Assembly (NCBI GenBank): GCA_963668625.2
Contig: CAXXKA010000008.1
Coordinates: 32,001 to 96,000, forward strand
Source of the DNA: an uncultured candidate division Zixibacteria bacterium
Lineage (GTDB): Bacteria; Zixibacteria; MSB-5A5; UBA10806; 4484-95
DNA length: 64,000 nt
Direction: 5' to 3'
Below the pieces are notes generated by a model that saw only the letters and a list, made by a program, of their open reading frames with translations, was not told the DNA's origin and searched no databases. Position numbers and translations under genes: made by a program. Below, piece after piece: positions 1-64,000 of the stretch (position 1 is its first letter; the number at the start of each line of letters is the position of its first letter).

Positions 1-2040
1 AACCTGGTATGATACGTGCGTCCAATCGATACTTCCAGACCAACCCTGTATCAGGGTGCTATCTATGTAAAATCTCAGCGAATCGTAAGTGGCTTCGGAG
101 GAAACTTTCAGGAAGAATGATATCGAGTCCTGATTGGTAGCGTAATAGTCCAGGGACAAAACAGTATTTTCTTCATCGTCGATATCACCTGAACGGGCAG
201 CGTAAATACCCTCGTACGCCCCGCCCGATTCGATAAACCAGTTGGCATCACCGGATAATTGCCAGTCGTAATTAGAGAAATTGCCAACTTCGTAATTCTC
301 TACCTGCAAGCCTATCCCGACATCGAAAAACAGGCTGTCGGTATAACCACTGTTTTCGGTTATATCCAGACGGAACTCCACCTGATGTCCCGGTGGACAG
401 GAGGCGTTGACATCGAAAACATAATCCGAGTTCGACAGTTCTACACCACCCAGCGCGGCGATAGTCGGGAATGTCGAGCTATTCTGGGTAAGCGTTATAT
501 AGCTATCGGAGGTTGAAAGCACGGCCTCTACACCAACGGCTTCTCCACCGCCGACATTTGTAAGCGAAATTCCCATCGAAACGTTATCGCCGGCATCGAT
601 ATTACCCGCATTCTGGCCGGCAAATTCTATCAACGGATCAGTCGATAACGGTTGCATTTGAACATCCAAATTGGTCGTTCCCCTGCTGGTGACTACTACA
701 TTATCAATAGTCTGAGTCACGTAGCCATTAGCAATGAAACGAAAACTATATGTTCCGGGATAAATCATCCTGTAATAATCGCCATGATCGGGATCGGAAT
801 ACACCTCGGAACTGTCCTGGTCGTGACCGACCACCGAAATGATAGCATCCACAGGAACGCCTGTCTGGTAGTTGGTGATCACGCCTCGGACGCCATAGTA
901 ACATTGTTCGAGATAGGTAAGTAAAGCGCCTTTATTGTAATCCCAATGATCCTCGAGCTCGTTTTCGGGGACGGTCTTAGTGCTGGACAACTCGATCGTT
1001 ACCTCGCGGCAACCGTACCAATAGTTCAGACAATCCTGCCTGCCTCCGGTTATGGTATACCAGGCATAGCCGTTGGTGATACCATTATTCAAATCGGTCA
1101 TATAACCGGATGGGCTGTTAGCCTGAGCCGAATCGGCATATTCGCGGCTTACCGAAACCCACCAATCGTCATCGGCAGTGAGATGAGACCAGGTATCCCA
1201 GGGATAGTTTACGACCTCCGCGCCGCCGTGAAAATTAGCGGAAAGCACGAAATTGTGTTCATCGAAGAAATCTAGCATTGCCTGTGTTTCCGGCTGCCAT
1301 GAATTGCCATCGGGATGTTGCCCGTCATCCGGGTCGGGGAAGTTACGGTTCAAATTCACACCATTTGAATTATTGCGTGTCGCGTCCCAGACAGTGTTGT
1401 TACCGCCTGCGTAAGTGCCGTCCGGGTTGGCGTTGGGATTAATCCAGATCTCGCAGTTATTCAGAAGCGCGGTTGCCTGGGGATCGGTGCCGTAATTGGA
1501 AAGCAAATAATCTATAAGGTGAATCATCAATATATAACCGGTTGTCTCGTCACCGTGCATGGTCGAGGAATACATCAGCTCCGGTTCACTTTCCTCGATA
1601 TCAACGTTATCGGAAAGCTTGACAAATAACAACTGACGGCCTTCTACCGAATAACCGATGTTTTCAATATGGCAGAGATTTGGGTAAGTCGATGCGAAAT
1701 CGTACATAACCGTTAAATAACCGGTATAGGTAGGATAATAATCCCAATCGAGTATCAGATCTTTATCATCGGTCATACGCGGCTGGTGAAGAGTACTTGG
1801 CGCCGGCAGGATTTCATAATCGTAGCCCAACGTTTTGAAATAATCGAACTGCTTTTCATTGGCGTAGGCATATACCACGCCATCCTTAACATTATCGATT
1901 GAGACGAGCCTGGTTATTTTTTCAAGCTCCTTTTGAGATGAGTACTCGAACTTAAAATAGTACTCCGTAGTCCTGGCAAACGCCATTGAAGTTAACAGAA
2001 ATACTCCCAAAGTTACCGTCCAGATACACCGTCTAAACAT
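1..2040 (-). CDS. Secreted M14 zinc carboxypeptidase (CPD-like) with carboxypeptidase-regulatory and beta-rich C-terminal domains; partial, runs off the window
   Basis: Translated by hand, not in the ORF track: ATG at 2040 after GGAGG, signal peptide MFRRCIWTVTLGVFLLTSMAFA, motifs MHGDE, NPDG, NRNFPD, ANFHGG, TIELS; frame open to position 1. Confidence 0.9.
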   Translation of the reverse strand, partial: MFRRCIWTVTLGVFLLTSMAFARTTEYYFKFEYSSQKELEKITRLVSIDNVKDGVVYAYANEKQFDYFKTLGYDYEILPAPSTLHQPRMTDDKDLILDWDYYPTYTGYLTVMYDFASTYPNLCHIENIGYSVEGRQLLFVKLSDNVDIEESEPELMYSSTMHGDETTGYILMIHLIDYLLSNYGTDPQATALLNNCEIWINPNANPDGTYAGGNNTVWDATRNNSNGVNLNRNFPDPDDGQHPDGNSWQPETQAMLDFFDEHNFVLSANFHGGAEVVNYPWDTWSHLTADDDWWVSVSREYADSAQANSPSGYMTDLNNGITNGYAWYTITGGRQDCLNYWYGCREVTIELSSTKTVPENELEDHWDYNKGALLTYLEQCYYGVRGVITNYQTGVPVDAIISVVGHDQDSSEVYSDPDHGDYYRMIYPGTYSFRFIANGYVTQTIDNVVVTSRGTTNLDVQMQPLSTDPLIEFAGQNAGNIDAGDNVSMGISLTNVGGGEAVGVEAVLSTSDSYITLTQNSSTFPTIAALGGVELSNSDYVFDVNASCPPGHQVEFRLDITENSGYTDSLFFDVGIGLQVENYEVGNFSNYDWQLSGDANWFIESGGAYEGIYAARSGDIDDEENTVLSLDYYATNQDSISFFLKVSSEATYDSLRFYIDSTLIQGWSGSIDWTHVSYQV

Positions 2041-2207
2041 CTATATCCTCCACCTGCATCTCTATTTGTAACGATTTAAACATACTCTCATCTGAAGATT
2101 TGCATCCTGTTTAATATAACTAACATTGCAATTTCTCCAAGATAATTTGGTTTTAAAGGTTATTACAATATAATAATAGGTCACTTTTGGTAAGATATTT
2201 AATTCTA

Positions 2208-2236
2208 TTGACCTGTAAGCGATTCATTAATAACTT
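2208..2236 (+). promoter_or_regulatory. Candidate sigma70 promoter for the GNAT gene
   Basis: TTGACC-N17-TAACTT, 26 nt upstream of the ATG at 2263. Confidence 0.4.
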
Positions 2237-2262
2237 AGCACAACCGTAAAAATGGAGAAAAC

Positions 2263-2697
2263 ATGGATTATCAAATAAAATTATTAGATATTGAGGATTA
2301 CAAAAGCATTACTCGATTATGGCAAAAATGCGGTCTATCTTTCAGGCCGAGCGGAAGAGATTCTAAAGACTCGATTTCTATTGAGATGAAACGTGCGGAA
2401 ACCGGATTTATCGGGATGTTCGATCACGACAATCTCATCGGTTTAGTACTGGTCACATCTGATGGCAGAAAAGGTTGGATCAACCGTCTGGCAATCGATC
2501 CAAGCTACCAGAAACAGGGTCTGGGCAGCATCTTGATAGTCGAAGGCGAACGTTTCTTGCATCAACTTGGCATCAAGGTAATAGCGGCCTTGATCGAGGG
2601 TGAAAATAAACCATCATTTGCCACTTTCAAAAAAGCCGGCTATGTATTCCACGAGAATATAGTTTATTATTCTAAAAGAAACTCGGTTGAGGATTAG
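2263..2697 (+). CDS. GNAT N-acetyltransferase (YpeA-like)
   Basis: DGRKGWINRLAIDPSYQKQGLG acetyl-CoA motif; RBS GGAG. Confidence 0.85.
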   Translation: MDYQIKLLDIEDYKSITRLWQKCGLSFRPSGRDSKDSISIEMKRAETGFIGMFDHDNLIGLVLVTSDGRKGWINRLAIDPSYQKQGLGSILIVEGERFLHQLGIKVIAALIEGENKPSFATFKKAGYVFHENIVYYSKRNSVED

Positions 2698-5600
2698 ACT
2701 TTAACGGCTTGCGGTTTAGCGGGAGAGTAACCCAAAACATCCCTGACAGCAGAGCCTATTTTGTCCCGCGTAAAGGGTTTTTTTAAAAACGAACCTGCTC
2801 CCAATTTAAGCATCTTGTTTACCCTTTCAGAGGCCGAGTAGCCACTAACAACCAGAGCTTTCTGGGACGGATTAATCTTCAGAATATCAACGAATGTATC
2901 CAGGCCGTCATAGTTCTCCTCCATTATCATATCCAGAATAACCAGATCGACACTATGGTGCGTTAAATATTCGATAGCGGCATGACCGTGCTCGACCGAT
3001 TCGATTTTATAGCCGAATGTCTTTAGCAATTCAACCGTCAACTGCCGCTGTTCCGGGGAATCCTCAACTATCAGAATCGATTCTGAACCCCTCAGGTCCT
3101 GACCATTGTCTTTCTGTATTTCAGCCTCTTTTCCGGTAATCGGGAAATATATCACGAATGTCGTACCCTCGCCAACGGTTGAGATAATATCATAGTAACC
3201 GTGATGGTCTTTGACTATGCCATAAACTACTGCCAGCCCCAGGCCGCTACCGCTGACTCCCAACTTCTTTTTTGAATAATATGGCTCGAAAATTTTCTTC
3301 AAATCTTCGGGAGGTATACCAACTCCCGAATCGCTTACCCTTAAAGCTATATAATCTCCCGGTTCAACATACGATTGACCGCCCAGAAGTTCATCGAGGT
3401 ATATTTTCGAGGTTTCTACAACCAGCCTGCCGCTATTAGGCATGGCATCGAACGCGTTAACTATCAGGTTCATCACAACTTTCGTAAGGTGTGGAGTGGA
3501 GCCGATAATATTCGGTATTTCCTCATCGAGACTTAATTTAACCGTTACCTCCGAATGTAATTCTTTTTTCTGAATATACCCGGGCGATTCGATATATTGC
3601 CTTACCACATCGGATAAGTTAATCGGCGCCATTTCGTATCGTCCCCGCCTGGCCATTGTCAGCAGGTCCTGGATAACATCAGCGGCATCCTGCGAGGCTC
3701 GGTAAATACGTTCGATTCTCTTTCGCATCGGATCATTGCTTTTTAGTTCGCCCAGGATTAAATCAGAATAGCCTACTAACGGACTCAGGGTGTTATTCAA
3801 ATCGTGGGCTATACCGCCGGCAAGAAGTCCTAGTGATTCCATACGCTTGGCTTTTTCCAATTTTTCCTGAAGGAGTTTATTTTGTTGCTCGGCCTGTTTA
3901 CGCTCGGTAATATCCTCATATGTGCCCAAAAGCCCAACGACATTGCCATCTATACCAAGAAGAGGTACCTTATTCGTATTCAGCCAGGCTATACTACCAT
4001 CAGGACGAGACTGCCTTTCGATGATATTATACTTGGGTTTGTTATTATCCATTACGAACAAATCATCTTTTCTGAATATCTCGGCATCCGTGTTTCGCCA
4101 TGGCATATCATAATCACTCTGACCGATAAGCTCCTCGGTTTTACTGTAACCGGCATCCCGGGCAAAATGGCTGTTGCATCCGAGATAAATACTTTGCTTG
4201 TTTTTCCAGAAAATTCTCTGGGGGATATTGTTGAGTACCAACTGGAGCATCTGGCGTGATTCCCTGATCTCGTTTTCAGCCTTCTTGCGTTCGGTAATAT
4301 CTCTTACAATGCCAACCGCATGCCATTTATTTTTAAGTTTTAATGTCGAAAGTGAAAGCTCGACACTAATACTATCACCGTCTTTTCTGATGGCTTCCAA
4401 TTCTAGAGTTTTACCTACAGCCTTGCCGATACCGTCACGTTGAAATAGGGGTAAGGCGTTCCTATAAGCCTGATTATGACTTTCGGAGGCGATCAATTGG
4501 TGAAGTTGCTTGCCTTTCACTTCCTCGCGCGTATATCCGAAAATAGTCTCGGCCATTTCATTCCAAAACGAGATTTTACCATCGGGATTCATCATAATTA
4601 TAGCATCATTAGCGGCTGAGGTGATAGTCCTGAAAGTCTCCTCACTCTCCTTTAGTGCCTCGACTGCCTCTTTAACCTCGGTGATATCGATATGCGTGCC
4701 TACTACACGCAGCGGTTTTCCGGCTGAATCAAAATCTACTACTTTACTACGAGCCAGTATCATTCGCCACGAACCATCCTTGGCTTTCATTCTGAATTCT
4801 ATATTGATGCTGGAATGTCCTTGATGAATCGCTTTATCGGTGCCTTCAATAGCAATCTGTCTGTCATCGGGGTGCACCAGGTTCATCCATGATTCCATAC
4901 TGGGCGGGAACTCTCCCGGTTCATAGCCGAGCATTGTATAATATCGAGGACTGAAATATATATCACCGTTAACCATATTCATATCCCAAAGCCCTTCATT
5001 GGATGCCTCTAAAGCCAACGAAAGCCTTTCTTCGCTTTTCTTGATAGTGTTCTCGGCCTCGATAAAATCCGTTATATCCTTGCCGGCGCCGATTATCTCA
5101 GTAACCCGGCTTTTCTGAGAATTCCAGATAGGCCGTCCCATATGGCGAAGATAACGTATTTTGCCGGCCTTGGTAATTATGCGAAGTTCTAACACATCCT
5201 CTTTATTGCTTAAAAGTCTTTTAACATGGATATTAACCAGCTCAACATCATCGGGATATACCATCGTATTTACGAAACCACCTTTCGAGATGATCTCATC
5301 CGAGGTATATCCGGAAATCAGATGAACCGCGCCGGCAACCCAATCGAGTATAAGATCACCGTTATCATCGACTTTATACATATAAGCGTAATCGGATGTA
5401 ACTTCAGTTACCGCCTTGTAACGCTTTTCCGATTCATATAACGCCCGTTCGGCGGCACGTTGATTGGTTACATCAATCATCAACCCCTGGATACCGACAA
5501 TTTTCTCATCACTATACGCCGGCTTTGCTGATATCCGCAACCAACAAACAGAACTATACCGGGTAACGATACGACATTCGAATACAACCGGTTCCCCGTC

Positions 5601-6905
5601 TAATACTGTCTGCAATCTCTCGTTGAATTCCGGCAAATCTTCCCGATATATGAATTCTTTTACTGGCTTATCGATCATTTCCGGAGGAATATATTCGGCT
5701 ATATATTTGATTGTCGGGCTTATATATTCGATAACACCGTTTGTATCCAGCGCGAAAATAACTTCATTGATATTTTCCACCAAGTCACGGTATCGTTCCT
5801 CAGCCTCCAGCAAAGCATATTCCGCATTTTTTCGTTCACTAATATCCCTGATAAACACCAGGTCGGCCTTTTTGCCATCGAAAGTCGTAACTCCGCCGTT
5901 AATTTCGACACTGACAAGACCGCCGTTTTTATGCATAAGTTCTGATTCGTATACGGGAGGTACATAGCCGCCTGCCATGCGGTTGCTATAGTTATCCTCG
6001 AGCTTGGATAACTCGGATGGGCTAACGACCACTCTAAACTGAACTCCTATCAATTCATCTTGCTCATAGCCAAGCATGAATGCCAATTGAGGATTTACAT
6101 AAGTAAAAACTCTATCCTGGATAATCGCTATTCCATCACCGGCGCGCTCCACTACATGTCTGTATTTTTCTTCACTGGACTTTATTGTTTGTTCATAATT
6201 CACTTCGGCGGTTATATCTTTGGAGACCTCGACAACACCTATTATTTCACCATCATCATCGAATACGGGAAAACCTTTAATAAGAAGATGCTTGCCATCG
6301 CCTGACGCTCTTTTTAACTCGTGGCTCTTACCTGTTTTCAGGCATTTAGCCACCGGACAATTACTACAGGCTTGCTCGCTATCATGCCAGATAGTGTGAC
6401 ACTGACGGCCAATTATTTGATCCGCCGGCAAACCGGAGGATTTTATGACCGATTTATTTGCCCAGATGATTCTTAAGTCCTTATCGTGAAAACTAACATT
6501 CTCGGTAACACTATTCAGAATGAACTCCTTCTCTTTTTCCGATTTCTCTTTTTTGAGAAGCGTTTCCTCGTAATCATCATTCAGGGATGACAACCGTGAT
6601 TCCACCCTCGAAAGATGAGAATAGTACTTACCGATAACCCAGCCGTATAATCCCAATACGAGCGGCGCGAAGTCAATTATCCACATTAATGGCTGCTGTT
6701 GATGAGTTTCAACGAAGCTGACAAGATTTATATCCAGATTGTTCAATACTACCTGTGTCGTGTATGCCACAACGATAAACAAAAATCCGAATAGCACGCC
6801 AAAGATTACATTGCCATGCTTTTTGCTCTGATAAATTATTTTTTTCCCAGTCATTATTCGGCTTGTGATGTTAATTGTAATTAAACCCCGTTTTAAATTC
6901 CCCAC
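2694..6905 (-). CDS. Membrane hybrid histidine kinase: 2 TM, ~7 PAS/PAC, HisKA, HATPase, receiver (start may be ATG 6854)
   Basis: Repeated DITE/DISE PAC ends; H-box AHDLNN, NLIVNAFDAM, DSGVG, GSGLGL; REC LVILDMIM...KPF. Confidence 0.92.
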   Translation of the reverse strand: MGNLKRGLITINITSRIMTGKKIIYQSKKHGNVIFGVLFGFLFIVVAYTTQVVLNNLDINLVSFVETHQQQPLMWIIDFAPLVLGLYGWVIGKYYSHLSRVESRLSSLNDDYEETLLKKEKSEKEKEFILNSVTENVSFHDKDLRIIWANKSVIKSSGLPADQIIGRQCHTIWHDSEQACSNCPVAKCLKTGKSHELKRASGDGKHLLIKGFPVFDDDGEIIGVVEVSKDITAEVNYEQTIKSSEEKYRHVVERAGDGIAIIQDRVFTYVNPQLAFMLGYEQDELIGVQFRVVVSPSELSKLEDNYSNRMAGGYVPPVYESELMHKNGGLVSVEINGGVTTFDGKKADLVFIRDISERKNAEYALLEAEERYRDLVENINEVIFALDTNGVIEYISPTIKYIAEYIPPEMIDKPVKEFIYREDLPEFNERLQTVLDGEPVVFECRIVTRYSSVCWLRISAKPAYSDEKIVGIQGLMIDVTNQRAAERALYESEKRYKAVTEVTSDYAYMYKVDDNGDLILDWVAGAVHLISGYTSDEIISKGGFVNTMVYPDDVELVNIHVKRLLSNKEDVLELRIITKAGKIRYLRHMGRPIWNSQKSRVTEIIGAGKDITDFIEAENTIKKSEERLSLALEASNEGLWDMNMVNGDIYFSPRYYTMLGYEPGEFPPSMESWMNLVHPDDRQIAIEGTDKAIHQGHSSINIEFRMKAKDGSWRMILARSKVVDFDSAGKPLRVVGTHIDITEVKEAVEALKESEETFRTITSAANDAIIMMNPDGKISFWNEMAETIFGYTREEVKGKQLHQLIASESHNQAYRNALPLFQRDGIGKAVGKTLELEAIRKDGDSISVELSLSTLKLKNKWHAVGIVRDITERKKAENEIRESRQMLQLVLNNIPQRIFWKNKQSIYLGCNSHFARDAGYSKTEELIGQSDYDMPWRNTDAEIFRKDDLFVMDNNKPKYNIIERQSRPDGSIAWLNTNKVPLLGIDGNVVGLLGTYEDITERKQAEQQNKLLQEKLEKAKRMESLGLLAGGIAHDLNNTLSPLVGYSDLILGELKSNDPMRKRIERIYRASQDAADVIQDLLTMARRGRYEMAPINLSDVVRQYIESPGYIQKKELHSEVTVKLSLDEEIPNIIGSTPHLTKVVMNLIVNAFDAMPNSGRLVVETSKIYLDELLGGQSYVEPGDYIALRVSDSGVGIPPEDLKKIFEPYYSKKKLGVSGSGLGLAVVYGIVKDHHGYYDIISTVGEGTTFVIYFPITGKEAEIQKDNGQDLRGSESILIVEDSPEQRQLTVELLKTFGYKIESVEHGHAAIEYLTHHSVDLVILDMIMEENYDGLDTFVDILKINPSQKALVVSGYSASERVNKMLKLGAGSFLKKPFTRDKIGSAVRDVLGYSPAKPQAVKV

Positions 6906-7130
6906 ATTCCTGTATCATTCATTGTTTCGGCTAAAACCCAACCGATACTTATTTTATCACCCTGTTATTGCAATAAATCGTTCAAAATTAAAACGAATAT
7001 ATACTATATAGTACGTAATATATTTTATTCTCGATCATGTTCGGTTTAAGCTTGATGATCTGAACATAATAGTATAATATTTCAACGGTAATTTACTCAT
7101 TCGTTAATCTTTAACCTGGTCTGAATTAAA

Positions 7131-10100
7131 ATGCCCGGCTTGAACCTTTTTACCAGCAATAAACTGGAAATTCTCCTAGCCAAGCTCGCTGATCGCTACG
7201 TTTTAATTCATCAAAAGAACGCTCTTATTCCAGAAACGATAATCGTTCAAAGCCTGGGTATGGCCAGGTGGTTATCGCTACGGATGGCCGACAAAATCGG
7301 TATATGCGCTAATTTAAACTATCCCTTTCCCAATACCTTTATCGATAGCGTTTTCGAATCGATAATCCCCGAACACGACAAACAAAGCTATCCGAACACC
7401 GACACGAATATCTGGAAAATTTATAATATCATAAAAGAAAACCGACCCGAAAACGAATTCGGTGCGGTCAGGATGTATTTAGAGGATGACAGCGATGGTT
7501 TGAAAGCTTATCAGCTTTCGACTCACCTGGCCGATCTCTTCGATCAGTATTCCATCTACCGGCCGGAAATGGTTTTAAACTGGGATAGTAATCGCCCCGA
7601 AAACTGGCAGGCGATAATCTGGAGTGAGTTGCTGCGAAATTCCGACTGCGACCATCGCGCCATACTATTCAAAAGATTTTTCGATTCGGTTCGGACTGGC
7701 TCTTTTAATCCCAAGAATTTGCCCGATAGGATTTCGCTATTCGGCGTGTCTTTTCTTCCCCCAATATATATTAACTTCTTCCACGAGCTGTCGAACCTCA
7801 TCGAAATCGATTTCTATGTGCTCAATCCCTGCAGCGAATATTGGTCTGATATATTATCCGAAAAAGAGGCGGCACGTTTCGTTGGCGCTAGCGGGGATAG
7901 TGATATATCCAGAGAGGATTTGCATATTACGGTCGGCAATTCCCTGTTGGCCTCGATGGGCAAACAGGGACGAGATTTCCTGTTCCTGACCGCGGACTTT
8001 CCCATCCAACCTACATTCGAGCAACCGGGTGAGGATACGCTTCTGCATTCGATACAATCGGATATCTTAAACCTGCGCAATCGTGGCTCGGATGACAACG
8101 AGCCCGGAGAGATTTCGGCCGGTGATGATTCCATCCGGATACATGTGTGCCATAGCGAGATGAGAGAGATAGAGGTATTACACGACCAGCTACTAGACCA
8201 TTTGGAGCATGATCGCTCACTGAAGCCGCGCGATATCATCGTAATGGCGCCAGATATCGAAAGATACACGCCGTTTATTCAGGCGGTATTCGGTAATCCG
8301 GAAAACCGGGAGCATCACATACCCTTTACCATCGCCGATAGAGGCGCGAAAGGTGAAAGCGGTGTAATCAAAACGTTCTTCGAAATACTCGATTTGATTG
8401 GTGGCCGTTACGCTTTGTCCGAAATCGTATCGGTACTCGAATCGGAGGCGGTGCATAGTAAGTTCGATTTATCTATTCGCGATATAGAGCTAGTCAGCCG
8501 ATGGTTGACCGAGGTTAAGGTCAGATGGGGCAGGGACGCCGAGCATAAGCGCGATCTGGATCTTCCCCGCTACGAGCAAAACACCTGGCGATTCGGATTG
8601 GACAGGTTGATACTCGGTTATGCTATGACCGGCGAGCGCGAACGTATTTACGAAAATATCATGCCATACGATAATATCGAGGGCGAACAAGCTATCAGGC
8701 TTGGCAAGTTTCTCGATTTCACGGACAAGCTATTCGAATATCTGGAGAAAATTCAAACAGATAAAACACTACCTGAATGGGCCGATTGCCTGGCCTCTTT
8801 ATGCGTCGATATATTCGATTCGAATGACAATACCGAATACGAGATCCAAAACCTCCTCAGGAAAATACGTAAGCTTGCGATGCTATCAGAAAACTCCGGA
8901 TTCAATCGAAAAGTTAGTCACAGGATTATGAAGCAGTATTTAAGCGATCAACTCGGCAAACACAGCTCGGCCTCGGGATTTATCGCCGGCTCGGTTACTT
9001 TCTGCTCCATGCTACCCATGCGAAGCATACCATTCAAAACGATCTGCTTGATCGGCATGAATAACTCGGCATTTCCCCGTCAGGCCAAGCATTACAGTTT
9101 CGATCTAATCGCCAACAAACCTAAACTCGGCGATCGATCGGTCAGGCACACCGATCGTTACCTGTTTTTGGAGGCGATTCTCTCCGCCCGCCAGAGGCTA
9201 TATATAAGCTATACCGGCCAGGGCGTTACCGACAACAATACGATCCCCCCCTCCGTGACAGTCAGCGAGCTACTCGACTATATCAGGGATGGATATAGCC
9301 TGGATGGTAAACCCGCTGATCAACATATCAGGACATATCATAAACTCCAGGCATTCAGTCATGATTATTACGAGCCGAACTCGAAACTGTATAGCTACTC
9401 CAACGAAAATTACCTGGCCGCCAAATCACTACTCGATAGCCGGGTTGACATACCCGAATTTTTCTCAGACCCTCTTCCCGCAGGGGATGATAATGAAAAG
9501 ATTGTTGATTTGGACGGCTTATGTCGATTCTTTGCCAATCCCAGCAAATATATTTTGAACAACAGGCTGGGAATATATCTCGATCAATCGGAGTCCGCCC
9601 TCGAAGATGAGGAGCCTTACGATCTATCTGGCTTGGATAGATTCCATCTCGCTAACGATTTGCTCGAATGCCGTTTAAGAGGTGAGGATATCGAAAAACG
9701 ATTAAGGTTGGCTCGTTGTGATGGCGTATTACCGCATGGCGCGATAGGTGATATCCTGCTCGGTAAAATTAACGCTGCGACCACTCCAGTTGTCCGGGAG
9801 ATAAAAAAACTTACCGGGGGATCTCCCCTGCCTCCGATTGAAATCGATATCGAATCGGGCGGCTATAAAATTACGGGGATAATCGATAATATCTATAAGC
9901 CGGGTTTGATAAATTACAAGGCCTGGTCTATTTCCGAAAAAGATAGAATAACCGGCTGGCTTAAATTACTGGCTTTGGCTTTAATGAATATTCCCGAATA
10001 TCCGGCGAAAACAATACTGATCGGTTCGGAGGAGACTTTGGTATTGAATAAGCCCGATAATCCCGATCTGATTTTAAGTAAGCTCATTCGCTTATACGAT

Positions 10101-10361
10101 ATCGGCCGGAAACGACCGTTGTATTTCTTCCCGAAAACCTCATTCAAGTACGCCGGCGGTATATTCAAAAGCGGTAAAGTGGAACAGGCAATCAAAAGCG
10201 CGGCCGGTAAGTGGTACGGTTCGGACTACAGCCGAGGCGAGGGCCAGGACCCGTATTACAGCCGATGTTTCAATAGCCTTAATTTCGCCGACAGTGATTT
10301 TCGCGAGACAGCGGAAACCGTATTTATACCGATGCTCGAGGCGACCGAAAAAATATCATGA
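7131..10361 (+). CDS. recC: Exodeoxyribonuclease V gamma subunit
   Basis: SNKLE, IIVQSLGMARWL, LADLFDQYSIYRP, NPCSEYW, PMRSIPF, FLEAILSARQRLYISY. Confidence 0.95.
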   Translation: MPGLNLFTSNKLEILLAKLADRYVLIHQKNALIPETIIVQSLGMARWLSLRMADKIGICANLNYPFPNTFIDSVFESIIPEHDKQSYPNTDTNIWKIYNIIKENRPENEFGAVRMYLEDDSDGLKAYQLSTHLADLFDQYSIYRPEMVLNWDSNRPENWQAIIWSELLRNSDCDHRAILFKRFFDSVRTGSFNPKNLPDRISLFGVSFLPPIYINFFHELSNLIEIDFYVLNPCSEYWSDILSEKEAARFVGASGDSDISREDLHITVGNSLLASMGKQGRDFLFLTADFPIQPTFEQPGEDTLLHSIQSDILNLRNRGSDDNEPGEISAGDDSIRIHVCHSEMREIEVLHDQLLDHLEHDRSLKPRDIIVMAPDIERYTPFIQAVFGNPENREHHIPFTIADRGAKGESGVIKTFFEILDLIGGRYALSEIVSVLESEAVHSKFDLSIRDIELVSRWLTEVKVRWGRDAEHKRDLDLPRYEQNTWRFGLDRLILGYAMTGERERIYENIMPYDNIEGEQAIRLGKFLDFTDKLFEYLEKIQTDKTLPEWADCLASLCVDIFDSNDNTEYEIQNLLRKIRKLAMLSENSGFNRKVSHRIMKQYLSDQLGKHSSASGFIAGSVTFCSMLPMRSIPFKTICLIGMNNSAFPRQAKHYSFDLIANKPKLGDRSVRHTDRYLFLEAILSARQRLYISYTGQGVTDNNTIPPSVTVSELLDYIRDGYSLDGKPADQHIRTYHKLQAFSHDYYEPNSKLYSYSNENYLAAKSLLDSRVDIPEFFSDPLPAGDDNEKIVDLDGLCRFFANPSKYILNNRLGIYLDQSESALEDEEPYDLSGLDRFHLANDLLECRLRGEDIEKRLRLARCDGVLPHGAIGDILLGKINAATTPVVREIKKLTGGSPLPPIEIDIESGGYKITGIIDNIYKPGLINYKAWSISEKDRITGWLKLLALALMNIPEYPAKTILIGSEETLVLNKPDNPDLILSKLIRLYDIGRKRPLYFFPKTSFKYAGGIFKSGKVEQAIKSAAGKWYGSDYSRGEGQDPYYSRCFNSLNFADSDFRETAETVFIPMLEATEKIS

Positions 10362-13300
10362 TAAAAGAATTCGATCTACTCACGGTGCCTCTCGAGGGCG
10401 CTAATTTAATCGAGGCCGGGGCCGGTACCGGCAAAACATACAGTATAACCGGTTTATATATTCGCCTGCTCCTGGAGGCCGAGTTGACTGTCGACCGGAT
10501 ACTGGTCGTGACATTTACCGTAGCCGCCACCGAGGAATTAAAGCATCGCATAAGAACAAAAATCATCGAGGCGATAAAGGCGATGAAAACCGGCAGATGC
10601 CATGAGGATCGAACACTGGAGGAACTCACCAGAAAATATACCGATCGGCCGAGCGCAATAGACAAACTGGAACGCTCGTTACGGCAATTCGATGAGGCCG
10701 CGATATTCACCATTCACGGTTTCTGCAGCAGAATGTTGAACGATTATACTTTCGAAAGCAATACCTCGTTCAATACCGAATTCATAAGCGATCAATCAAG
10801 CCTCCTTAATAGAACGGTGTTCGATTTCTGGCGTAAGTATGTCGGTGGAAAGTCGGCGCTGTTTCTCAACTACCTGCTTGGCAAGGATGGCGATAAACTA
10901 AACACACCCGACAAACTGGTTAAACTGGCGGGCAAATTATACTCCCGCCCGTTCCTGAAAATCATCCCCGAAACCGAATTCCCTGACACCTTAAAGTTAG
11001 AAAGCAATTTCCTCGAGGATTTGGAAATCGTTCGCATCGAATGGCAGACCGGCCGTAGCCAGGTGGAGGATATACTTTTAAATCATGAAAGCCTTCACCG
11101 CGCGAAGTACAAACAAACAAGCATACCCAAATGGCTGGCGTCTATGGATATCGCCCTGGCAGCTGAACCGCCGTCCCCGGCAATGTTCAAAGAGTTCGAG
11201 AAATTCACCGCCGGTATCCTTAACTCATCGCTTAAAGGGAAAAATCCGGATCGAATTTATCATACCTTCTTCGAAAAATGCGAGCAATTGAACATCAGCC
11301 GTACCTCGCTTGTAGAGGCATACGATACGACCGTGCTGGCGATTAAATCAGGCATATATCGATATATCAAAAACGAGTTATCTTTAAAAAAGAAAGAGGC
11401 CAACGTTCAATACTATGATGATCTCCTGTTGGCTTTCTACGATTCGTTAAACAGCTCGCATGGCAAACATCTGACACGAATGATAAGAAAAAGATATCAG
11501 GCGGCTTTAATCGATGAGTTCCAGGACACCGATCCATTGCAGTATGGTATTTTCAAAACCATTTTCAAGGATGAGCAATGCATACTGTTTCTAATCGGCG
11601 ATCCCAAACAGGCTATTTACGCGTTTCGAGGCGCCGATATATTCGCTTACCTGGATGCTGTCAACGAGGTCGATAATCGTTACACGTTGTCTGTCAACTG
11701 GCGTTCGCAGCCTGATTTTCTTAGCGCTTTAAACGCTATATACGAACATATCGACAGACCGTTTATTTACGAGGATATTCCATACTTACCGGCGCGACCG
11801 GCAAAACCCGATTCCGGCAAAATTCTCAAGCTTTCGGGCGTTGCTAATCCGCCGCTCGAGTTGTGGTACCTCGACTCGCGTAACCTGGGCCAACATCACA
11901 TTTACCGTGGTATGATCAGTAAGAACTCGGTATTGGAATTCATGGCCGAATCCGTGACCGCCGAGATTTCCCGCCTGCTTACACTGGCCGACAGCAACGA
12001 GGCGTTGGTGGAAACCAGGCACATAAAGGCAAACGATATCGCCGTCCTGGTGCGTACCAACAGCGAGGCGGCCATCATAAAGAACTCTCTGGACAAACAC
12101 AACATTCCGGGCATTCTCTACAGCGATAAAAGCGTATACGCTACAGATGAGGCCATTGAGCTTTTGAGAATCATAACGGCGGTTGCCGAGCCGTCCCGTG
12201 ACGGTTACATCAGGGCCGCTCTCAGCACTACGATATTCGGATATAGCTCCACGGATATGTTTATACTCAACAGTGATGACGATCTCTGGGAAAGTATCCT
12301 GGCGGAGTTCCGGAAACTCAACGAGCTCTGGCGCGAATACGGTTTTATGAGTATGTTCCGTGACCTGCTGACCCGGTATAAAATCAGGTCAAGAATATTG
12401 AGATATACAGGCGGTGAGAGACAGCTTACGAATATCCTTCACCTGGGAGAGCTAATTCACGGCCATAGCGCTCAATCCAATCCGGGTATACCCGCCATAG
12501 TGAAATGGTATAAAAACCAGATCAGCCCCGATCAGCCAAATAGCGAGGATAGCCAGCTTCGTTTGGAAAGCGATGATAACGCCGTCAAAATAGTTACGAT
12601 TCACAAAAGCAAAGGCCTGGAGTACGATATAGTTTTCTGCCCTTTTGCCTGGGGAAACTCCAGGGTTACCAGATACAGGAATGTTCTGTTTCACGATACG
12701 GATAATAATAACGAGTTAATCCTCGACCTCGGTTCGGAGTCTTACGAGCCTAACAGATCGCGAGCGGAGTTGGAAATTCTGGCGGAAAATACTCGCCTTT
12801 TGTATGTGGCCCTGACAAGAGCTAAACATAGATGTTATCTAGGTTGGGGATTATTCAATACCGCCGGCAGCTCGGCTCTTGCCTATACTTTCCATCAACC
12901 GGTTTTGAACGACCTTAATAATATCGTGGATGAAGTCGAGGCGGCCTTTATCGGCATGGATGACAACACCGCGCTTACGGCTCTAACCGGTTTGACGGAA
13001 CACTCGATGAATTCGATCGATTTAAAGATTCTCCCCGGGCAGCCTGCCAAAACATATAAGCCGATAATCGAGAGCATACGGCAATTATCACCTAAAACAT
13101 TTACCGGCAAAATTAACAGGCAATGGCGTATCTCGAGTTTTTCCAACTTGAGCGCCGGGAAAAGCCATCACCCGGACTTACCGGATTATGATTCGTTATC
13201 ACCGGGATTCGACCAACCGGACATGGAAAAATCAAAAGGGGATGAGAAAAATATATTCACGTTCCCGAAAGGCGCCCGCGCCGGTACTTTCTGTCATGAG

Positions 13301-14005
13301 TTATTCGAGAATATCGATTTCCGGTCCATACGGGATGATTACACTATTGATTTGATAGTTGACAGACTCAAGCGATATGGTTTCGATACCGATTGGCAGG
13401 GTACCATACACGGTATGATAGAAAATACGCTCAATGTCAGCTTGAGTGATCATGACAGTGAATTCAAGCTGTCGGGGATAGATAGCAGCGGCAAATTAAA
13501 CGAGCTTGAGTTTCATTTCCCCCTCAACAAAATTTCATCGAATATATTAAACGACTTCTTTACGAAGCACGGCCAGAATTCGGCTGAGACAATGACCGAG
13601 GCTAACTGGCGAGATTTGAATTTCCAACCGGCCGAGGGATTCCTGAAAGGTTTTATCGATCTGGTGTTCGTTCACCGGGGACGGTATTACCTATTGGACT
13701 GGAAATCTAACCATCTGGGGAACGACCGCCAATTCTACGACCGGGAAAACATTTCCAGGGCGATGATAGAGCATAAATACATTTTGCAATACCACCTTTA
13801 CACCGTAGCTCTGCATAAGTATCTATCGGTAAGGTTGGAAAACTACGATTACGAACGCGATTTCGGCGGCGTGTATTACTTATTCCTCAGGGGGATCGAT
13901 AGCTCCAGCAGGGATGGCAACGGTATATTCTACGATAAACCATCATCGCGAACGATAAACGAGCTAACCTCGATACTAATACCGGGGGAAAACAACGATG
14001 AATAA
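10358..14005 (+). CDS. recB: Exodeoxyribonuclease V beta subunit
   Basis: Walker A EAGAGTGKT, DEFQDTD, GDPKQAIYAFRGAD, TIHKSKGLE, nuclease GFIDLVF...DWKSN; ATGA overlap with recC. Confidence 0.95.
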   Translation: MIKEFDLLTVPLEGANLIEAGAGTGKTYSITGLYIRLLLEAELTVDRILVVTFTVAATEELKHRIRTKIIEAIKAMKTGRCHEDRTLEELTRKYTDRPSAIDKLERSLRQFDEAAIFTIHGFCSRMLNDYTFESNTSFNTEFISDQSSLLNRTVFDFWRKYVGGKSALFLNYLLGKDGDKLNTPDKLVKLAGKLYSRPFLKIIPETEFPDTLKLESNFLEDLEIVRIEWQTGRSQVEDILLNHESLHRAKYKQTSIPKWLASMDIALAAEPPSPAMFKEFEKFTAGILNSSLKGKNPDRIYHTFFEKCEQLNISRTSLVEAYDTTVLAIKSGIYRYIKNELSLKKKEANVQYYDDLLLAFYDSLNSSHGKHLTRMIRKRYQAALIDEFQDTDPLQYGIFKTIFKDEQCILFLIGDPKQAIYAFRGADIFAYLDAVNEVDNRYTLSVNWRSQPDFLSALNAIYEHIDRPFIYEDIPYLPARPAKPDSGKILKLSGVANPPLELWYLDSRNLGQHHIYRGMISKNSVLEFMAESVTAEISRLLTLADSNEALVETRHIKANDIAVLVRTNSEAAIIKNSLDKHNIPGILYSDKSVYATDEAIELLRIITAVAEPSRDGYIRAALSTTIFGYSSTDMFILNSDDDLWESILAEFRKLNELWREYGFMSMFRDLLTRYKIRSRILRYTGGERQLTNILHLGELIHGHSAQSNPGIPAIVKWYKNQISPDQPNSEDSQLRLESDDNAVKIVTIHKSKGLEYDIVFCPFAWGNSRVTRYRNVLFHDTDNNNELILDLGSESYEPNRSRAELEILAENTRLLYVALTRAKHRCYLGWGLFNTAGSSALAYTFHQPVLNDLNNIVDEVEAAFIGMDDNTALTALTGLTEHSMNSIDLKILPGQPAKTYKPIIESIRQLSPKTFTGKINRQWRISSFSNLSAGKSHHPDLPDYDSLSPGFDQPDMEKSKGDEKNIFTFPKGARAGTFCHELFENIDFRSIRDDYTIDLIVDRLKRYGFDTDWQGTIHGMIENTLNVSLSDHDSEFKLSGIDSSGKLNELEFHFPLNKISSNILNDFFTKHGQNSAETMTEANWRDLNFQPAEGFLKGFIDLVFVHRGRYYLLDWKSNHLGNDRQFYDRENISRAMIEHKYILQYHLYTVALHKYLSVRLENYDYERDFGGVYYLFLRGIDSSSRDGNGIFYDKPSSRTINELTSILIPGENNDE

Positions 14006-15827
14006 AAACGTATTGAATATATTGAAAGAACAGGGCGAGATATCCCCCATAGACTACCATTTCGGACGTTTCATAACCAGGTTAAGCAACCATGATGACT
14101 CGATGTTGGCGGTGATATCGGCAATAGTCAGCCGCGCGACCCGGGAGGGTAATATCTGTACTGATTTAAATAATATAGCCGGCAGCGAGATAGTGCCCGG
14201 TCAAGAAATCAAGTTGCCTGAAATTGACATCCTGAAAAAATTATTGATCGACTCGGGTCATACAGGCGCTCCCTCCGAATACAAACCGTTGATTCTGGAT
14301 ACTCGAAATAGATTATACCTGTACCGTTACTGGCATTATGAAAATTCGCTGGCGGAAATTATCGTAAGGTTATCCTCATCGAATGACCCGGCTATCGATT
14401 CGAAAAAATTGAAAGAATCGCTTGAACGGTTATTCGGCCGAATAGATCGGAATGATTTCAATTATCAGCAATTGGCTGCTTTCACCGCCCTAACCAGGAG
14501 ATTCTGCGTAATAACCGGCGGGCCCGGTACGGGCAAAACCACTACGGTCGCCGCCATACTGGCCTTACTCTTGCAACAAGACAGTTCCCTGCGAATCGCC
14601 CTGACCGCGCCAACCGGCAAGGCCGCCGCTCGTTTACAGGAGTCTATCAAAAATTCGATAGAGTTGTTGAATTGTGAACAGGACATTAAAGATATAATTC
14701 CCCGTCAAGCCTCTACCACGCATCGCCTTTTAGGCAGCATACCCGACTCGCCTTATTTCAGGCATAACACGGATAACCGTTTGCCGTACGATTTGGTTAT
14801 CGTGGATGAGGCCTCGATGGTGGATCTGCCGCTTTTAGCCAAACTTGCCTATGCCCTGAGAGATGATTCTCGTCTGATACTTATCGGTGATAAAGACCAG
14901 CTTGCCTCGGTGGAATCAGGCGCGGCCCTGGGGGATATCTGTTCGATATCGTCCCGGGCAGGCATAACTAAAACGTTTGCCGAATCGTACGAAAAGACAA
15001 CCGGCCTGCAAATACCGGCAGGAGATGATACTCCCCGAAAATCCTCATTGAGCGATTGCATTGTTGAATTGAAGAAGAGTTACCGATTCGATAAATCAAG
15101 CGGAATCGGAGAGTTGAGCCGCGCGGTTAACGAGGGCAGGATTGAAATCGCGGATAGTATCCTTCGGGGTGATAACTATAACGATTTGCACTGGTCGGAA
15201 TTACCACCAATCGGGCAACTTGCGGAATCAATCAAACAAAGCGTCCTCGATCGATACTCGATATATCTTCAAAGCCGGGAGCCGCGTGAAATTCTCGATC
15301 TGTTCGGTGAATTTCAGGTACTATGTGCCGTTCGGGAAGGGCCTTATGGCGTTTCCAATATCAATCGATTAATAGAACTCATCCTTCACCGGGCGGGAAA
15401 GCTGGATGCAAAGGAAACCTGGTATCGGGGCCGACCTGTCATGATACTCCGGAACGACTATCAACTGGGGCTGTACAACGGCGATATCGGTATCACCCTG
15501 TCGGATAACGATAATCCTGATACACTCAAAGTATATTTCCCCTCTCAGGATGGCGAACCGCGTAAGTACTCGCCCATTCGTCTCCCCGACCACGAGACCG
15601 TGTACGCCATGACAATCCATAAAAGCCAGGGTTCGGAATTCGATAAAGCCCTGTTGATTTTACCCCATATTCAATCGCCTTTACTGACCCGCGAACTGGT
15701 ATATACGGGCATTACCCGCGCCAGGTCGCGCCTGGATATATGGTCGAATATTGAAATAGTCAAATATGCAGTTGAACAAAAGGTATCACGCGAATCGGGA
15801 CTTTTAGATAAACTTCTGAATGACTAA
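13998..15827 (+). CDS. recD: Exodeoxyribonuclease V alpha subunit
   Basis: GGPGTGKTT, APTGKAAARL, VDEASMVD, GDKDQLASVE, TIHKSQGSEF, YTGITRAR. Confidence 0.95.
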   Translation: MNKNVLNILKEQGEISPIDYHFGRFITRLSNHDDSMLAVISAIVSRATREGNICTDLNNIAGSEIVPGQEIKLPEIDILKKLLIDSGHTGAPSEYKPLILDTRNRLYLYRYWHYENSLAEIIVRLSSSNDPAIDSKKLKESLERLFGRIDRNDFNYQQLAAFTALTRRFCVITGGPGTGKTTTVAAILALLLQQDSSLRIALTAPTGKAAARLQESIKNSIELLNCEQDIKDIIPRQASTTHRLLGSIPDSPYFRHNTDNRLPYDLVIVDEASMVDLPLLAKLAYALRDDSRLILIGDKDQLASVESGAALGDICSISSRAGITKTFAESYEKTTGLQIPAGDDTPRKSSLSDCIVELKKSYRFDKSSGIGELSRAVNEGRIEIADSILRGDNYNDLHWSELPPIGQLAESIKQSVLDRYSIYLQSREPREILDLFGEFQVLCAVREGPYGVSNINRLIELILHRAGKLDAKETWYRGRPVMILRNDYQLGLYNGDIGITLSDNDNPDTLKVYFPSQDGEPRKYSPIRLPDHETVYAMTIHKSQGSEFDKALLILPHIQSPLLTRELVYTGITRARSRLDIWSNIEIVKYAVEQKVSRESGLLDKLLND

Positions 15828-15830
15828 AAC

Positions 15831-15861
15831 ACGAAAGCCGCCATGTTCGAGCGGCTTTCGT
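15831..15861. terminator. Hairpin between convergent genes, probable bidirectional terminator
   Basis: ACGAAAGCCGC-N9-GCGGCTTTCGT perfect 11-bp stem just after the recD stop. Confidence 0.7.
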
Positions 15862-15946
15862 ATTCGTCAGTGGTTATTCCCCCAAGCTTACGATTTGATT
15901 TTCTTCTATTTTGAATCCTTATTAGACTTAGTTGCAAGTCCTCCCG

Positions 15947-16510
15947 TTAATCCGATATCGCGTACTTGCTGAAATGGTTGATAAGGAAACTCGCCTTACC
16001 ATCTATTACTCTCGAGTAACCCTGCAATACCCAGTCCTCAACCTCGGGATCGTAGTAGTGCAGCTTTACCAGTTTCGCGGACGGATTTATATCGGCAACA
16101 TCGAACTCCAACGTGGCCGGCGAGTCAAATACTAACCCGGACGGACCGAATTCGAATACACCGGTCACCTTCCTGTCGAGAATTTCCTTCTTGTAACAAA
16201 TCGTGATATTGACATCATCCTTAATACCTAACGCCGGCACCTTGAATTCATGCCTTATACTGGATGTTTGAATGGCAACCACGCCACCACTCGATGCCGA
16301 CACTATATTGGCAACATCAACAGCAACGTTAAGATCGGATAATACCGCAGTACGAGTGTCCAATACGCCTACCGGCTGCTTGGCTAAATCGGGAGTTTCC
16401 TGAGTATCGGGGCCGAACGGAGTTTCACTCGAACATCCCGCAATAGCCAGTACCGCTGCCAAAGAGACGACTATCCACATGCTTCTCAAACTCGTTAACT
16501 TTCTTCCCAT
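15947..16510 (-). CDS. Lipoprotein with ZU5-like domain
   Basis: Lipobox IAGC; GG...VP...EFGPSGLVFDSPATL...W...NHFSKY; RBS AGGAGG. Confidence 0.7.
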   Translation of the reverse strand: MGRKLTSLRSMWIVVSLAAVLAIAGCSSETPFGPDTQETPDLAKQPVGVLDTRTAVLSDLNVAVDVANIVSASSGGVVAIQTSSIRHEFKVPALGIKDDVNITICYKKEILDRKVTGVFEFGPSGLVFDSPATLEFDVADINPSAKLVKLHYYDPEVEDWVLQGYSRVIDGKASFLINHFSKYAISD

Positions 16511-16580
16511 TTATTCCTCCTTCGAGGGTTTCAATTTCGTTTTGCTTTTCCGGTTTTTCTTTTTAACTGACTCATAACGA

Positions 16581-16596
16581 TGCATATTTCAAGCCA
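16581..16596 (-). promoter_or_regulatory. Candidate sigma54 -24/-12 promoter
   Basis: Minus strand TGGCTTGAAATATGCA: GG-N10-GC, ~70 nt upstream of the lipoprotein ATG. Confidence 0.5.
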
Positions 16597-16697
16597 CCCA
16601 TAAGGATTTTACTGAAAACCGTATATTTCGTTGTTATTCAATAAGATAGAAAAACTTATCCGATTAAATGTTGATTTTTATCTCTAAAAAAAGTAAG

Positions 16698-16727
16698 GGA
16701 TACTTCCCACAATAGTGGGACATATCC
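16698..16727. promoter_or_regulatory. Palindromic candidate enhancer (UAS)
   Basis: TCCCAC-aata-GTGGGA flanked by GGATA/TATCC, ~110 bp upstream of the sigma54 box. Confidence 0.35.
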
Positions 16728-17035
16728 AATAAATACAGAGTAATATATATATTACATCACTACTGTCCGGCCTTTCCATCTCGTTGCGATACGCTGCTTC
16801 GCAACGTGGCTTTTTTGCCGGCAAAATGCGCGCTCTACATGACTCAAGAAGGTTTCCAGGCGGCGCTTGGAAACCAGGGAACTAAGCCTAACATCGACAG
16901 GACATGTCAGGATGCATGATACGCTGAATATATAATTATATCGGAAAATATCTTTTACTGACAATTTTAAAGAGAAGTTTAAAATTTACCGAAAAACACC
17001 GGATACCTATGATACTGTTTTAATAAATACGAGTA

Positions 17036-20000
17036 TTAACGGATTCGTTCGGATATCTTTTCGCTTTTATGAGTATTCATTATATGATTGCGATAAGAAA
17101 TCAAAACCTCTTGCAGACGTTTATGATAGGCGGTAAAAATCCTGAATTTGTCATCCCCCAACTCAGCTTTTATGCGCTCGAAATAAATTTTAACTTTTCC
17201 GGAAAGTTTTGGCGAAACCGATTCGCATAATCCTGCCGAGTTTAATAATGTAAATAATTCAATGGCCAGTATCGCTTGATCGCTTTTTATGGCTTTTCTA
17301 AGATACGCATTGGCCAGGTTGACAGTTTTCTTCATTTCCCCTTTGATTAACCAATAGGCAATCTCGAATTTACCTAATTCTATATCAAGTTCAGGATAGT
17401 CCGAAAGGCTGTCGTTTTTTTTGATTTTGCGGATAATCTCTATAGCTAACTCGACATCACCGTTAAAAAAAGCAATCATCCCGGAATAAATCATGGTTTT
17501 AATCTCTAACTCCGTAGAACCAATGGCCCTGGCATCCGAGATGAGCACGTCCAGATCCTCATTCGAGGGCTGACCGGAGAAATAAGCCATACGCAAAAGT
17601 CGAATTTTAGATTCGAGTATAAACTCATCATCTTTCAAATCCTGCGCCCGGTTAAACGCCTCAGTAAGGTAACCGCTAGCCTTTTCGGAATCACCCATAC
17701 GATAATACAGGTTGCCCAAATCGCCATAGGTAAACGCCAAACTGTGATGGTCGCCAATCTTTTCGAATATTTCTTTGGCGTCCTCGAGACGTTTTTCGGC
17801 TTGTGCTAAGAATCCGCGAGTCAGCAAATTGGTACCCAGATTGGCACAAGCCGAGGCCCGCATCCTGGCGGCTCCAATACGCTTGAATATACGTTCGGCT
17901 TTCTCGTACGATTTCTCCGCCTGGTGAAGTTTGCCCATCTCATCACTGATAATACCCAGGTTATTCGTAACTTTGGACTGACCGCTAAGATCTTTTAACT
18001 TGCGATATAATTTCAACGCCCGGGTATAGTACTCGGCCGACTCCTGCATCTTGCCCAGCCCCCAGTGACAGATACCCAGGTTGTTGTATACGATTGCGGT
18101 CAACTCGGGATTGATATCGTAATTCTCGCAAATATCCAGAGCTTTTAACAGGTATGTGCGGCAGTCTTGAAGCTTGCCGCCGCGCCGGGTTATCTCACCT
18201 CTGCCGTTAAGGCAAAACACCTGGATTTCCAAATCATCCGGCAGGATACCCTCTAAATTTTCGATCGCCGTAAGAGCTTTATCATAATTAGAGGTTAATC
18301 TGTTTAACTCGGATATTTTCATCAACGCCAGGGCCCTGAGTTTGGCGTCATCACCGGAAAGCTCGATCAGACGTTCGTAATCGCTTTCGGATTGTTTGTA
18401 TTCGCTAATGTGCTTGGCTAATTCCCCCCGGCTTCGTATGGCCTTAATCAAGTATTCCTTGTTGTCCAGGTCCTCGGCTATCTCGATTGTTTTCGCGAAA
18501 AATCCCAGAGCCTCCGCGTTAGCGAATTCGGAGGCGGCTTTCTCCCCGGCAAGGAATAGATAAGGCAAGGCTTTTTCAGGCTTGCCCGCCAGCAAATAGT
18601 GGCGGCCGGGCAGTTCGGGATCGCGCTTGACATAACGTTTACGGCCGGCGAAAAACTCGGCGGTTTTAAGGTGAAGTATCTGGCGTGAGGAAAATGACAG
18701 CCCGTTATAGGCAACCTCCTGAGTGAGTATATGCTTGAATATGTATTCCACCACCGGCTGTGTGCGCTCAACCGGGGTCAAATCGAGATGCGTTAACTCA
18801 TCCAGGTAATCGCGAAGCTTTCTCTTCCTGTTACTATCCGGGAAGACATCCTTGAGTACGTTATAGGCAAACACCCTCCCGATAACGCTGGCGGTACGAA
18901 CGGTCTTTTTAACCATCTCGCCCAGGTTATCGATACGAGCGGTTATTACCGATTCGATACCGGTGGGGATATTTTCACCGGAGGAGAATTTATCGGCGCC
19001 AAGCTCTAAATAAGCCTTGGCCATTTCCTCCAGGTAAAACGGGTTGCCGCCGGATTTCTCGATGACGTTTTTAATATTCTCCTCGTTCGGAACGAGACCG
19101 TCGAGGATTGTTATGAACAGTTTGCGCGAATTCTCCGGTGTCAGGCCCTTTAGCTCTATTGATTCGGTTCGTTTATGCTCTTTCAGGAAATCGAATACTT
19201 TCCCCGGGCGGCTTATGAACATAATACCCGGCGAGTATCCTGATTCGAGTAATTCTTTTATAATAGTCAAGGATGCCTCATCGATCCATTGGACGTCCTC
19301 GACAATAAGTATCATTCGCGACTTATCGCTTTCACGACATAGTATATTTATGACTATATCGTTGATCTTTTTCCGTTTGATATCCTCCGGCAAATTGCGT
19401 AACTGCGGTGGTACTGTCGGAAAGAAATCCAGGAGCGGTGCGATCAACGGCAACCACTCGTTCTCCGAGATATCTTTCAATGATTCTGCCAGGGCCTGGC
19501 GTTTGCTCTTTTGAGTGGAACGTGAGTCCAAACCCAGAGCGCCCAGCAATATCGATTTTAACGGGATAAACGGAGTACTTTGAGAATGTCTGAAACAGTC
19601 GCCCTCGATATAGCGCGAACCGCTGTCGACTATCATCCTCTTTATCCTGCCGGTTATCAGAGATTTTCCGGCTCCGGGTTCGCCTGATATCAGAAGCGCC
19701 GAACGTTTACCGCTGTTGACACTCTCGATGAACGCTTTCGCCCTCTCGAGCTCATCCTCGCGGCCAATTATAAGTTCCCCGACACTCGATGACTGGGTTT
19801 TCTCCTTTACGAGGTAATTCAATTGAATCGGTTTCTCTTTGCCTTTCACCATTACTGTATCACCCTGACGGGTTACGAAATTTTCACCGCATACCTTAAG
19901 AGTATCCTCTCCCACTATAGAATCACCGTAAGCGGCTTTACCCATCAAACGGGCCGCCAGGTTGATAGCATCCCCCATTGCGGTGTACTCGTGACGGCTT

Positions 20001-21100
20001 TCGCCACCGACATTACCCACGAAACATAAACCGGTATTCACACCATAGCGATGCTGTACCGGGTGCGCCAAATCCTGGTTCAGCTTTTTCAATGCGAACT
20101 CTATCTCGAGTATCGCCTTCAGGCAATTTTCGGCATCTTTGCCGGTGCTTAAAGGCGCGCCGAAAAAGATTAACATCTTCTCCGAGGAACCGCTCGAGTC
20201 CAATCGGGCAAACGCCCCGCCGTGCCTTTCGATAATATCGTTGATCACCGTAAAATACCTGTTTATCGGCTCTATGGATTTCTCCAGATCGGCCTCCAGG
20301 TTTTTACGAAGGGAGTTAACCCCGATGAAAAGGTTGGTCAGTACGCGATGTTCTCCCTCTATGCTACCATCGCTAAAATGAAGTTGATTTTCCAAACCGC
20401 TTACCAGAAAATCCCTGACCGTTTCTGATTCCTGTTTTCTCAGGTCATTCCCCCTTGAAGACTCATCAATACCGGGCACATCATCGAAATTATCGAAAAC
20501 ATAGCAATCATCTTTCAATCTTGATATATCCGCGAGACCGAGCTTAGAAGCGGCGCTTTCGGTTAAGGCCAGCTCTCCTAGTTCTGCAACATCCGCGGCC
20601 GCGTAACAGTTTTCGACCGTTTCGCCGCAGAAAAGATGTTCACGGCGTTTTTCGCCAAGCTGCAAGTTGTATATTTCGCCGTCACTGATACCGGTATGAA
20701 TCCCCAGCGAGAATTTGCCGACCGGCGTCGTTATCTGCCCGTTCTCCGATATCCATTTTATCAGGTTACCGGCGCAATCGTAGGCTCTATTGATTGAATC
20801 ATCCCCGGAGAAATATGCCAGGAAAGCATCGCCGCCAAACTTGATAACATCCCCATCCAACGCGAATACACGCCCCAGGAGTGAATTGAAGCAGGCGTTC
20901 ATTATCTCGGCCAGTTTCTCGCCACCCAACCGTCCCAGCGAGGCCAATTTCTCCGACATCGCGGTGAAACCCGAGAGATCGGCAAACAGCAAACTGCCGG
21001 AAATAATCGTATCCTGCTTTCTCTTGCCATCCTCGACAGTATGGTTTAACAGGAGATCAGGAATATAGGGCTTGATGAATTCCAACGACGCTTTGTTCAT
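17036..21100 (-). CDS. Class III tandem nucleotide cyclase (soluble adenylyl cyclase-like C1+C2) fused to STAND ATPase and TPR repeats
   Basis: C1 FADLSGFT and KFGGDAF; C2 EYTAMGDAINLAARL; Walker A GEPGAGKS, Walker B IVEDVQWID, GGNPFYLEE, FKHIL; C-terminal NNLG-type TPRs. Confidence 0.9.
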   Translation of the reverse strand: MNKASLEFIKPYIPDLLLNHTVEDGKRKQDTIISGSLLFADLSGFTAMSEKLASLGRLGGEKLAEIMNACFNSLLGRVFALDGDVIKFGGDAFLAYFSGDDSINRAYDCAGNLIKWISENGQITTPVGKFSLGIHTGISDGEIYNLQLGEKRREHLFCGETVENCYAAADVAELGELALTESAASKLGLADISRLKDDCYVFDNFDDVPGIDESSRGNDLRKQESETVRDFLVSGLENQLHFSDGSIEGEHRVLTNLFIGVNSLRKNLEADLEKSIEPINRYFTVINDIIERHGGAFARLDSSGSSEKMLIFFGAPLSTGKDAENCLKAILEIEFALKKLNQDLAHPVQHRYGVNTGLCFVGNVGGESRHEYTAMGDAINLAARLMGKAAYGDSIVGEDTLKVCGENFVTRQGDTVMVKGKEKPIQLNYLVKEKTQSSSVGELIIGREDELERAKAFIESVNSGKRSALLISGEPGAGKSLITGRIKRMIVDSGSRYIEGDCFRHSQSTPFIPLKSILLGALGLDSRSTQKSKRQALAESLKDISENEWLPLIAPLLDFFPTVPPQLRNLPEDIKRKKINDIVINILCRESDKSRMILIVEDVQWIDEASLTIIKELLESGYSPGIMFISRPGKVFDFLKEHKRTESIELKGLTPENSRKLFITILDGLVPNEENIKNVIEKSGGNPFYLEEMAKAYLELGADKFSSGENIPTGIESVITARIDNLGEMVKKTVRTASVIGRVFAYNVLKDVFPDSNRKRKLRDYLDELTHLDLTPVERTQPVVEYIFKHILTQEVAYNGLSFSSRQILHLKTAEFFAGRKRYVKRDPELPGRHYLLAGKPEKALPYLFLAGEKAASEFANAEALGFFAKTIEIAEDLDNKEYLIKAIRSRGELAKHISEYKQSESDYERLIELSGDDAKLRALALMKISELNRLTSNYDKALTAIENLEGILPDDLEIQVFCLNGRGEITRRGGKLQDCRTYLLKALDICENYDINPELTAIVYNNLGICHWGLGKMQESAEYYTRALKLYRKLKDLSGQSKVTNNLGIISDEMGKLHQAEKSYEKAERIFKRIGAARMRASACANLGTNLLTRGFLAQAEKRLEDAKEIFEKIGDHHSLAFTYGDLGNLYYRMGDSEKASGYLTEAFNRAQDLKDDEFILESKIRLLRMAYFSGQPSNEDLDVLISDARAIGSTELEIKTMIYSGMIAFFNGDVELAIEIIRKIKKNDSLSDYPELDIELGKFEIAYWLIKGEMKKTVNLANAYLRKAIKSDQAILAIELFTLLNSAGLCESVSPKLSGKVKIYFERIKAELGDDKFRIFTAYHKRLQEVLISYRNHIMNTHKSEKISERIR

Positions 21101-21109
21101 AATCGTTTA

Positions 21110-21454
21110 TCAATAAATAAATATTCGATACACGTATAAAATTGCCAGATGTAAAAATTGATCGATATAATACATCTGTTTGGAACCGTTGGCATAACGG
21201 CTCTTAAAGAAATCCTGAAGCCAGTGCTGGATGTAAAGTCCTACGAGAAACATAAAAGTAGCGGTTCTTAAAAATAATCCCGGCTCGTAAAGAAATGAGT
21301 GAAAGATCATGAATATCCAGATAGTCAGGATATAAACAAGAACATGATACGAAAGTACACCTCTGGATGAGCCTTTATTAGCCGCCATATAATCGGTCTG
21401 GAAAGCATAATCACCGGCAATGTGACCCAGTATAAGAAAAAATAGTATGTCCAT
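21110..21454 (-). CDS. DUF3307 family membrane protein (start revised to ATG 21454)
   Basis: GHIAGDYAFQ, YH, HWLQD, DQFLH motifs in hydrophobic helices. Confidence 0.8.
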   Translation of the reverse strand: MDILFFLILGHIAGDYAFQTDYMAANKGSSRGVLSYHVLVYILTIWIFMIFHSFLYEPGLFLRTATFMFLVGLYIQHWLQDFFKSRYANGSKQMYYIDQFLHLAILYVYRIFIY

Positions 21455-21458
21455 AGTG

Positions 21459-23072
21459 CTAAGCGTATTGCAGCATGCTGCTATCGGGTTTGACCGGGAA
21501 CGATATCGTGAACATCGCGCCGCCATCCGGGAGGTTGGCAGCCTCGACCCTGCCGCCATGGCTTTTGATTACACGCTTCACCGCCAGAAGTCCGAAACCG
21601 TGCCCTCTCTCCTTGGTGGTAAAATGCTGTTTAAACACCCTGTCATAGCTGTCCTGGTTCAAACCTACTCCGTTATCGATCACCGATATAGCCACTGTCT
21701 TGGTTTCATCATCGTATTTAGTCCGTATCGTTATCGTCCTATCACCCTCATTAGCCGAGGTCGCATCGGCGGCGTTGTTCAGAAGGTTCAACAGCGCCTG
21801 CTGTATCTGGCTCTTATCGGCCGTGACTATCGGCAAATTCTCCTGGAATTCGCATTTGAATTCGACTTCATCGAAACGATTTTGCGGTTTGATAAAGAAC
21901 AGCTCGTTATCGAGGAAATTGTGAAGATCGAATTCCTCTTTCTTACTGGCGGGGCGGGAATACATCATCAAACCGTCGGTGAATCTCGTAATTTTATCAA
22001 GACCGTTTTTCATGGACTCTATCTTAGCCTCAGCCTTATCGGTTTTGCCTATGTTAAGCTCCATTTGCAGTAGTTCCAGGTTACCCAGTACGATAGACAA
22101 GTAGTTGTTCAACTCATGTGCAATCTCGGCCGCCATCTCACCACGAGTAGCCATTCGCTCCAGGAGTATCATCTGGCGCTCTACATTCTTCTCCTCTGTG
22201 ACATCCCGGCCCATGTAAAGTGTTGCGAATATCTCGTTCTGGTCATCGAATACCCTGGCGCCTACGAGTTCCACGAACAGTTTGCTGCCGTCCGACCTTT
22301 GGGTAAGGATATCTCCCGCCCAGGTATCGCCCATGGCAATCGATTTCTCCATGTCCTCTAGCAATTCCTGATGAATAGAATTGGCGAACAGGGCGTCCAC
22401 CGGCTTCCCGGCCACATCCTTGAACTGCCTGCCGAACACTCCACGCGCGGCCTCGTTGAATATGAAAATGCGACCGTTCTTATCGGTGACTATTATGAAA
22501 AATGTCGAGGCCGAAATAATCTTTTCTAAAAATTTATTGGCCGAAAGAAGGCTCTGGTTGGAGCTTTCGAGTTTATCCGCAGTCTCTTTCAATTGCATGT
22601 TGGTCGTTTCGAGTTGCTTGTTTTTCTGCTCCAGGTCGTGAATCATCTGCAGATCTGATTGACGAAGCCGCGAGGACATCACGCCTAAAACATCCAGGGC
22701 AATTTGTGGATTTTTCAATATAAGTTCATTGAATTTAGCTCGCGAAAGTTCAAGCACTACACATTTGCCGACCGCCTTGGCGCTGGCAAATCGTGGTGAA
22801 TCCTCCAAAAGAGACATCTCGCCGAAAAAATCCCCCTGACTACGCATCGCCAGGCGAACCTGTTTGCCCGACTCATCCTCGGATTTTAAAATCTCGATCT
22901 GACCGGATTTGATTATATATATACTTGTCCCAGTATCACCCTCTTTAAACAGAATCTCGCCATCCGACAGATTCAGTTCCTGCACTGCATCCCCAAGGGA
23001 ATTAAAGATATCCTCGGAAATTCCGGTAAAGAGTGGTACTTTTTTTAGAAGAATCTTTGTAGTTTCAGTCAT
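21459..23072 (-). CDS. Cyclic-nucleotide-binding domain + PAS + NtrB-like histidine kinase (start taken as ATG 23072; ORF track starts at 23114)
   Basis: cNMP domain FKEGD...IKSG...GDFFGEMSLLEDSPRFASA; H-box AHELNNYL; NLLNNAADA, DNGVG, GHGFGL; no TM. Confidence 0.9.
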   Translation of the reverse strand: MTETTKILLKKVPLFTGISEDIFNSLGDAVQELNLSDGEILFKEGDTGTSIYIIKSGQIEILKSEDESGKQVRLAMRSQGDFFGEMSLLEDSPRFASAKAVGKCVVLELSRAKFNELILKNPQIALDVLGVMSSRLRQSDLQMIHDLEQKNKQLETTNMQLKETADKLESSNQSLLSANKFLEKIISASTFFIIVTDKNGRIFIFNEAARGVFGRQFKDVAGKPVDALFANSIHQELLEDMEKSIAMGDTWAGDILTQRSDGSKLFVELVGARVFDDQNEIFATLYMGRDVTEEKNVERQMILLERMATRGEMAAEIAHELNNYLSIVLGNLELLQMELNIGKTDKAEAKIESMKNGLDKITRFTDGLMMYSRPASKKEEFDLHNFLDNELFFIKPQNRFDEVEFKCEFQENLPIVTADKSQIQQALLNLLNNAADATSANEGDRTITIRTKYDDETKTVAISVIDNGVGLNQDSYDRVFKQHFTTKERGHGFGLLAVKRVIKSHGGRVEAANLPDGGAMFTISFPVKPDSSMLQYA

Positions 23073-23216
23073 AAACAATGCTCCAACAGTTAAATTATCG
23101 ACAAGATCGGACATTGATTAAGCTTTCGGAGCAAAAGAGTTGCATGAATTTGTTGACAGGAAGATAAATATGGAACATTTTGAAACTGCCGGGAGTTGTT
23201 TCCCCATTGAGGAGAT

Positions 23217-23411
23217 ATGCAAATGAGTTTTAAGGAAAAATTTAAGCGCAATATACCCCGGGCGATAATAGGAATAGTAATAGGCGCCGCCGCAGGATTC
23301 GCCATGAGTTATATGTCCCAGAGTATGGGGTCACAGTGCACTATCATGTGTAACTGGCCTATCGCGATGGCGTACATGGGGTTTGTGGGTTTAATAGTAG
23401 CTGTTAAATGA
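23217..23411 (+). CDS. Small two-TM membrane protein with two Cys in the loop (DUF6132-like)
   Basis: IGIVIGAAAGF...QCTIMCNWP...YMGFVGL; RBS GAGGAG. Confidence 0.6.
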   Translation: MQMSFKEKFKRNIPRAIIGIVIGAAAGFAMSYMSQSMGSQCTIMCNWPIAMAYMGFVGLIVAVK

Positions 23412-23421
23412 GGAGTGTTGG

Positions 23422-23616
23422 ATGCCAATTTATGAATATAAGTGCTTGAACTGCAACGTGATATTTGAGGAACTGCGACCGGTTAACGATACTTCCGTAA
23501 TTATTTGCGGTAATTGCGGCAGTGATAACGTAGTTAAACAGTTCTCCGCTTTCGCCAGCAATGGCGGTGGATCACCATCGCAAACACCGAGTTGCGGAAG
23601 CGGCGGCTTTTCCTGA
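23422..23616 (+). CDS. FmdB family zinc-ribbon protein (may read through to 23622 via Sec)
   Basis: MPIYEYKCxxC...FEEL...CxxCGS; RBS AGGAG. Confidence 0.9.
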   Translation: MPIYEYKCLNCNVIFEELRPVNDTSVIICGNCGSDNVVKQFSAFASNGGGSPSQTPSCGSGGFS

Positions 23617-23652
23617 GGCTAAAAACCAATCAAGTCCGGTTCGGACAGAGAT

Positions 23653-23690
23653 AAAAAAAACGGGATTCAAGTAGAAAACCGTTTTTTTTT
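23653..23690. terminator. Probable intrinsic terminator with A and T tracts
   Basis: AAAAAAAACGG...CCGTTTTTTTTT downstream of the FmdB gene. Confidence 0.55.
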
Positions 23691-23943
23691 GGCTATCCCG
23701 GTATATCTGCTTTACCTCTGGTTCCAAGGCCTTCCTTCGGAGCGGCTTACCTGCCCCGGCAGATATGTATAATTCTGCCGCTTTTAGCAGCATTACCAAG
23801 TAGCGCTTCGTAATCAGGGGACTACTACCTATCCTTGTTAATCCATTTCTCCTTTTAAAAAACAAAAATCTTTACACCCAAGCGCTTTATATGTATTTTC
23901 ATAAGCCGATATCATTAATGGTAATATGCAGACAGGATAATAA

Positions 23944-24621
23944 ATGTCATTTAAAATTGATTTTCACGTACACACTTATCACTCTTATGATTCGATAAAT
24001 AAACCCGTCGATATTATAAAAAAGGCCCGAAAACGTGGCCTGGATGCTATCGTAGTGGTCGATCACGAGACAATCAAGGGCGGGCAGGAAACCGCTCGTC
24101 TCGATAGCGGCGAGATACTGATAATACCATCGGTGGAAATTAACACCGATATCGGCGATATAGTCGGTCTCTGGGTACATGAGGAAATAGAAACCCGCGA
24201 ATACCATGAGGTGATCGAGGCAATACACAACCAGGGTGGTATCGCTACCTTGCCGCATCCCTATCATAAACATAACTTGCCCGATGATATTTGTGAATAT
24301 GTCGACCTGGTGGAAATCAATAACGCCCGGGCTATGGCCGACCGCAATAAGCTGGCGCACGAGTTGGCGGAGCGCCATAATATGCCAACCTGTTCGGGCA
24401 GTGATGCCCATTTCGGGTGGGAGATCGGCAACGCTTACACCGAATTCGAGGATACGCCCGGCTCGCGGGATGAACTTAAAAAGATATTAATAAACGGCAA
24501 ACGAACCAATCATATAACTTATTCGAGCCCAATCGGAATAATTTGCGGACAACTATTGAAATACTGGCGACGACCTGATTTGCTGTTAAAACGCCTGGAA
24601 AAACTCGGCAAAAAGAAATAA
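23944..24621 (+). CDS. PHP-domain metal-dependent phosphoesterase
   Basis: DFHVHT, VVDH, HPY, GSDAH. Confidence 0.88.
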   Translation: MSFKIDFHVHTYHSYDSINKPVDIIKKARKRGLDAIVVVDHETIKGGQETARLDSGEILIIPSVEINTDIGDIVGLWVHEEIETREYHEVIEAIHNQGGIATLPHPYHKHNLPDDICEYVDLVEINNARAMADRNKLAHELAERHNMPTCSGSDAHFGWEIGNAYTEFEDTPGSRDELKKILINGKRTNHITYSSPIGIICGQLLKYWRRPDLLLKRLEKLGKKK

Positions 24622-24629
24622 ATACTGAT

Positions 24630-25847
24630 ATGAAAATATTTCTTACGGATGGCGATGCTCTTCACTGCCTGGCGATAGCCCGTATGCTGGGTAAAAAGGG
24701 ATTTGACCTGACTATCGGCTCGCAACGCAATATCGGCTCGGTGGCTTTTGCCTCTAAATATTGCAATCGCAAAGTGATCTATCCCAACCCCGGTAAGTAT
24801 CCCGATAAGTTCCGTGATTTTCTGTTCGATTACCTGGGAAAAAATAAACACGACATACTCCTGCCGCTTCGCTCCACCGTAGTCCCGGTTATTTCCGATA
24901 ATCGTGATGAACTAGCCAGGTTGGCTGCCTTCGTCATGCCGGAAAAACGTATGCTGGAAATCGCCTTGAGTAAGTCCGAGACATTCAAAGCGGCAGGCGA
25001 AACCGGGGTGACTATACCGGCCACCAGTTATCCGAAAAATATGAGCGATGTCGACAAGTTCGCGCAATCATGCGATTTCCCGGTGGTCAGTAAAACATCA
25101 TACGGCGCAGGTTCGCGCGGGGTGTTTTACCATGATGACCCCGATGCCTTGCGCCGCTATTGCAAGAGCTATCTAGAGGGGCCGGAGGCTCAGTCGAACC
25201 CGCTGATACTGCAGGAATTCATCATCGGACCCGGCTGCGGTTTCTTCGGGCTGTTCGATCACGGCCGGATCAAGACTTATTTCATGCATCGCCGTATACG
25301 CGAGTACCCCATAACCGGCGGGCCCTCGGTGATGGCTGAAAGTTTCTACAACGAGTCATTGATGGAGGATTCTATCCGCTTGATGCAGCACCTTAACTGG
25401 CACGGTATATGTATGGTGGAATACAAATACTCGAAAGCCAAAGACAAGTTCGTCCTGATGGAAATCAATCCCAAGTTCTGGGGATCATCCGATCTTTCCA
25501 TACACTGCGGTATCGAATTCGCCAACAACTGGATTCAACTGGCGCTGGGAGAGCCTATACCCGAGTTTAAAGGCTATCGGGTAGGCAAGCGTTTCAGATG
25601 GTTATTCCCGGGCGATTTCATGAACCTTCTGGCGAACTATGGCTTGAATCCCTCCTGGTACGCCTCGTTTTTCGATAGCCGGGTAAGCACAGATATCAAG
25701 CTCTGGGATATCAAACCATTGTTTACCGAACTGATGCTTATAGGCGGCTATTTCATTTTATTCGGCCCGCACATCCGTTATCCGTTCGGCAAAATCCCAC
25801 TGGTGAAAGATATCGATATCCCGCTGGATAAACCGCCATGGGGATAA
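24630..25847 (+). CDS. ATP-grasp carboxylate-amine ligase (polysaccharide-associated type)
   Basis: SKTSYGAGSRGV, LQEFIIG, MVEYK, MEINPKFWGS. Confidence 0.85.
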   Translation: MKIFLTDGDALHCLAIARMLGKKGFDLTIGSQRNIGSVAFASKYCNRKVIYPNPGKYPDKFRDFLFDYLGKNKHDILLPLRSTVVPVISDNRDELARLAAFVMPEKRMLEIALSKSETFKAAGETGVTIPATSYPKNMSDVDKFAQSCDFPVVSKTSYGAGSRGVFYHDDPDALRRYCKSYLEGPEAQSNPLILQEFIIGPGCGFFGLFDHGRIKTYFMHRRIREYPITGGPSVMAESFYNESLMEDSIRLMQHLNWHGICMVEYKYSKAKDKFVLMEINPKFWGSSDLSIHCGIEFANNWIQLALGEPIPEFKGYRVGKRFRWLFPGDFMNLLANYGLNPSWYASFFDSRVSTDIKLWDIKPLFTELMLIGGYFILFGPHIRYPFGKIPLVKDIDIPLDKPPWG

Positions 25848-25934
25848 AATACTCCAAATGAATCGTATAATTCAAAATATCCGATCATTGAAACTTATAA
25901 CATTCTTAAAATAAGTATCAGTTTATCAACAGCG

Positions 25935-26234
25935 TTATTTATTCCGCCATTTTCTGGATAACCCACCCCACACCGATAGCAGCAGACTGGCTAATCCGAT
26001 TAACATAGCTGTGCCCATTTTCGCATAATGCTCTACGATGGTCTGAATTAATACTCTATCCATTCCATACATGGCTAGAACTGTAGCGCATATCGCTATA
26101 ACAACTCCAAGCCTTCGTGGAAACAAGCCCATCCTAACCAGTGACGTATGTACCATACTAAAAATTATTATAGCAATAGCAGCCGCTGGTATAAAAATCC
26201 AAGGATCCTGATAGCGCACTAATGCTTGATCCAT
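25935..26234 (-). CDS. Small 3-TM hypothetical membrane protein
   Basis: Three hydrophobic segments; directly downstream of the 26240 gene. Confidence 0.55.
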   Translation of the reverse strand: MDQALVRYQDPWIFIPAAAIAIIIFSMVHTSLVRMGLFPRRLGVVIAICATVLAMYGMDRVLIQTIVEHYAKMGTAMLIGLASLLLSVWGGLSRKWRNK

Positions 26235-26239
26235 AAATA

Positions 26240-28018
26240 TCAATTTCCGCTAATCGTAACAGCATCCCTCACAGCATCCTCGCCCCCTATGGCTGTGATA
26301 AACGCCCAGGCAGCGGCATCCCCCATCGAGTTATCCGTAATCTGCGCCAGCCCGTTTATGGCATATCCGGTGGTTGCGCTTATATCCAAGTTGTGAAGGC
26401 CGGTGATATCGGTCAACCTGGTGTTGCCTCTTATCCACAGATGTCCATATCCCAGTTCCAGCCCTATCTCGCTCAGATGACTTAAGCCATCGATATTTTC
26501 CAGGTACCAGTTGTTGTGGATATCAAGGCTGCCGCCCATGTATGTCAGACCGCTAAGATCATCCAGATCGGTAAGGGCATGGTTTTGAAGCAGCCGTACA
26601 TTGCCATGCACATAATAGAGACTGCTTAAGGCCGAAATATCGTGAAGAGCATGGCAGTCCTCTATATAGAGATACTTACAACTGGTTATATGAGCCAGGC
26701 CGTTTAATGTCTGCAATTCGGGATTATACCACAGCGATATACCGCCTTCAACGATGCCAAGGCCATTTAAACCCTGCAGCGAGGATAGCCGGGTGTTATA
26801 CTGAATCGAGATACCTTCATCACCGACTACAGCGAGGTGTTCAAGATGCTCCAGAGTGGTCAGCGTATCGTTGTAGACAATATCAAGCCCGCCTACCCGG
26901 ACGACATTCAGGCCATCCAGAGTGAGTAGAGCGTCATTGTTGTTTATCTCCAGTTCGCCAACAACTGTGGTAATTCCCTCTAGGCCATTCAAGCTGGTGA
27001 GGTTTCCACAGGCTCCTACATTCACGTAGTCAACCACGCCGCCGATACCCTCCAGGCCCGTAAGCGAGTACAGCCCCGAACAACTGTAGATATCAACCGC
27101 GCCGGCCGAGGCAATTCCATTAAGCCCGCTAAAATTAATAAGAGAACTTAAATACTGTGCTTTAAAAATCCCACCAATCGAAACGAAATTCGGAAATACA
27201 AAACTTTGAACGGAATCACCTCGAATATCAAAATCCCCACCTACGACCTCAAGTGATGGAAACTCAATCACAGGCATAAAGTCATCGTAAATTGAAAAAT
27301 CCCCATTGACAGTTTTCAACTCGGACAGCCCATCACCGAAATCAAGCGATGAATTACCCTCGCTGTAATCAATCAACAAGCTACCGCCGATCCATTCGAG
27401 ATTGTTCAGGCCGGTTAAATCGGTAAGCATATAGTTAGGATTAATTGTTAAATCACCGGTAATCCCGGTGTACTGGGAATACGTGCCGATATCGCCGGTC
27501 GAGTCAATTGTGACATCGCCATTATAAATAGTACCACTGTGTCCTACTATGCCGTAACTGGAGAAACCGCTAATCTGGCAGGTAACGAACGAGGAATCCT
27601 CGATTACCGCATAGGGAATTATCGGCTGCCAGGAGTTCTCCACCGCCTTGTGTATGCCCAGCGTAGCCTCATCAACACCATCGGGGACATTATTTATATC
27701 GTAGCGAATAATTAAAGTAACAGGCAGGCTAAATATCATATCATCGGGGCCGAACTGATAGCAAGTACTCGATACCAGTCCCGGATCGTCGGGGTGATTA
27801 CTTTCCACACCAATCGTGATAGTAGTATCGCTATCAACAGCATCGGCCGGGATAATAAGAGTTATTACTGTATCAGCCGTGGTAAACGTACCACCCGCGG
27901 ATGTTATAGTAAATGATTCGAGATTCTCCTCCGGCGAGGTGGAATCGCTGCCGCAACCCACGATTATAAATGCCATACTCAGGATTAACATTAATAAAAT
28001 CACAAAACACTTATTCAT
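26240..28018 (-). CDS. Lipoprotein with ZU5-like domain followed by receptor-L/LRR-like repeats
   Basis: RBS GGAGAGG before ATG 28018, lipobox IVGC, FGPDDMIFSLPVTL...GFSSY, many LxxLxGLxxxxxVxGxLxIxxN repeats. Confidence 0.8.
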   Translation of the reverse strand: MNKCFVILLMLILSMAFIIVGCGSDSTSPEENLESFTITSAGGTFTTADTVITLIIPADAVDSDTTITIGVESNHPDDPGLVSSTCYQFGPDDMIFSLPVTLIIRYDINNVPDGVDEATLGIHKAVENSWQPIIPYAVIEDSSFVTCQISGFSSYGIVGHSGTIYNGDVTIDSTGDIGTYSQYTGITGDLTINPNYMLTDLTGLNNLEWIGGSLLIDYSEGNSSLDFGDGLSELKTVNGDFSIYDDFMPVIEFPSLEVVGGDFDIRGDSVQSFVFPNFVSIGGIFKAQYLSSLINFSGLNGIASAGAVDIYSCSGLYSLTGLEGIGGVVDYVNVGACGNLTSLNGLEGITTVVGELEINNNDALLTLDGLNVVRVGGLDIVYNDTLTTLEHLEHLAVVGDEGISIQYNTRLSSLQGLNGLGIVEGGISLWYNPELQTLNGLAHITSCKYLYIEDCHALHDISALSSLYYVHGNVRLLQNHALTDLDDLSGLTYMGGSLDIHNNWYLENIDGLSHLSEIGLELGYGHLWIRGNTRLTDITGLHNLDISATTGYAINGLAQITDNSMGDAAAWAFITAIGGEDAVRDAVTISGN

Positions 28019-28271
28019 ATTCCTCTCCAAAATTATATGGCGAATCGCCACGTGAATTAGCAGGGTTCATAGGAGCCCGTATTTTAAATATTAATAAAGT
28101 AAAAATTGAGGTTTGATGTCAATACAATTCAGTTTATTAGATGTATAATAATTGTATGGTAGAACGGAAGTTAATCTGAGCTATACAGCTATAATCTCCT
28201 AAACAAAAATAGAATTAAATATTTTAAATAATATGTTAACATTATGGGAAAATTAAATAGCCCGTTCAGCT

Positions 28272-31200
28272 CTAGCGTATCACGACGACTTTCCCGCCGG
28301 TGCTGCCGGAGGGGAAATTGATACTGTACAAATAAACGCCCGGCGCGAGTTCATCACCGTCATCGTTTTTAACATCCCACTGCCATTCATCGGGACCGAT
28401 ATCATTCTCATGCTTGACTATCTTGCCGCTTAAAGTGGCGATCACGATATCGGACTGTTCCACCAGGTTGGTGAAAGTAACGAAATTATGGCCGGCCTCG
28501 GGACGAAATGGATTCGGGTAGGGATGAATATCCAACTCCGCCGTAAACGCTATCGGGGCTGTCCAGATCATACCGTTGGAGCTTACGCGCCAGTAGTAGG
28601 TATTACCGGCGTCCAGAGGCTCTGAAACCTGCCAGCTTGTGGTTAAACCTGATGATTTAGCCACCGGGCCGGATTGAACCGGGTCAGAGAATCCCTCAGC
28701 CTGATCTACCTGGAAATAGTAGGTATCGATTTCCGGCAGATTGTTTACTTTAAAAACCGGTTGACTGGATTGAACCGCGTCGCCATCCTGCGGGAAAGCG
28801 CAATCGCTCGAGGCCAGTGTCTGGGCAACGCCGGTGAGAATATTGAACTGGGTCGAAATCGACCAGGCGCTGGTATCCGCGCCATCAGAGGCGATAGCGG
28901 CGACTCTCCAGAAATATGACACATTCTCCGAAAGCGAATTATAGGTAACGGTTGCCATGGTGTCAGCGGCCAAATCGACATTAAGCTGCGGCTCGGGATA
29001 ATCCTCCAGTGAATCCAACTCGAACACGTAATACAGTGAATGATACGAATCGACAATCTGGGCGGTCAGGGTGGCCGACCCATATACTGAGTCGACCACC
29101 GTGGCCATCGGCACAGGTACCGCGATACCATGCGCGTAACCTTCGGCTATATTCGATAGACCCGATTCTAAATCGACGTCATCGAAAGTTTTCACGGCAA
29201 TATAGTATGCCTCTCCCTCATCAAGGCCGCTTATAGTATGATTTTCCACACTACCGGGAGAGGCCGGCGAAGGGGGGTTGGCCGCCAATGTGGCCTGATC
29301 CCAGTTTCCGCCGTGAATGGGAGATTGCGAATAACGAATCTGATAGTGATCCGCCTGGCCCGAGTTTCCGTCATCGCCGGGAGCTGTCCAGCTTAACTCT
29401 ATCACGCCATCACTTTCACCCGGCAAAGCATTCAAGTCGAGAATATCACCGGGCGGCACGATATCGACATCGCAATCGCCCTCGACAGTATCGAGCCTGA
29501 GCGTATCGGCGCGGTTGGCGTCATCTATGGTGGTAACCAAAACCTCGGTCTCACCGCTTCTGGTAGCCCTGATAGTGAAATTATTGAAATTGGTCGAATC
29601 AGGACCGTCCTCGGCCGCGAACCAGTAGTTAATTATACCTGTCGCGTAACCATTGCTATTCGTGTTAGCGGTCATAACCGTCCGGCCGTAATTGTTGGTT
29701 ACCGTAATCGAAGCTCCGGCCACCGGGCATTCGTTATTCCCCAGTACCAGAATATCGTACTGATTCTGCATCGTGATCGTTCGTTCTCCCGAACCGCCAA
29801 CGAAATTGACATCATCATAGTTGGCATTACCCAGGTAGCCGACATTTCGGGCTTTATTACCCAGAGAGCTCAAGTCGAAACCGATGTTATAAGCATACTG
29901 TGTATTTCCAAAGGAATTTGAGGCATACTCGACCGTATCGCCCTCGATCAACAGATCCATACACTGGCCCCAGTTATCATAACCGCCAATCTGGTATCCA
30001 TGCTTCAAGACTTTCAGGTGGTTATTACGCCAGACATTTCCAGCGCCTTCCCAGGTATAACCATCGTTGTTGGTAATAGCGAACCTGGCACAGGTGGCCG
30101 TTTCGAAATCACTGCCCATTCCCTGTACCTCGATATAGTTGTTCTCATACACCAGGAAACTATCGGGATAACGTCCCTCCGGCCAGTCGCATCCGGAATC
30201 CCAGAACGAGACGACATCCACGGCCGTACCGTTAACACCATAGGATGAATTAGAGGTGTTACCCACCTGCACTACGAAACGGTTATCGTGAATGTTAACA
30301 TGCTTGTTGGCGTAACGAGATTTGAACGCTTTGGAGTTCAGATCCCAGTAATATTGATCATGTCCCCTATGCAGAATAACATCATTGTCGTAAATTTCCA
30401 CCGGGCTTTCGGCCGAGCCTACCGATAGCTGTAGAAGTATACCGCCATCACAACCCAGGCTTTCCTCTCCTGATCTTATGACGTTATTATATATTGCGCT
30501 ACCCGGTTGAAGTTTCTGGGTGATAATAGCGAATGAGTTTGCCGTATTGGCGCAAACTCCACCCGAGGGATAAGTGTAGAAATCGTTTCTGGCGTCGACT
30601 GTCAATTCACAATCGTAAACAAAACATTTTCCCTGGATAATCATACCCTGCCCGGGAGATTTCGTCAGGTTAACGCCATGGATTTTGAAATGGTAATCAT
30701 CCCCGCTTACCGGCTGAAGAGCCGAGTACAGGCGCGCTGCCGCACCGTCATACTGGCATCTACTGGTAAAGCCGGTAACATCGCTGGTCCAACTGCCACC
30801 GTTGAATTCGATATTCCATAAGCCCCAGCTACTGGAGGGACGCTCCAGACAATGGGCGTTGTTACCTTTGACATGGATGTTCGTGTTCTCGAAATAGATA
30901 TTACTACCGCCCGAGAAATTAACGGTTTTGTTGTAAGCCGCGTCATCGTTGGTGGCTGCGTGAAGAATCGTGCCGCCGATGATTTTGATATTATACGCGG
31001 TCATGCTGCTGCCGTCATTGTAACCGCTGCCATAGAATCTCAGACCGTAGTTGCTGTTACCATTGCCGGCGCCGAACGTTACGGTATCTGCGCCGAGATA
31101 GAGTACGATATCATGTCCCCTGATATCGATACCATTGGTGTTGGAGACCAGTTTTGTGCCGGCCACGTATAATGTCTCACTGAAATTCGTACCGCGCTGA

Positions 31201-31325
31201 CTGGCGGTATACGGCAGTGAGGTAATAGTGGTACTGCCGGCGAAAGCCGTACTCATCAACACCAGTAACGCAAGTAACGTACTCAGCGTTATCGCTGATG
31301 TTTTTAGATTAAATTTTATTGTCAT
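28272..31325 (-). CDS. Large secreted protein: probable parallel beta-helix, FN3 domains, T9SS-like C-terminal domain
   Basis: Signal peptide; recurring IYNN/IHDN/YENN strands; LSWTAPGDDG FN3; YPNPF...WDVKNDDG...PGVYLY tail. Confidence 0.75.
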   Translation of the reverse strand: MTIKFNLKTSAITLSTLLALLVLMSTAFAGSTTITSLPYTASQRGTNFSETLYVAGTKLVSNTNGIDIRGHDIVLYLGADTVTFGAGNGNSNYGLRFYGSGYNDGSSMTAYNIKIIGGTILHAATNDDAAYNKTVNFSGGSNIYFENTNIHVKGNNAHCLERPSSSWGLWNIEFNGGSWTSDVTGFTSRCQYDGAAARLYSALQPVSGDDYHFKIHGVNLTKSPGQGMIIQGKCFVYDCELTVDARNDFYTYPSGGVCANTANSFAIITQKLQPGSAIYNNVIRSGEESLGCDGGILLQLSVGSAESPVEIYDNDVILHRGHDQYYWDLNSKAFKSRYANKHVNIHDNRFVVQVGNTSNSSYGVNGTAVDVVSFWDSGCDWPEGRYPDSFLVYENNYIEVQGMGSDFETATCARFAITNNDGYTWEGAGNVWRNNHLKVLKHGYQIGGYDNWGQCMDLLIEGDTVEYASNSFGNTQYAYNIGFDLSSLGNKARNVGYLGNANYDDVNFVGGSGERTITMQNQYDILVLGNNECPVAGASITVTNNYGRTVMTANTNSNGYATGIINYWFAAEDGPDSTNFNNFTIRATRSGETEVLVTTIDDANRADTLRLDTVEGDCDVDIVPPGDILDLNALPGESDGVIELSWTAPGDDGNSGQADHYQIRYSQSPIHGGNWDQATLAANPPSPASPGSVENHTISGLDEGEAYYIAVKTFDDVDLESGLSNIAEGYAHGIAVPVPMATVVDSVYGSATLTAQIVDSYHSLYYVFELDSLEDYPEPQLNVDLAADTMATVTYNSLSENVSYFWRVAAIASDGADTSAWSISTQFNILTGVAQTLASSDCAFPQDGDAVQSSQPVFKVNNLPEIDTYYFQVDQAEGFSDPVQSGPVAKSSGLTTSWQVSEPLDAGNTYYWRVSSNGMIWTAPIAFTAELDIHPYPNPFRPEAGHNFVTFTNLVEQSDIVIATLSGKIVKHENDIGPDEWQWDVKNDDGDELAPGVYLYSINFPSGSTGGKVVVIR

Positions 31326-32515
31326 TACGGTTGCTCCTGTGTTTCTTCCTTGCCTTCATACATATACGGTTTTATAACGAAATCCCGGAACTCATTCGGG
31401 TTTCCGTCGTGCCCCCCTTCCGCTGCTTTAATTACGTTAAACGCCTCTCTTGTCGTCATATAATGTAATCGGTATTTACTGCTGTTTTTATACTTCTTTT
31501 CCACCTCTGTTAACATCTCGTCCATGTCCTCGCCCAGGTTTGCATCAAGCGCCCGGTACTTTTTAGCCGCGCCATGGGTTAATGTTCTCACGAATATCCA
31601 ATTAGGTCTGCCCTTTACATGGATATTCCCTTCAACCCACAGATCAAACCTCTCAGCGCTAGGTAACATGTCGGCGTAAATATCGCCGTCATCAATAGTT
31701 GGATGAGTCTTGAACCGCCAGTCGGACCAGTTTATCATCTGCGGCCCTACGAATATCATCAGATGATTGGCAAGCGGCTCCATACCGACCTCGCTTTGAA
31801 TGCCCCTATCGTACGATTTTGGTTTGTTCGGGTCATCCTTAGCATAGTAAATTTTGTTAATCCATGATGGTTGCGATTCTATTTGAAGCGAGGGAAACGT
31901 GGCATCGCAATAACACCCTAGCTCCATCAGGATAGTTAACTCATCATTGACACCGCAATAGTTATGGTCGCCCGAACCCCGTGAATTGTCCAGCGCCCAG
32001 TTGCCGTGTATGAATGAAAAATGATCCTCGCCATCGGGAGAGCGTAATGCGCCGTGGGCCTGAAGAGAGTCGATGCCATCGTTGAAAAGCTTACGCAGAG
32101 ACTCGGAGGTATCATCCTTATGGTGAAGGTGAACCTCTACATCGCCATACCCCTCGCCGCACAACGTGACTATACTATCAACCTCGAATCCCCTGAACGA
32201 CTCGATCGGGTAATAGAAAGTATGTTGCGCCTTAACTCCGTCCGAATCGATATGCTTATCGGCTAAAGCCCGGTAATCTGTCATCCAACGATTAACGGAT
32301 TCTACATTACCGCCGGGTTCCCAGTGATCAACCGCCACATAAATGATATCGATCACGCCGTCTATCGCCTCGGGATCGAAATCGGTAGTGTTAAACAGGT
32401 AATCGTTTAACCAGATATCATAATGGTTCGAATGAACCTTATACCAGACTCCGGTCATACCGATTAGCATCACGATAATTACCCCCACAATTACAAGCTT
32501 AAAGCGCTTACTCAT
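31325..32515 (-). CDS. Membrane-anchored conserved hypothetical protein, probable metal-dependent carbohydrate-active enzyme
   Basis: N-terminal TM; DHWEP, HTFYYP, EVHLHH, FIHGNWALDNS; TAATG coupling to the downstream gene. Confidence 0.7.
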   Translation of the reverse strand: MSKRFKLVIVGVIIVMLIGMTGVWYKVHSNHYDIWLNDYLFNTTDFDPEAIDGVIDIIYVAVDHWEPGGNVESVNRWMTDYRALADKHIDSDGVKAQHTFYYPIESFRGFEVDSIVTLCGEGYGDVEVHLHHKDDTSESLRKLFNDGIDSLQAHGALRSPDGEDHFSFIHGNWALDNSRGSGDHNYCGVNDELTILMELGCYCDATFPSLQIESQPSWINKIYYAKDDPNKPKSYDRGIQSEVGMEPLANHLMIFVGPQMINWSDWRFKTHPTIDDGDIYADMLPSAERFDLWVEGNIHVKGRPNWIFVRTLTHGAAKKYRALDANLGEDMDEMLTEVEKKYKNSSKYRLHYMTTREAFNVIKAAEGGHDGNPNEFRDFVIKPYMYEGKEETQEQP

Positions 32516-32700
32516 TTAATCCTCTATTTCAGTATTGTTCTTTCAAATAATATGCCCTCATAAGGCAAACTTTAATTTTCCTTAAGTTTAGAGTAATCTT
32601 AAACTTGTAATTATTCCCAAAAGTTCGGACGATCCAATATGATGTTCAAAATGTAAATAATTGTTCAATATCAGGTCAATCGATTTCTCAAATCAGAATG

Positions 32701-33837
32701 TTAATTTATTGAATTATTCAAGCCCGTTACTCTCTCATAAAATTCGTGATGGCTTTCAATATATTTTGAAACATCGTAATTCGCCATCGCTTTCTCCCGC
32801 CCCAAGTCACCCATCAAACTTATAAGCTCTTTACTTTCAATTAGTTTAGATAAATTGACAAATAAACCATCAGGGTCAGACAGGCTATAAATGTATCCCG
32901 TTTTCTTATGTTCAACCGCCTCTTTGTTACCGCCGACATCCGAGGCGACAACCGGCAGTCCGGCGGCCATATACTCGATTATCGAGTTGGAAAATCCCTC
33001 GGCTTTGGAACAGAGCACGCCGATATCAAAAGCCGCCAGGCAAGGGATGACATCGCCATAACGCCCCACCAGCTTGAAACGCTGAGTTAGCCCGGCATCG
33101 TTGATTTTACCCTGAAGACTCTCGCGCCGCCCCCCCTCGCCTACAACCACGAAACGAACTTTGTCGTTTACCGCTTGCAATCGCGCCGCGGCGTCTATCA
33201 GCGATTCGATATTTTTCACCGCCCGAAGGTTGCCAACGAGCCCGACAAGAATATCATCCTCACCGACCTCCCATTCCCGCCTCATAGTAGAGCGCATCTC
33301 GGGAGTCATTTTTTTGAACTTATCGAGATACATACCGTTGTATATAACCTCGATTTGTTCCCGGGGCGCTCCCTCGAGTTCCATCGTTGTCCGGGCTATC
33401 CCCTCCGAATTAGCCAGGTACTTCGTGGTGTAACGCCTCAGGAAACGAAGAGCGTTCATTTGAAGCGCGCTGTGCCTGTCGCCGGCGTTCCTGCGGCTGG
33501 CTATAATACCTTTGATACCGGCGCTTTTTGCCGCCATCACACCTATGATATTGGCATCGATGAAAAACACCTGCACGATATCGAACCGCTCCTGTTTGTG
33601 CAGCTCTTTAAACTGACTTATGAACCTCGGCGTATCGAAACTCAGTATTTTATTGAAATCGATAATGCTATAACCGAAATCGAAACTTTGTTTACTCAGC
33701 CATTCCGAATCGTGAAGGCAAACCAGGTATGGTTCCACCCGGCTTCTATCGAGGTTGTTCAGGAGCATCAACAACTGCCCCTCGGTGCCGGCGTTGGGGC
33801 TGTATATCGTATCGATTATATAAGCGACCTTGATCAT
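32701..33837 (-). CDS. Glycosyltransferase family 4
   Basis: AGTE, KNIE, EGFSNSIIEYMAAGLPVVASDVGG. Confidence 0.92.
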   Translation of the reverse strand: MIKVAYIIDTIYSPNAGTEGQLLMLLNNLDRSRVEPYLVCLHDSEWLSKQSFDFGYSIIDFNKILSFDTPRFISQFKELHKQERFDIVQVFFIDANIIGVMAAKSAGIKGIIASRRNAGDRHSALQMNALRFLRRYTTKYLANSEGIARTTMELEGAPREQIEVIYNGMYLDKFKKMTPEMRSTMRREWEVGEDDILVGLVGNLRAVKNIESLIDAAARLQAVNDKVRFVVVGEGGRRESLQGKINDAGLTQRFKLVGRYGDVIPCLAAFDIGVLCSKAEGFSNSIIEYMAAGLPVVASDVGGNKEAVEHKKTGYIYSLSDPDGLFVNLSKLIESKELISLMGDLGREKAMANYDVSKYIESHHEFYERVTGLNNSIN

Positions 33838-34949
33838 TTGAGCACGCTCCGGTAAACCTCGTAAAGTTTCTCGGCCTGCGTATCGAATGAGAATCTGCCT
33901 TTGACAGTAGCGTAGCCATTGACTTTGAATTTCTCCTGAAACTCGGTATCACTCGAAAGCGTTAGTATCTTTTCAGCCATGCCCGCGCAATCTTCCGATT
34001 TAACCAGGAAACCACTCTGCCCGTCATCGATAAGCTCCGGCACGCCACCAACAGCGGTAGCCACGACCGGTACTTTAAACGCCATCGCCTCTAAAACTAT
34101 ATTAGGCAATCCCTCCGATAACGAGGGGTTGACCAGCATATCGGCATCCATCATATAGCCCAACAAGTTCTTCTCGAAACCGGGGCAGATCACTTTATCC
34201 TCGATGCCGTAACTTATAATTTTCTCACGAATCATATCCAGATCGGGGCCATAGCCGAACATCACGAAACGAAGCTTTGGATTACGCTTAAGCGCGATAT
34301 TCGCCGCCTCGACCAGATATATTTGGCCTTTTTCCTTACTGAAACGCCCGCCTAGAATGCAGATATAGTCATCATCGGCAAACCCGAAACGCTCTCTAAG
34401 GCTGGCTTTTTCCACCCAATCGAAACTCTCGGGATCGATCGAGTTATAAGCCACCTCGATCTTGCGCCCCGGTACCCAGGCCGCGGTAAGTTTTCGTTTC
34501 TGCTCTATTGATACCGCTACGATCTTTTTGGCGAACCTTATAACGGCCTTATCGACATAATGATATATCTTGATTTTCAAATTTTCGGCAGTCCAGCCTC
34601 GTGAAAACGCAATCCACTTCGTATCGGTTCCGATAGTCGAAAGCCAGCCTATCACCTGCGTGCGGTAGTCATGCGTGCAAAGTATATCGATCTCGTTACG
34701 CTTGAGATACATCTTAACCACGTTAAAAGCATTGGGATCATAAGCGCTTTTGACATCGAAAGTATGAATCGGAATATTATCTCTGGCTATTACCTGAAGG
34801 AACTCCGGAGTCTCGCCGTTTTCCATAAACGAGGAGGCGGCAATATCAAATTCCGATTCCTTCGATTTCCGGGCGTGGAAATGTAACTGACGTTCGGGAC
34901 CGCCATAAAAATTGGAGGCGCGTAAATGAAGAACTTTGTATTTACTCAT
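33834..34949 (-). CDS. Glycosyltransferase family 4
   Basis: GGPERQ, GRFSKEKG, EGLPNIVLEAMA. Confidence 0.92.
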   Translation of the reverse strand: MSKYKVLHLRASNFYGGPERQLHFHARKSKESEFDIAASSFMENGETPEFLQVIARDNIPIHTFDVKSAYDPNAFNVVKMYLKRNEIDILCTHDYRTQVIGWLSTIGTDTKWIAFSRGWTAENLKIKIYHYVDKAVIRFAKKIVAVSIEQKRKLTAAWVPGRKIEVAYNSIDPESFDWVEKASLRERFGFADDDYICILGGRFSKEKGQIYLVEAANIALKRNPKLRFVMFGYGPDLDMIREKIISYGIEDKVICPGFEKNLLGYMMDADMLVNPSLSEGLPNIVLEAMAFKVPVVATAVGGVPELIDDGQSGFLVKSEDCAGMAEKILTLSSDTEFQEKFKVNGYATVKGRFSFDTQAEKLYEVYRSVLK

Positions 34950-36126
34950 CTACCTTTCTTTCGGTGCGTTTCCATCCGAGCTTACCCGAACTCATCAGAG
35001 CTTTAACCTGAACCGCCAGGAACCAGACAGCGTATTTGGGAATTTGAACCATCGCCCGGCAAGCCTGATATTTTTCTTTGATGAATACGATTCCCGAAAG
35101 CATATATATCGAAAGCAAGCCGATCAGTATCAACCCCCAGTATACCAGGGGCCAGCGCAACGTTTGCTGCGAGCAAAGAGCGAATATCGACCCCAGCACT
35201 ACGATATAAACCAGCATCGGGCGGCTCAATATTAAAAATGATAATCCCAGCTCGATCAAATCTGAACGGGCGTTGGTAAATCCATCCTTTAGCAGCTTGA
35301 GGAAATAATTTTTTATCAACTCGAACGTGCCCGCCGCCCAGCGCATTTTCTGGCTTTGCGATTGCTCGTATGAGGATGTCGCGGCGGCGTAAACCTCGCT
35401 ATTGGTATTGAAATCTATTGCGTAACCCTCGCGGATCAGGTTAACCGCGAACTCGACATCTTCGGTTATCGAATGGGAATTCCAGGGATGATTTTTCAAT
35501 ACCTTGCTTTTTATCGCCATGCCCGTTCCCCTCAGAAGAATCGGCAATCCGAGTATGGCGCGGGGTTTATAGAAAAGCTTGTTTTCGACTATATTGGCTA
35601 TTTTCTGAAGGTACGACAGGGCGGTTTTTTGCTCTATCGAGAAACCGTAATACAACTGAACCGCCCCAGCGCCGGAATCGAACGACTGAGACATCACTTC
35701 GAGCATGTTCTCCTGTACTATAGTATCGGCATCCACGACAACCACCGCGTCGAAATCATCCAGGTTGTAGAGTTTGATCGCCCATTCCAGGGCGTATCCC
35801 TTGCCGCGATTATCCGCATCTATTCGTTCATGCACGGTTATACCATAACCGTCGGCGATTTCGGCGGTACTGTCGGTGCAATTATCGGCAATCACTGCGA
35901 TCTCGAGTTTGCCCGAGGGCCTGAGCTTTTTCAGATGCTCGAGAGTTTTGCCAATAACTTTTCCCTCATCATGAGCCGGAATCAAAACGAGGTAATCATA
36001 CCGGTTGTTCGTTTTAGGATATATTTTCCTGCCTATAATCCCGACTAATGCCAGGAGATATAAATATAAAACGGCAATCGAGACCGCCGTCAATATCGCA
36101 ATCGACAGGATTCCGAAAATTGGCAT
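34942..36126 (-). CDS. Glycosyltransferase family 2 with membrane helices (TED and QxxRW motifs)
   Basis: IPAHDE, ADNCTD, GKGYAL, DAD, TED, QKMRW. Confidence 0.9.
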   Translation of the reverse strand: MPIFGILSIAILTAVSIAVLYLYLLALVGIIGRKIYPKTNNRYDYLVLIPAHDEGKVIGKTLEHLKKLRPSGKLEIAVIADNCTDSTAEIADGYGITVHERIDADNRGKGYALEWAIKLYNLDDFDAVVVVDADTIVQENMLEVMSQSFDSGAGAVQLYYGFSIEQKTALSYLQKIANIVENKLFYKPRAILGLPILLRGTGMAIKSKVLKNHPWNSHSITEDVEFAVNLIREGYAIDFNTNSEVYAAATSSYEQSQSQKMRWAAGTFELIKNYFLKLLKDGFTNARSDLIELGLSFLILSRPMLVYIVVLGSIFALCSQQTLRWPLVYWGLILIGLLSIYMLSGIVFIKEKYQACRAMVQIPKYAVWFLAVQVKALMSSGKLGWKRTERKVDE

Positions 36127-36164
36127 TATAGTTTTTCCCTGATATTCTACCCGCGCTCAGACTA

Positions 36165-37517
36165 TTATACTATTTTGGCGGTAGAAGGTAAATTGCAGAT
36201 TGAGAATCTGTATTTACCTCGTTCTGTTTGTTCTATCCTCTCAACGTATTCTATATTATAGCGCATATTTTCGCCAAAGAAAGCAGGAATTTTAGATTTC
36301 AGCAAAGCCAGTGACTCATCGTTGAAATCATCCGCCCGGACAACTTTAAAATTCAGCAGGTCAATCTCGTTCTGGATAATCTGCACCTGCTTGATTCCCG
36401 GTATGTGAATCGTGAACGTATCGAGTACCGAAATCCCCGAAATAGTCCGGCCATCGGGGGTATATAATAAATCGGCTGTTCTGCCGTAAATCTTACCCAG
36501 ACGGGGCAGTCCCCGACCACAGGCGCATTTTCCGTCCAGGGTCGTGGCCATATCGCCTATCTCATAACGGATAAACGGCATACCGCGGTTAACCAGGTCT
36601 GTAATCACCAGGCGGCCCGGAATATCGGCGTTACCATCTGTAACCTCCACGTACAAGCCCTCGGCATGAATATGCAATCCCTCATGAGCCTCGCATTCCG
36701 AGGCGATAATACTCATTTCCTCGCAACCGTAGCGGTTGAAAAGCACTTTGCCGAAAACCTCCTCGATTTTCGCTCGCTCGTGATCGTACAAAATCTCAGC
36801 GGTGGAGATAATCCCTTTTATTCCAAGATTCCTGATATCATGCTCCTCCACAAAGCAAGCGAACGTATAGATCGAATGCGCATGCCCCATCAGGGCGGTG
36901 GGATTGTATCGGCGCATCCTCTCCACGAATCCCAGGTTGTATTCGGTGTTCATCTTCAGGGTATCCAGATAAATCGCCCTGGTGTTGAACGTATTATAGA
37001 TCTGCTCCTTCAACGGGATCGGCTTATCGGTATCTCCCCAGATAGCTGCCAGTTTATCGCCGCGGTCGTAGTTGGCCCATCGGTTGTGACGGATCGTGGC
37101 AGCGGTTTTATGATTACCCGCGTCAAGATCAACATACAGTTTCAAAGGCACACTGGTAGAGCCGCCGGTGCGTTTGTATTGCATATCCTCGATCTTGAAT
37201 TTATCAGATATTATTGCTTTTTGATTAGCCCTGATATCATCTTTGGTTAAAATCGGAATTCGGTTCAAATCGGCAACCGACTTGAAATCTCCGGGTAAAA
37301 AACCGCATTCATTAAAACGATTGCGGTAAAATGATGTATGCTCGTAGGCATAAGCGAGAATGCTTTTCAATCTTTCGAACTGCAGTTCCCTGATTTGCTC
37401 TGGCGAGTAAAATTGGCTTTTTTCAAGCTCATCCAGGTAGGGCTTAATGACTTTGCCCTCGCGCTTATCGAAAAACGGAATCGTAAAATTTCTGACCAGT
37501 GGTTTTAATATATCCAT
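36165..37517 (-). CDS. Phenylacetate-CoA ligase family adenylate-forming enzyme (CapK-like)
   Basis: TGGST, YGCEE, RYEIGD, GRTAD, GKYRF. Confidence 0.88.
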   Translation of the reverse strand: MDILKPLVRNFTIPFFDKREGKVIKPYLDELEKSQFYSPEQIRELQFERLKSILAYAYEHTSFYRNRFNECGFLPGDFKSVADLNRIPILTKDDIRANQKAIISDKFKIEDMQYKRTGGSTSVPLKLYVDLDAGNHKTAATIRHNRWANYDRGDKLAAIWGDTDKPIPLKEQIYNTFNTRAIYLDTLKMNTEYNLGFVERMRRYNPTALMGHAHSIYTFACFVEEHDIRNLGIKGIISTAEILYDHERAKIEEVFGKVLFNRYGCEEMSIIASECEAHEGLHIHAEGLYVEVTDGNADIPGRLVITDLVNRGMPFIRYEIGDMATTLDGKCACGRGLPRLGKIYGRTADLLYTPDGRTISGISVLDTFTIHIPGIKQVQIIQNEIDLLNFKVVRADDFNDESLALLKSKIPAFFGENMRYNIEYVERIEQTERGKYRFSICNLPSTAKIV

Positions 37518-37526
37518 ATTATTACT

Positions 37527-38972
37527 TCATTCGGTTATTTCTGGAATAACTTGTTGAGGTGTATTACTTTTTTCCAAATTTTCTTCGATCCTTTTTGGGC
37601 TATAGCCGGATATCTGCTTATTCATCATCATCACGATTATAGCTGATATTATATACCAGTTGTACCTGAATAAATTATGTCCACCCAGCCCCATAAAGAA
37701 AAGCAGTATTATATGAGTATGCATTGCCAGCGTCATATTGTAAAAAAACTTATTTCCGGTCTTTTTAAAATATCGTTTGAACCTCCTCAAATGCCTGAAC
37801 ATGATTATAACCCAGGCAAAGAACGTAATGATCCCGGCCAATCCCATTTCGCTTATTAACTGCGCGGGTAAACTGTGCGCTTGAAGCCATAACGTGCCGT
37901 AAATCGTCCCCATTGCCGTAGAAAAATTGCCCATACCAAAACCGAATAGCGGCCTGTCTAAAAACATCTGAAAAGCATAGTGCAAAAACACCAGACGGCT
38001 CCGGGCTGAGGTCGCCGCGCCCGAATCATCCGAACTATCCTCCACTACCTCCTCGATACTTATGAACCTCTGCTGGTATTGTTCGGGCATAACCGCCACC
38101 GCCAATACCAGGAAAAGAGCTATAAGTATGAAATTCCTGATTTTGTTTTTGCGCTCCCATATTAACATGAAACCGAATACGAGCACGGCCGCCATACCGG
38201 TTCGCGAACCGGTCAGCATGATACACCAGAGAAATACCAGCGAGGTCATCCCTAAAAATATCTTCGTTATGCGGGAGGTTTTATCGGAGATATAATAGAA
38301 CAATAACGGCAGCGTATACACTACCGTAGCAGCCAGCGAGTTGGGATCGCCGAGAGAGGTATCCATAGCAAAAGCCCGTTCGATTCCCATTTCCACCTCG
38401 CGTATACCCTGGTAATAACGGATAACCGCCGAGGAAGCATGAAACAGCGTCCCGAGAATGGTGAACATGATAAACACCTTGAACTGCTTCTCGGTATCAA
38501 TCAGGTGGACTATGCAGAAAAATACGATTACCAGCCTGATTAACTTGACCCATATCTCCCATGAATGCGATAGCCAATACGAGGTTGCCACGTTAACCAG
38601 GGCAAGCGCCACGAAAGCGAATATGGCGATATGAATATTGGTAATCTTGAACCTGAAATTATTGACCATCTTGAGCTTCAGGACAGTCAGTACCAGCATG
38701 GCCAGGCCAATAGTTTTCTCTATACCCACCGCGCCGGTGAACCATATCTCCTGGGGACGGATATAAAAAATAATCAGATACATGAGCAGGCCGATAAACG
38801 GTTGCTTCATCACCAATAACAAACCGACTATACCGATAATCATTACGAACGGCAATATCTCTAGTTTAGTAACCAGAAACAGTGGCAGGATCAAGGAGAT
38901 AGCGATAACCGCCAGTTGAAGGAGTAACTCCTTGGAAATATATACCCTGGGTTGTTGTTCGTTAAATGCCAT
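37527..38972 (-). CDS. O-antigen ligase/polymerase (Wzy_C) family membrane protein
   Basis: Many TMs; DPNSLA, TGSRTG, SARSR, AHS. Confidence 0.85.
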   Translation of the reverse strand: MAFNEQQPRVYISKELLLQLAVIAISLILPLFLVTKLEILPFVMIIGIVGLLLVMKQPFIGLLMYLIIFYIRPQEIWFTGAVGIEKTIGLAMLVLTVLKLKMVNNFRFKITNIHIAIFAFVALALVNVATSYWLSHSWEIWVKLIRLVIVFFCIVHLIDTEKQFKVFIMFTILGTLFHASSAVIRYYQGIREVEMGIERAFAMDTSLGDPNSLAATVVYTLPLLFYYISDKTSRITKIFLGMTSLVFLWCIMLTGSRTGMAAVLVFGFMLIWERKNKIRNFILIALFLVLAVAVMPEQYQQRFISIEEVVEDSSDDSGAATSARSRLVFLHYAFQMFLDRPLFGFGMGNFSTAMGTIYGTLWLQAHSLPAQLISEMGLAGIITFFAWVIIMFRHLRRFKRYFKKTGNKFFYNMTLAMHTHIILLFFMGLGGHNLFRYNWYIISAIIVMMMNKQISGYSPKRIEENLEKSNTPQQVIPEITE

Positions 38973-39008
38973 AGTAGAATTTAAGGGTTTAAACCATAAA
39001 AAACAATA

Positions 39009-40538
39009 TTACTTTCTAAATCTCGAGAGCATATCCACTCTCTCCTCCACCGTGAGTACCCGAAACCAGAACCCCACCACGGCTAACACCCCAAAAACGA
39101 CCACATCGACTATAAGCCCCGGCCATCCGGCTAATACGTTGAATTTCTGCAAAGCAAAACTAATCGGCACGACGAATATCGAAGCAGTAATCGCCATTAC
39201 TAGATTGGTCATATAGTATGCTTTTAAACTTATCCCGATAATCTTACTGAATAAGTATGGATATACGAACAGGTAGATTAAAAACTGGGGGACAGCCGTA
39301 CCGATAGCCACACCATAAATTCCCATTGTTTGTATCAATATCAAGCTCAAACCGATTTTAACCACCGATTCAACGATCAATATATATAGAAGCGTTTTAT
39401 GCTTACTGATACCCAGTAATACCGAGTTGGCGGCTACCTGTGGAAGGTAGATCGCGGCCGGGATGATAAGTATGTATAACACGTTAATCGTGCTCTGAAA
39501 TCCCTCGCCCATCCAGAGATTGATGAATTTGCCACCGAAAAACAATATACCGGCGGCGATACAGGAGGTCAGGTAATACAGATAGCGCGAAAGCTTGGTG
39601 TACAATCGGGCAATCTCTTTGTGATCACTGGAGGCGTCAAAATGGCTGATAGCCGGCACGAGCGGTATTCCGATAGCGTTAATCAGCGTGCGCAGGTAGT
39701 TTATCATCATACCGGCAATGCTGAAATAGGTGATATCGGTGGTGGTTAAATACATGCCGATAATAACGTTATCCGAGTTGAATATAACCATCCAGGCTAT
39801 TACGATAAAGAAACTCACTATACCGTAGTTGAACATCTCCTTGATAGTGGCTTTATCGACATGTTTGATTTTGTATTCTATCTGTGGTACCAGACGTTTC
39901 TGGTAAATCGCCCGGACGAGAAACTTGGTGGTGGCCGTACTAACGGTGATAATCGCCAGCGCGATAAGTTCATATCCCTGGCTGATGAAATAGAATATCA
40001 AGACGGCATTTAACACCGTAAAAATAATATCGATAATATTACCGATATCATATCGATGAAACGGTCCCAGGGCTGAGGCTGTAATAAAATAGAATCTGAA
40101 TGCCTCGTTCAAACCCACTAAAAGCAGCGTGAATTTCATTGCCCGCATATATTCTGGAGCAACATTGAATAAACCGGCGAAAAACATGACTATGATCAGC
40201 GTACCGAGCATAACCAGCGTACCGGTGAATGTGTATATCCCCTGACTGGAGCTTAAAACCTGGTTTAATTTCAGATAATTTTTAGTAGCATAATATTTGG
40301 GGATATAACGCGCCAGGCTCTGGCGCATACCGGCATCGAGAAAATGACTGTAAGCCATAATCGACAGGACCAGCGCCCAGATACCGTATTGCTCTTTGCC
40401 TAGATTGTGAACTAAAAAAGGGCTCATGAAAAAAGCTATCAAAATCGAGATAGCCATTGACGCCCAATTGGAGAATATATTTTTTGCCAGACGGCTTATC
40501 GGATTAGCCGCTTTCGCCTCGTTAGATTCCATACTCAA
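39009..40538 (-). CDS. wzx: Wzx-type oligosaccharide flippase
   Basis: LG..QYGIW, SD..IIG, GIYGVAIGT; 12-14 TMs. Confidence 0.85.
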   Translation of the reverse strand: MSMESNEAKAANPISRLAKNIFSNWASMAISILIAFFMSPFLVHNLGKEQYGIWALVLSIMAYSHFLDAGMRQSLARYIPKYYATKNYLKLNQVLSSSQGIYTFTGTLVMLGTLIIVMFFAGLFNVAPEYMRAMKFTLLLVGLNEAFRFYFITASALGPFHRYDIGNIIDIIFTVLNAVLIFYFISQGYELIALAIITVSTATTKFLVRAIYQKRLVPQIEYKIKHVDKATIKEMFNYGIVSFFIVIAWMVIFNSDNVIIGMYLTTTDITYFSIAGMMINYLRTLINAIGIPLVPAISHFDASSDHKEIARLYTKLSRYLYYLTSCIAAGILFFGGKFINLWMGEGFQSTINVLYILIIPAAIYLPQVAANSVLLGISKHKTLLYILIVESVVKIGLSLILIQTMGIYGVAIGTAVPQFLIYLFVYPYLFSKIIGISLKAYYMTNLVMAITASIFVVPISFALQKFNVLAGWPGLIVDVVVFGVLAVVGFWFRVLTVEERVDMLSRFRK

Positions 40539-40563
40539 ATCGTTTTTTGTACCCCATTCGTTA

Positions 40564-40711
40564 GGGCTTGTTGAAAAAGTCCTTGTTGGATGACGGTGGT
40601 GTCAGGAATCCTATCCTGATACCTGATTTCATGCGGCATGTCGCCGGGAAAGGATAAACAACGAACTTCGTCCGCCCAGCGACTCATGCAAATGGCTTTT
40701 TCAACAACCCC
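40564..40711. mobile_element. MITE/REP-like element, copy 1 (148 bp)
   Basis: Terminal IRs GGGCTTGTTGAAAAAG / CTTTTTCAACAACCCC (15/16); internal hairpins; core shared with 57749-57792. Confidence 0.7.
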
Positions 40712-40808
40712 ATTATCCTATGGTTTAACTCCCCGGTCACCCGATATGTTTAACTATTCGGTTGAATACCAGGAACTTTCATAACTATTTTTTATATTTA
40801 CGCGTTTA

Positions 40809-41864
40809 TTAATCGAAATTTCCAAAAATATGCCGGGCAAAAAACGCCTCTATTTCAAACGCCTCTCTGCCATAAATAATGAATCGTGGTAATTCGAATA
40901 ACGCTCCGCCCTCTATCGGGTACTTACATATTCCCGGTTTCGTAGTAAAACCAACCGTATAACCGCACTGAGGCGCGATTTCGACCACCGCCCGGCTATA
41001 AGAACCGGCAGGATAGCATATTGAAAGTACCTCGATGCCAAGCTGCTTCTCCAGCTCGAGTTTCGACTCGGTCAATTCGAGCCTGATCTCCTCCGGCTCG
41101 AGTTCGCCCAGTTTGCGATGGTATGCCGTGTGCGAGTCGAACTTTACTCCCTGTTTGGAGAGCTTTCTATGATCATCCCAACTCAGGCATTCGATCCCCA
41201 GGGTGTACCGTTTACCGGTGATCTCCTCCATCCGATCGAGTATTTTATCTATTTGGGTCTGCTCCAGATGATTAAGGCTGTTCACCAGAAGTTGACAGGT
41301 TGCGGTTTTCGCTTCAGTCGAGCTGATATCGGCATCCCGTATTATCGAACCGATCGATTCGGGCAAACCGGTGCTATCCAACTTGATCTTATCCCATAAC
41401 TCCTCGTTGATATTCTCGATCGCGTTGGATACCCTCAGATGCCAGAAACGGCGGTCGGTATCGACGAAATCAGTCGGGGTATACACTACCGAGGGGTAAT
41501 TGTATCGTTTCAGGGCAGGTAATGCTTGCGTTAAAAATTCCGAATCGGCGTCATCGAAAGTTAAAAGCGCGGTGTGAGTACGCGGTTTTCGTTTACCGAC
41601 TACTATATCTATGAATGTTTCGAGATTGACTACCTCGAAAAAGCGAGATATGGCTTCGATCTGATTGGCGAATTCGATTTTATCCTGTCCCCGGTCGTAA
41701 TTGAGGTAATAGTGACGATCTTTTTCGGCGTCGGTAATCCGGTGAAAAGTAAACACTACAAGTTTACGCTTGCCCGGGAATTTATCCATACCCCACGATA
41801 GTATCCGCCAACAACCCAATACGTGAAATATTCGTAAAACGATTCGCTTGATTGATCCGATCAT
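40809..41864 (-). CDS. Polysaccharide deacetylase (CE4/NodB)
   Basis: FHRI, LTFDDA, SHTAYH, YPAG. Confidence 0.88.
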   Translation of the reverse strand: MIGSIKRIVLRIFHVLGCWRILSWGMDKFPGKRKLVVFTFHRITDAEKDRHYYLNYDRGQDKIEFANQIEAISRFFEVVNLETFIDIVVGKRKPRTHTALLTFDDADSEFLTQALPALKRYNYPSVVYTPTDFVDTDRRFWHLRVSNAIENINEELWDKIKLDSTGLPESIGSIIRDADISSTEAKTATCQLLVNSLNHLEQTQIDKILDRMEEITGKRYTLGIECLSWDDHRKLSKQGVKFDSHTAYHRKLGELEPEEIRLELTESKLELEKQLGIEVLSICYPAGSYSRAVVEIAPQCGYTVGFTTKPGICKYPIEGGALFELPRFIIYGREAFEIEAFFARHIFGNFD

Positions 41865-41880
41865 TCAGCTATTACTCCTG

Positions 41881-42936
41881 TTACTCATCGCCATCGTTGT
41901 CACCATCCAGGTAATGCCAGTTTTCTTTATTCATCACCTGCGAGTAATAAGGGTTATTCTCAGAAATTTCCACTACAATACTTCTGTTATCGGGGCGGGT
42001 AATAAAATCGTAAGCTCTCACTTTCTCGACAATTCTTGAATTACCGAAAAAGTAAAACGTGATCTTATCAACCGCCCGGGCACGGAAATAATGGATGAAC
42101 TCAGAGACCAGGGGATCGAAATTCGTCTCGATATCATACATAAAACAGTCGACTACCTGGACATTATTTTCTACTACCTGGTATACTATGTACCCCTCTA
42201 TATTTCCAGTCTCTTTATCGATGAGAGTGAAAGCATTATAATTTTTATACGGGCAATCGCCGAACCGCCAGTTAAGAGCGACACTCGATCTTTCACCGAT
42301 CAGCTTATATTGTCCGGCGGCTCTACTCCAGAGAACATCGAACCGCCCATCATACTTTTTCACGATCTCGAACATATACTTTTTATTGTTGATAAATTTA
42401 TTTTCAGGGGATTTCAATTTATAAAACAGGTCAACTAAGTACGCCGCTATAGACGTCAGGAAACCGATTTTCAAATACCTTTTCAGAAGGTAATACGATT
42501 TCATGATTTTAATCAACCTGACTGTCCTGCCAACCAGCTTATAACCCGACTTTAAAGCCACTTTTTCCGAAATTATATTAGGCGTAGCATATAAAAAATC
42601 AAGCCCCAGTTCTTGATACTGTTCCACCAGAACTTTTTGGATATCGGTCGCGGCGCCCAGCTTGCGGTATTCTTTAAGCACGGCCAAATCACCCGCGATA
42701 CCCGCTGTTACCTCCTGTGAACCAATCCTCATCTTTTTGGGAAACGCGGCGCTGGCACCGATGGCCATACCAGTTTGGTCATCCTGCACCAGCCAGCAAA
42801 GAGCCTGCCCGAATGGATTATCCCGGTAGAAAACATCATATTTGCTCTCCGGCCAGCCCTCGAAATTATCCAGCCAGAATCGCTTGATGCGCTTCTCATC
42901 TTTAGCGATATCTGCTTTAACAATCGAATAACTCAT
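41881..42936 (-). CDS. Long GNAT-family acyltransferase, paralog A (start revised to ATG 42936)
   Basis: GIAGDLAVLKEYRKLG, ATPN, LNWRF, C-terminal WHYLDGDND. Confidence 0.8.
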   Translation of the reverse strand: MSYSIVKADIAKDEKRIKRFWLDNFEGWPESKYDVFYRDNPFGQALCWLVQDDQTGMAIGASAAFPKKMRIGSQEVTAGIAGDLAVLKEYRKLGAATDIQKVLVEQYQELGLDFLYATPNIISEKVALKSGYKLVGRTVRLIKIMKSYYLLKRYLKIGFLTSIAAYLVDLFYKLKSPENKFINNKKYMFEIVKKYDGRFDVLWSRAAGQYKLIGERSSVALNWRFGDCPYKNYNAFTLIDKETGNIEGYIVYQVVENNVQVVDCFMYDIETNFDPLVSEFIHYFRARAVDKITFYFFGNSRIVEKVRAYDFITRPDNRSIVVEISENNPYYSQVMNKENWHYLDGDNDGDE

Positions 42937-43071
42937 CGTAACTATTTCCTTTTCAACCAAACCGAGGAATCGACCCAAACGGTCAAATTGCTATCTAATC
43001 AAAATATCATGTGGAATGAAATCGAACGTCTATACCGTTGGTATTAACGTCCAGTATTTTAATTATAATTA

Positions 43072-44145
43072 TCAGGCATCCCCGTCATTATCACCATCGA
43101 GATAATGCCAGTTCTCCTTATCGAGCACGATATCATATTCCGGGTAGCCCTCAGAAATCTCTACGATTATACTTCTGTTATCGGGACGAACCATGAAATC
43201 ATAATCGGATGCTTTCTCGATCACATCTTGATTCCCAAAATAATAAAATGTCACGGTATCGATATCCTTTTTTCGGAAATACTTGATAAATTCCGAAAAC
43301 ATGGCGTCGATATTTTTCCCCAAATGAATCGAGAAAAAATCGGCTATCTGAACGTTTCTCTTAATTATTTGATACACGATATAGCCGAGGATTTCCCCCG
43401 ACTTGCCATCGGTTAACGCGAATATATGATAGCTCTTGTAGGGACAGTCGGAAAATCGCCAGTTTAACGCCCGGCTCGTGCGCTCACCGATTATCGCGTA
43501 CTGGCCTGCGGCTTTCTCCCACAGCCTGTCGAAACGTTCGTCGAATCTTTCGGGCAGTTCGTAGCCGTAGCGCCCCTTATTTTCGAAATCCTGATCTTTC
43601 GATTTGATTTTCAATACCAGGTCCACCGGCCATGAAACCAATTTCGCCAGGAAATCGATTTTCAACGCCCGCTTGAGATAGGGGAACGATCGCAGGATTT
43701 TCACCATCCTGACCGTGCGGCCAACGATTTTATAACCGGCTTTCAGACAAACCCTTTCGGAAACCACGTTGGGCGTACCATAGAGAAATTCCATGCCGGC
43801 CTCTTTATAGCCGGATACAAGTGTTTTTTGCAGAAGTTTCGCCTGGCCGTGCCCGCGATAAGCTTTCTCTATCCCCAGGTCGCCGGCGATTCCCACCATT
43901 TTGGGTTTTCCGTTTATCATTATCCGTTTCGGAAAAACGGCGGTGGCGCCCACTATCCTGTTATCACCGTCATGTTTCAACAACCAGCAAATCGACTCAC
44001 CGAACGGATTATCCGAATAAAACAAATCGAACTTGGCCTCGGGCCAGCCGCGGAAATTATCCTGCCAAAATTTGACTATCTTCGACCTGTCTTTAAGGAG
44101 GTTGGTCTTGAATATAGAGTAATCCTTAAGCGCCTCTTCAATCAT
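43072..44145 (-). CDS. Long GNAT-family acyltransferase, paralog B (start revised to ATG 44145)
   Basis: GIAGDLGIEKAYRGHG, GTPN, LNWRF, WHYLDGDND. Confidence 0.8.
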   Translation of the reverse strand: MIEEALKDYSIFKTNLLKDRSKIVKFWQDNFRGWPEAKFDLFYSDNPFGESICWLLKHDGDNRIVGATAVFPKRIMINGKPKMVGIAGDLGIEKAYRGHGQAKLLQKTLVSGYKEAGMEFLYGTPNVVSERVCLKAGYKIVGRTVRMVKILRSFPYLKRALKIDFLAKLVSWPVDLVLKIKSKDQDFENKGRYGYELPERFDERFDRLWEKAAGQYAIIGERTSRALNWRFSDCPYKSYHIFALTDGKSGEILGYIVYQIIKRNVQIADFFSIHLGKNIDAMFSEFIKYFRKKDIDTVTFYYFGNQDVIEKASDYDFMVRPDNRSIIVEISEGYPEYDIVLDKENWHYLDGDNDGDA

Positions 44146-44235
44146 TTCAATTCCTGTTCGATTAAAAGCCCGCCGTAACACGATCGATATCGGCGGCCAA
44201 AATTTTCATGACATCAGTATTCCCGTAGCTTGATA

Positions 44236-44922
44236 TCACAGTACGGTAAAACCATCACCCGGTGGTCTGGTAAACAAACTGATTTTTCTCGAACCGTTTT
44301 CGATATTTTCGGCAATCGAGAATCTCAGGAAAAACAACTTTATGAAAAACAAACTTATTATCGGTTTATACCCGGCCTTGATCTGGATATCATAGCTCAA
44401 TTGATTTTCGCTTTCGATAAAACAGAAACGGTATTTACGTCCGGTTTCTCTCTCCAGTTCGCATTTAAATACCATTAATGAATTATTCAAACCCTTATTT
44501 CGAAACTCCGGCAGTGTCTTGAACCAGAATCCATAGGAGCCGTCCGCGCCGAAATCATATTTCAACGCCAGACCCTTGATAAATATCTTGCCACTGCAGA
44601 AAAAAGCCACAGCGGAGGGGTTCCCCCCGTTTAAGGTAGCTAACAGGCATGTGACTCCGGATTCGTGCAAGCGGATAAATGTATCTTTGTCAATGTCACT
44701 TATACGTACTACATCCTCAGCGTCAGCCCCCGTGGCCACTCTCACCTGAACCTCAGGATTCAATTTTCCGGGGACAGCCACCGAATCGGTGTACATCATC
44801 CAGCCTTTATTAAAGCGGAAAAGCCATCCCGGGCAATATAGCGATATCCCTCGTAACGCCCCTGAGATTTGTCCAGTCAATATTTTGTTTAATATTTTCC
44901 CCCTCGACTGTAAAATCTTCAC
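44236..44922 (-). CDS. Short GNAT-family protein, paralog C
   Basis: TLPEFRNKGL, IESENQLS. Confidence 0.7.
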   Translation of the reverse strand: MKILQSRGKILNKILTGQISGALRGISLYCPGWLFRFNKGWMMYTDSVAVPGKLNPEVQVRVATGADAEDVVRISDIDKDTFIRLHESGVTCLLATLNGGNPSAVAFFCSGKIFIKGLALKYDFGADGSYGFWFKTLPEFRNKGLNNSLMVFKCELERETGRKYRFCFIESENQLSYDIQIKAGYKPIISLFFIKLFFLRFSIAENIENGSRKISLFTRPPGDGFTVL

Positions 44923-45608
44923 TAAATTAGCTTGCAGTCCTTTCGTACTTGCCCGTAAAACCCCTTGAATGACGATCTACCGGTTTGTAAATCTTTCATC
45001 CACATGAAATTCATACAGAAAATCTTGAAGTAATAGATATCCGCAATCGGCTCGTAGCCTGTTCTCATTCTTATATTGTAACTCAGCTCGTTATCGAACT
45101 CTATCATGCTATAGAGATAACTAGCGCCTCGCTCTTTCGCGTATGTTGCTTTCGCGACCATAAGCGCATAATGAAGTCCTAATCCGCGGGACTCCGGTGA
45201 AGTTGCCGACCAGAAACCATAAGCGTTTTTACCGAAATCGTATTCCAATCCCATTCCCCTGATAAAGCATTTACCGAAGGCATTCCAGGCAACCGAGGCC
45301 GGTGGATTATTATCTATCGAGGCTAGAAAACAGGTAAGCCCCGAATCAAGCAGTTTCTCCAATCGTTTTTCGCTCATCCCGCTGATACGAGAAATATCAT
45401 CGATATGAGATTTATTCGCTATGGTTACCCGTATATTCTCGCGTGGTTTCTTCTCGAAATCAAGCATCTGAGAACGCAACAGACGCGCTTTGTTGAAACG
45501 AATGACCCAATGAGGAAAACGTCGGGCAAAACCGTTCAAAATTATGGATAATTTCCCGGTTTTGAATTCGTGTTTTTTATCTTGTGCTATTTTCGTTACG
45601 CTCATCAT
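44922..45608 (-). CDS. Short GNAT-family protein, paralog D
   Basis: TSPESRGLGL, IEFDNELS; 1-nt overlap with paralog C. Confidence 0.7.
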   Translation of the reverse strand: MMSVTKIAQDKKHEFKTGKLSIILNGFARRFPHWVIRFNKARLLRSQMLDFEKKPRENIRVTIANKSHIDDISRISGMSEKRLEKLLDSGLTCFLASIDNNPPASVAWNAFGKCFIRGMGLEYDFGKNAYGFWSATSPESRGLGLHYALMVAKATYAKERGASYLYSMIEFDNELSYNIRMRTGYEPIADIYYFKIFCMNFMWMKDLQTGRSSFKGFYGQVRKDCKLI

Positions 45609-45893
45609 AAATTAAACTTTTTAGTACATTGATCGACATCTAATGGTTGATATATAACTACTAATATTCCTACAGAGGCAAGTATAGCCCGATGTTTTCT
45701 TTACCATTTCCAATGCCCGCAATAAACTTCATCCGGGTACTGCCAATCGCCTTTTCCCCGGATCCGAAATTATTAACTGATCTTTAAATGACTAACGGTA
45801 TTCAAGTCTCTATCGGTTTCATTAATATTCATGAAGAATCCCGTGAACCAAAGAGAAGCATTAGTCTCAATTGCCATAATAATAATATTCGGG

Positions 45894-46649
45894 CTATTCT
45901 GCCAGTGCTTTTTCAATAACCGAACGAGCGGCGTTTGACAGAATCAAATACCCTTTATCGTTAACATGAACCGGATCGACCGAGCAATCCCTCGGTAAAA
46001 AGCCATTATCATCTCCTATCGCCTCAGCGAAGTCTATGAGATATAGGGAGTTGGCTTTCGCGTATTGACGAACCCAGTCATTGAACTCACTTAACGTACC
46101 GGCCACGTCGAAATCCCCGATATGCGCCTCGGGTTTACCGGACGGGATAATCGTTGAGACAATCGGCGTAATTCCCTCGTTTTTCGCTAACTCGACCATC
46201 ATCGACATTCCATCCTTTAGCACCTGTAGAGGCATATGGGGACGGATATTTATCGAGCAGAATTTGATAATCACGGCTTTCGGCTTGAGATCCAACACAT
46301 CTCGTTTATATCGAGCCAGCATCGAGGGCACGAGCTGATTGCCGACTCCCCTGTTTATCATATCGAATTCGGGGAAATATTTCTCGAAATCCCAGCGATG
46401 GGTTATCGAGGCGCCGAAAAACACCACCCGGTTGGGATCGGCCGTACCATCGGCCACCTCTTTCATGATTCGGGCGTTATCCTCTACATACGGAACTTTT
46501 GCTTTTTCCTGATGGGTACCACCGGTGATTTTTCTTTTCAACTCACCCAGCGGCGAACCACCGTATTTGATATAGTGGAAAAATCCCCAAATCGCCAGCA
46601 GGTTAAGTAGTATCGAGCCTATCAGTATAATTTTTAGAATCAAATTCAT
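45894..46649 (-). CDS. Membrane-anchored SGNH/GDSL esterase or acyltransferase
   Basis: FFGASIT, NRGVG, SIN, DPVH. Confidence 0.82.
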   Translation of the reverse strand: MNLILKIILIGSILLNLLAIWGFFHYIKYGGSPLGELKRKITGGTHQEKAKVPYVEDNARIMKEVADGTADPNRVVFFGASITHRWDFEKYFPEFDMINRGVGNQLVPSMLARYKRDVLDLKPKAVIIKFCSINIRPHMPLQVLKDGMSMMVELAKNEGITPIVSTIIPSGKPEAHIGDFDVAGTLSEFNDWVRQYAKANSLYLIDFAEAIGDDNGFLPRDCSVDPVHVNDKGYLILSNAARSVIEKALAE

Positions 46650-46684
46650 TATGTTACCACCTTCCCATATTCGAATAGCTAGAT

Positions 46685-47269
46685 TTAGTTCATGCTTGCT
46701 TTTCGGGCCGGATTACCCATGAAAGTCGTATCATCGGGAGCATCTTTCAAAAGGACACTCCCGGCGGCTATCGTGCAATTGTTGCCTATATTAGATAGTA
46801 TCACCGCGCCCTCGCCAATCCAGCTTTTAGCTCCTACTTTTATTCTCGTGTATTGTTCATCGACCTCATCGTTATCTTTTCTTTCGCCGGGACGGCCATG
46901 CTGGTATTTCCCGGAAACCAGCGATACCCTGGCCCCAAAAATAGTATCCTCGCCGATATCGGCAAACCCGATTATCGAATAACAGCCGATAATCGTTCCC
47001 CGCCTTACTATCGTATCGCGATGAGCCAGCATACTGCCCCAGAGCATGTTAACATCGAAACCAACGTGAGTGCACACCGACTTGTAGTACGCCAGACGGA
47101 TATACGAACCGAATATTGTCGGGACAGTGGCCATGATCTCTTTACAGAACGTGTAAATTCTCTCGGAATATTTACCGAGTATGGCGGCCTCCAACCAGGT
47201 GATTAGAATAAACGGCAGAGTGGGAATAAGACAAACAACAAACAATAGACGTTTTATGATCTTTTTCAT
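46685..47269 (-). CDS. Hexapeptide-repeat (LbH) acyltransferase
   Basis: IG/VG hexapeptide repeats, WIGEGAVI, GNPAR. Confidence 0.88.
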   Translation of the reverse strand: MKKIIKRLLFVVCLIPTLPFILITWLEAAILGKYSERIYTFCKEIMATVPTIFGSYIRLAYYKSVCTHVGFDVNMLWGSMLAHRDTIVRRGTIIGCYSIIGFADIGEDTIFGARVSLVSGKYQHGRPGERKDNDEVDEQYTRIKVGAKSWIGEGAVILSNIGNNCTIAAGSVLLKDAPDDTTFMGNPARKASMN

Positions 47270-47292
47270 TTTCGGTGTTTATATGAGCCTTT

Positions 47293-48381
47293 CTACTCGC
47301 CCCCGTTATTGTATTGTTCTATCAAATCCTGAACCTCGGGTAAGGTTGCCTCGCCCTCGCGGAATTCGAGTATCTTTCTATCAATATCCCGACGGGTAAC
47401 CGAAACGCCCCCGACCCGTTGTATGAGCAAATCCTCGGTAGCTTGACGAAAATAATCGAGGAAAACATTCTGCAGGGCAACCATGCCCGATGAGCTCAAA
47501 TGCGATTGGGAGCCGGAACCAGCCCAGTAGCTATCCCTGAGACAGTAGCGATTGTAGGCGCCGGCGTTGGTTTCGGCCATCGGACGGTATATATCGTATG
47601 TCCAAACATTGCGGTATTGCGCACCCTCGTCATTACTATGTATAACGAAATCATCACCGGCAAACCATGTCGAAAGGTCATATACCATCTTAGCCATGGT
47701 GGTGTCACTATCGAAATCGTCATCACTGCCGGTTTGATATGCCAATGGCGTGCCCATAAAGAAAGTAACATTTATATCGGGGTGATTGACTACCGAATCT
47801 CGAACCGCCTTATACCATTTTTTAATACTGTCGGTTTTAGCCGGCGAGAAATCGCGCCATACGATATAGGGATTTTTGAAGATCACCATGTCGTAATGCT
47901 CGGTCGCCGTCTGGCCGCCGGCGTATGGTACCTGATGTTCCACGAAGGGGTACCAGAATACCGAATCCTCTTTTGAGGGACGCTGGAAAATATTGCGAAG
48001 CAACGGCGAATACCAGTCGGTATCGAATATGCGGTTACGATTACTTACACCGCCACCCTGGAAATTATAATCGAACCCGGAGTTAATCCTGTTTTCGACA
48101 TTGCACCAATCCGCTCCCGACCAGATATAAGCGGTATCACTCAAAGCGCTGTCTTGATGGTCGTAGTTGATATTATATGTTCTTAACACTATCCGGGCGG
48201 TATCGGCGCCCACGGCTACGGTCATGGTATCAAGGACATTCCTGATATTTCCATTGCCACCCTGACAATTGTTAATTGCAGATTGACCGACCGAGTAATG
48301 TACCAGCATATATGATACTCTGACCTGCTCAGCCTGAAGTATCCCGGCCAGCAGCAATATAAATAGTGCAATCTTCTTCAT
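47293..48381 (-). CDS. Secreted hypothetical protein, possibly a divergent SGNH fold
   Basis: Signal peptide; HYSVG, VIFK, GTPL, QSHL in SGNH-like order. Confidence 0.55.
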   Translation of the reverse strand: MKKIALFILLLAGILQAEQVRVSYMLVHYSVGQSAINNCQGGNGNIRNVLDTMTVAVGADTARIVLRTYNINYDHQDSALSDTAYIWSGADWCNVENRINSGFDYNFQGGGVSNRNRIFDTDWYSPLLRNIFQRPSKEDSVFWYPFVEHQVPYAGGQTATEHYDMVIFKNPYIVWRDFSPAKTDSIKKWYKAVRDSVVNHPDINVTFFMGTPLAYQTGSDDDFDSDTTMAKMVYDLSTWFAGDDFVIHSNDEGAQYRNVWTYDIYRPMAETNAGAYNRYCLRDSYWAGSGSQSHLSSSGMVALQNVFLDYFRQATEDLLIQRVGGVSVTRRDIDRKILEFREGEATLPEVQDLIEQYNNGGE

Positions 48382-48458
48382 AGTATTAATCCCGTTTTAG
48401 TTTTTCTTCCTGTTCAACTAATTTAGCCCACCCTTAAGATATCGACATACTTCCAAGC

Positions 48459-49298
48459 TCATTTTAAATAAACTATCTTACCGGTGGTAATCATATCTTC
48501 GGCAATAATCGAATAAAAATAAATTCCACCCGCTAAATTCTCCGAGGGATGCCATCTAAGTGACTTACTCTCAACGAATTTAGTATAATGAACAAGCCTG
48601 CCCCTGATATCGAAAATGCGCAATATACCACTGATGTAATAATTCAAATCATCAGTTGAAAATTTGAACACTACCGCATTATTGAACGGGTTGGGGTAGG
48701 CTATCCCAAAGTCCGTCCGTTTGGGCAATTTTGACTGATCCCCCTCGATTGACACATAAATGTTAGCCTCGATCGTATTTTCCGGGGCAACGGAAAAAAA
48801 CTCCGCCTCATCACTGACGAAACAAGCACTATGAAACGGCAGAACATAGCTACCGGGATATGTACAGATATAAAGAGCAGAAAGCTCGAGAGTTTGTGAT
48901 GGATTTAACGCTACATTGGCAGTGTCCGAATCATCGGGATAATCGATCAGCCATTCATACAGGTAATAGCCGGGGTATATAGTATAACTCCTATGACGGT
49001 TATAATAATAAGCGATACCATTGCCGTTAACGCCGATATCGAATCCGATAAGCCGAAATTCTTCCGGCAATAACTCATCCAGATATAGATTCCTCAAAGG
49101 TGATCCTGTACTATTGGTTATTGTCCTATCGATCCGAATGGTATCCGAGGTACTGAACGACGTATCGCTGATGGTATAGCCTATATCAATATTATAACCC
49201 TCGGGATACAGCCTCTCCTGGGCATTAAGTGTTACCACTGATAAAAAAAATATGATAATAGCTAATCCGGCAATGCTCGTTTTCTTCATAAAATCCAA
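48459..49298 (-). CDS. Secreted Ig-like (DUF11-like) protein with T9SS-like C-terminal domain
   Basis: Signal peptide; YPNPFN...IFDIRGRLV...GGIYFY...GKIVYLK. Confidence 0.75.
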   Translation of the reverse strand: MDFMKKTSIAGLAIIIFFLSVVTLNAQERLYPEGYNIDIGYTISDTSFSTSDTIRIDRTITNSTGSPLRNLYLDELLPEEFRLIGFDIGVNGNGIAYYYNRHRSYTIYPGYYLYEWLIDYPDDSDTANVALNPSQTLELSALYICTYPGSYVLPFHSACFVSDEAEFFSVAPENTIEANIYVSIEGDQSKLPKRTDFGIAYPNPFNNAVVFKFSTDDLNYYISGILRIFDIRGRLVHYTKFVESKSLRWHPSENLAGGIYFYSIIAEDMITTGKIVYLK

Positions 49299-49490
49299 TC
49301 GAACTTATTAATATAGCCTAACTATTATATCCCTCTTTGGGTTTCATGATCATAAATATAAAAAAGCTAATACTATTTCAATACATATTCCATAAATTAA
49401 CGGAATCTTTTTTCAATATTTAGATGTTTACATATGTTAAGTTTAATGTATATTAATTAAAGCTTCGAGAAGTATTAAACCGGGGAAATC

Positions 49491-50540
49491 GTGAAAGCAG
49501 TACTGGCATCGTTGGCAATCTTTATTAGTCTATTTGGCTTATCACGGGCGGATGACATCTTATTCCCCTCCAATAATGGTATCATAATCAATTACAATGT
49601 ATCAAGTTACGAGCTAACTACCGATGATACTTTGATGATTGAATTCATGATTTCCAATAACGAGAACCATGCATTCGAGGGGCTGTTTTTAACGGAAATT
49701 CTCCCCGGTGAATTCCAGGTGATCTCTCAAAATATCTCGGTTAACGGCCAGTCAATATCAGGCTATGAATACACTTTCCAGGCCAGCCGGCTATTTTCCG
49801 GTTATAACGAGTATCACTGGGTTATCGATGATCCTCATTCGGATCGAGTAAATCGCCTTCTATACCCCGAACAGTATATGATTTTGACGATAAAAGCTAT
49901 TCCCCAATCGGCGGGTCAATTCAGATTACCTTTTCATACGGTATGTTTTTACTCGAATCAAATCAGCTTTTTCCTGCTCAGCGATATCTTAACGATATCG
50001 GTCGAGCAATCGGCCAGCCCTGGCAACTTAGCCGGCAGGGCGTTAAACTATCAGGCGGAGCCTATCGCTAATATGCTATTCAGGATTGATGCCTCGCTTT
50101 TTGACTACACCAGTGATGCCGGTTATTATAGTATAGCCCAAATTCCTCCGGGAATTTATGATATTCGGGTGACACATCCCGAGGAGGGTGATTCGGTCAT
50201 CGAGGATATAACCATTAACTCATCGATGGAGACAAAACTGAATATAATTTGGCCGGATGACAACATAAACGGCTTGGATTACGAACCGGGTGATATTAAT
50301 GGGGACAATACGGTTATTGGCAGTGATGTGACTTATGGCGTAAATTATTTCCGGGGCATAGGTTCGCCTCCGCCGGATTCATTCTGGAGTAGTACGAGCA
50401 ATCGCTGGATATATTCCGCCGCTGATGCCAATGGAGATTGTATGTTCATTGGTTCCGATATCACATTCATTGTAAATTATTTCAGGGCGATTCACGAATA
50501 TATACGATGGTGTCCTTTAACTCCCCCTAACAATCGTTAG
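49491..50540 (+). CDS. Secreted protein: same Ig-like domain, carboxypeptidase-regulatory-like domain, dockerin-like tail
   Basis: TSDAGYYSI..IPPGIY; GDINGD...GSDVTYGVNYF and ADANGD...GSDITFIVNYF. Confidence 0.78.
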   Translation: MKAVLASLAIFISLFGLSRADDILFPSNNGIIINYNVSSYELTTDDTLMIEFMISNNENHAFEGLFLTEILPGEFQVISQNISVNGQSISGYEYTFQASRLFSGYNEYHWVIDDPHSDRVNRLLYPEQYMILTIKAIPQSAGQFRLPFHTVCFYSNQISFFLLSDILTISVEQSASPGNLAGRALNYQAEPIANMLFRIDASLFDYTSDAGYYSIAQIPPGIYDIRVTHPEEGDSVIEDITINSSMETKLNIIWPDDNINGLDYEPGDINGDNTVIGSDVTYGVNYFRGIGSPPPDSFWSSTSNRWIYSAADANGDCMFIGSDITFIVNYFRAIHEYIRWCPLTPPNNR

Positions 50541-50786
50541 AGGATAATATAGTACGCAATATACTATATCTCCAGGGCAAATTACATCCAACAATAGCGA
50601 TATGTCAGTAATATATAAGGAATATATAATTATATTATTGTAAAATACTTGTAATAATAAATAATTCTATTTATATTAATAAAAATAAGTGCAATAACAA
50701 ACTACATCCCGAATTTTATTTCTGGAAATTGGTCGCTCAGGCAATGATTTTTAATTAGAGTAGTTGTTGCAAATATCGGGGGTAAA

Positions 50787-53700
50787 ATGAAAGATTCAGA
50801 AAAGTCAAAAGAAGAACTTTTATCAGAGATCAGGCGGCTGAGAAAACAATTAGCCTCGAAAGCTATTTTTGATTCAGTAGAACCGGATTCATACGGCCTG
50901 TGCGATGCCCTGTTGCGCTCCTCCAAGCTTGGTATAGTTATAATAAACGATGATAAAGTAGTATTCGCAAATGGCATTGTCGACTATCTTTTCGGCACCT
51001 CCACCGAGAAACTGGTAGGCTGCGATATCGAGAGATTGTTTAAATATATAGCCCCTGATAATCGCGGTAAAGTTCGTGACGCCTATTATAAATATAAGGA
51101 TGTGGATGAATTTACGTTCGAGTATGATTTTAAAATTATCGATAGCGGAGGAGATTCGAGATGGTTGGGAATTAATGCCCGTTCGATCCAATTCCAGGGG
51201 AAGCTATCCGTACTAGCGATGTTACTGGAAATCACTAAGAGAAAAAACGCCGAGATAGAATTACTGGAAAGCCGGCAGAGATTGGAGCTATCCATAGAAA
51301 GCTCCGGACTGGCGGTCTGGGATCAAAATTTTCAAACCGGCGAAGTAATTAGAAGTAGCCAATGGGCGGAGATGCTCGGGTATAACGCAGAAGAAATCGG
51401 TGATTTGCTCGACGACTGGAAGAATCTGGTTCACCCCGATGATCTTCCTAAGGTTATCGAAATAGCCCGTCAGCATGAAAGTGGCGCAAAACCAGAATTC
51501 AATGTCGAACATCGCATGAAAGCGAAAAACGGCGAATGGCGGTGGATCAGTAATCGCGGTAAAATAATTACCCGCGATATCAGAGGCAATCCAATTCGGG
51601 CACTGGGTACGCATCTGGATATAACCGAACAGAAAATCAATGAAAAGATTCGCGAACAGTCAGAGCAATTCCTTCGGGATATAATCGATTCCATCGAAGT
51701 AGACATTATTATCCGGGATCGAAATGCAAAAATACTTTACGCGGGCAAAGCTTTCGCCGAATATTTCAATTATAAGGTTGACGAAATTATCGGTATCAAT
51801 AATACGATTCTCTGGGAAAGAAACGGCAGGAGTCCCGAGACAGTTAAGGCCTGGTTGGATGAGGATATGCAGGTACTCGATACCGGCCTGCCTTTGGATT
51901 ATGAAGAAGAGACGGACAACGCAAATGGTGAAGTTAAATGTTATAGAACAATAAAAAAGAAAATATATACGCCTGACGGTATACCGGCAGTACTGGTGAT
52001 TTATGAAAATATCACCGAGCGTAAGAGATCGGAAAAAGAGCTCTTGGATAATCAAAGACGTTTGCGGCTGATGGCCGAATCGATCGAGGATATTTTCTGG
52101 ATGTCTGTTCCTGATCTAAGCCGTCATGTTTATGTCAGCCCGGTAATAGCGAAAGTCTGGCAGCAACCTTTCGCACGCTTCCTTGAAAATCCGAAATATT
52201 ATATGAGATCGATCCATCCCGACGATCGCAAGAAGTATGATTCCCTATTAAAACAAACTCATTACCAGGGGAAATCATATGAAGTTGAATACAGAATCCT
52301 GCGCGAAGATGGTTCTATCAGGTGGATTTTAGACAGGGCGTTCCCGGTCACCGGCCCGGATGGCAAAGTCGAGTTCATGGCCGGGCTCTCCTCGGATATT
52401 ACAAAACGTAAAAGAGCGGAACGAGGATTAATAGCCTCCCATGAAATATTGAGACTTGCCAATAAGCACTACAAGATGAAATCCCTGCTGGATGAGGTAG
52501 TGGAGTCATTAAAAAAACTAACCGGTTGCGAGGCAGTCAGTGTCAGGCTTCTGGATGAAGATGGGCAGTCGCCTTATCGTTCCTATACTGGTTTTACCGG
52601 CGAATTCGATGAGCTACAATGTCCTCTATCCGTTCCTCATGAAAAATGCATGTGTATTGATATTATCCGGGAAATTCATGACCCCGATGAATCCTGCCAT
52701 ACGGAGAATGGCTCGTTCTATTTGAATAATATCTCAAAACACATAGCCCGGATGGTAGAAGAGGATAAAAACCAACCGCGAATCGGCTGCAATAAATACG
52801 GCTATGAATCGGTAGCGCTGATTCCGATCAAGGTTGACCGCAAGATTATCGGTTTAATTCACTGTGCGGACCGCAGGGAAAACAACGTTCCCCTGGATAT
52901 GGTAAAGATACTCGAACAACTCGCTACCCAGTTCGGAGCGATTATAGAACGCGTAAAAGCGGGCGAGGCCTTAAGGGAAAGCGAGGAGCAATTCCGTAAT
53001 CTGGTCGAGTCCATGAACGACGGTTTGCTGGTATCCGACAGCAATCTTCGTTTTACTTATATAAACGAAAAAATGGCTGACTTGTTGAAGGTCAATCCGG
53101 CGGATCTCATTCGGCGCAATATCGAGGATTTCCTTGATTCCCGTAATAAAAACATATTGAGAGAAAACTGGGAAAAACGCAAAAAAGGCGGAGTCACTCC
53201 TTACCAGCTTACCTGGCGGGCGGTCGATAACCGCAGCGTAGTTACGATTATATCGCCCAAACCCATGTGGGGACAGAATAACGAGTTCAGAGGCAGCTTC
53301 TCGGTCGTGACCGATATAACCGAAAGAAATCAGGAAGAGCTGATTAATAAGGCCAAATCGAAACTGGCGGATAAACTCAGAAATACCGGTGAAGTTCAGG
53401 AATGCCTTAAGGCGGCATGTAAAGCCCTAGCGGAGGCCGAACTTTTAAAGCATTCTGTTTTTATCCTGGTTGATAACGACAGAAAAATCAGCCATCTTGA
53501 CTACCTGGGAGTAGGCCAAAAAGATATTATTCTGATGAAAAAAGAACTCCCGGAATTAATTAAAAAAATATCTGGGCGCTCGAATAGCTTATCGAGAATA
53601 AGTAATTCATATCTGATTAGTAGCAGCAACGGGCATAATTCAGAAAGGCTATTAACGCCGATCTCCAATCAGATAGTCGACCACACCGGCTGGCTGATAG

Positions 53701-54242
53701 CGGACACGACCTTTTCAGGTAAACGAATCAATCATAAATCAGCCCTATTCATCGAGGATATAGCTGAATATACCGGCAAGAGAATAAACGAGATACTATT
53801 TTTAGGCCATCTCCAGAGAGAAAGACAACTACTCGAGGAAAAAAACGTAGCCCTGCGCGAGGTACTGGCCTCCATCGAGGAGGAGAAAATGGAGATACGC
53901 CACAAGGTAGCCCAGAGAATTGACCAAATGGTAATACCTACTCTTAATAAAATGGTCAATAATGACGGCACGGTTAATCACACCTATTATGATTTGCTGT
54001 CGAGTTCGATAAGGGAACTGGCCGCCTCATCAGGCGGACTAATGCATCTATATTCTCGCCTATCCCCAAGAGAGGTAGAGATTTGCAATCTCATAAAAGG
54101 CGGTTCATCCTCCAAGGAGGTAGCCAAAGCATTAAATTTATCGGTTGCCACAATCCAGAAACACCGTGAAAGAATTCGCCATAAACTGGGCCTGGCTAAC
54201 AAAAATGTTAATTTGACGTCGTTTTTAAAAAATCCAGGCTAA
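50787..54242 (+). CDS. Multi-PAS/GAF LuxR-family transcriptional regulator
   Basis: ~5 PAS, Cys-rich GAF, coiled coil LEEKNVALREVL, HTH LSPREVEICNLI...HRERIRHKLG. Confidence 0.9.
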   Translation: MKDSEKSKEELLSEIRRLRKQLASKAIFDSVEPDSYGLCDALLRSSKLGIVIINDDKVVFANGIVDYLFGTSTEKLVGCDIERLFKYIAPDNRGKVRDAYYKYKDVDEFTFEYDFKIIDSGGDSRWLGINARSIQFQGKLSVLAMLLEITKRKNAEIELLESRQRLELSIESSGLAVWDQNFQTGEVIRSSQWAEMLGYNAEEIGDLLDDWKNLVHPDDLPKVIEIARQHESGAKPEFNVEHRMKAKNGEWRWISNRGKIITRDIRGNPIRALGTHLDITEQKINEKIREQSEQFLRDIIDSIEVDIIIRDRNAKILYAGKAFAEYFNYKVDEIIGINNTILWERNGRSPETVKAWLDEDMQVLDTGLPLDYEEETDNANGEVKCYRTIKKKIYTPDGIPAVLVIYENITERKRSEKELLDNQRRLRLMAESIEDIFWMSVPDLSRHVYVSPVIAKVWQQPFARFLENPKYYMRSIHPDDRKKYDSLLKQTHYQGKSYEVEYRILREDGSIRWILDRAFPVTGPDGKVEFMAGLSSDITKRKRAERGLIASHEILRLANKHYKMKSLLDEVVESLKKLTGCEAVSVRLLDEDGQSPYRSYTGFTGEFDELQCPLSVPHEKCMCIDIIREIHDPDESCHTENGSFYLNNISKHIARMVEEDKNQPRIGCNKYGYESVALIPIKVDRKIIGLIHCADRRENNVPLDMVKILEQLATQFGAIIERVKAGEALRESEEQFRNLVESMNDGLLVSDSNLRFTYINEKMADLLKVNPADLIRRNIEDFLDSRNKNILRENWEKRKKGGVTPYQLTWRAVDNRSVVTIISPKPMWGQNNEFRGSFSVVTDITERNQEELINKAKSKLADKLRNTGEVQECLKAACKALAEAELLKHSVFILVDNDRKISHLDYLGVGQKDIILMKKELPELIKKISGRSNSLSRISNSYLISSSNGHNSERLLTPISNQIVDHTGWLIADTTFSGKRINHKSALFIEDIAEYTGKRINEILFLGHLQRERQLLEEKNVALREVLASIEEEKMEIRHKVAQRIDQMVIPTLNKMVNNDGTVNHTYYDLLSSSIRELAASSGGLMHLYSRLSPREVEICNLIKGGSSSKEVAKALNLSVATIQKHRERIRHKLGLANKNVNLTSFLKNPG

Positions 54243-54248
54243 ATAAAT

Positions 54249-54272
54249 ATTGCGTACAATACGTTACGCAAT
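54249..54272. promoter_or_regulatory. Palindromic candidate operator
   Basis: ATTGCGTA-N8-TACGCAAT perfect IR, 20 bp upstream of TTGACA (54293). Confidence 0.45.
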
Positions 54273-54327
54273 CCATCATTATTTAAGTAGTATTGACAAG
54301 TATAGATTTATTCCCGATATTATTATA

Positions 54328-54411
54328 ACAAAGGATAGAAATATCAAAGCCCAAGGAAGCTGAGGAGTTAGTGCCAAGGGGGGCGCGCTTTCGACTCGGC
54401 TTTCTTTTTTT
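54328..54411 (+). ncRNA. Candidate small RNA ending in an intrinsic terminator
   Basis: TTGACA upstream; GATA-GAAA-TATC hairpin; 10-bp stem GGAAGCTGAG/CTCGGCTTTC followed by 7 T; no ORF. Confidence 0.35.
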
Positions 54412-54488
54412 GCACAATTTTTCAACTACGGAATCAGGTAAGAATAACCACATTATTACGTTATATTAAGTTGGTTGACGATTAATTA

Positions 54489-55367
54489 TCAGAGCTTATT
54501 CGCAATTAAAACGTAGCTTTCGGTAAAAGGTATCAGCTTTATTTTAAGAATTGCTTTCGCTTTATCAATTACGAGACCACCCTTAAGCGGTCTTTTAGCT
54601 TTTTGAGAAATTTGCGAGGAAGTCGATCTCCGAATGAGATTCGTATCCAGCTTATGGTGTTCGGCGATTATCAGCGCAGCCTGATATCTGGAAAGGTATT
54701 GATCGCCGCTTATATGCAAGATACCTTTGGTATCGTTAAAAGCCACTTCTACCGAGGCTTTCGCCAGGTTCGAGGCCAGGGTCGGATTATTGAACTGATC
54801 ATCAACAACGCTTATACTCTCGCCGCGTTCGAGGCTCTCTTTCACCCAGCTAACGAAATTATTTTTCACACCAATTGCTATGCCGAATAAAACATTGGTT
54901 CGTATAATCAAATAATCAACACCGGAATTCATCAAGATATTTTCCGAATGGAGTTTCGTCAAGCCGTAATAGTTAATCGGCTCGGTTCGATCATCCTCTT
55001 TATATGGCCCCGAGGAGCCGTCGAAAACATAATCGCTGGAATAATGAATTATCTTTTTCACCGGTATCGAAAGCAGATGATTGACCAGTTCGAAATTGAG
55101 TTTATCAGCCAACTCTCTCTCGGTTTCACAACGGTCGACATCGGTTAGAGCGGCGCAGTTGAAAATGTATTCCGGCCCGAAAGCAAGTATAGTCGGTCTG
55201 ATGGATTCGAAACTCGTTAGATCTGCCTGCAGGTAATCGATACCGCAGCTTTCATCAAAAGGATTAGCAGTCTTATCAACTGCCTGAAGGTGGTGTTTTT
55301 CTAGTAATTGCCCGACCAGGTTCTGTCCTAAAAGGCCGGCCGCGCCTGTTATCAGGATTCTACTCAT
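54489..55367 (-). CDS. rmlD: dTDP-4-dehydrorhamnose reductase
   Basis: GAAGLLG, AALTDVD, SSDYVFDG, YYGLTK, DDQFNNPT. Confidence 0.88.
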   Translation of the reverse strand: MSRILITGAAGLLGQNLVGQLLEKHHLQAVDKTANPFDESCGIDYLQADLTSFESIRPTILAFGPEYIFNCAALTDVDRCETERELADKLNFELVNHLLSIPVKKIIHYSSDYVFDGSSGPYKEDDRTEPINYYGLTKLHSENILMNSGVDYLIIRTNVLFGIAIGVKNNFVSWVKESLERGESISVVDDQFNNPTLASNLAKASVEVAFNDTKGILHISGDQYLSRYQAALIIAEHHKLDTNLIRRSTSSQISQKAKRPLKGGLVIDKAKAILKIKLIPFTESYVLIANKL

Positions 55368-56374
55368 TGGCGGTCTTTATAATGGATATCATAAAATTCG
55401 CGGTATTCACTCGAGCATACACTCCGGCACCAATCAAGGTTGTTTTTGTACCACTCGATCGTTTTTGCCAAACCATCCTCGATATTAACCCGAGGGTTCC
55501 AGCCCAGTTCTCTTTTTATTTTGGAGGCGTTTATGGCATAGCGCAGATCGTGCCCCGGTCTGTCTTTCACGAATGTAACGAGTTCATCGGGTTTGTCCAG
55601 GTTCGCTAGAATAGCTTTTGTCAATTCGAGATTGGAAATCATCATATCACCTGAGATATTGTATATCTCTCCGGTATTGCCCTGCCGAAGAATCGCGAGT
55701 AAGGCTTTACAATTATCCTCCACAAAAATCCAATCGCGGATATTAGAGCCATCCCCGTAAACCGGTAAGCGCTCATCATTAAGCGCTTTAAATATGAAAA
55801 ACGGGATAATCTTCTCGGGGAATTGATAAGCCCCGTAATTATTGCAGGTACGGGTTATCACGATCGGCAGGCCATGAGTTTTATAATATGAATTTACCAG
55901 CAAATCGGCGGAGGCCTTGCTGGCGGCGTAAGGAGAGCTGGGATTAAGCGGATATGACTCATCGGCATAATCAGGCGGCTTAATCGATCCGTACACCTCA
56001 TCGGTGGATATCTGCATGAATTTTCCAACGCCCATCTTTATAGCCCGTTCCAGGAGAATCTGCGTGCCCAACACATTGGTTTTGAAAAATATTTGCGGAT
56101 CGTACAATGATCGGTCGACATGTGTCTCGGCAGCGAAATTCACTACGTAATCGAACCCCCCGGCGAACACCGATTCGACATCCTCCTGATCGGCAATATC
56201 ACCTTTGACGAACTCGTAATTGATATGGCTTTCGATATCGGCGAGGTTCCGTTGGCTGCCGGCATAGGTGAGTTTATCGAAATTAGTAATGTGCCAATCG
56301 GGATGTTCTTTCACCAGGAGGCGAATGAAATTAGAACCGATAAAACCCGCACCACCGGTTACCAGGATTCTCAT
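55364..56374 (-). CDS. rmlB: dTDP-glucose 4,6-dehydratase
   Basis: GGAGFIG, DKLTYAG, AAETHVDRS, STDEVYG, YAASK, RPGHD. Confidence 0.95.
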   Translation of the reverse strand: MRILVTGGAGFIGSNFIRLLVKEHPDWHITNFDKLTYAGSQRNLADIESHINYEFVKGDIADQEDVESVFAGGFDYVVNFAAETHVDRSLYDPQIFFKTNVLGTQILLERAIKMGVGKFMQISTDEVYGSIKPPDYADESYPLNPSSPYAASKASADLLVNSYYKTHGLPIVITRTCNNYGAYQFPEKIIPFFIFKALNDERLPVYGDGSNIRDWIFVEDNCKALLAILRQGNTGEIYNISGDMMISNLELTKAILANLDKPDELVTFVKDRPGHDLRYAINASKIKRELGWNPRVNIEDGLAKTIEWYKNNLDWCRSVCSSEYREFYDIHYKDRQ

Positions 56375-56386
56375 TGGTAATATCCC

Positions 56387-56848
56387 CTAATGATCTTCAC
56401 GCGCCCAGTCGTAATGTATACTCGGGTCATGCGCCACCAGGCGGTACTCATCGGGCTTATCGTGATCGTATGGCATGGTGGGCGTATTTATGACTATTGC
56501 CTCGGATAACGAGATGCACTTGAAACCATGATACACGACCGCCGGGATCGATATCAGGGTGGGATTATGTATGCCTATGAAGAATTCGTTTATCATCCTG
56601 TATGTCGCCGAATCCTCGCGGGCGTCATAGAGTACCAGCTTAATCATTCCCGAAACCGCGGCGAAATTATCGCGCTGCTTTTTATGATAATGCCAGGCCT
56701 TTATCACGCCGGGGTATGCGGTAGTGAAATAAACCTGCCCGAATTTCTCGAATATCTCGTCATCAACGCGAAGAATTTCAGCCAGGCGGCCGCGCTCATC
56801 GGCAATGACTTTCAGTTTCTTTATCTTTACACCATCGATTAACTGCAT
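56387..56848 (-). CDS. rmlC: dTDP-4-dehydrorhamnose 3,5-epimerase (cupin)
   Basis: DERG, KAWHYH, DAREDS, HGF. Confidence 0.88.
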   Translation of the reverse strand: MQLIDGVKIKKLKVIADERGRLAEILRVDDEIFEKFGQVYFTTAYPGVIKAWHYHKKQRDNFAAVSGMIKLVLYDAREDSATYRMINEFFIGIHNPTLISIPAVVYHGFKCISLSEAIVINTPTMPYDHDKPDEYRLVAHDPSIHYDWAREDH

Positions 56849-56852
56849 TTTC

Positions 56853-57584
56853 CTACTTCTTCCTTAAAGCTTTTTTCCGCACGAAATTAATAGTCTCGTT
56901 ATAGGCATCGATAGACTCGCCGGCATCCGCCCAACCGCCTTTCAATACCGAGTACGTCATCAACCCGGCCTGGATATAGGCATTGTTGACATCGGTAATC
57001 TCCAGCTCGCCGCGTTTGGAGGGCTCTAGCCGTTTGACAATATCGAACACACGGTTATCGTACATATAAACGCCGATAACCGCAAGGTCGGATTTCGGCT
57101 TTTTGGGTTTTTCCACGATATTCATGATTTTATCGCTTTTTACCTCGGCTACGCCGTACTCGGATGGATTTTTCACGCGCTTAAGAATAATTTTCGCGCC
57201 TTTCTCCTGTTTGGCGAACGCGGCGACATCAGCCTTTATGCTTTTCTCGATAATATTATCACCCAGGATAATTACCACTTTCTCATTCCCGGCGAAATAC
57301 TCACACAGGCCAACCGCTTCGGCAATCCCGCCCTCGTTTTCCTGATAGGTAAAATTGAGATGCTTTAAACCGAACTCGTAGCCATTCCCCAGAAGCTTCA
57401 AGAAATCGCCGGCGTTATTACCACCGGTGACTACCATAATTTCGCGTATACCGGCCTCGACCAACGTGGTGATGGGATAATAAATCATCGGTTTATCGTA
57501 AACCGGCAAGAGATGCTTATTAGTTATCTTGGTCAGTGGATACAGCCGGGTGCCCAGACCGCCGGCCAGTACGATGCCTTTCAT
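56853..57584 (-). CDS. rmlA: Glucose-1-phosphate thymidylyltransferase, short SpsI-like form
   Basis: LAGGLGTRLYPLT...KHLLPVYDKPM, LGDN, EKP, RGELEITD. Confidence 0.9.
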   Translation of the reverse strand: MKGIVLAGGLGTRLYPLTKITNKHLLPVYDKPMIYYPITTLVEAGIREIMVVTGGNNAGDFLKLLGNGYEFGLKHLNFTYQENEGGIAEAVGLCEYFAGNEKVVIILGDNIIEKSIKADVAAFAKQEKGAKIILKRVKNPSEYGVAEVKSDKIMNIVEKPKKPKSDLAVIGVYMYDNRVFDIVKRLEPSKRGELEITDVNNAYIQAGLMTYSVLKGGWADAGESIDAYNETINFVRKKALRKK

Positions 57585-57683
57585 AGGGCCTCCAATGACC
57601 TAAAGATATACCAGTATGAATGTGTAATCAAGGCATTTATACCGGAACTCATATCGGATATATGCAATGAAGATTTCCTCATA

Positions 57684-57821
57684 GGAGCTATTGAAAAACT
57701 AACATGAGATGGTAGGAATCCTTTCCCGCCACCGGCTATCATGCATTCTGTCGCCGGGAAAGGATAAGCAAAAAACTTCGTCCGCCCAGCGATTCGGGAA
57801 GATACTTTTTCAACAATTCCC
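57684..57821. mobile_element. MITE/REP-like element, copy 2
   Basis: Ends GGAGCTATTGAAAAAC / CTTTTTCAACAATTCCC; 41/44 core identity with copy 1. Confidence 0.68.
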
Positions 57822-57842
57822 ATTAGCGATAGTTTATAGTTG

Positions 57843-57937
57843 AGGTGGTGGGAATACTTTCCCGCCACCTGTATTCCTGCAGTATTTCGCCAGAAAAGGA
57901 TTTCTGTCGACTCCTAGAATCTTTCACGACAATTCCA
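57843..57937. repeat. Degenerate third copy of the same element
   Basis: GGTGGTGGGAATACTTTCCCGCCACC hairpin, TCGCCAGAAAAGGAT core remnant, ACAATTCCA end. Confidence 0.5.
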
Positions 57938-57946
57938 AAAGATAGC

Positions 57947-58879
57947 TTACTTTTCGCGGGTGTACCACTCGACTACTTTTTTCAAGCCCTCATCGAAATC
58001 GATCGAGACATCATAGTGAAGAATCGATTTGGCTTTGGAGATATCAGCCAGCGAGTGTTTGACATCACCCTTTTTCTCCGGCCCGTGAATCGGTTCGACA
58101 TTAACGCCCATGATATCGCAGAGTTTGGTTACCAGGTCGTTAAGGGTATAGGCTTTATTGCAGGCGATATTAAATATATTCCCCGCGGCATCTTTCTTTT
58201 CGCAAGCGAGAATATTGGCATTCACCACGTTATCGATATAGGTAAAATCGCGCGAGGTCAAACCATCACCGTGAATCGTAGGTCGTTTTTCCTCTTTGAG
58301 CAGCTTCACGAATATCGGGATAACCGCCGAATATTGCGAGTACGGATTCTGGCGAGGACCGAAGACATTGAAATAACGAATAGCCACGGTCTCCAAACCA
58401 TATAACTGGTAGAAGTTCATGCAATATGCCTCACCGGCCAGCTTGGTTATAGCATAGGGCGATTTCGGCATGGTTTTCATGGTCTCCTCTTTGGGCATAA
58501 TCGGCGAATCACCGTAAACCGAGGAGGAGGAGGCGTACACCATTCGCCTTACATTGTTGTAGCGGGCGGCTTCCAGAAGGTTCAGAGTTCCATTGATATT
58601 GACCTCGGTAGTGGTCAATGGGTTATCGATGGAGCGCGGTACTGACGGCAATGCGGCCTCGTGCAGGATGTAGTCGATACCACGGGTAGCTTTAATCACC
58701 GTCCAGAAATCGCGTATATCGCCTTCAACCAGGTCGATATCATCCTCTATGCCATGAAGGTTTTCCCGTCTGCCCGTAGCAAAGTTGTCAATAATTCTTA
58801 CGAAATAGCCTTTTTCAATCAGCTGGCGGGCAATGTTCGATCCGATAAATCCGGCTCCGCCGGTAACTAGAAACCTCAA
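57947..58879 (-). CDS. NAD-dependent nucleotide-sugar 4-epimerase (WbpP/GalE-like SDR)
   Basis: GGAGFIG, AALPSVPRS, SSSSVYG, YAITK, RYFNVFGPRQ. Confidence 0.9.
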   Translation of the reverse strand: MRFLVTGGAGFIGSNIARQLIEKGYFVRIIDNFATGRRENLHGIEDDIDLVEGDIRDFWTVIKATRGIDYILHEAALPSVPRSIDNPLTTTEVNINGTLNLLEAARYNNVRRMVYASSSSVYGDSPIMPKEETMKTMPKSPYAITKLAGEAYCMNFYQLYGLETVAIRYFNVFGPRQNPYSQYSAVIPIFVKLLKEEKRPTIHGDGLTSRDFTYIDNVVNANILACEKKDAAGNIFNIACNKAYTLNDLVTKLCDIMGVNVEPIHGPEKKGDVKHSLADISKAKSILHYDVSIDFDEGLKKVVEWYTREK

Positions 58880-59003
58880 ATTATCCTCCTTTTATCTATC
58901 TCTAACTTAAGGGATACTAACAATTTATTCGGCACAAAAGTGCTATATTTGATATACTATTACAAAAAACAACCAGATTTATACCAATTTTACGATTTGA
59001 TTG

Positions 59004-60044
59004 TTACTTTTTTACCGATTCATGCAATTCAACCGGCCCAAGGTTGATCTCCTGATCTTCTGAATCCGAACGCTCTTTATACAATTTCTTGATACTCAAT
59101 CCCTCTTTAAGCGAGAATAACCATCCTAAAAGCACCGGCGGCAGATAATTGAAGAAATGCAGCACGATCGAAAAACTGAGCGCGGTCTGCTTTTCAATAC
59201 CAAACAGGCCAAGAGCGATAACACAGGCAAACTGAAACATACCGATATTCACCGGGAATATTACAATAGTAACCAGAACGGTATTTATTACCATAACAAC
59301 AACCGAACCCCATAGATCGATTTCCAGGCCAAACGCCTTAATTAGAAGAAATACCATTATTGCCTGAAAACTCCAGGATAATATCGTAAGTCCGGTTACT
59401 AAAAACAGATGCTTCCTGGAGCGAAGCATCTTGAGGCCGTAAATAAAAGTGGCCTCCATCTCTCGCATCTTCTCTCTAAATGAGTTTATCTGTTTGAATC
59501 TGCCTTCTTTTAACTCGGCGCTTGAACCTCCGTGTTTTCGAGACATCCAGAATAAAGCAACAGCCAAACCAATAACGACCAGAGCCCCGATATGCCACCA
59601 GGCTGACATGTCATCGGGTATTACATAGAATGTTGAAACAAGCACAAGCAAAAAGACAAGAACGATAGCATCAAACAATACCTCGAGTACTAAAGAAGTA
59701 AAAGCGAAAGTTTTTTTAATACCCTCTTTTTTTGAGATTAAAATAATCCGTGCTACCTGTCCGGTCAGGGCCGGCATAACAAGGTTCATCATCATACCAA
59801 TCGAGAAGGTCGAGAATATATCCCAGGTACCGATTTTCTTACCCGGATCGATAATATATTTCCATCTCTGTGAACGAGTGAAAGCGATAGCCAGCTCAGA
59901 CACGCTTAAGGGAATTAGATACCAGAAATTAATAGATTTAATTAAACCCCAGACTTCTTCGAAATTGAAATCTCGAAAAAGCCAAATAATCACCGGGAGC
60001 ACAATTATTGACGCCCAGAATCGCTTTCTTTTTAATATGGTCAA
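59004..60044 (-). CDS. Lysylphosphatidylglycerol synthase TM-like (UPF0104) putative flippase
   Basis: RSQRW, N..P...G..R, E..FD, multi-TM. Confidence 0.75.
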   Translation of the reverse strand: MTILKRKRFWASIIVLPVIIWLFRDFNFEEVWGLIKSINFWYLIPLSVSELAIAFTRSQRWKYIIDPGKKIGTWDIFSTFSIGMMMNLVMPALTGQVARIILISKKEGIKKTFAFTSLVLEVLFDAIVLVFLLVLVSTFYVIPDDMSAWWHIGALVVIGLAVALFWMSRKHGGSSAELKEGRFKQINSFREKMREMEATFIYGLKMLRSRKHLFLVTGLTILSWSFQAIMVFLLIKAFGLEIDLWGSVVVMVINTVLVTIVIFPVNIGMFQFACVIALGLFGIEKQTALSFSIVLHFFNYLPPVLLGWLFSLKEGLSIKKLYKERSDSEDQEINLGPVELHESVKK

Positions 60045-60045
60045 A

Positions 60046-60801
60046 CTATATCTCCGTCAGCAGGGAGGATCTCATCCAGCCTTTCAACCCATTGCGGAGT
60101 TCAACCAGGTAATAGCCCTGCCTTTGAGACAAAATCTTAAATTCCAGTCCCTCGTGGCCGGTGAATATCTTTCCGAAATCTTCGCCCGGTCCCTCTCTAA
60201 GCTCGGCTGAGGTCGCGGTCATCACACCCCATTTGGTGTTCTGCTCCCGATCGATCACCGAGTATGTTACGACAGATTCTAAGATAAAAACAATCCCAAG
60301 CAAGATCAACAAATAAGTATGTATCTCGCGACGACCGAACCGGAGTATATACAGAGATAAAATCCCGATTATTAGCCAGAAAACGACCATAGAAAATATG
60401 AAATGCCCCTGCGGCGAAAATAATCCGCTCAGGCCAAACCAGATATTCAGTAAAAACCCGCGAGGCTTCTCCTCGACTTTATCGACCGTGAATTGACGGG
60501 CGTATTCGAGATTCTCCCGGGCCGGATTGAACGAGGGATCGATATTTATCGCGTGACGGTAGGCGGCGATCGCCAGTCCCAGCTTATCCGATTTGAAATA
60601 AGCGTTACCCAGGTTGTGGTATACCTCGGGGGTACGTTTACCTTTTTCCAGAAGTTTCAGGTAGCCGTCCACGGCCCCGGTGTAGTCGCCCTCATCATAG
60701 GCCTTATTCGCCTGAGCCCATAAGATATCATCTCCGAGGGCCGATGAGAAAAAGGCAAATAGCAGCGAAAGCGTTAGTAAGATGAGTATATTTTTTCTCA
60801 T
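60046..60801 (-). CDS. batE: BatE-like TPR + SH3 protein
   Basis: YHNLGNAYFK, two TMs, REGPG...HEG...GW; position in the bat operon. Confidence 0.8.
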   Translation of the reverse strand: MRKNILILLTLSLLFAFFSSALGDDILWAQANKAYDEGDYTGAVDGYLKLLEKGKRTPEVYHNLGNAYFKSDKLGLAIAAYRHAINIDPSFNPARENLEYARQFTVDKVEEKPRGFLLNIWFGLSGLFSPQGHFIFSMVVFWLIIGILSLYILRFGRREIHTYLLILLGIVFILESVVTYSVIDREQNTKWGVMTATSAELREGPGEDFGKIFTGHEGLEFKILSQRQGYYLVELRNGLKGWMRSSLLTEI

Positions 60802-62651
60802 TTGAGCCCCCTGTCAAGCTCGGAAAGTAGCTGTTCGGCTTTATCATAATTTTGTTGCATCTCGGCTTGATCCGGTTTTATCGGCGAGAACCTGCCGGCA
60901 TCACAGCGCTTTAAGAACTCCTCGAAATCATCTCTGATATTTTCGCATTTGCCGGTTCGTTTCAGATGGTCGATTATCTGCAGGTTGGTCATACCGGCGG
61001 CGCTGATATTCAGTTTGTCGGAAATAAACCCGACGATGCCGTTATAGATATTACCATAAAATTTCTCCGGCGAATCGAAACCGTCGCGCGCCTCGCTTAA
61101 AGCTTTCTTGGCCGCTTTGGTAGCCATCAGACGGCGGGCATAAGCGGAATCACCCTCGAGCCGTTTGCGATAATTCACGTAAACGGTCAACCCGACTATC
61201 CAGAAAACGGGTAACAGCTGTAAAATCCACACCCAGGGAAGCTGGTACAAAGCTTTGCCGGTTTTGTTATCGGTCAAATCGGTGATAATATAGTTCAAGC
61301 TTTTTCTGGCGGCGGGTATAACATTAACAGGCATATCGCCGGGATTCATCGAGGAGATAGAGGTGGGTTTGACTCTCACCTGACCCGGTGTTTTAAATGC
61401 TGATTTGTATCTTTTCGACCAGGGATCGAAATACGAGAATTTCAATTCCGGCAGCATATACTCCCCGGCCGTCGTCGGAATCAACACCCATTCGTACGAT
61501 TTAGAACCCGAAACTTTAAAGCCCTGCTTGGAGATACTTTCATTGGCGCCGGAATCATATAAACGGAAATTATCCAGTTCGGGTATCTCTATCGCCGGCA
61601 GTTTTTTGATATTGCCATTACCGGAGATAACCGCTTTCAAGGCGATAGGCTGATCGATCTCTACAGTGTCTTTATCCACGAAGACCCGGAAATTATACGT
61701 GCCGACAGCGCCGGTGAAACTTTCGGGTTTACCATTTTCAGGCAGCTCTTTCACGTTTATAGTGATACCTTTCGTGGTAAGGTTTTTCTCGGCCAGAGAT
61801 TGCCTGGTACGCCGACGATTGAAAAAATCGAACGGATCGCGCCAGGCCTGCGGCGGTATACTCATCGTGGTCGGTTCGATACGTAACTTGCCGGCGACTG
61901 TCGGGAACAGGGCTTTTCTTATCTCGGTAACGCGATAAGCCCGTCCGCCTACTCGTTTATTTTCGGTTTTGTTCGGCGGTAAATCCTCCACCCAGAAACC
62001 GTTAAATGAAGGCCATTTGAGCGTGGGTTGTTCGTACAAATTTTCCGCTTGATAGAATTTGAATATCAGGGTTATTTGCTGGCCTACATAAGGACGGGAA
62101 TTATCCACGACCTGCTCGATGAAGAAGTCATCGGCTTTTTGTGCTTGATTGCTCTGCTGATTACTCCCGGGCGCACTTCGCCGGGATGGTGTTTGCTGAT
62201 TTTGTTGAGGTGGTTGCTGTCCGGGAAGCGAGCCTACCGCAATCTTTATCGGATCGGTGGTATATACCTTGCCTTTATGCTCGACTGTCACCGGATTTAT
62301 AGTGAACGAGCCGGTTTTGCGGGGCACGAGTATGTACGTATAATCTGTTTTATAACTGATCGAACCCGGAACGATGGATATATTGGAGCTGGTACCAGAG
62401 GAGTAAATATCGAAATCGGAGAGATCCGGCAATAAAGGCTTATCGATAGAGCGCACCGGCCCGGATACCGAGATAGTCAGCTCGATCGACTCGCCCAATC
62501 CGACATTGTTTTTATCGACACTTGCTGAAAGCTCTATATCCTGCGCCAGGGCGATACCGCATAAAGCGAGTACCAGTAACGCGCTACCAATCGCGACGAG
62601 TTTGCTGCGGTACTTTATATTTTTTAAGTTGTTCTTGTACGTTTTTTTCAT
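60798..62651 (-). CDS. batD: BatD-like protein (start revised to ATG 62651)
   Basis: ASVDKNNV.LGE, YVGQQ, GAVG.Y, G.GN, FSYFDP, C-terminal TM; signal peptide after 62651. Confidence 0.82.
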   Translation of the reverse strand: MKKTYKNNLKNIKYRSKLVAIGSALLVLALCGIALAQDIELSASVDKNNVGLGESIELTISVSGPVRSIDKPLLPDLSDFDIYSSGTSSNISIVPGSISYKTDYTYILVPRKTGSFTINPVTVEHKGKVYTTDPIKIAVGSLPGQQPPQQNQQTPSRRSAPGSNQQSNQAQKADDFFIEQVVDNSRPYVGQQITLIFKFYQAENLYEQPTLKWPSFNGFWVEDLPPNKTENKRVGGRAYRVTEIRKALFPTVAGKLRIEPTTMSIPPQAWRDPFDFFNRRRTRQSLAEKNLTTKGITINVKELPENGKPESFTGAVGTYNFRVFVDKDTVEIDQPIALKAVISGNGNIKKLPAIEIPELDNFRLYDSGANESISKQGFKVSGSKSYEWVLIPTTAGEYMLPELKFSYFDPWSKRYKSAFKTPGQVRVKPTSISSMNPGDMPVNVIPAARKSLNYIITDLTDNKTGKALYQLPWVWILQLLPVFWIVGLTVYVNYRKRLEGDSAYARRLMATKAAKKALSEARDGFDSPEKFYGNIYNGIVGFISDKLNISAAGMTNLQIIDHLKRTGKCENIRDDFEEFLKRCDAGRFSPIKPDQAEMQQNYDKAEQLLSELDRGLK

Positions 62652-63348
62652 CCTGTTTAAAAGCATCCAGAAGAGCTTTAGCCTCCTCCTCGGACATCTC
62701 ACCTTTTTTAGGTTTCGGTTTCTGCTGTTGATCTTCCTGCTTTTGCTGATCCTGCTGCTGTTGTTGCTCGTCCTGTTTCTGCTGATCGTCTTTATTTTGT
62801 TGTTGCTGTTGATCCTGGTCCTGTTGTTGCTGGTCCTGCTGATCCTGGTTCTGTTGATCTTTTTGATCCTGCTGATCCTGTTGGTCTTGCTGATCCTGGT
62901 TCTGCTGCTGTTGTTGCTGCTGCTGTTCTTCGAGTTTCTTCTGTGCCAGCTCGTAATTGAATTTAGCATCCTCGTTCGAGGGGTCAAGCATTAACGAGCT
63001 TTTAAAAGCATTAATCGCATTATTATAATCCTGCGCCTCGAATAGCGAATTCCCGAGATTGTAATACGATTCGCTCTGTAATTTACCATCGGTCAGGGAT
63101 GTTGTCTGAAGGAATTTCTCGGCTGCTTTTGCATAGTCACCGCTTTTATAAAACGAGGCGCCGGTATTGAATGAGGCTGTCGGATCCTCGGGTTTTAGCA
63201 CCTCCGCCTGACGGTAATTTTCGACCGCCTCGGAGAATTTTTCCTCCTTGTATTGATCCTCGCCCTTATTCATGTACTTTCGGTAATCATCCCCGAAAGT
63301 TACGGAGCTTATGAAAAGTATTAAAAGCGCTACAGTGTATTTATTCAT
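62584..63348 (-). CDS. batC: BatC-like TPR protein with Gln/Asp-rich linker
   Basis: YYNLGNS, DAKFNYELA, Q-rich tract, terminal RDW. Confidence 0.82.
   Translation of the reverse strand: MNKYTVALLILFISSVTFGDDYRKYMNKGEDQYKEEKFSEAVENYRQAEVLKPEDPTASFNTGASFYKSGDYAKAAEKFLQTTSLTDGKLQSESYYNLGNSLFEAQDYNNAINAFKSSLMLDPSNEDAKFNYELAQKKLEEQQQQQQQQNQDQQDQQDQQDQKDQQNQDQQDQQQQDQDQQQQQNKDDQQKQDEQQQQQDQQKQEDQQQKPKPKKGEMSEEEAKALLDAFKQDEKNVQEQLKKYKVPQQTRRDW
62720..62930 (-). repeat. Coding low-complexity CAG/CAA/GAT repeat (QQD units)
   Basis: Imperfect 9-nt periodicity encoding the BatC linker. Confidence 0.8.
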
Positions 63349-64000
63349 TTTCCCTGCGCTCCCCGATAAACAACGCCATACCGATCAGTAAAATTCCCGG
63401 AATGAGGAAATACTGAAATTTCTCCTCATATATACGACGGTAATTGCCTTCTGTCTCACCTTTTTCCATGCGTTTTATTTTCTCTATGATAGTCTGCAAC
63501 TCGCGTTCGCCCGGCGTAGCCCTGTAATAAGCGCCATCGGCTGCATCCGCGATATCGCGCAATAACGGCTCGTTCAGTTTGGAGATAACTGTCTGGCCGT
63601 TGGGATCTTTCTTGTAGCCCTCGATAGTGCCGTCGATATCCCGCGCCGGGATGGGTTCTCCCTGGGCGGTGCCAACTCCGACCGTAAATATCCTGAACTT
63701 ATCCTCGTACTTCTCGGCTGCGGCCACGGCATCGCCATCCTGCGATTCACCATCGGTGAATATCACCAGCACCTTATCGGCGTTGGTTACCTCGGTGAAA
63801 CTTCCGGCGGCTTTCTCGATCGCCCGCTCGAGGTTGGTACCGGTATCGGAAATTATCCCCACTTTGGCAACATCGAGAGACATGCGAAAAGCGCTGTGAT
63901 CGACAGTTAACGGGCTTTGGATGACCGGCACTCCGGAGAACAGAATCAAGCCGATGCTCTCGCCGGCGAGGTTGGAAACCAGGCTGATAATTTCACGCTT
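63341..64000 (-). CDS. batB: BatB-like VWA protein, partial (start lies beyond the window)
   Basis: Frame open to 64000; PLTVD, GT, TDGE, FTVGVGT..GEPIP, EKFQYFL. Confidence 0.82.
   Translation of the reverse strand, partial: KREIISLVSNLAGESIGLILFSGVPVIQSPLTVDHSAFRMSLDVAKVGIISDTGTNLERAIEKAAGSFTEVTNADKVLVIFTDGESQDGDAVAAAEKYEDKFRIFTVGVGTAQGEPIPARDIDGTIEGYKKDPNGQTVISKLNEPLLRDIADAADGAYYRATPGERELQTIIEKIKRMEKGETEGNYRRIYEEKFQYFLIPGILLIGMALFIGERRENE

Follow-up and report, generated by a model that had tools for sequence, protein, structure and literature searches.

A conserved kinase, DUF3307 and soluble adenylyl cyclase-like gene trio of Zixibacteria: a probable cyclic-nucleotide signaling operon

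That a phosphodiesterase may be encoded together with a cyclase has a precedent in Sinorhizobium meliloti, whose cyaD1-clr-spdA locus combines a cyclase, a reader system of the Crp type and the phosphodiesterase gene spdA (PMC4222275). The Zixibacteria locus analyzed here would follow the same logic of clustered writer, reader and eraser, but SpdA is reported to be a class III phosphodiesterase that is soluble and acts on 2′,3′-cNMPs, whereas DUF3307 is an unrelated, predicted membrane protein. The best solved relative of the cyclase at our locus is human soluble adenylyl cyclase (sAC, ADCY10; PDB 4clf, 4cm2, 4oya), with both cyclase domains matched by a profile of the orthologs (E 5.8e-59), and in both proteins a single chain carries tandem C1 and C2 domains ahead of a P-loop NTPase and TPRs; unlike the sAC gene, the gene studied here shares an operon with the genes of a cNMP-binding kinase and DUF3307. 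The best NCBIfam match was to TIGR03903 (TOMM kinase/cyclase fusion; residues 247-991, 1.4e-50), which likewise combines a cyclase with AAA_16 and TPR regions, and membership of this family was rejected at 172 bits against a family cut-off of 705.75. We take the cyclase-ATPase-TPR architecture to be that of the M. tuberculosis Rv0386 type; in contrast to both TIGR03903 and Rv0386-type proteins, the protein described here has no kinase or HTH fusion and has two cyclase domains, not one. DUF3307 (SatE-like) proteins also pair with SatD, so that in both settings DUF3307 lies beside a class III cyclase-fold protein, but at our locus DUF3307 is partnered by a tandem cyclase carrying a STAND-TPR region, a cNMP-binding kinase is added, and a Pfam scan of nine ORFs around the trio found no SatD (PF16264), with the kinase and cyclase adjoining DUF3307 instead. 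A class III cyclase, a cNMP-binding protein and a STAND-TPR sensor also come together in Pycsar/Avs-type STAND defense, to which there are weak PADLOC matches; unlike those systems, our locus has no TIR or pore effector and no defense-island context, is vertically conserved, and has a histidine kinase as its output.

The window, i.e., the whole stretch of 64,000 nucleotides that was analyzed, encodes the trio and its downstream neighbor as follows, with genes taken from ORFs and Pfam, and domain boundaries from Pfam:

21459..23114, minus strand: sensor histidine kinase, 551 aa
about 22713-22973, minus strand: cNMP-binding domain of the kinase, with a coiled linker coming next
about 22188-22532, minus strand: PAS domain of the kinase
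about 21951-22145, minus strand: HisKA domain of the kinase
about 21489-21818, minus strand: HATPase_c domain of the kinase
21110..21454, minus strand: DUF3307 (PF11750) protein, 114 aa, N-terminus MDILFF
17036..21100, minus strand: sAC-like cyclase-STAND-TPR protein, 1354 aa
about 20516-21004, minus strand: C1 domain of the cyclase
about 19811-20353, minus strand: C2 domain of the cyclase
about 19229-19768, minus strand: AAA_16 NTPase of the cyclase
about 17039-18523, minus strand: TPR region of the cyclase
15947..16510, minus strand: ORF187, predicted lipoprotein (signal peptide with lipobox IAGC in the translation)

The ORF coordinates bear out the three closely packed, co-directional genes of the original prediction, with gaps of 4 nt between the kinase and DUF3307 genes (21455-21458) and 9 nt between the DUF3307 and cyclase genes (21101-21109), and every motif that it named (the phosphate-binding cassette and H-box of the kinase, the Walker A and B motifs, and the His/Asp motifs of DUF3307) was found in the translations. 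The kinase ORF begins at 23114, and 23072, the limit given in the original prediction, is an internal Met that provides an alternative start. ORF187, which matches no Pfam family, is separated by 525 nt from the stop codon of the cyclase gene, and a promoter-like site is present at 16964-16935; in a tblastn search, 8 of 24 loci had an ORF187 relative downstream of the cyclase gene at E<=1e-5 (7 at E<=1e-8). We class ORF187 as a frequent downstream neighbor outside the core unit.

Analysis of the cyclase with Pfam identified Guanylate_cyc in two stretches (1.3e-17), AAA_16 (2.2e-21), TPR_12 (1.8e-34) and TPR_MalT (7.4e-14), and no membrane domain. Residues D41, K87, D91, R299, T373, N380 and R384 are invariant in all 23 sequences compared. 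The two metal-binding Asp residues of C1, D41 and D91, correspond to D47 and D99 of sAC, and in C2, T373, N380 and R384 align with sAC T405, N412 and R416, which we take to be the base-side Thr and the transition-state Asn and Arg, respectively. K87 is the equivalent of sAC K95, which presumably forms the bicarbonate site together with R176, a bicarbonate ligand; the R176 position is non-basic, being Tyr in our protein and Tyr, Phe, His or another residue among the orthologs. The base-contacting Lys of sAC (K334) is absent, since in the profile alignment its position is occupied by the invariant R299, and because of this Arg the identity of the nucleotide product is uncertain. With the Tyr at Arg176 considered as well, the sequence gives no reading of substrate or of bicarbonate control. 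Based on the closeness to soluble adenylyl cyclase and on the Thr, Asn and Arg positions, cAMP would be the most likely product. The Walker A motif (GEPGAGKS) is kept in 19 of 21 cyclase orthologs, being degenerate in those of loci L018 and L019, and the Walker B motif reads ILIVEDVQWID.

The kinase contains cNMP_binding (3.6e-23), PAS_9 (1.2e-15), HisKA (2.5e-7) and HATPase_c (1.3e-22) domains, has no Pfam match to a membrane domain, and is described here as soluble. Its phosphate-binding cassette (PBC) is FFGEMSLLEDSPRFA and its H-box is EIAHELNNYL. Examination of PDB sequence matches showed that FGEMSLLEDSPRFA aligns with the PBC of PKG, PKA and SthK, and that the Gly-Glu pair and the Arg occupy the canonical positions of the PKG, PKA, SthK and CRP cNMP-binding domains. 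Both of these features, and the H-box His, are present in 22 of 22 kinase sequences, with conservation extending to the N, G1 and G2 boxes. The residue after the PBC Arg is Phe in 20 of the 22 and Ser in the other 2, the usual form being R-[ST]-A. This Phe, together with R299 of the cyclase, would fit an improbable alternative in which the pairing of writer and reader is wrong in detail, i.e., the cNMP-binding domain answers another ligand, or the cyclase makes a non-canonical product (cCMP, cUMP or other), but the cyclase retains the Thr, Asn and Arg found in sAC-type adenylyl cyclases, the Gly-Glu and Arg that define nucleotide-binding domains of this type are invariant, and the two genes remain together throughout the phylum, a paralogous pair being one such case. 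The conserved catalytic and ligand-binding residues are thus consistent with the predicted roles of the cyclase as writer and the kinase as reader. No receiver domain was detected by Pfam in the trio or its immediate neighbors, in agreement with the original prediction, and the search of the operon and flanks for a cognate response regulator found none; the genome encodes 75 receiver domains, and one candidate regulator was examined and rejected. We know of no characterized bacterial cNMP-gated histidine kinase, and none was found in the literature searched.

Our survey of the phylum identified DUF3307 orthologs in 90 of 285 Zixibacteria genomes, with one match per genome. Comparing coordinates by hand, we found the cyclase directly downstream of DUF3307 in 85 of 87 strong matches, the other two lying at contig ends, and the cNMP-binding domain of the kinase 1.4-1.7 kb upstream in 83 of the 87. 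All of the 24 related loci examined show the gene order kinase, DUF3307, cyclase wherever the contig allows, with the kinase and the cyclase each found in 23 and each miss located at a contig end. This shared gene order is far beyond chance, and in about 20 families of the phylum DUF3307 has remained between the kinase and cyclase genes, a few nucleotides from each. Non-conservation of the triad, which the original prediction had named as one possible refutation, was tested directly by this survey, and the triad is conserved across the phylum. DUF3307 identity decreases as kinship becomes more distant, from 65-69% within the genus to 36-55% within the class, and the genes flanking the trio vary between loci and are housekeeping genes. 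Two variants were observed: in one genome (G074) a cyclase-TPR gene is followed by a DUF3307-like gene, and another (G245) contains a paralogous kinase-cyclase pair without DUF3307.

Besides the cyclase of the trio, no class III cyclase was detected in the genome (it is the sole Guanylate_cyc match), and three further cNMP-binding ORFs are encoded elsewhere, so that the locus looks like a housekeeping system and not a self-contained or defense module; of the “self-contained” writer and reader originally proposed, it is the self-containment that is doubtful. We consider that the trio is probably a vertically inherited, housekeeping cyclic-nucleotide signaling operon of a single phylum, comprising a kinase, a cyclase and DUF3307. 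An anti-phage role of the Pycsar/Avs kind is very unlikely; in such a system, recognition of a phage protein by the STAND sensor would lead the cyclase to produce a cNMP alarm, with DUF3307 and/or the kinase then carrying out abortive infection. The STAND-TPR architecture suits such a role, as do weak PADLOC matches in which PycC models hit the cyclase (best 2.7e-14) and Pycsar effector models hit the cNMP-binding domain of the kinase (1.1e-14), and DUF3307 is common in large phages, with 66 phage records and virus-rich Atlas clusters. However, the PADLOC matches are generic and at the level of domains, with none for DUF3307; DUF3307 is single-copy in the genome, with identities that follow taxonomy as in vertical descent; the flanks are not a defense island; the genome has no other class III cyclase; and the output component, a phosphorelay kinase, lacks a killing domain. 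The defense flavor of the original prediction is not supported by these observations.

The DUF3307 protein itself was identified by Pfam (5.2e-15, 56 bits against a gathering cut-off of 23) and is a short, 114-aa form without the C-terminal extension seen in the forms of 225-250 aa. It contains the motifs H11xxxD15, H37, H77xxxD81 and D98QxxH102, and across 93 diverse members of the family no variation is seen at H11, D15, Q19, K27, H77, D81, D98 and H102. The AlphaFold2 model (mean pLDDT 95.4) has four long helices and a short one at residues 21-26, and on this model DUF3307 is predicted to be a four-helix integral membrane protein with a cluster of invariant His, Asp, Gln and Lys residues. 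Near the face with basic loops, which is probably the cytoplasmic side, lie three invariant Asp and four His that are invariant or nearly so. The structure prediction and fold search that had been proposed for DUF3307 returned no enzyme match for this candidate eraser or effector: Foldseek found no solved fold below E=1, and VIA-align found only generic helical bundles (Z at most 8.3), with no hydrolase or channel match. Among known phosphodiesterase families there was likewise no assignment, with Pfam giving PF11750 only and NCBIfam and PADLOC giving no family. No function for DUF3307 was found in the literature searched, where the sole occurrence of the term is in a phage genome annotation.

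Outside the phylum, we sampled 26 DUF3307 loci of Chloroflexota and Actinomycetota, and in 12 of these DUF3307 lies beside a cNMP-binding protein, a class III cyclase or the cyclase-fold SatD. DUF3307 adjoins cNMP-binding proteins (Crp-type, stand-alone or cyclase-fused) at 9 loci, and all 9 of these proteins retain the PBC Glu and Arg; at 1 locus it directly follows a cyclase-AAA_16-TPR gene, and at 2 it follows SatD. These last were 2 of the 12 Actinomycetota loci, confirming that DUF3307 can be encoded beside SatD, as had been stated, and the cyclase fold attributed to SatD was recovered in a model (pLDDT 94.5) with Rv1900c as its top Foldseek match (E 1e-4). This link of DUF3307 to SatD, cyclase and cNMP-binding genes outside Zixibacteria is a new finding of this study, and the independent gene neighborhoods in two other phyla back an association of DUF3307 with cyclic-nucleotide signaling. 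Allowing for the non-independence of related genomes, the number of separate events behind the 12 linked loci may be only about 4-6. The other 14 loci have no cyclase or cNMP-binding neighbor, 6 being beside an O-antigen-ligase-like (Wzy_C-type) gene, 4 of these also beside a BrkB-like gene, and 2 being beside a beta-carbonic anhydrase, so the family is not exclusively tied to cyclic nucleotides. Together with the kinase-cyclase pair lacking DUF3307, these unlinked loci are what would be expected if DUF3307 were a passenger, i.e., an envelope or lipid-metabolism membrane enzyme fixed between two signaling genes with no part in cNMP signaling. We regard this as quite improbable, as it is at odds with the tight retention of DUF3307 between kinase and cyclase in so many families, and with its independent pairing with differently built cNMP-binding partners in two other phyla.

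These neighborhoods also bear on the direction in which DUF3307 might act. It is rather unlikely that DUF3307 is a metal-, pH- or redox-sensing membrane input, tethering the soluble STAND-TPR cyclase (or else the PAS kinase) to the membrane and controlling cNMP synthesis, upstream of the nucleotide. Such an input would suit two proteins for which Pfam gives no membrane domain, and DUF3307 abuts cyclase-AAA_16-TPR genes upstream (here), downstream (G074 and an Actinomycetota genome) and convergently (a Chloroflexota genome), its other neighbors including the soluble regulators SatD, Crp and PadR. However, this leaves unexplained why cNMP-binding and cyclase-fold partners in particular are so frequent, and the stand-alone cNMP-binding neighbors suit a role downstream of the nucleotide better.

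Returning to the housekeeping signaling operon, we infer the following sequence of events. The AAA_16 NTPase and TPR part of the cyclase would sense a cytoplasmic ligand or partner and switch on the N-terminal C1-C2 pseudo-heterodimeric class III cyclase, which, given its catalytic residues, would then make a 3′,5′-cyclic nucleotide. This nucleotide would bind the cNMP-binding domain of the kinase, as its PBC residues suggest, and alter autophosphorylation, with the phosphoryl group passing to a response regulator encoded elsewhere. Comparative genomics argues for DUF3307 as a genuine third component, with a role that may take several forms. It is possible that DUF3307 is a metal-dependent hydrolase that turns the nucleotide over (an eraser), which we put only slightly ahead of the other roles; a membrane effector under the control of the nucleotide or its receptor is a little less likely, as is, to an equal degree, that DUF3307 does something else or has no direct role, and a membrane input to the soluble cyclase or kinase is a little less likely again. 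At the level of the family, we put forward only tentatively that DUF3307 may be a hitherto unrecognized, membrane-embedded and metal-dependent enzyme or effector family dedicated to cyclic-nucleotide signaling, acting either as a cNMP phosphodiesterase of a new class or as a membrane executor under the control of a cNMP receptor. The family would be paired interchangeably with class III cyclases, cyclase-fold SatD and cNMP-binding proteins (Crp-type, stand-alone or kinase-fused), and large phages may carry it to tamper with host nucleotide signals.

A cyclase with a cNMP-binding reader is a known logic, and this operon offers a clean, conserved setting in which questions can be tested, i.e., whether cAMP or another cyclic nucleotide feeds a phosphorelay, what triggers bacterial sAC-like STAND-TPR cyclases, and what role DUF3307 (SatE-like) proteins play. 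In three phyla, DUF3307 recurs with cyclases, cyclase-fold regulators or cNMP-binding proteins as its neighbors, which gives a first functional handle on this widespread family, itself also common in large phages.

The three genes span window positions 17036-23114; they are listed here with a predicted lipoprotein ORF (ORF187).

21459..23114, minus strand: histidine kinase, 551 aa, with Pfam domains cNMP_binding, PAS, HisKA and HATPase_c.
21110..21454, minus strand: DUF3307 protein, 114 aa, N-terminus MDILFF, matching Pfam DUF3307 with 56 bits, the cut-off being 23.
17036..21100, minus strand: cyclase, 1354 aa, with two Guanylate_cyc stretches, AAA_16 and TPR_12/TPR_MalT (Pfam).
15947..16510, downstream of the cyclase: ORF187, 187 aa, with a lipoprotein signal peptide and without a Pfam family.

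We measured intergenic gaps of 4 and 9 nt, the same values as in the original prediction, and every motif quoted there was found in our translations. The orthologues give no support to a longer, 149-aa version of the DUF3307 ORF that overlaps the kinase gene. No NCBIfam family matches either the DUF3307 protein or ORF187, and promoter and terminator scans were uninformative within the operon. According to Pfam, the upstream neighbours of the trio are RecB/RecD-like helicases and a PHP/ATP-grasp pair lies on the other side, with no receiver domain matched in any of the nine ORFs scanned around the trio. The helicase region (7131-15827, plus strand) holds three overlapping large ORFs and is probably a RecBCD operon, since the last two encode UvrD/RecB-like (1215 aa) and RecD-like (609 aa) helicases (Pfam); these helicase ORFs adjoin the trio elsewhere only in L002, a locus of the same genus, where three tandem copies of an ORF187-like lipoprotein gene lie downstream of the cyclase (14632-16895). 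Two other ORFs of the window were also recorded: a 1403-aa ORF at 2694-6905 (minus strand), with a receiver domain at 2745-3077 and tblastn matches in 12 related loci, and a 603-aa ORF at 26240-28051 (minus strand), which combines weak Pfam matches to ZU5 (2.8e-4), Receptor-L (4e-10) and EndoS-LRR (3e-7), a combination unusual for a bacterium.

The trio is kept across the phylum, so that the lack of conservation which, by the original prediction, would have refuted the module was not observed. Among the proteins searched there were 23 close relatives of the DUF3307 protein, one of them named as candidate division Zixibacteria, and 26 DUF3307 loci emerged when a single genome of each species was scanned. 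In 24 of these, with DUF3307 identity of 40-69%, tblastn placed the kinase upstream and the cyclase downstream of DUF3307, with order and strand unchanged and gene ends a few nucleotides apart; the kinase and the cyclase were each detected in 23 of the 24, the loci with a miss (L016 and L024) being cut by contig ends. The two other loci (L026 and L027, 28-30% identity) belong to other phyla and are without kinase and cyclase. DUF3307 is present as a single match per genome in 90 of the 285 genomes of the phylum (70 of 198 high-quality genomes, and 47 of 130 genera), and its identity falls from 65-69% within the genus to 36-55% within the class. When the coordinates around the 87 strong DUF3307 hits were compared by eye, a tandem cyclase lay directly downstream in 85, the other two stopping at contig borders (shown for genome G268), and a cNMP-binding domain lay 1.4-1.7 kb upstream in 83, with three of the four misses at contig starts. 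Flanking genes are shared only with the locus of the same genus; the other loci have a variety of housekeeping genes around them (MFS, Sir2, thiolase, ribonucleotide reductase, phosphofructokinase and others), and neither receiver domains nor recognizable defence genes were seen among the genes flanking the related loci. This is the distribution of an operon passed on by vertical descent and not of a mobile island. Variants also occur within the phylum. In genome G074, a divergent DUF3307 comes after a cyclase-AAA_16-TPR gene, and G245 carries, besides a full trio, a paralogous cNMP-binding kinase (514 aa) and a tandem cyclase-AAA_16-TPR (1357 aa) 100 nt apart and without DUF3307 (L029, G245:C9:56000-66000).

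Among solved structures, those of human soluble adenylyl cyclase (sAC) come closest to the first 435 residues of the cyclase, which shares the architecture of sAC and would work like it, and a profile of 23 orthologues matches sAC over both cyclase domains (E 5.8e-59). In C1, cyclase D41, K87 and D91 align with sAC D47, K95 and D99, and the C2 counterparts of sAC T405, N412 and R416 are T373, N380 and R384; all six residues are invariant in the 23 cyclase sequences. With these catalytic residues kept, the cyclase looks catalytically competent as far as sequence can tell. Two departures concern positions that serve in sAC for base contact (K334) and bicarbonate binding (R176): the first is an invariant Arg (R299), so that the trio cyclase differs from sAC at one defining residue, the base-contacting Lys, and the second is Tyr or another non-basic residue. 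The sequence therefore reveals neither base preference nor any bicarbonate control. Both Walker motifs, A and B, are intact in the cyclase of the window and in 19 of 21 orthologues; in L018 and L019, loci of one clade that retain the trio, the Walker motifs are degenerate, with EPEADVRR in place of GxxGxGKS. Membership of the TOMM kinase/cyclase family was rejected, the score of 172 bits being far under the cut-off of 705.75. A Guanylate_cyc search of the whole genome (95.9% complete), which covers class III cyclases only, gave no second match.

These observations bear on a role in anti-phage defence, which the original prediction raised by likening the layout to Pycsar and Avs. We find the trio to be neither: PADLOC returned generic domain hits only, no killing domain is present, and the flanks are housekeeping genes. 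The trio is moreover single-copy and tracks taxonomy, and its cyclase is the only class III cyclase found in the genome, all of which makes a defence system highly improbable.

The N-terminal domain of the kinase matches the cNMP-binding domains of PKG, PKA, SthK and CRP, with its FGE...PRFA motif aligned on their phosphate-binding cassette (PBC). The Gly-Glu and the Arg of this cassette are kept in all 22 kinase sequences, the residue after the Arg being Phe in 20 and Ser in 2, and conservation among the orthologues extends to the H-box His and to the N, G1 and G2 boxes. We regard it as an ordinary HisKA kinase whose input is a canonical cNMP-binding domain. Three further cNMP-binding ORFs are present elsewhere in the genome, so that the cyclase probably serves more than the trio kinase, and the description of the module as self-contained was too strong. 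The genome encodes 75 receiver domains. One of these was considered as the response regulator of the kinase: at L074 (G000:C10:464500-469500, on another contig of the same genome), three consecutive genes encode a HEAT-repeat protein (709 aa), a stand-alone cNMP-binding protein (141 aa) and a single-domain receiver (160 aa), and many genomes of the phylum have this receiver at 71-85% identity. This candidate was rejected, as its orthologues occur in 69 of 285 genomes with a distribution unlike that of the trio.

A profile search of 1.84 billion representatives identified 1575 DUF3307 members (E<=0.001), with only about ten in the close subfamily. Across 93 diverse members, H11, D15, Q19, K27, H77, D81, D98 and H102 are invariant, and A24, H37, Y41 and Q99 nearly so; longer members (225-270 aa) have a C-terminal extension without a further Pfam domain. 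The AlphaFold2 model (mean pLDDT 95.4) has four long hydrophobic helices and a short helix at residues 21-26, and, judged by the helix boundaries, the conserved His and Asp residues all lie toward one end of the bundle. Since this end has the loops with K27, K84, R86 and K92, the positive-inside rule suggests that in the modelled protein it is probably cytoplasmic. The structural comparison proposed in the original prediction gave a confident model, but no solved enzyme, channel or transporter was matched: Foldseek against the PDB returned nothing at E<=0.001 (best E 1.1), and a wide VIA-align search returned generic helical bundles only, the best (Z 8.3) being a designed protein. In the ESM Atlas, the matches were DUF3307 clusters only, at least half of them viral, and relatives occur in 66 phage records, mostly of large Vibrio, Enterococcus and Acinetobacter phages; mostly hypothetical genes surround DUF3307 in KVP40 (L072) and ME3 (L073). 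Our literature searches gave no described function for DUF3307; among the papers searched, the term is met in a single one, a phage genome annotation.

Outside the phylum, DUF3307 recurs beside cyclic-nucleotide genes. In a Chloroflexota sample, it was present in 13 of 151 genomes (14 loci). Five of the six long-form loci adjoin a Crp-type cNMP-binding regulator, two of these five also having an EAL gene, and at one Crp-linked locus the opposite strand carries a tandem cyclase-AAA_16-TPR gene (1336 aa) whose end is about 100 nt past DUF3307. Of the eight short-form loci (L039-L046, 104 aa), six lie beside an O-antigen-ligase-like (Wzy_C) gene, four of those six with a BrkB-like gene on the other side, a setting more suggestive of the cell envelope than of nucleotides. 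In an Actinomycetota sample (10 of 201 genomes, 12 loci), three loci (L049, L051 and L056) have, in this order, a cNMP-binding-cyclase fusion, a stand-alone cNMP-binding protein and a long-form DUF3307; these come from small genomes (1.4-1.8 Mb), and MobB and UPF0047 come next in L049 and L051. One further locus has two stand-alone cNMP-binding proteins followed by DUF3307, and a cyclase gene some 2 kb upstream; at another a zinc-ribbon-cyclase-AAA_16-TPR_MalT gene (1162 aa) ends 25 nt before DUF3307. In two loci (L033 and L055), a short DUF3307 comes straight after a beta-carbonic anhydrase gene, next to a Pta-like (AAA_26, DRTGG) gene; sAC-type cyclases being bicarbonate sensors, this adjacency is worth recording, if anecdotal in two related loci. 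Three loci have no cNMP-binding, cyclase, SatD or carbonic anhydrase neighbour.

DUF3307 follows SatD in the two remaining Actinomycetota loci, a pair that shares DUF3307 with the trio, which is itself a different system. SatD and the cyclase are not matched by sequence (hhalign probability 0.1), and SatD has no PDB sequence match. The N-terminal half of the SatD model (pLDDT 94.5) matches class III cyclases by fold (Rv1900c, E 1e-4, probability 1.0), which bears out its earlier description as a cyclase-fold protein; of the 48 fold matches at E<=0.001, most are to cyclases, GGDEF and Cas10 palm domains. All nine cNMP-binding neighbours of DUF3307 retain the PBC Glu and Arg. Overall, DUF3307 is linked to cyclase-fold or cNMP-binding proteins of several architectures in 12 of the 26 loci outside the phylum and unlinked in 14, extended flanks having been read for only 14 regions; because related genomes are not independent, the 12 linked loci probably reflect just a few events.

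We propose that the STAND-TPR part would gate the cyclase, that the cNMP produced, probably cAMP, would set the activity of the soluble kinase, that the kinase would signal to an unlinked regulator, and that DUF3307 would belong to the same circuit. For DUF3307 itself, the original prediction considered an eraser or an effector. It is possible, and we suggest it tentatively, that DUF3307 is a metal-dependent hydrolase that removes the nucleotide, since a binuclear site could be built from its seven conserved His/Asp ligands and phosphodiesterase genes do occur in clusters with cyclase genes, as reported for spdA at the cyaD1 locus (PMC4222275). A membrane effector under the control of a cNMP receptor, suggested by adjoining stand-alone cNMP-binding proteins that need something to act on, is rather doubtful, and we hold it just as doubtful that DUF3307 does something else or has no direct role. 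That DUF3307 serves the soluble signalling proteins as their input at the membrane seems unlikely.

Our literature searches, some of them swamped by unrelated words, turned up neither an account of the trio nor any report on cNMP-gated kinases in this phylum. While the signalling logic of the proposed circuit is familiar, the main new result, and its novelty, is the conserved third component, DUF3307, together with its tie across phyla to cyclic-nucleotide genes, which is directly testable.
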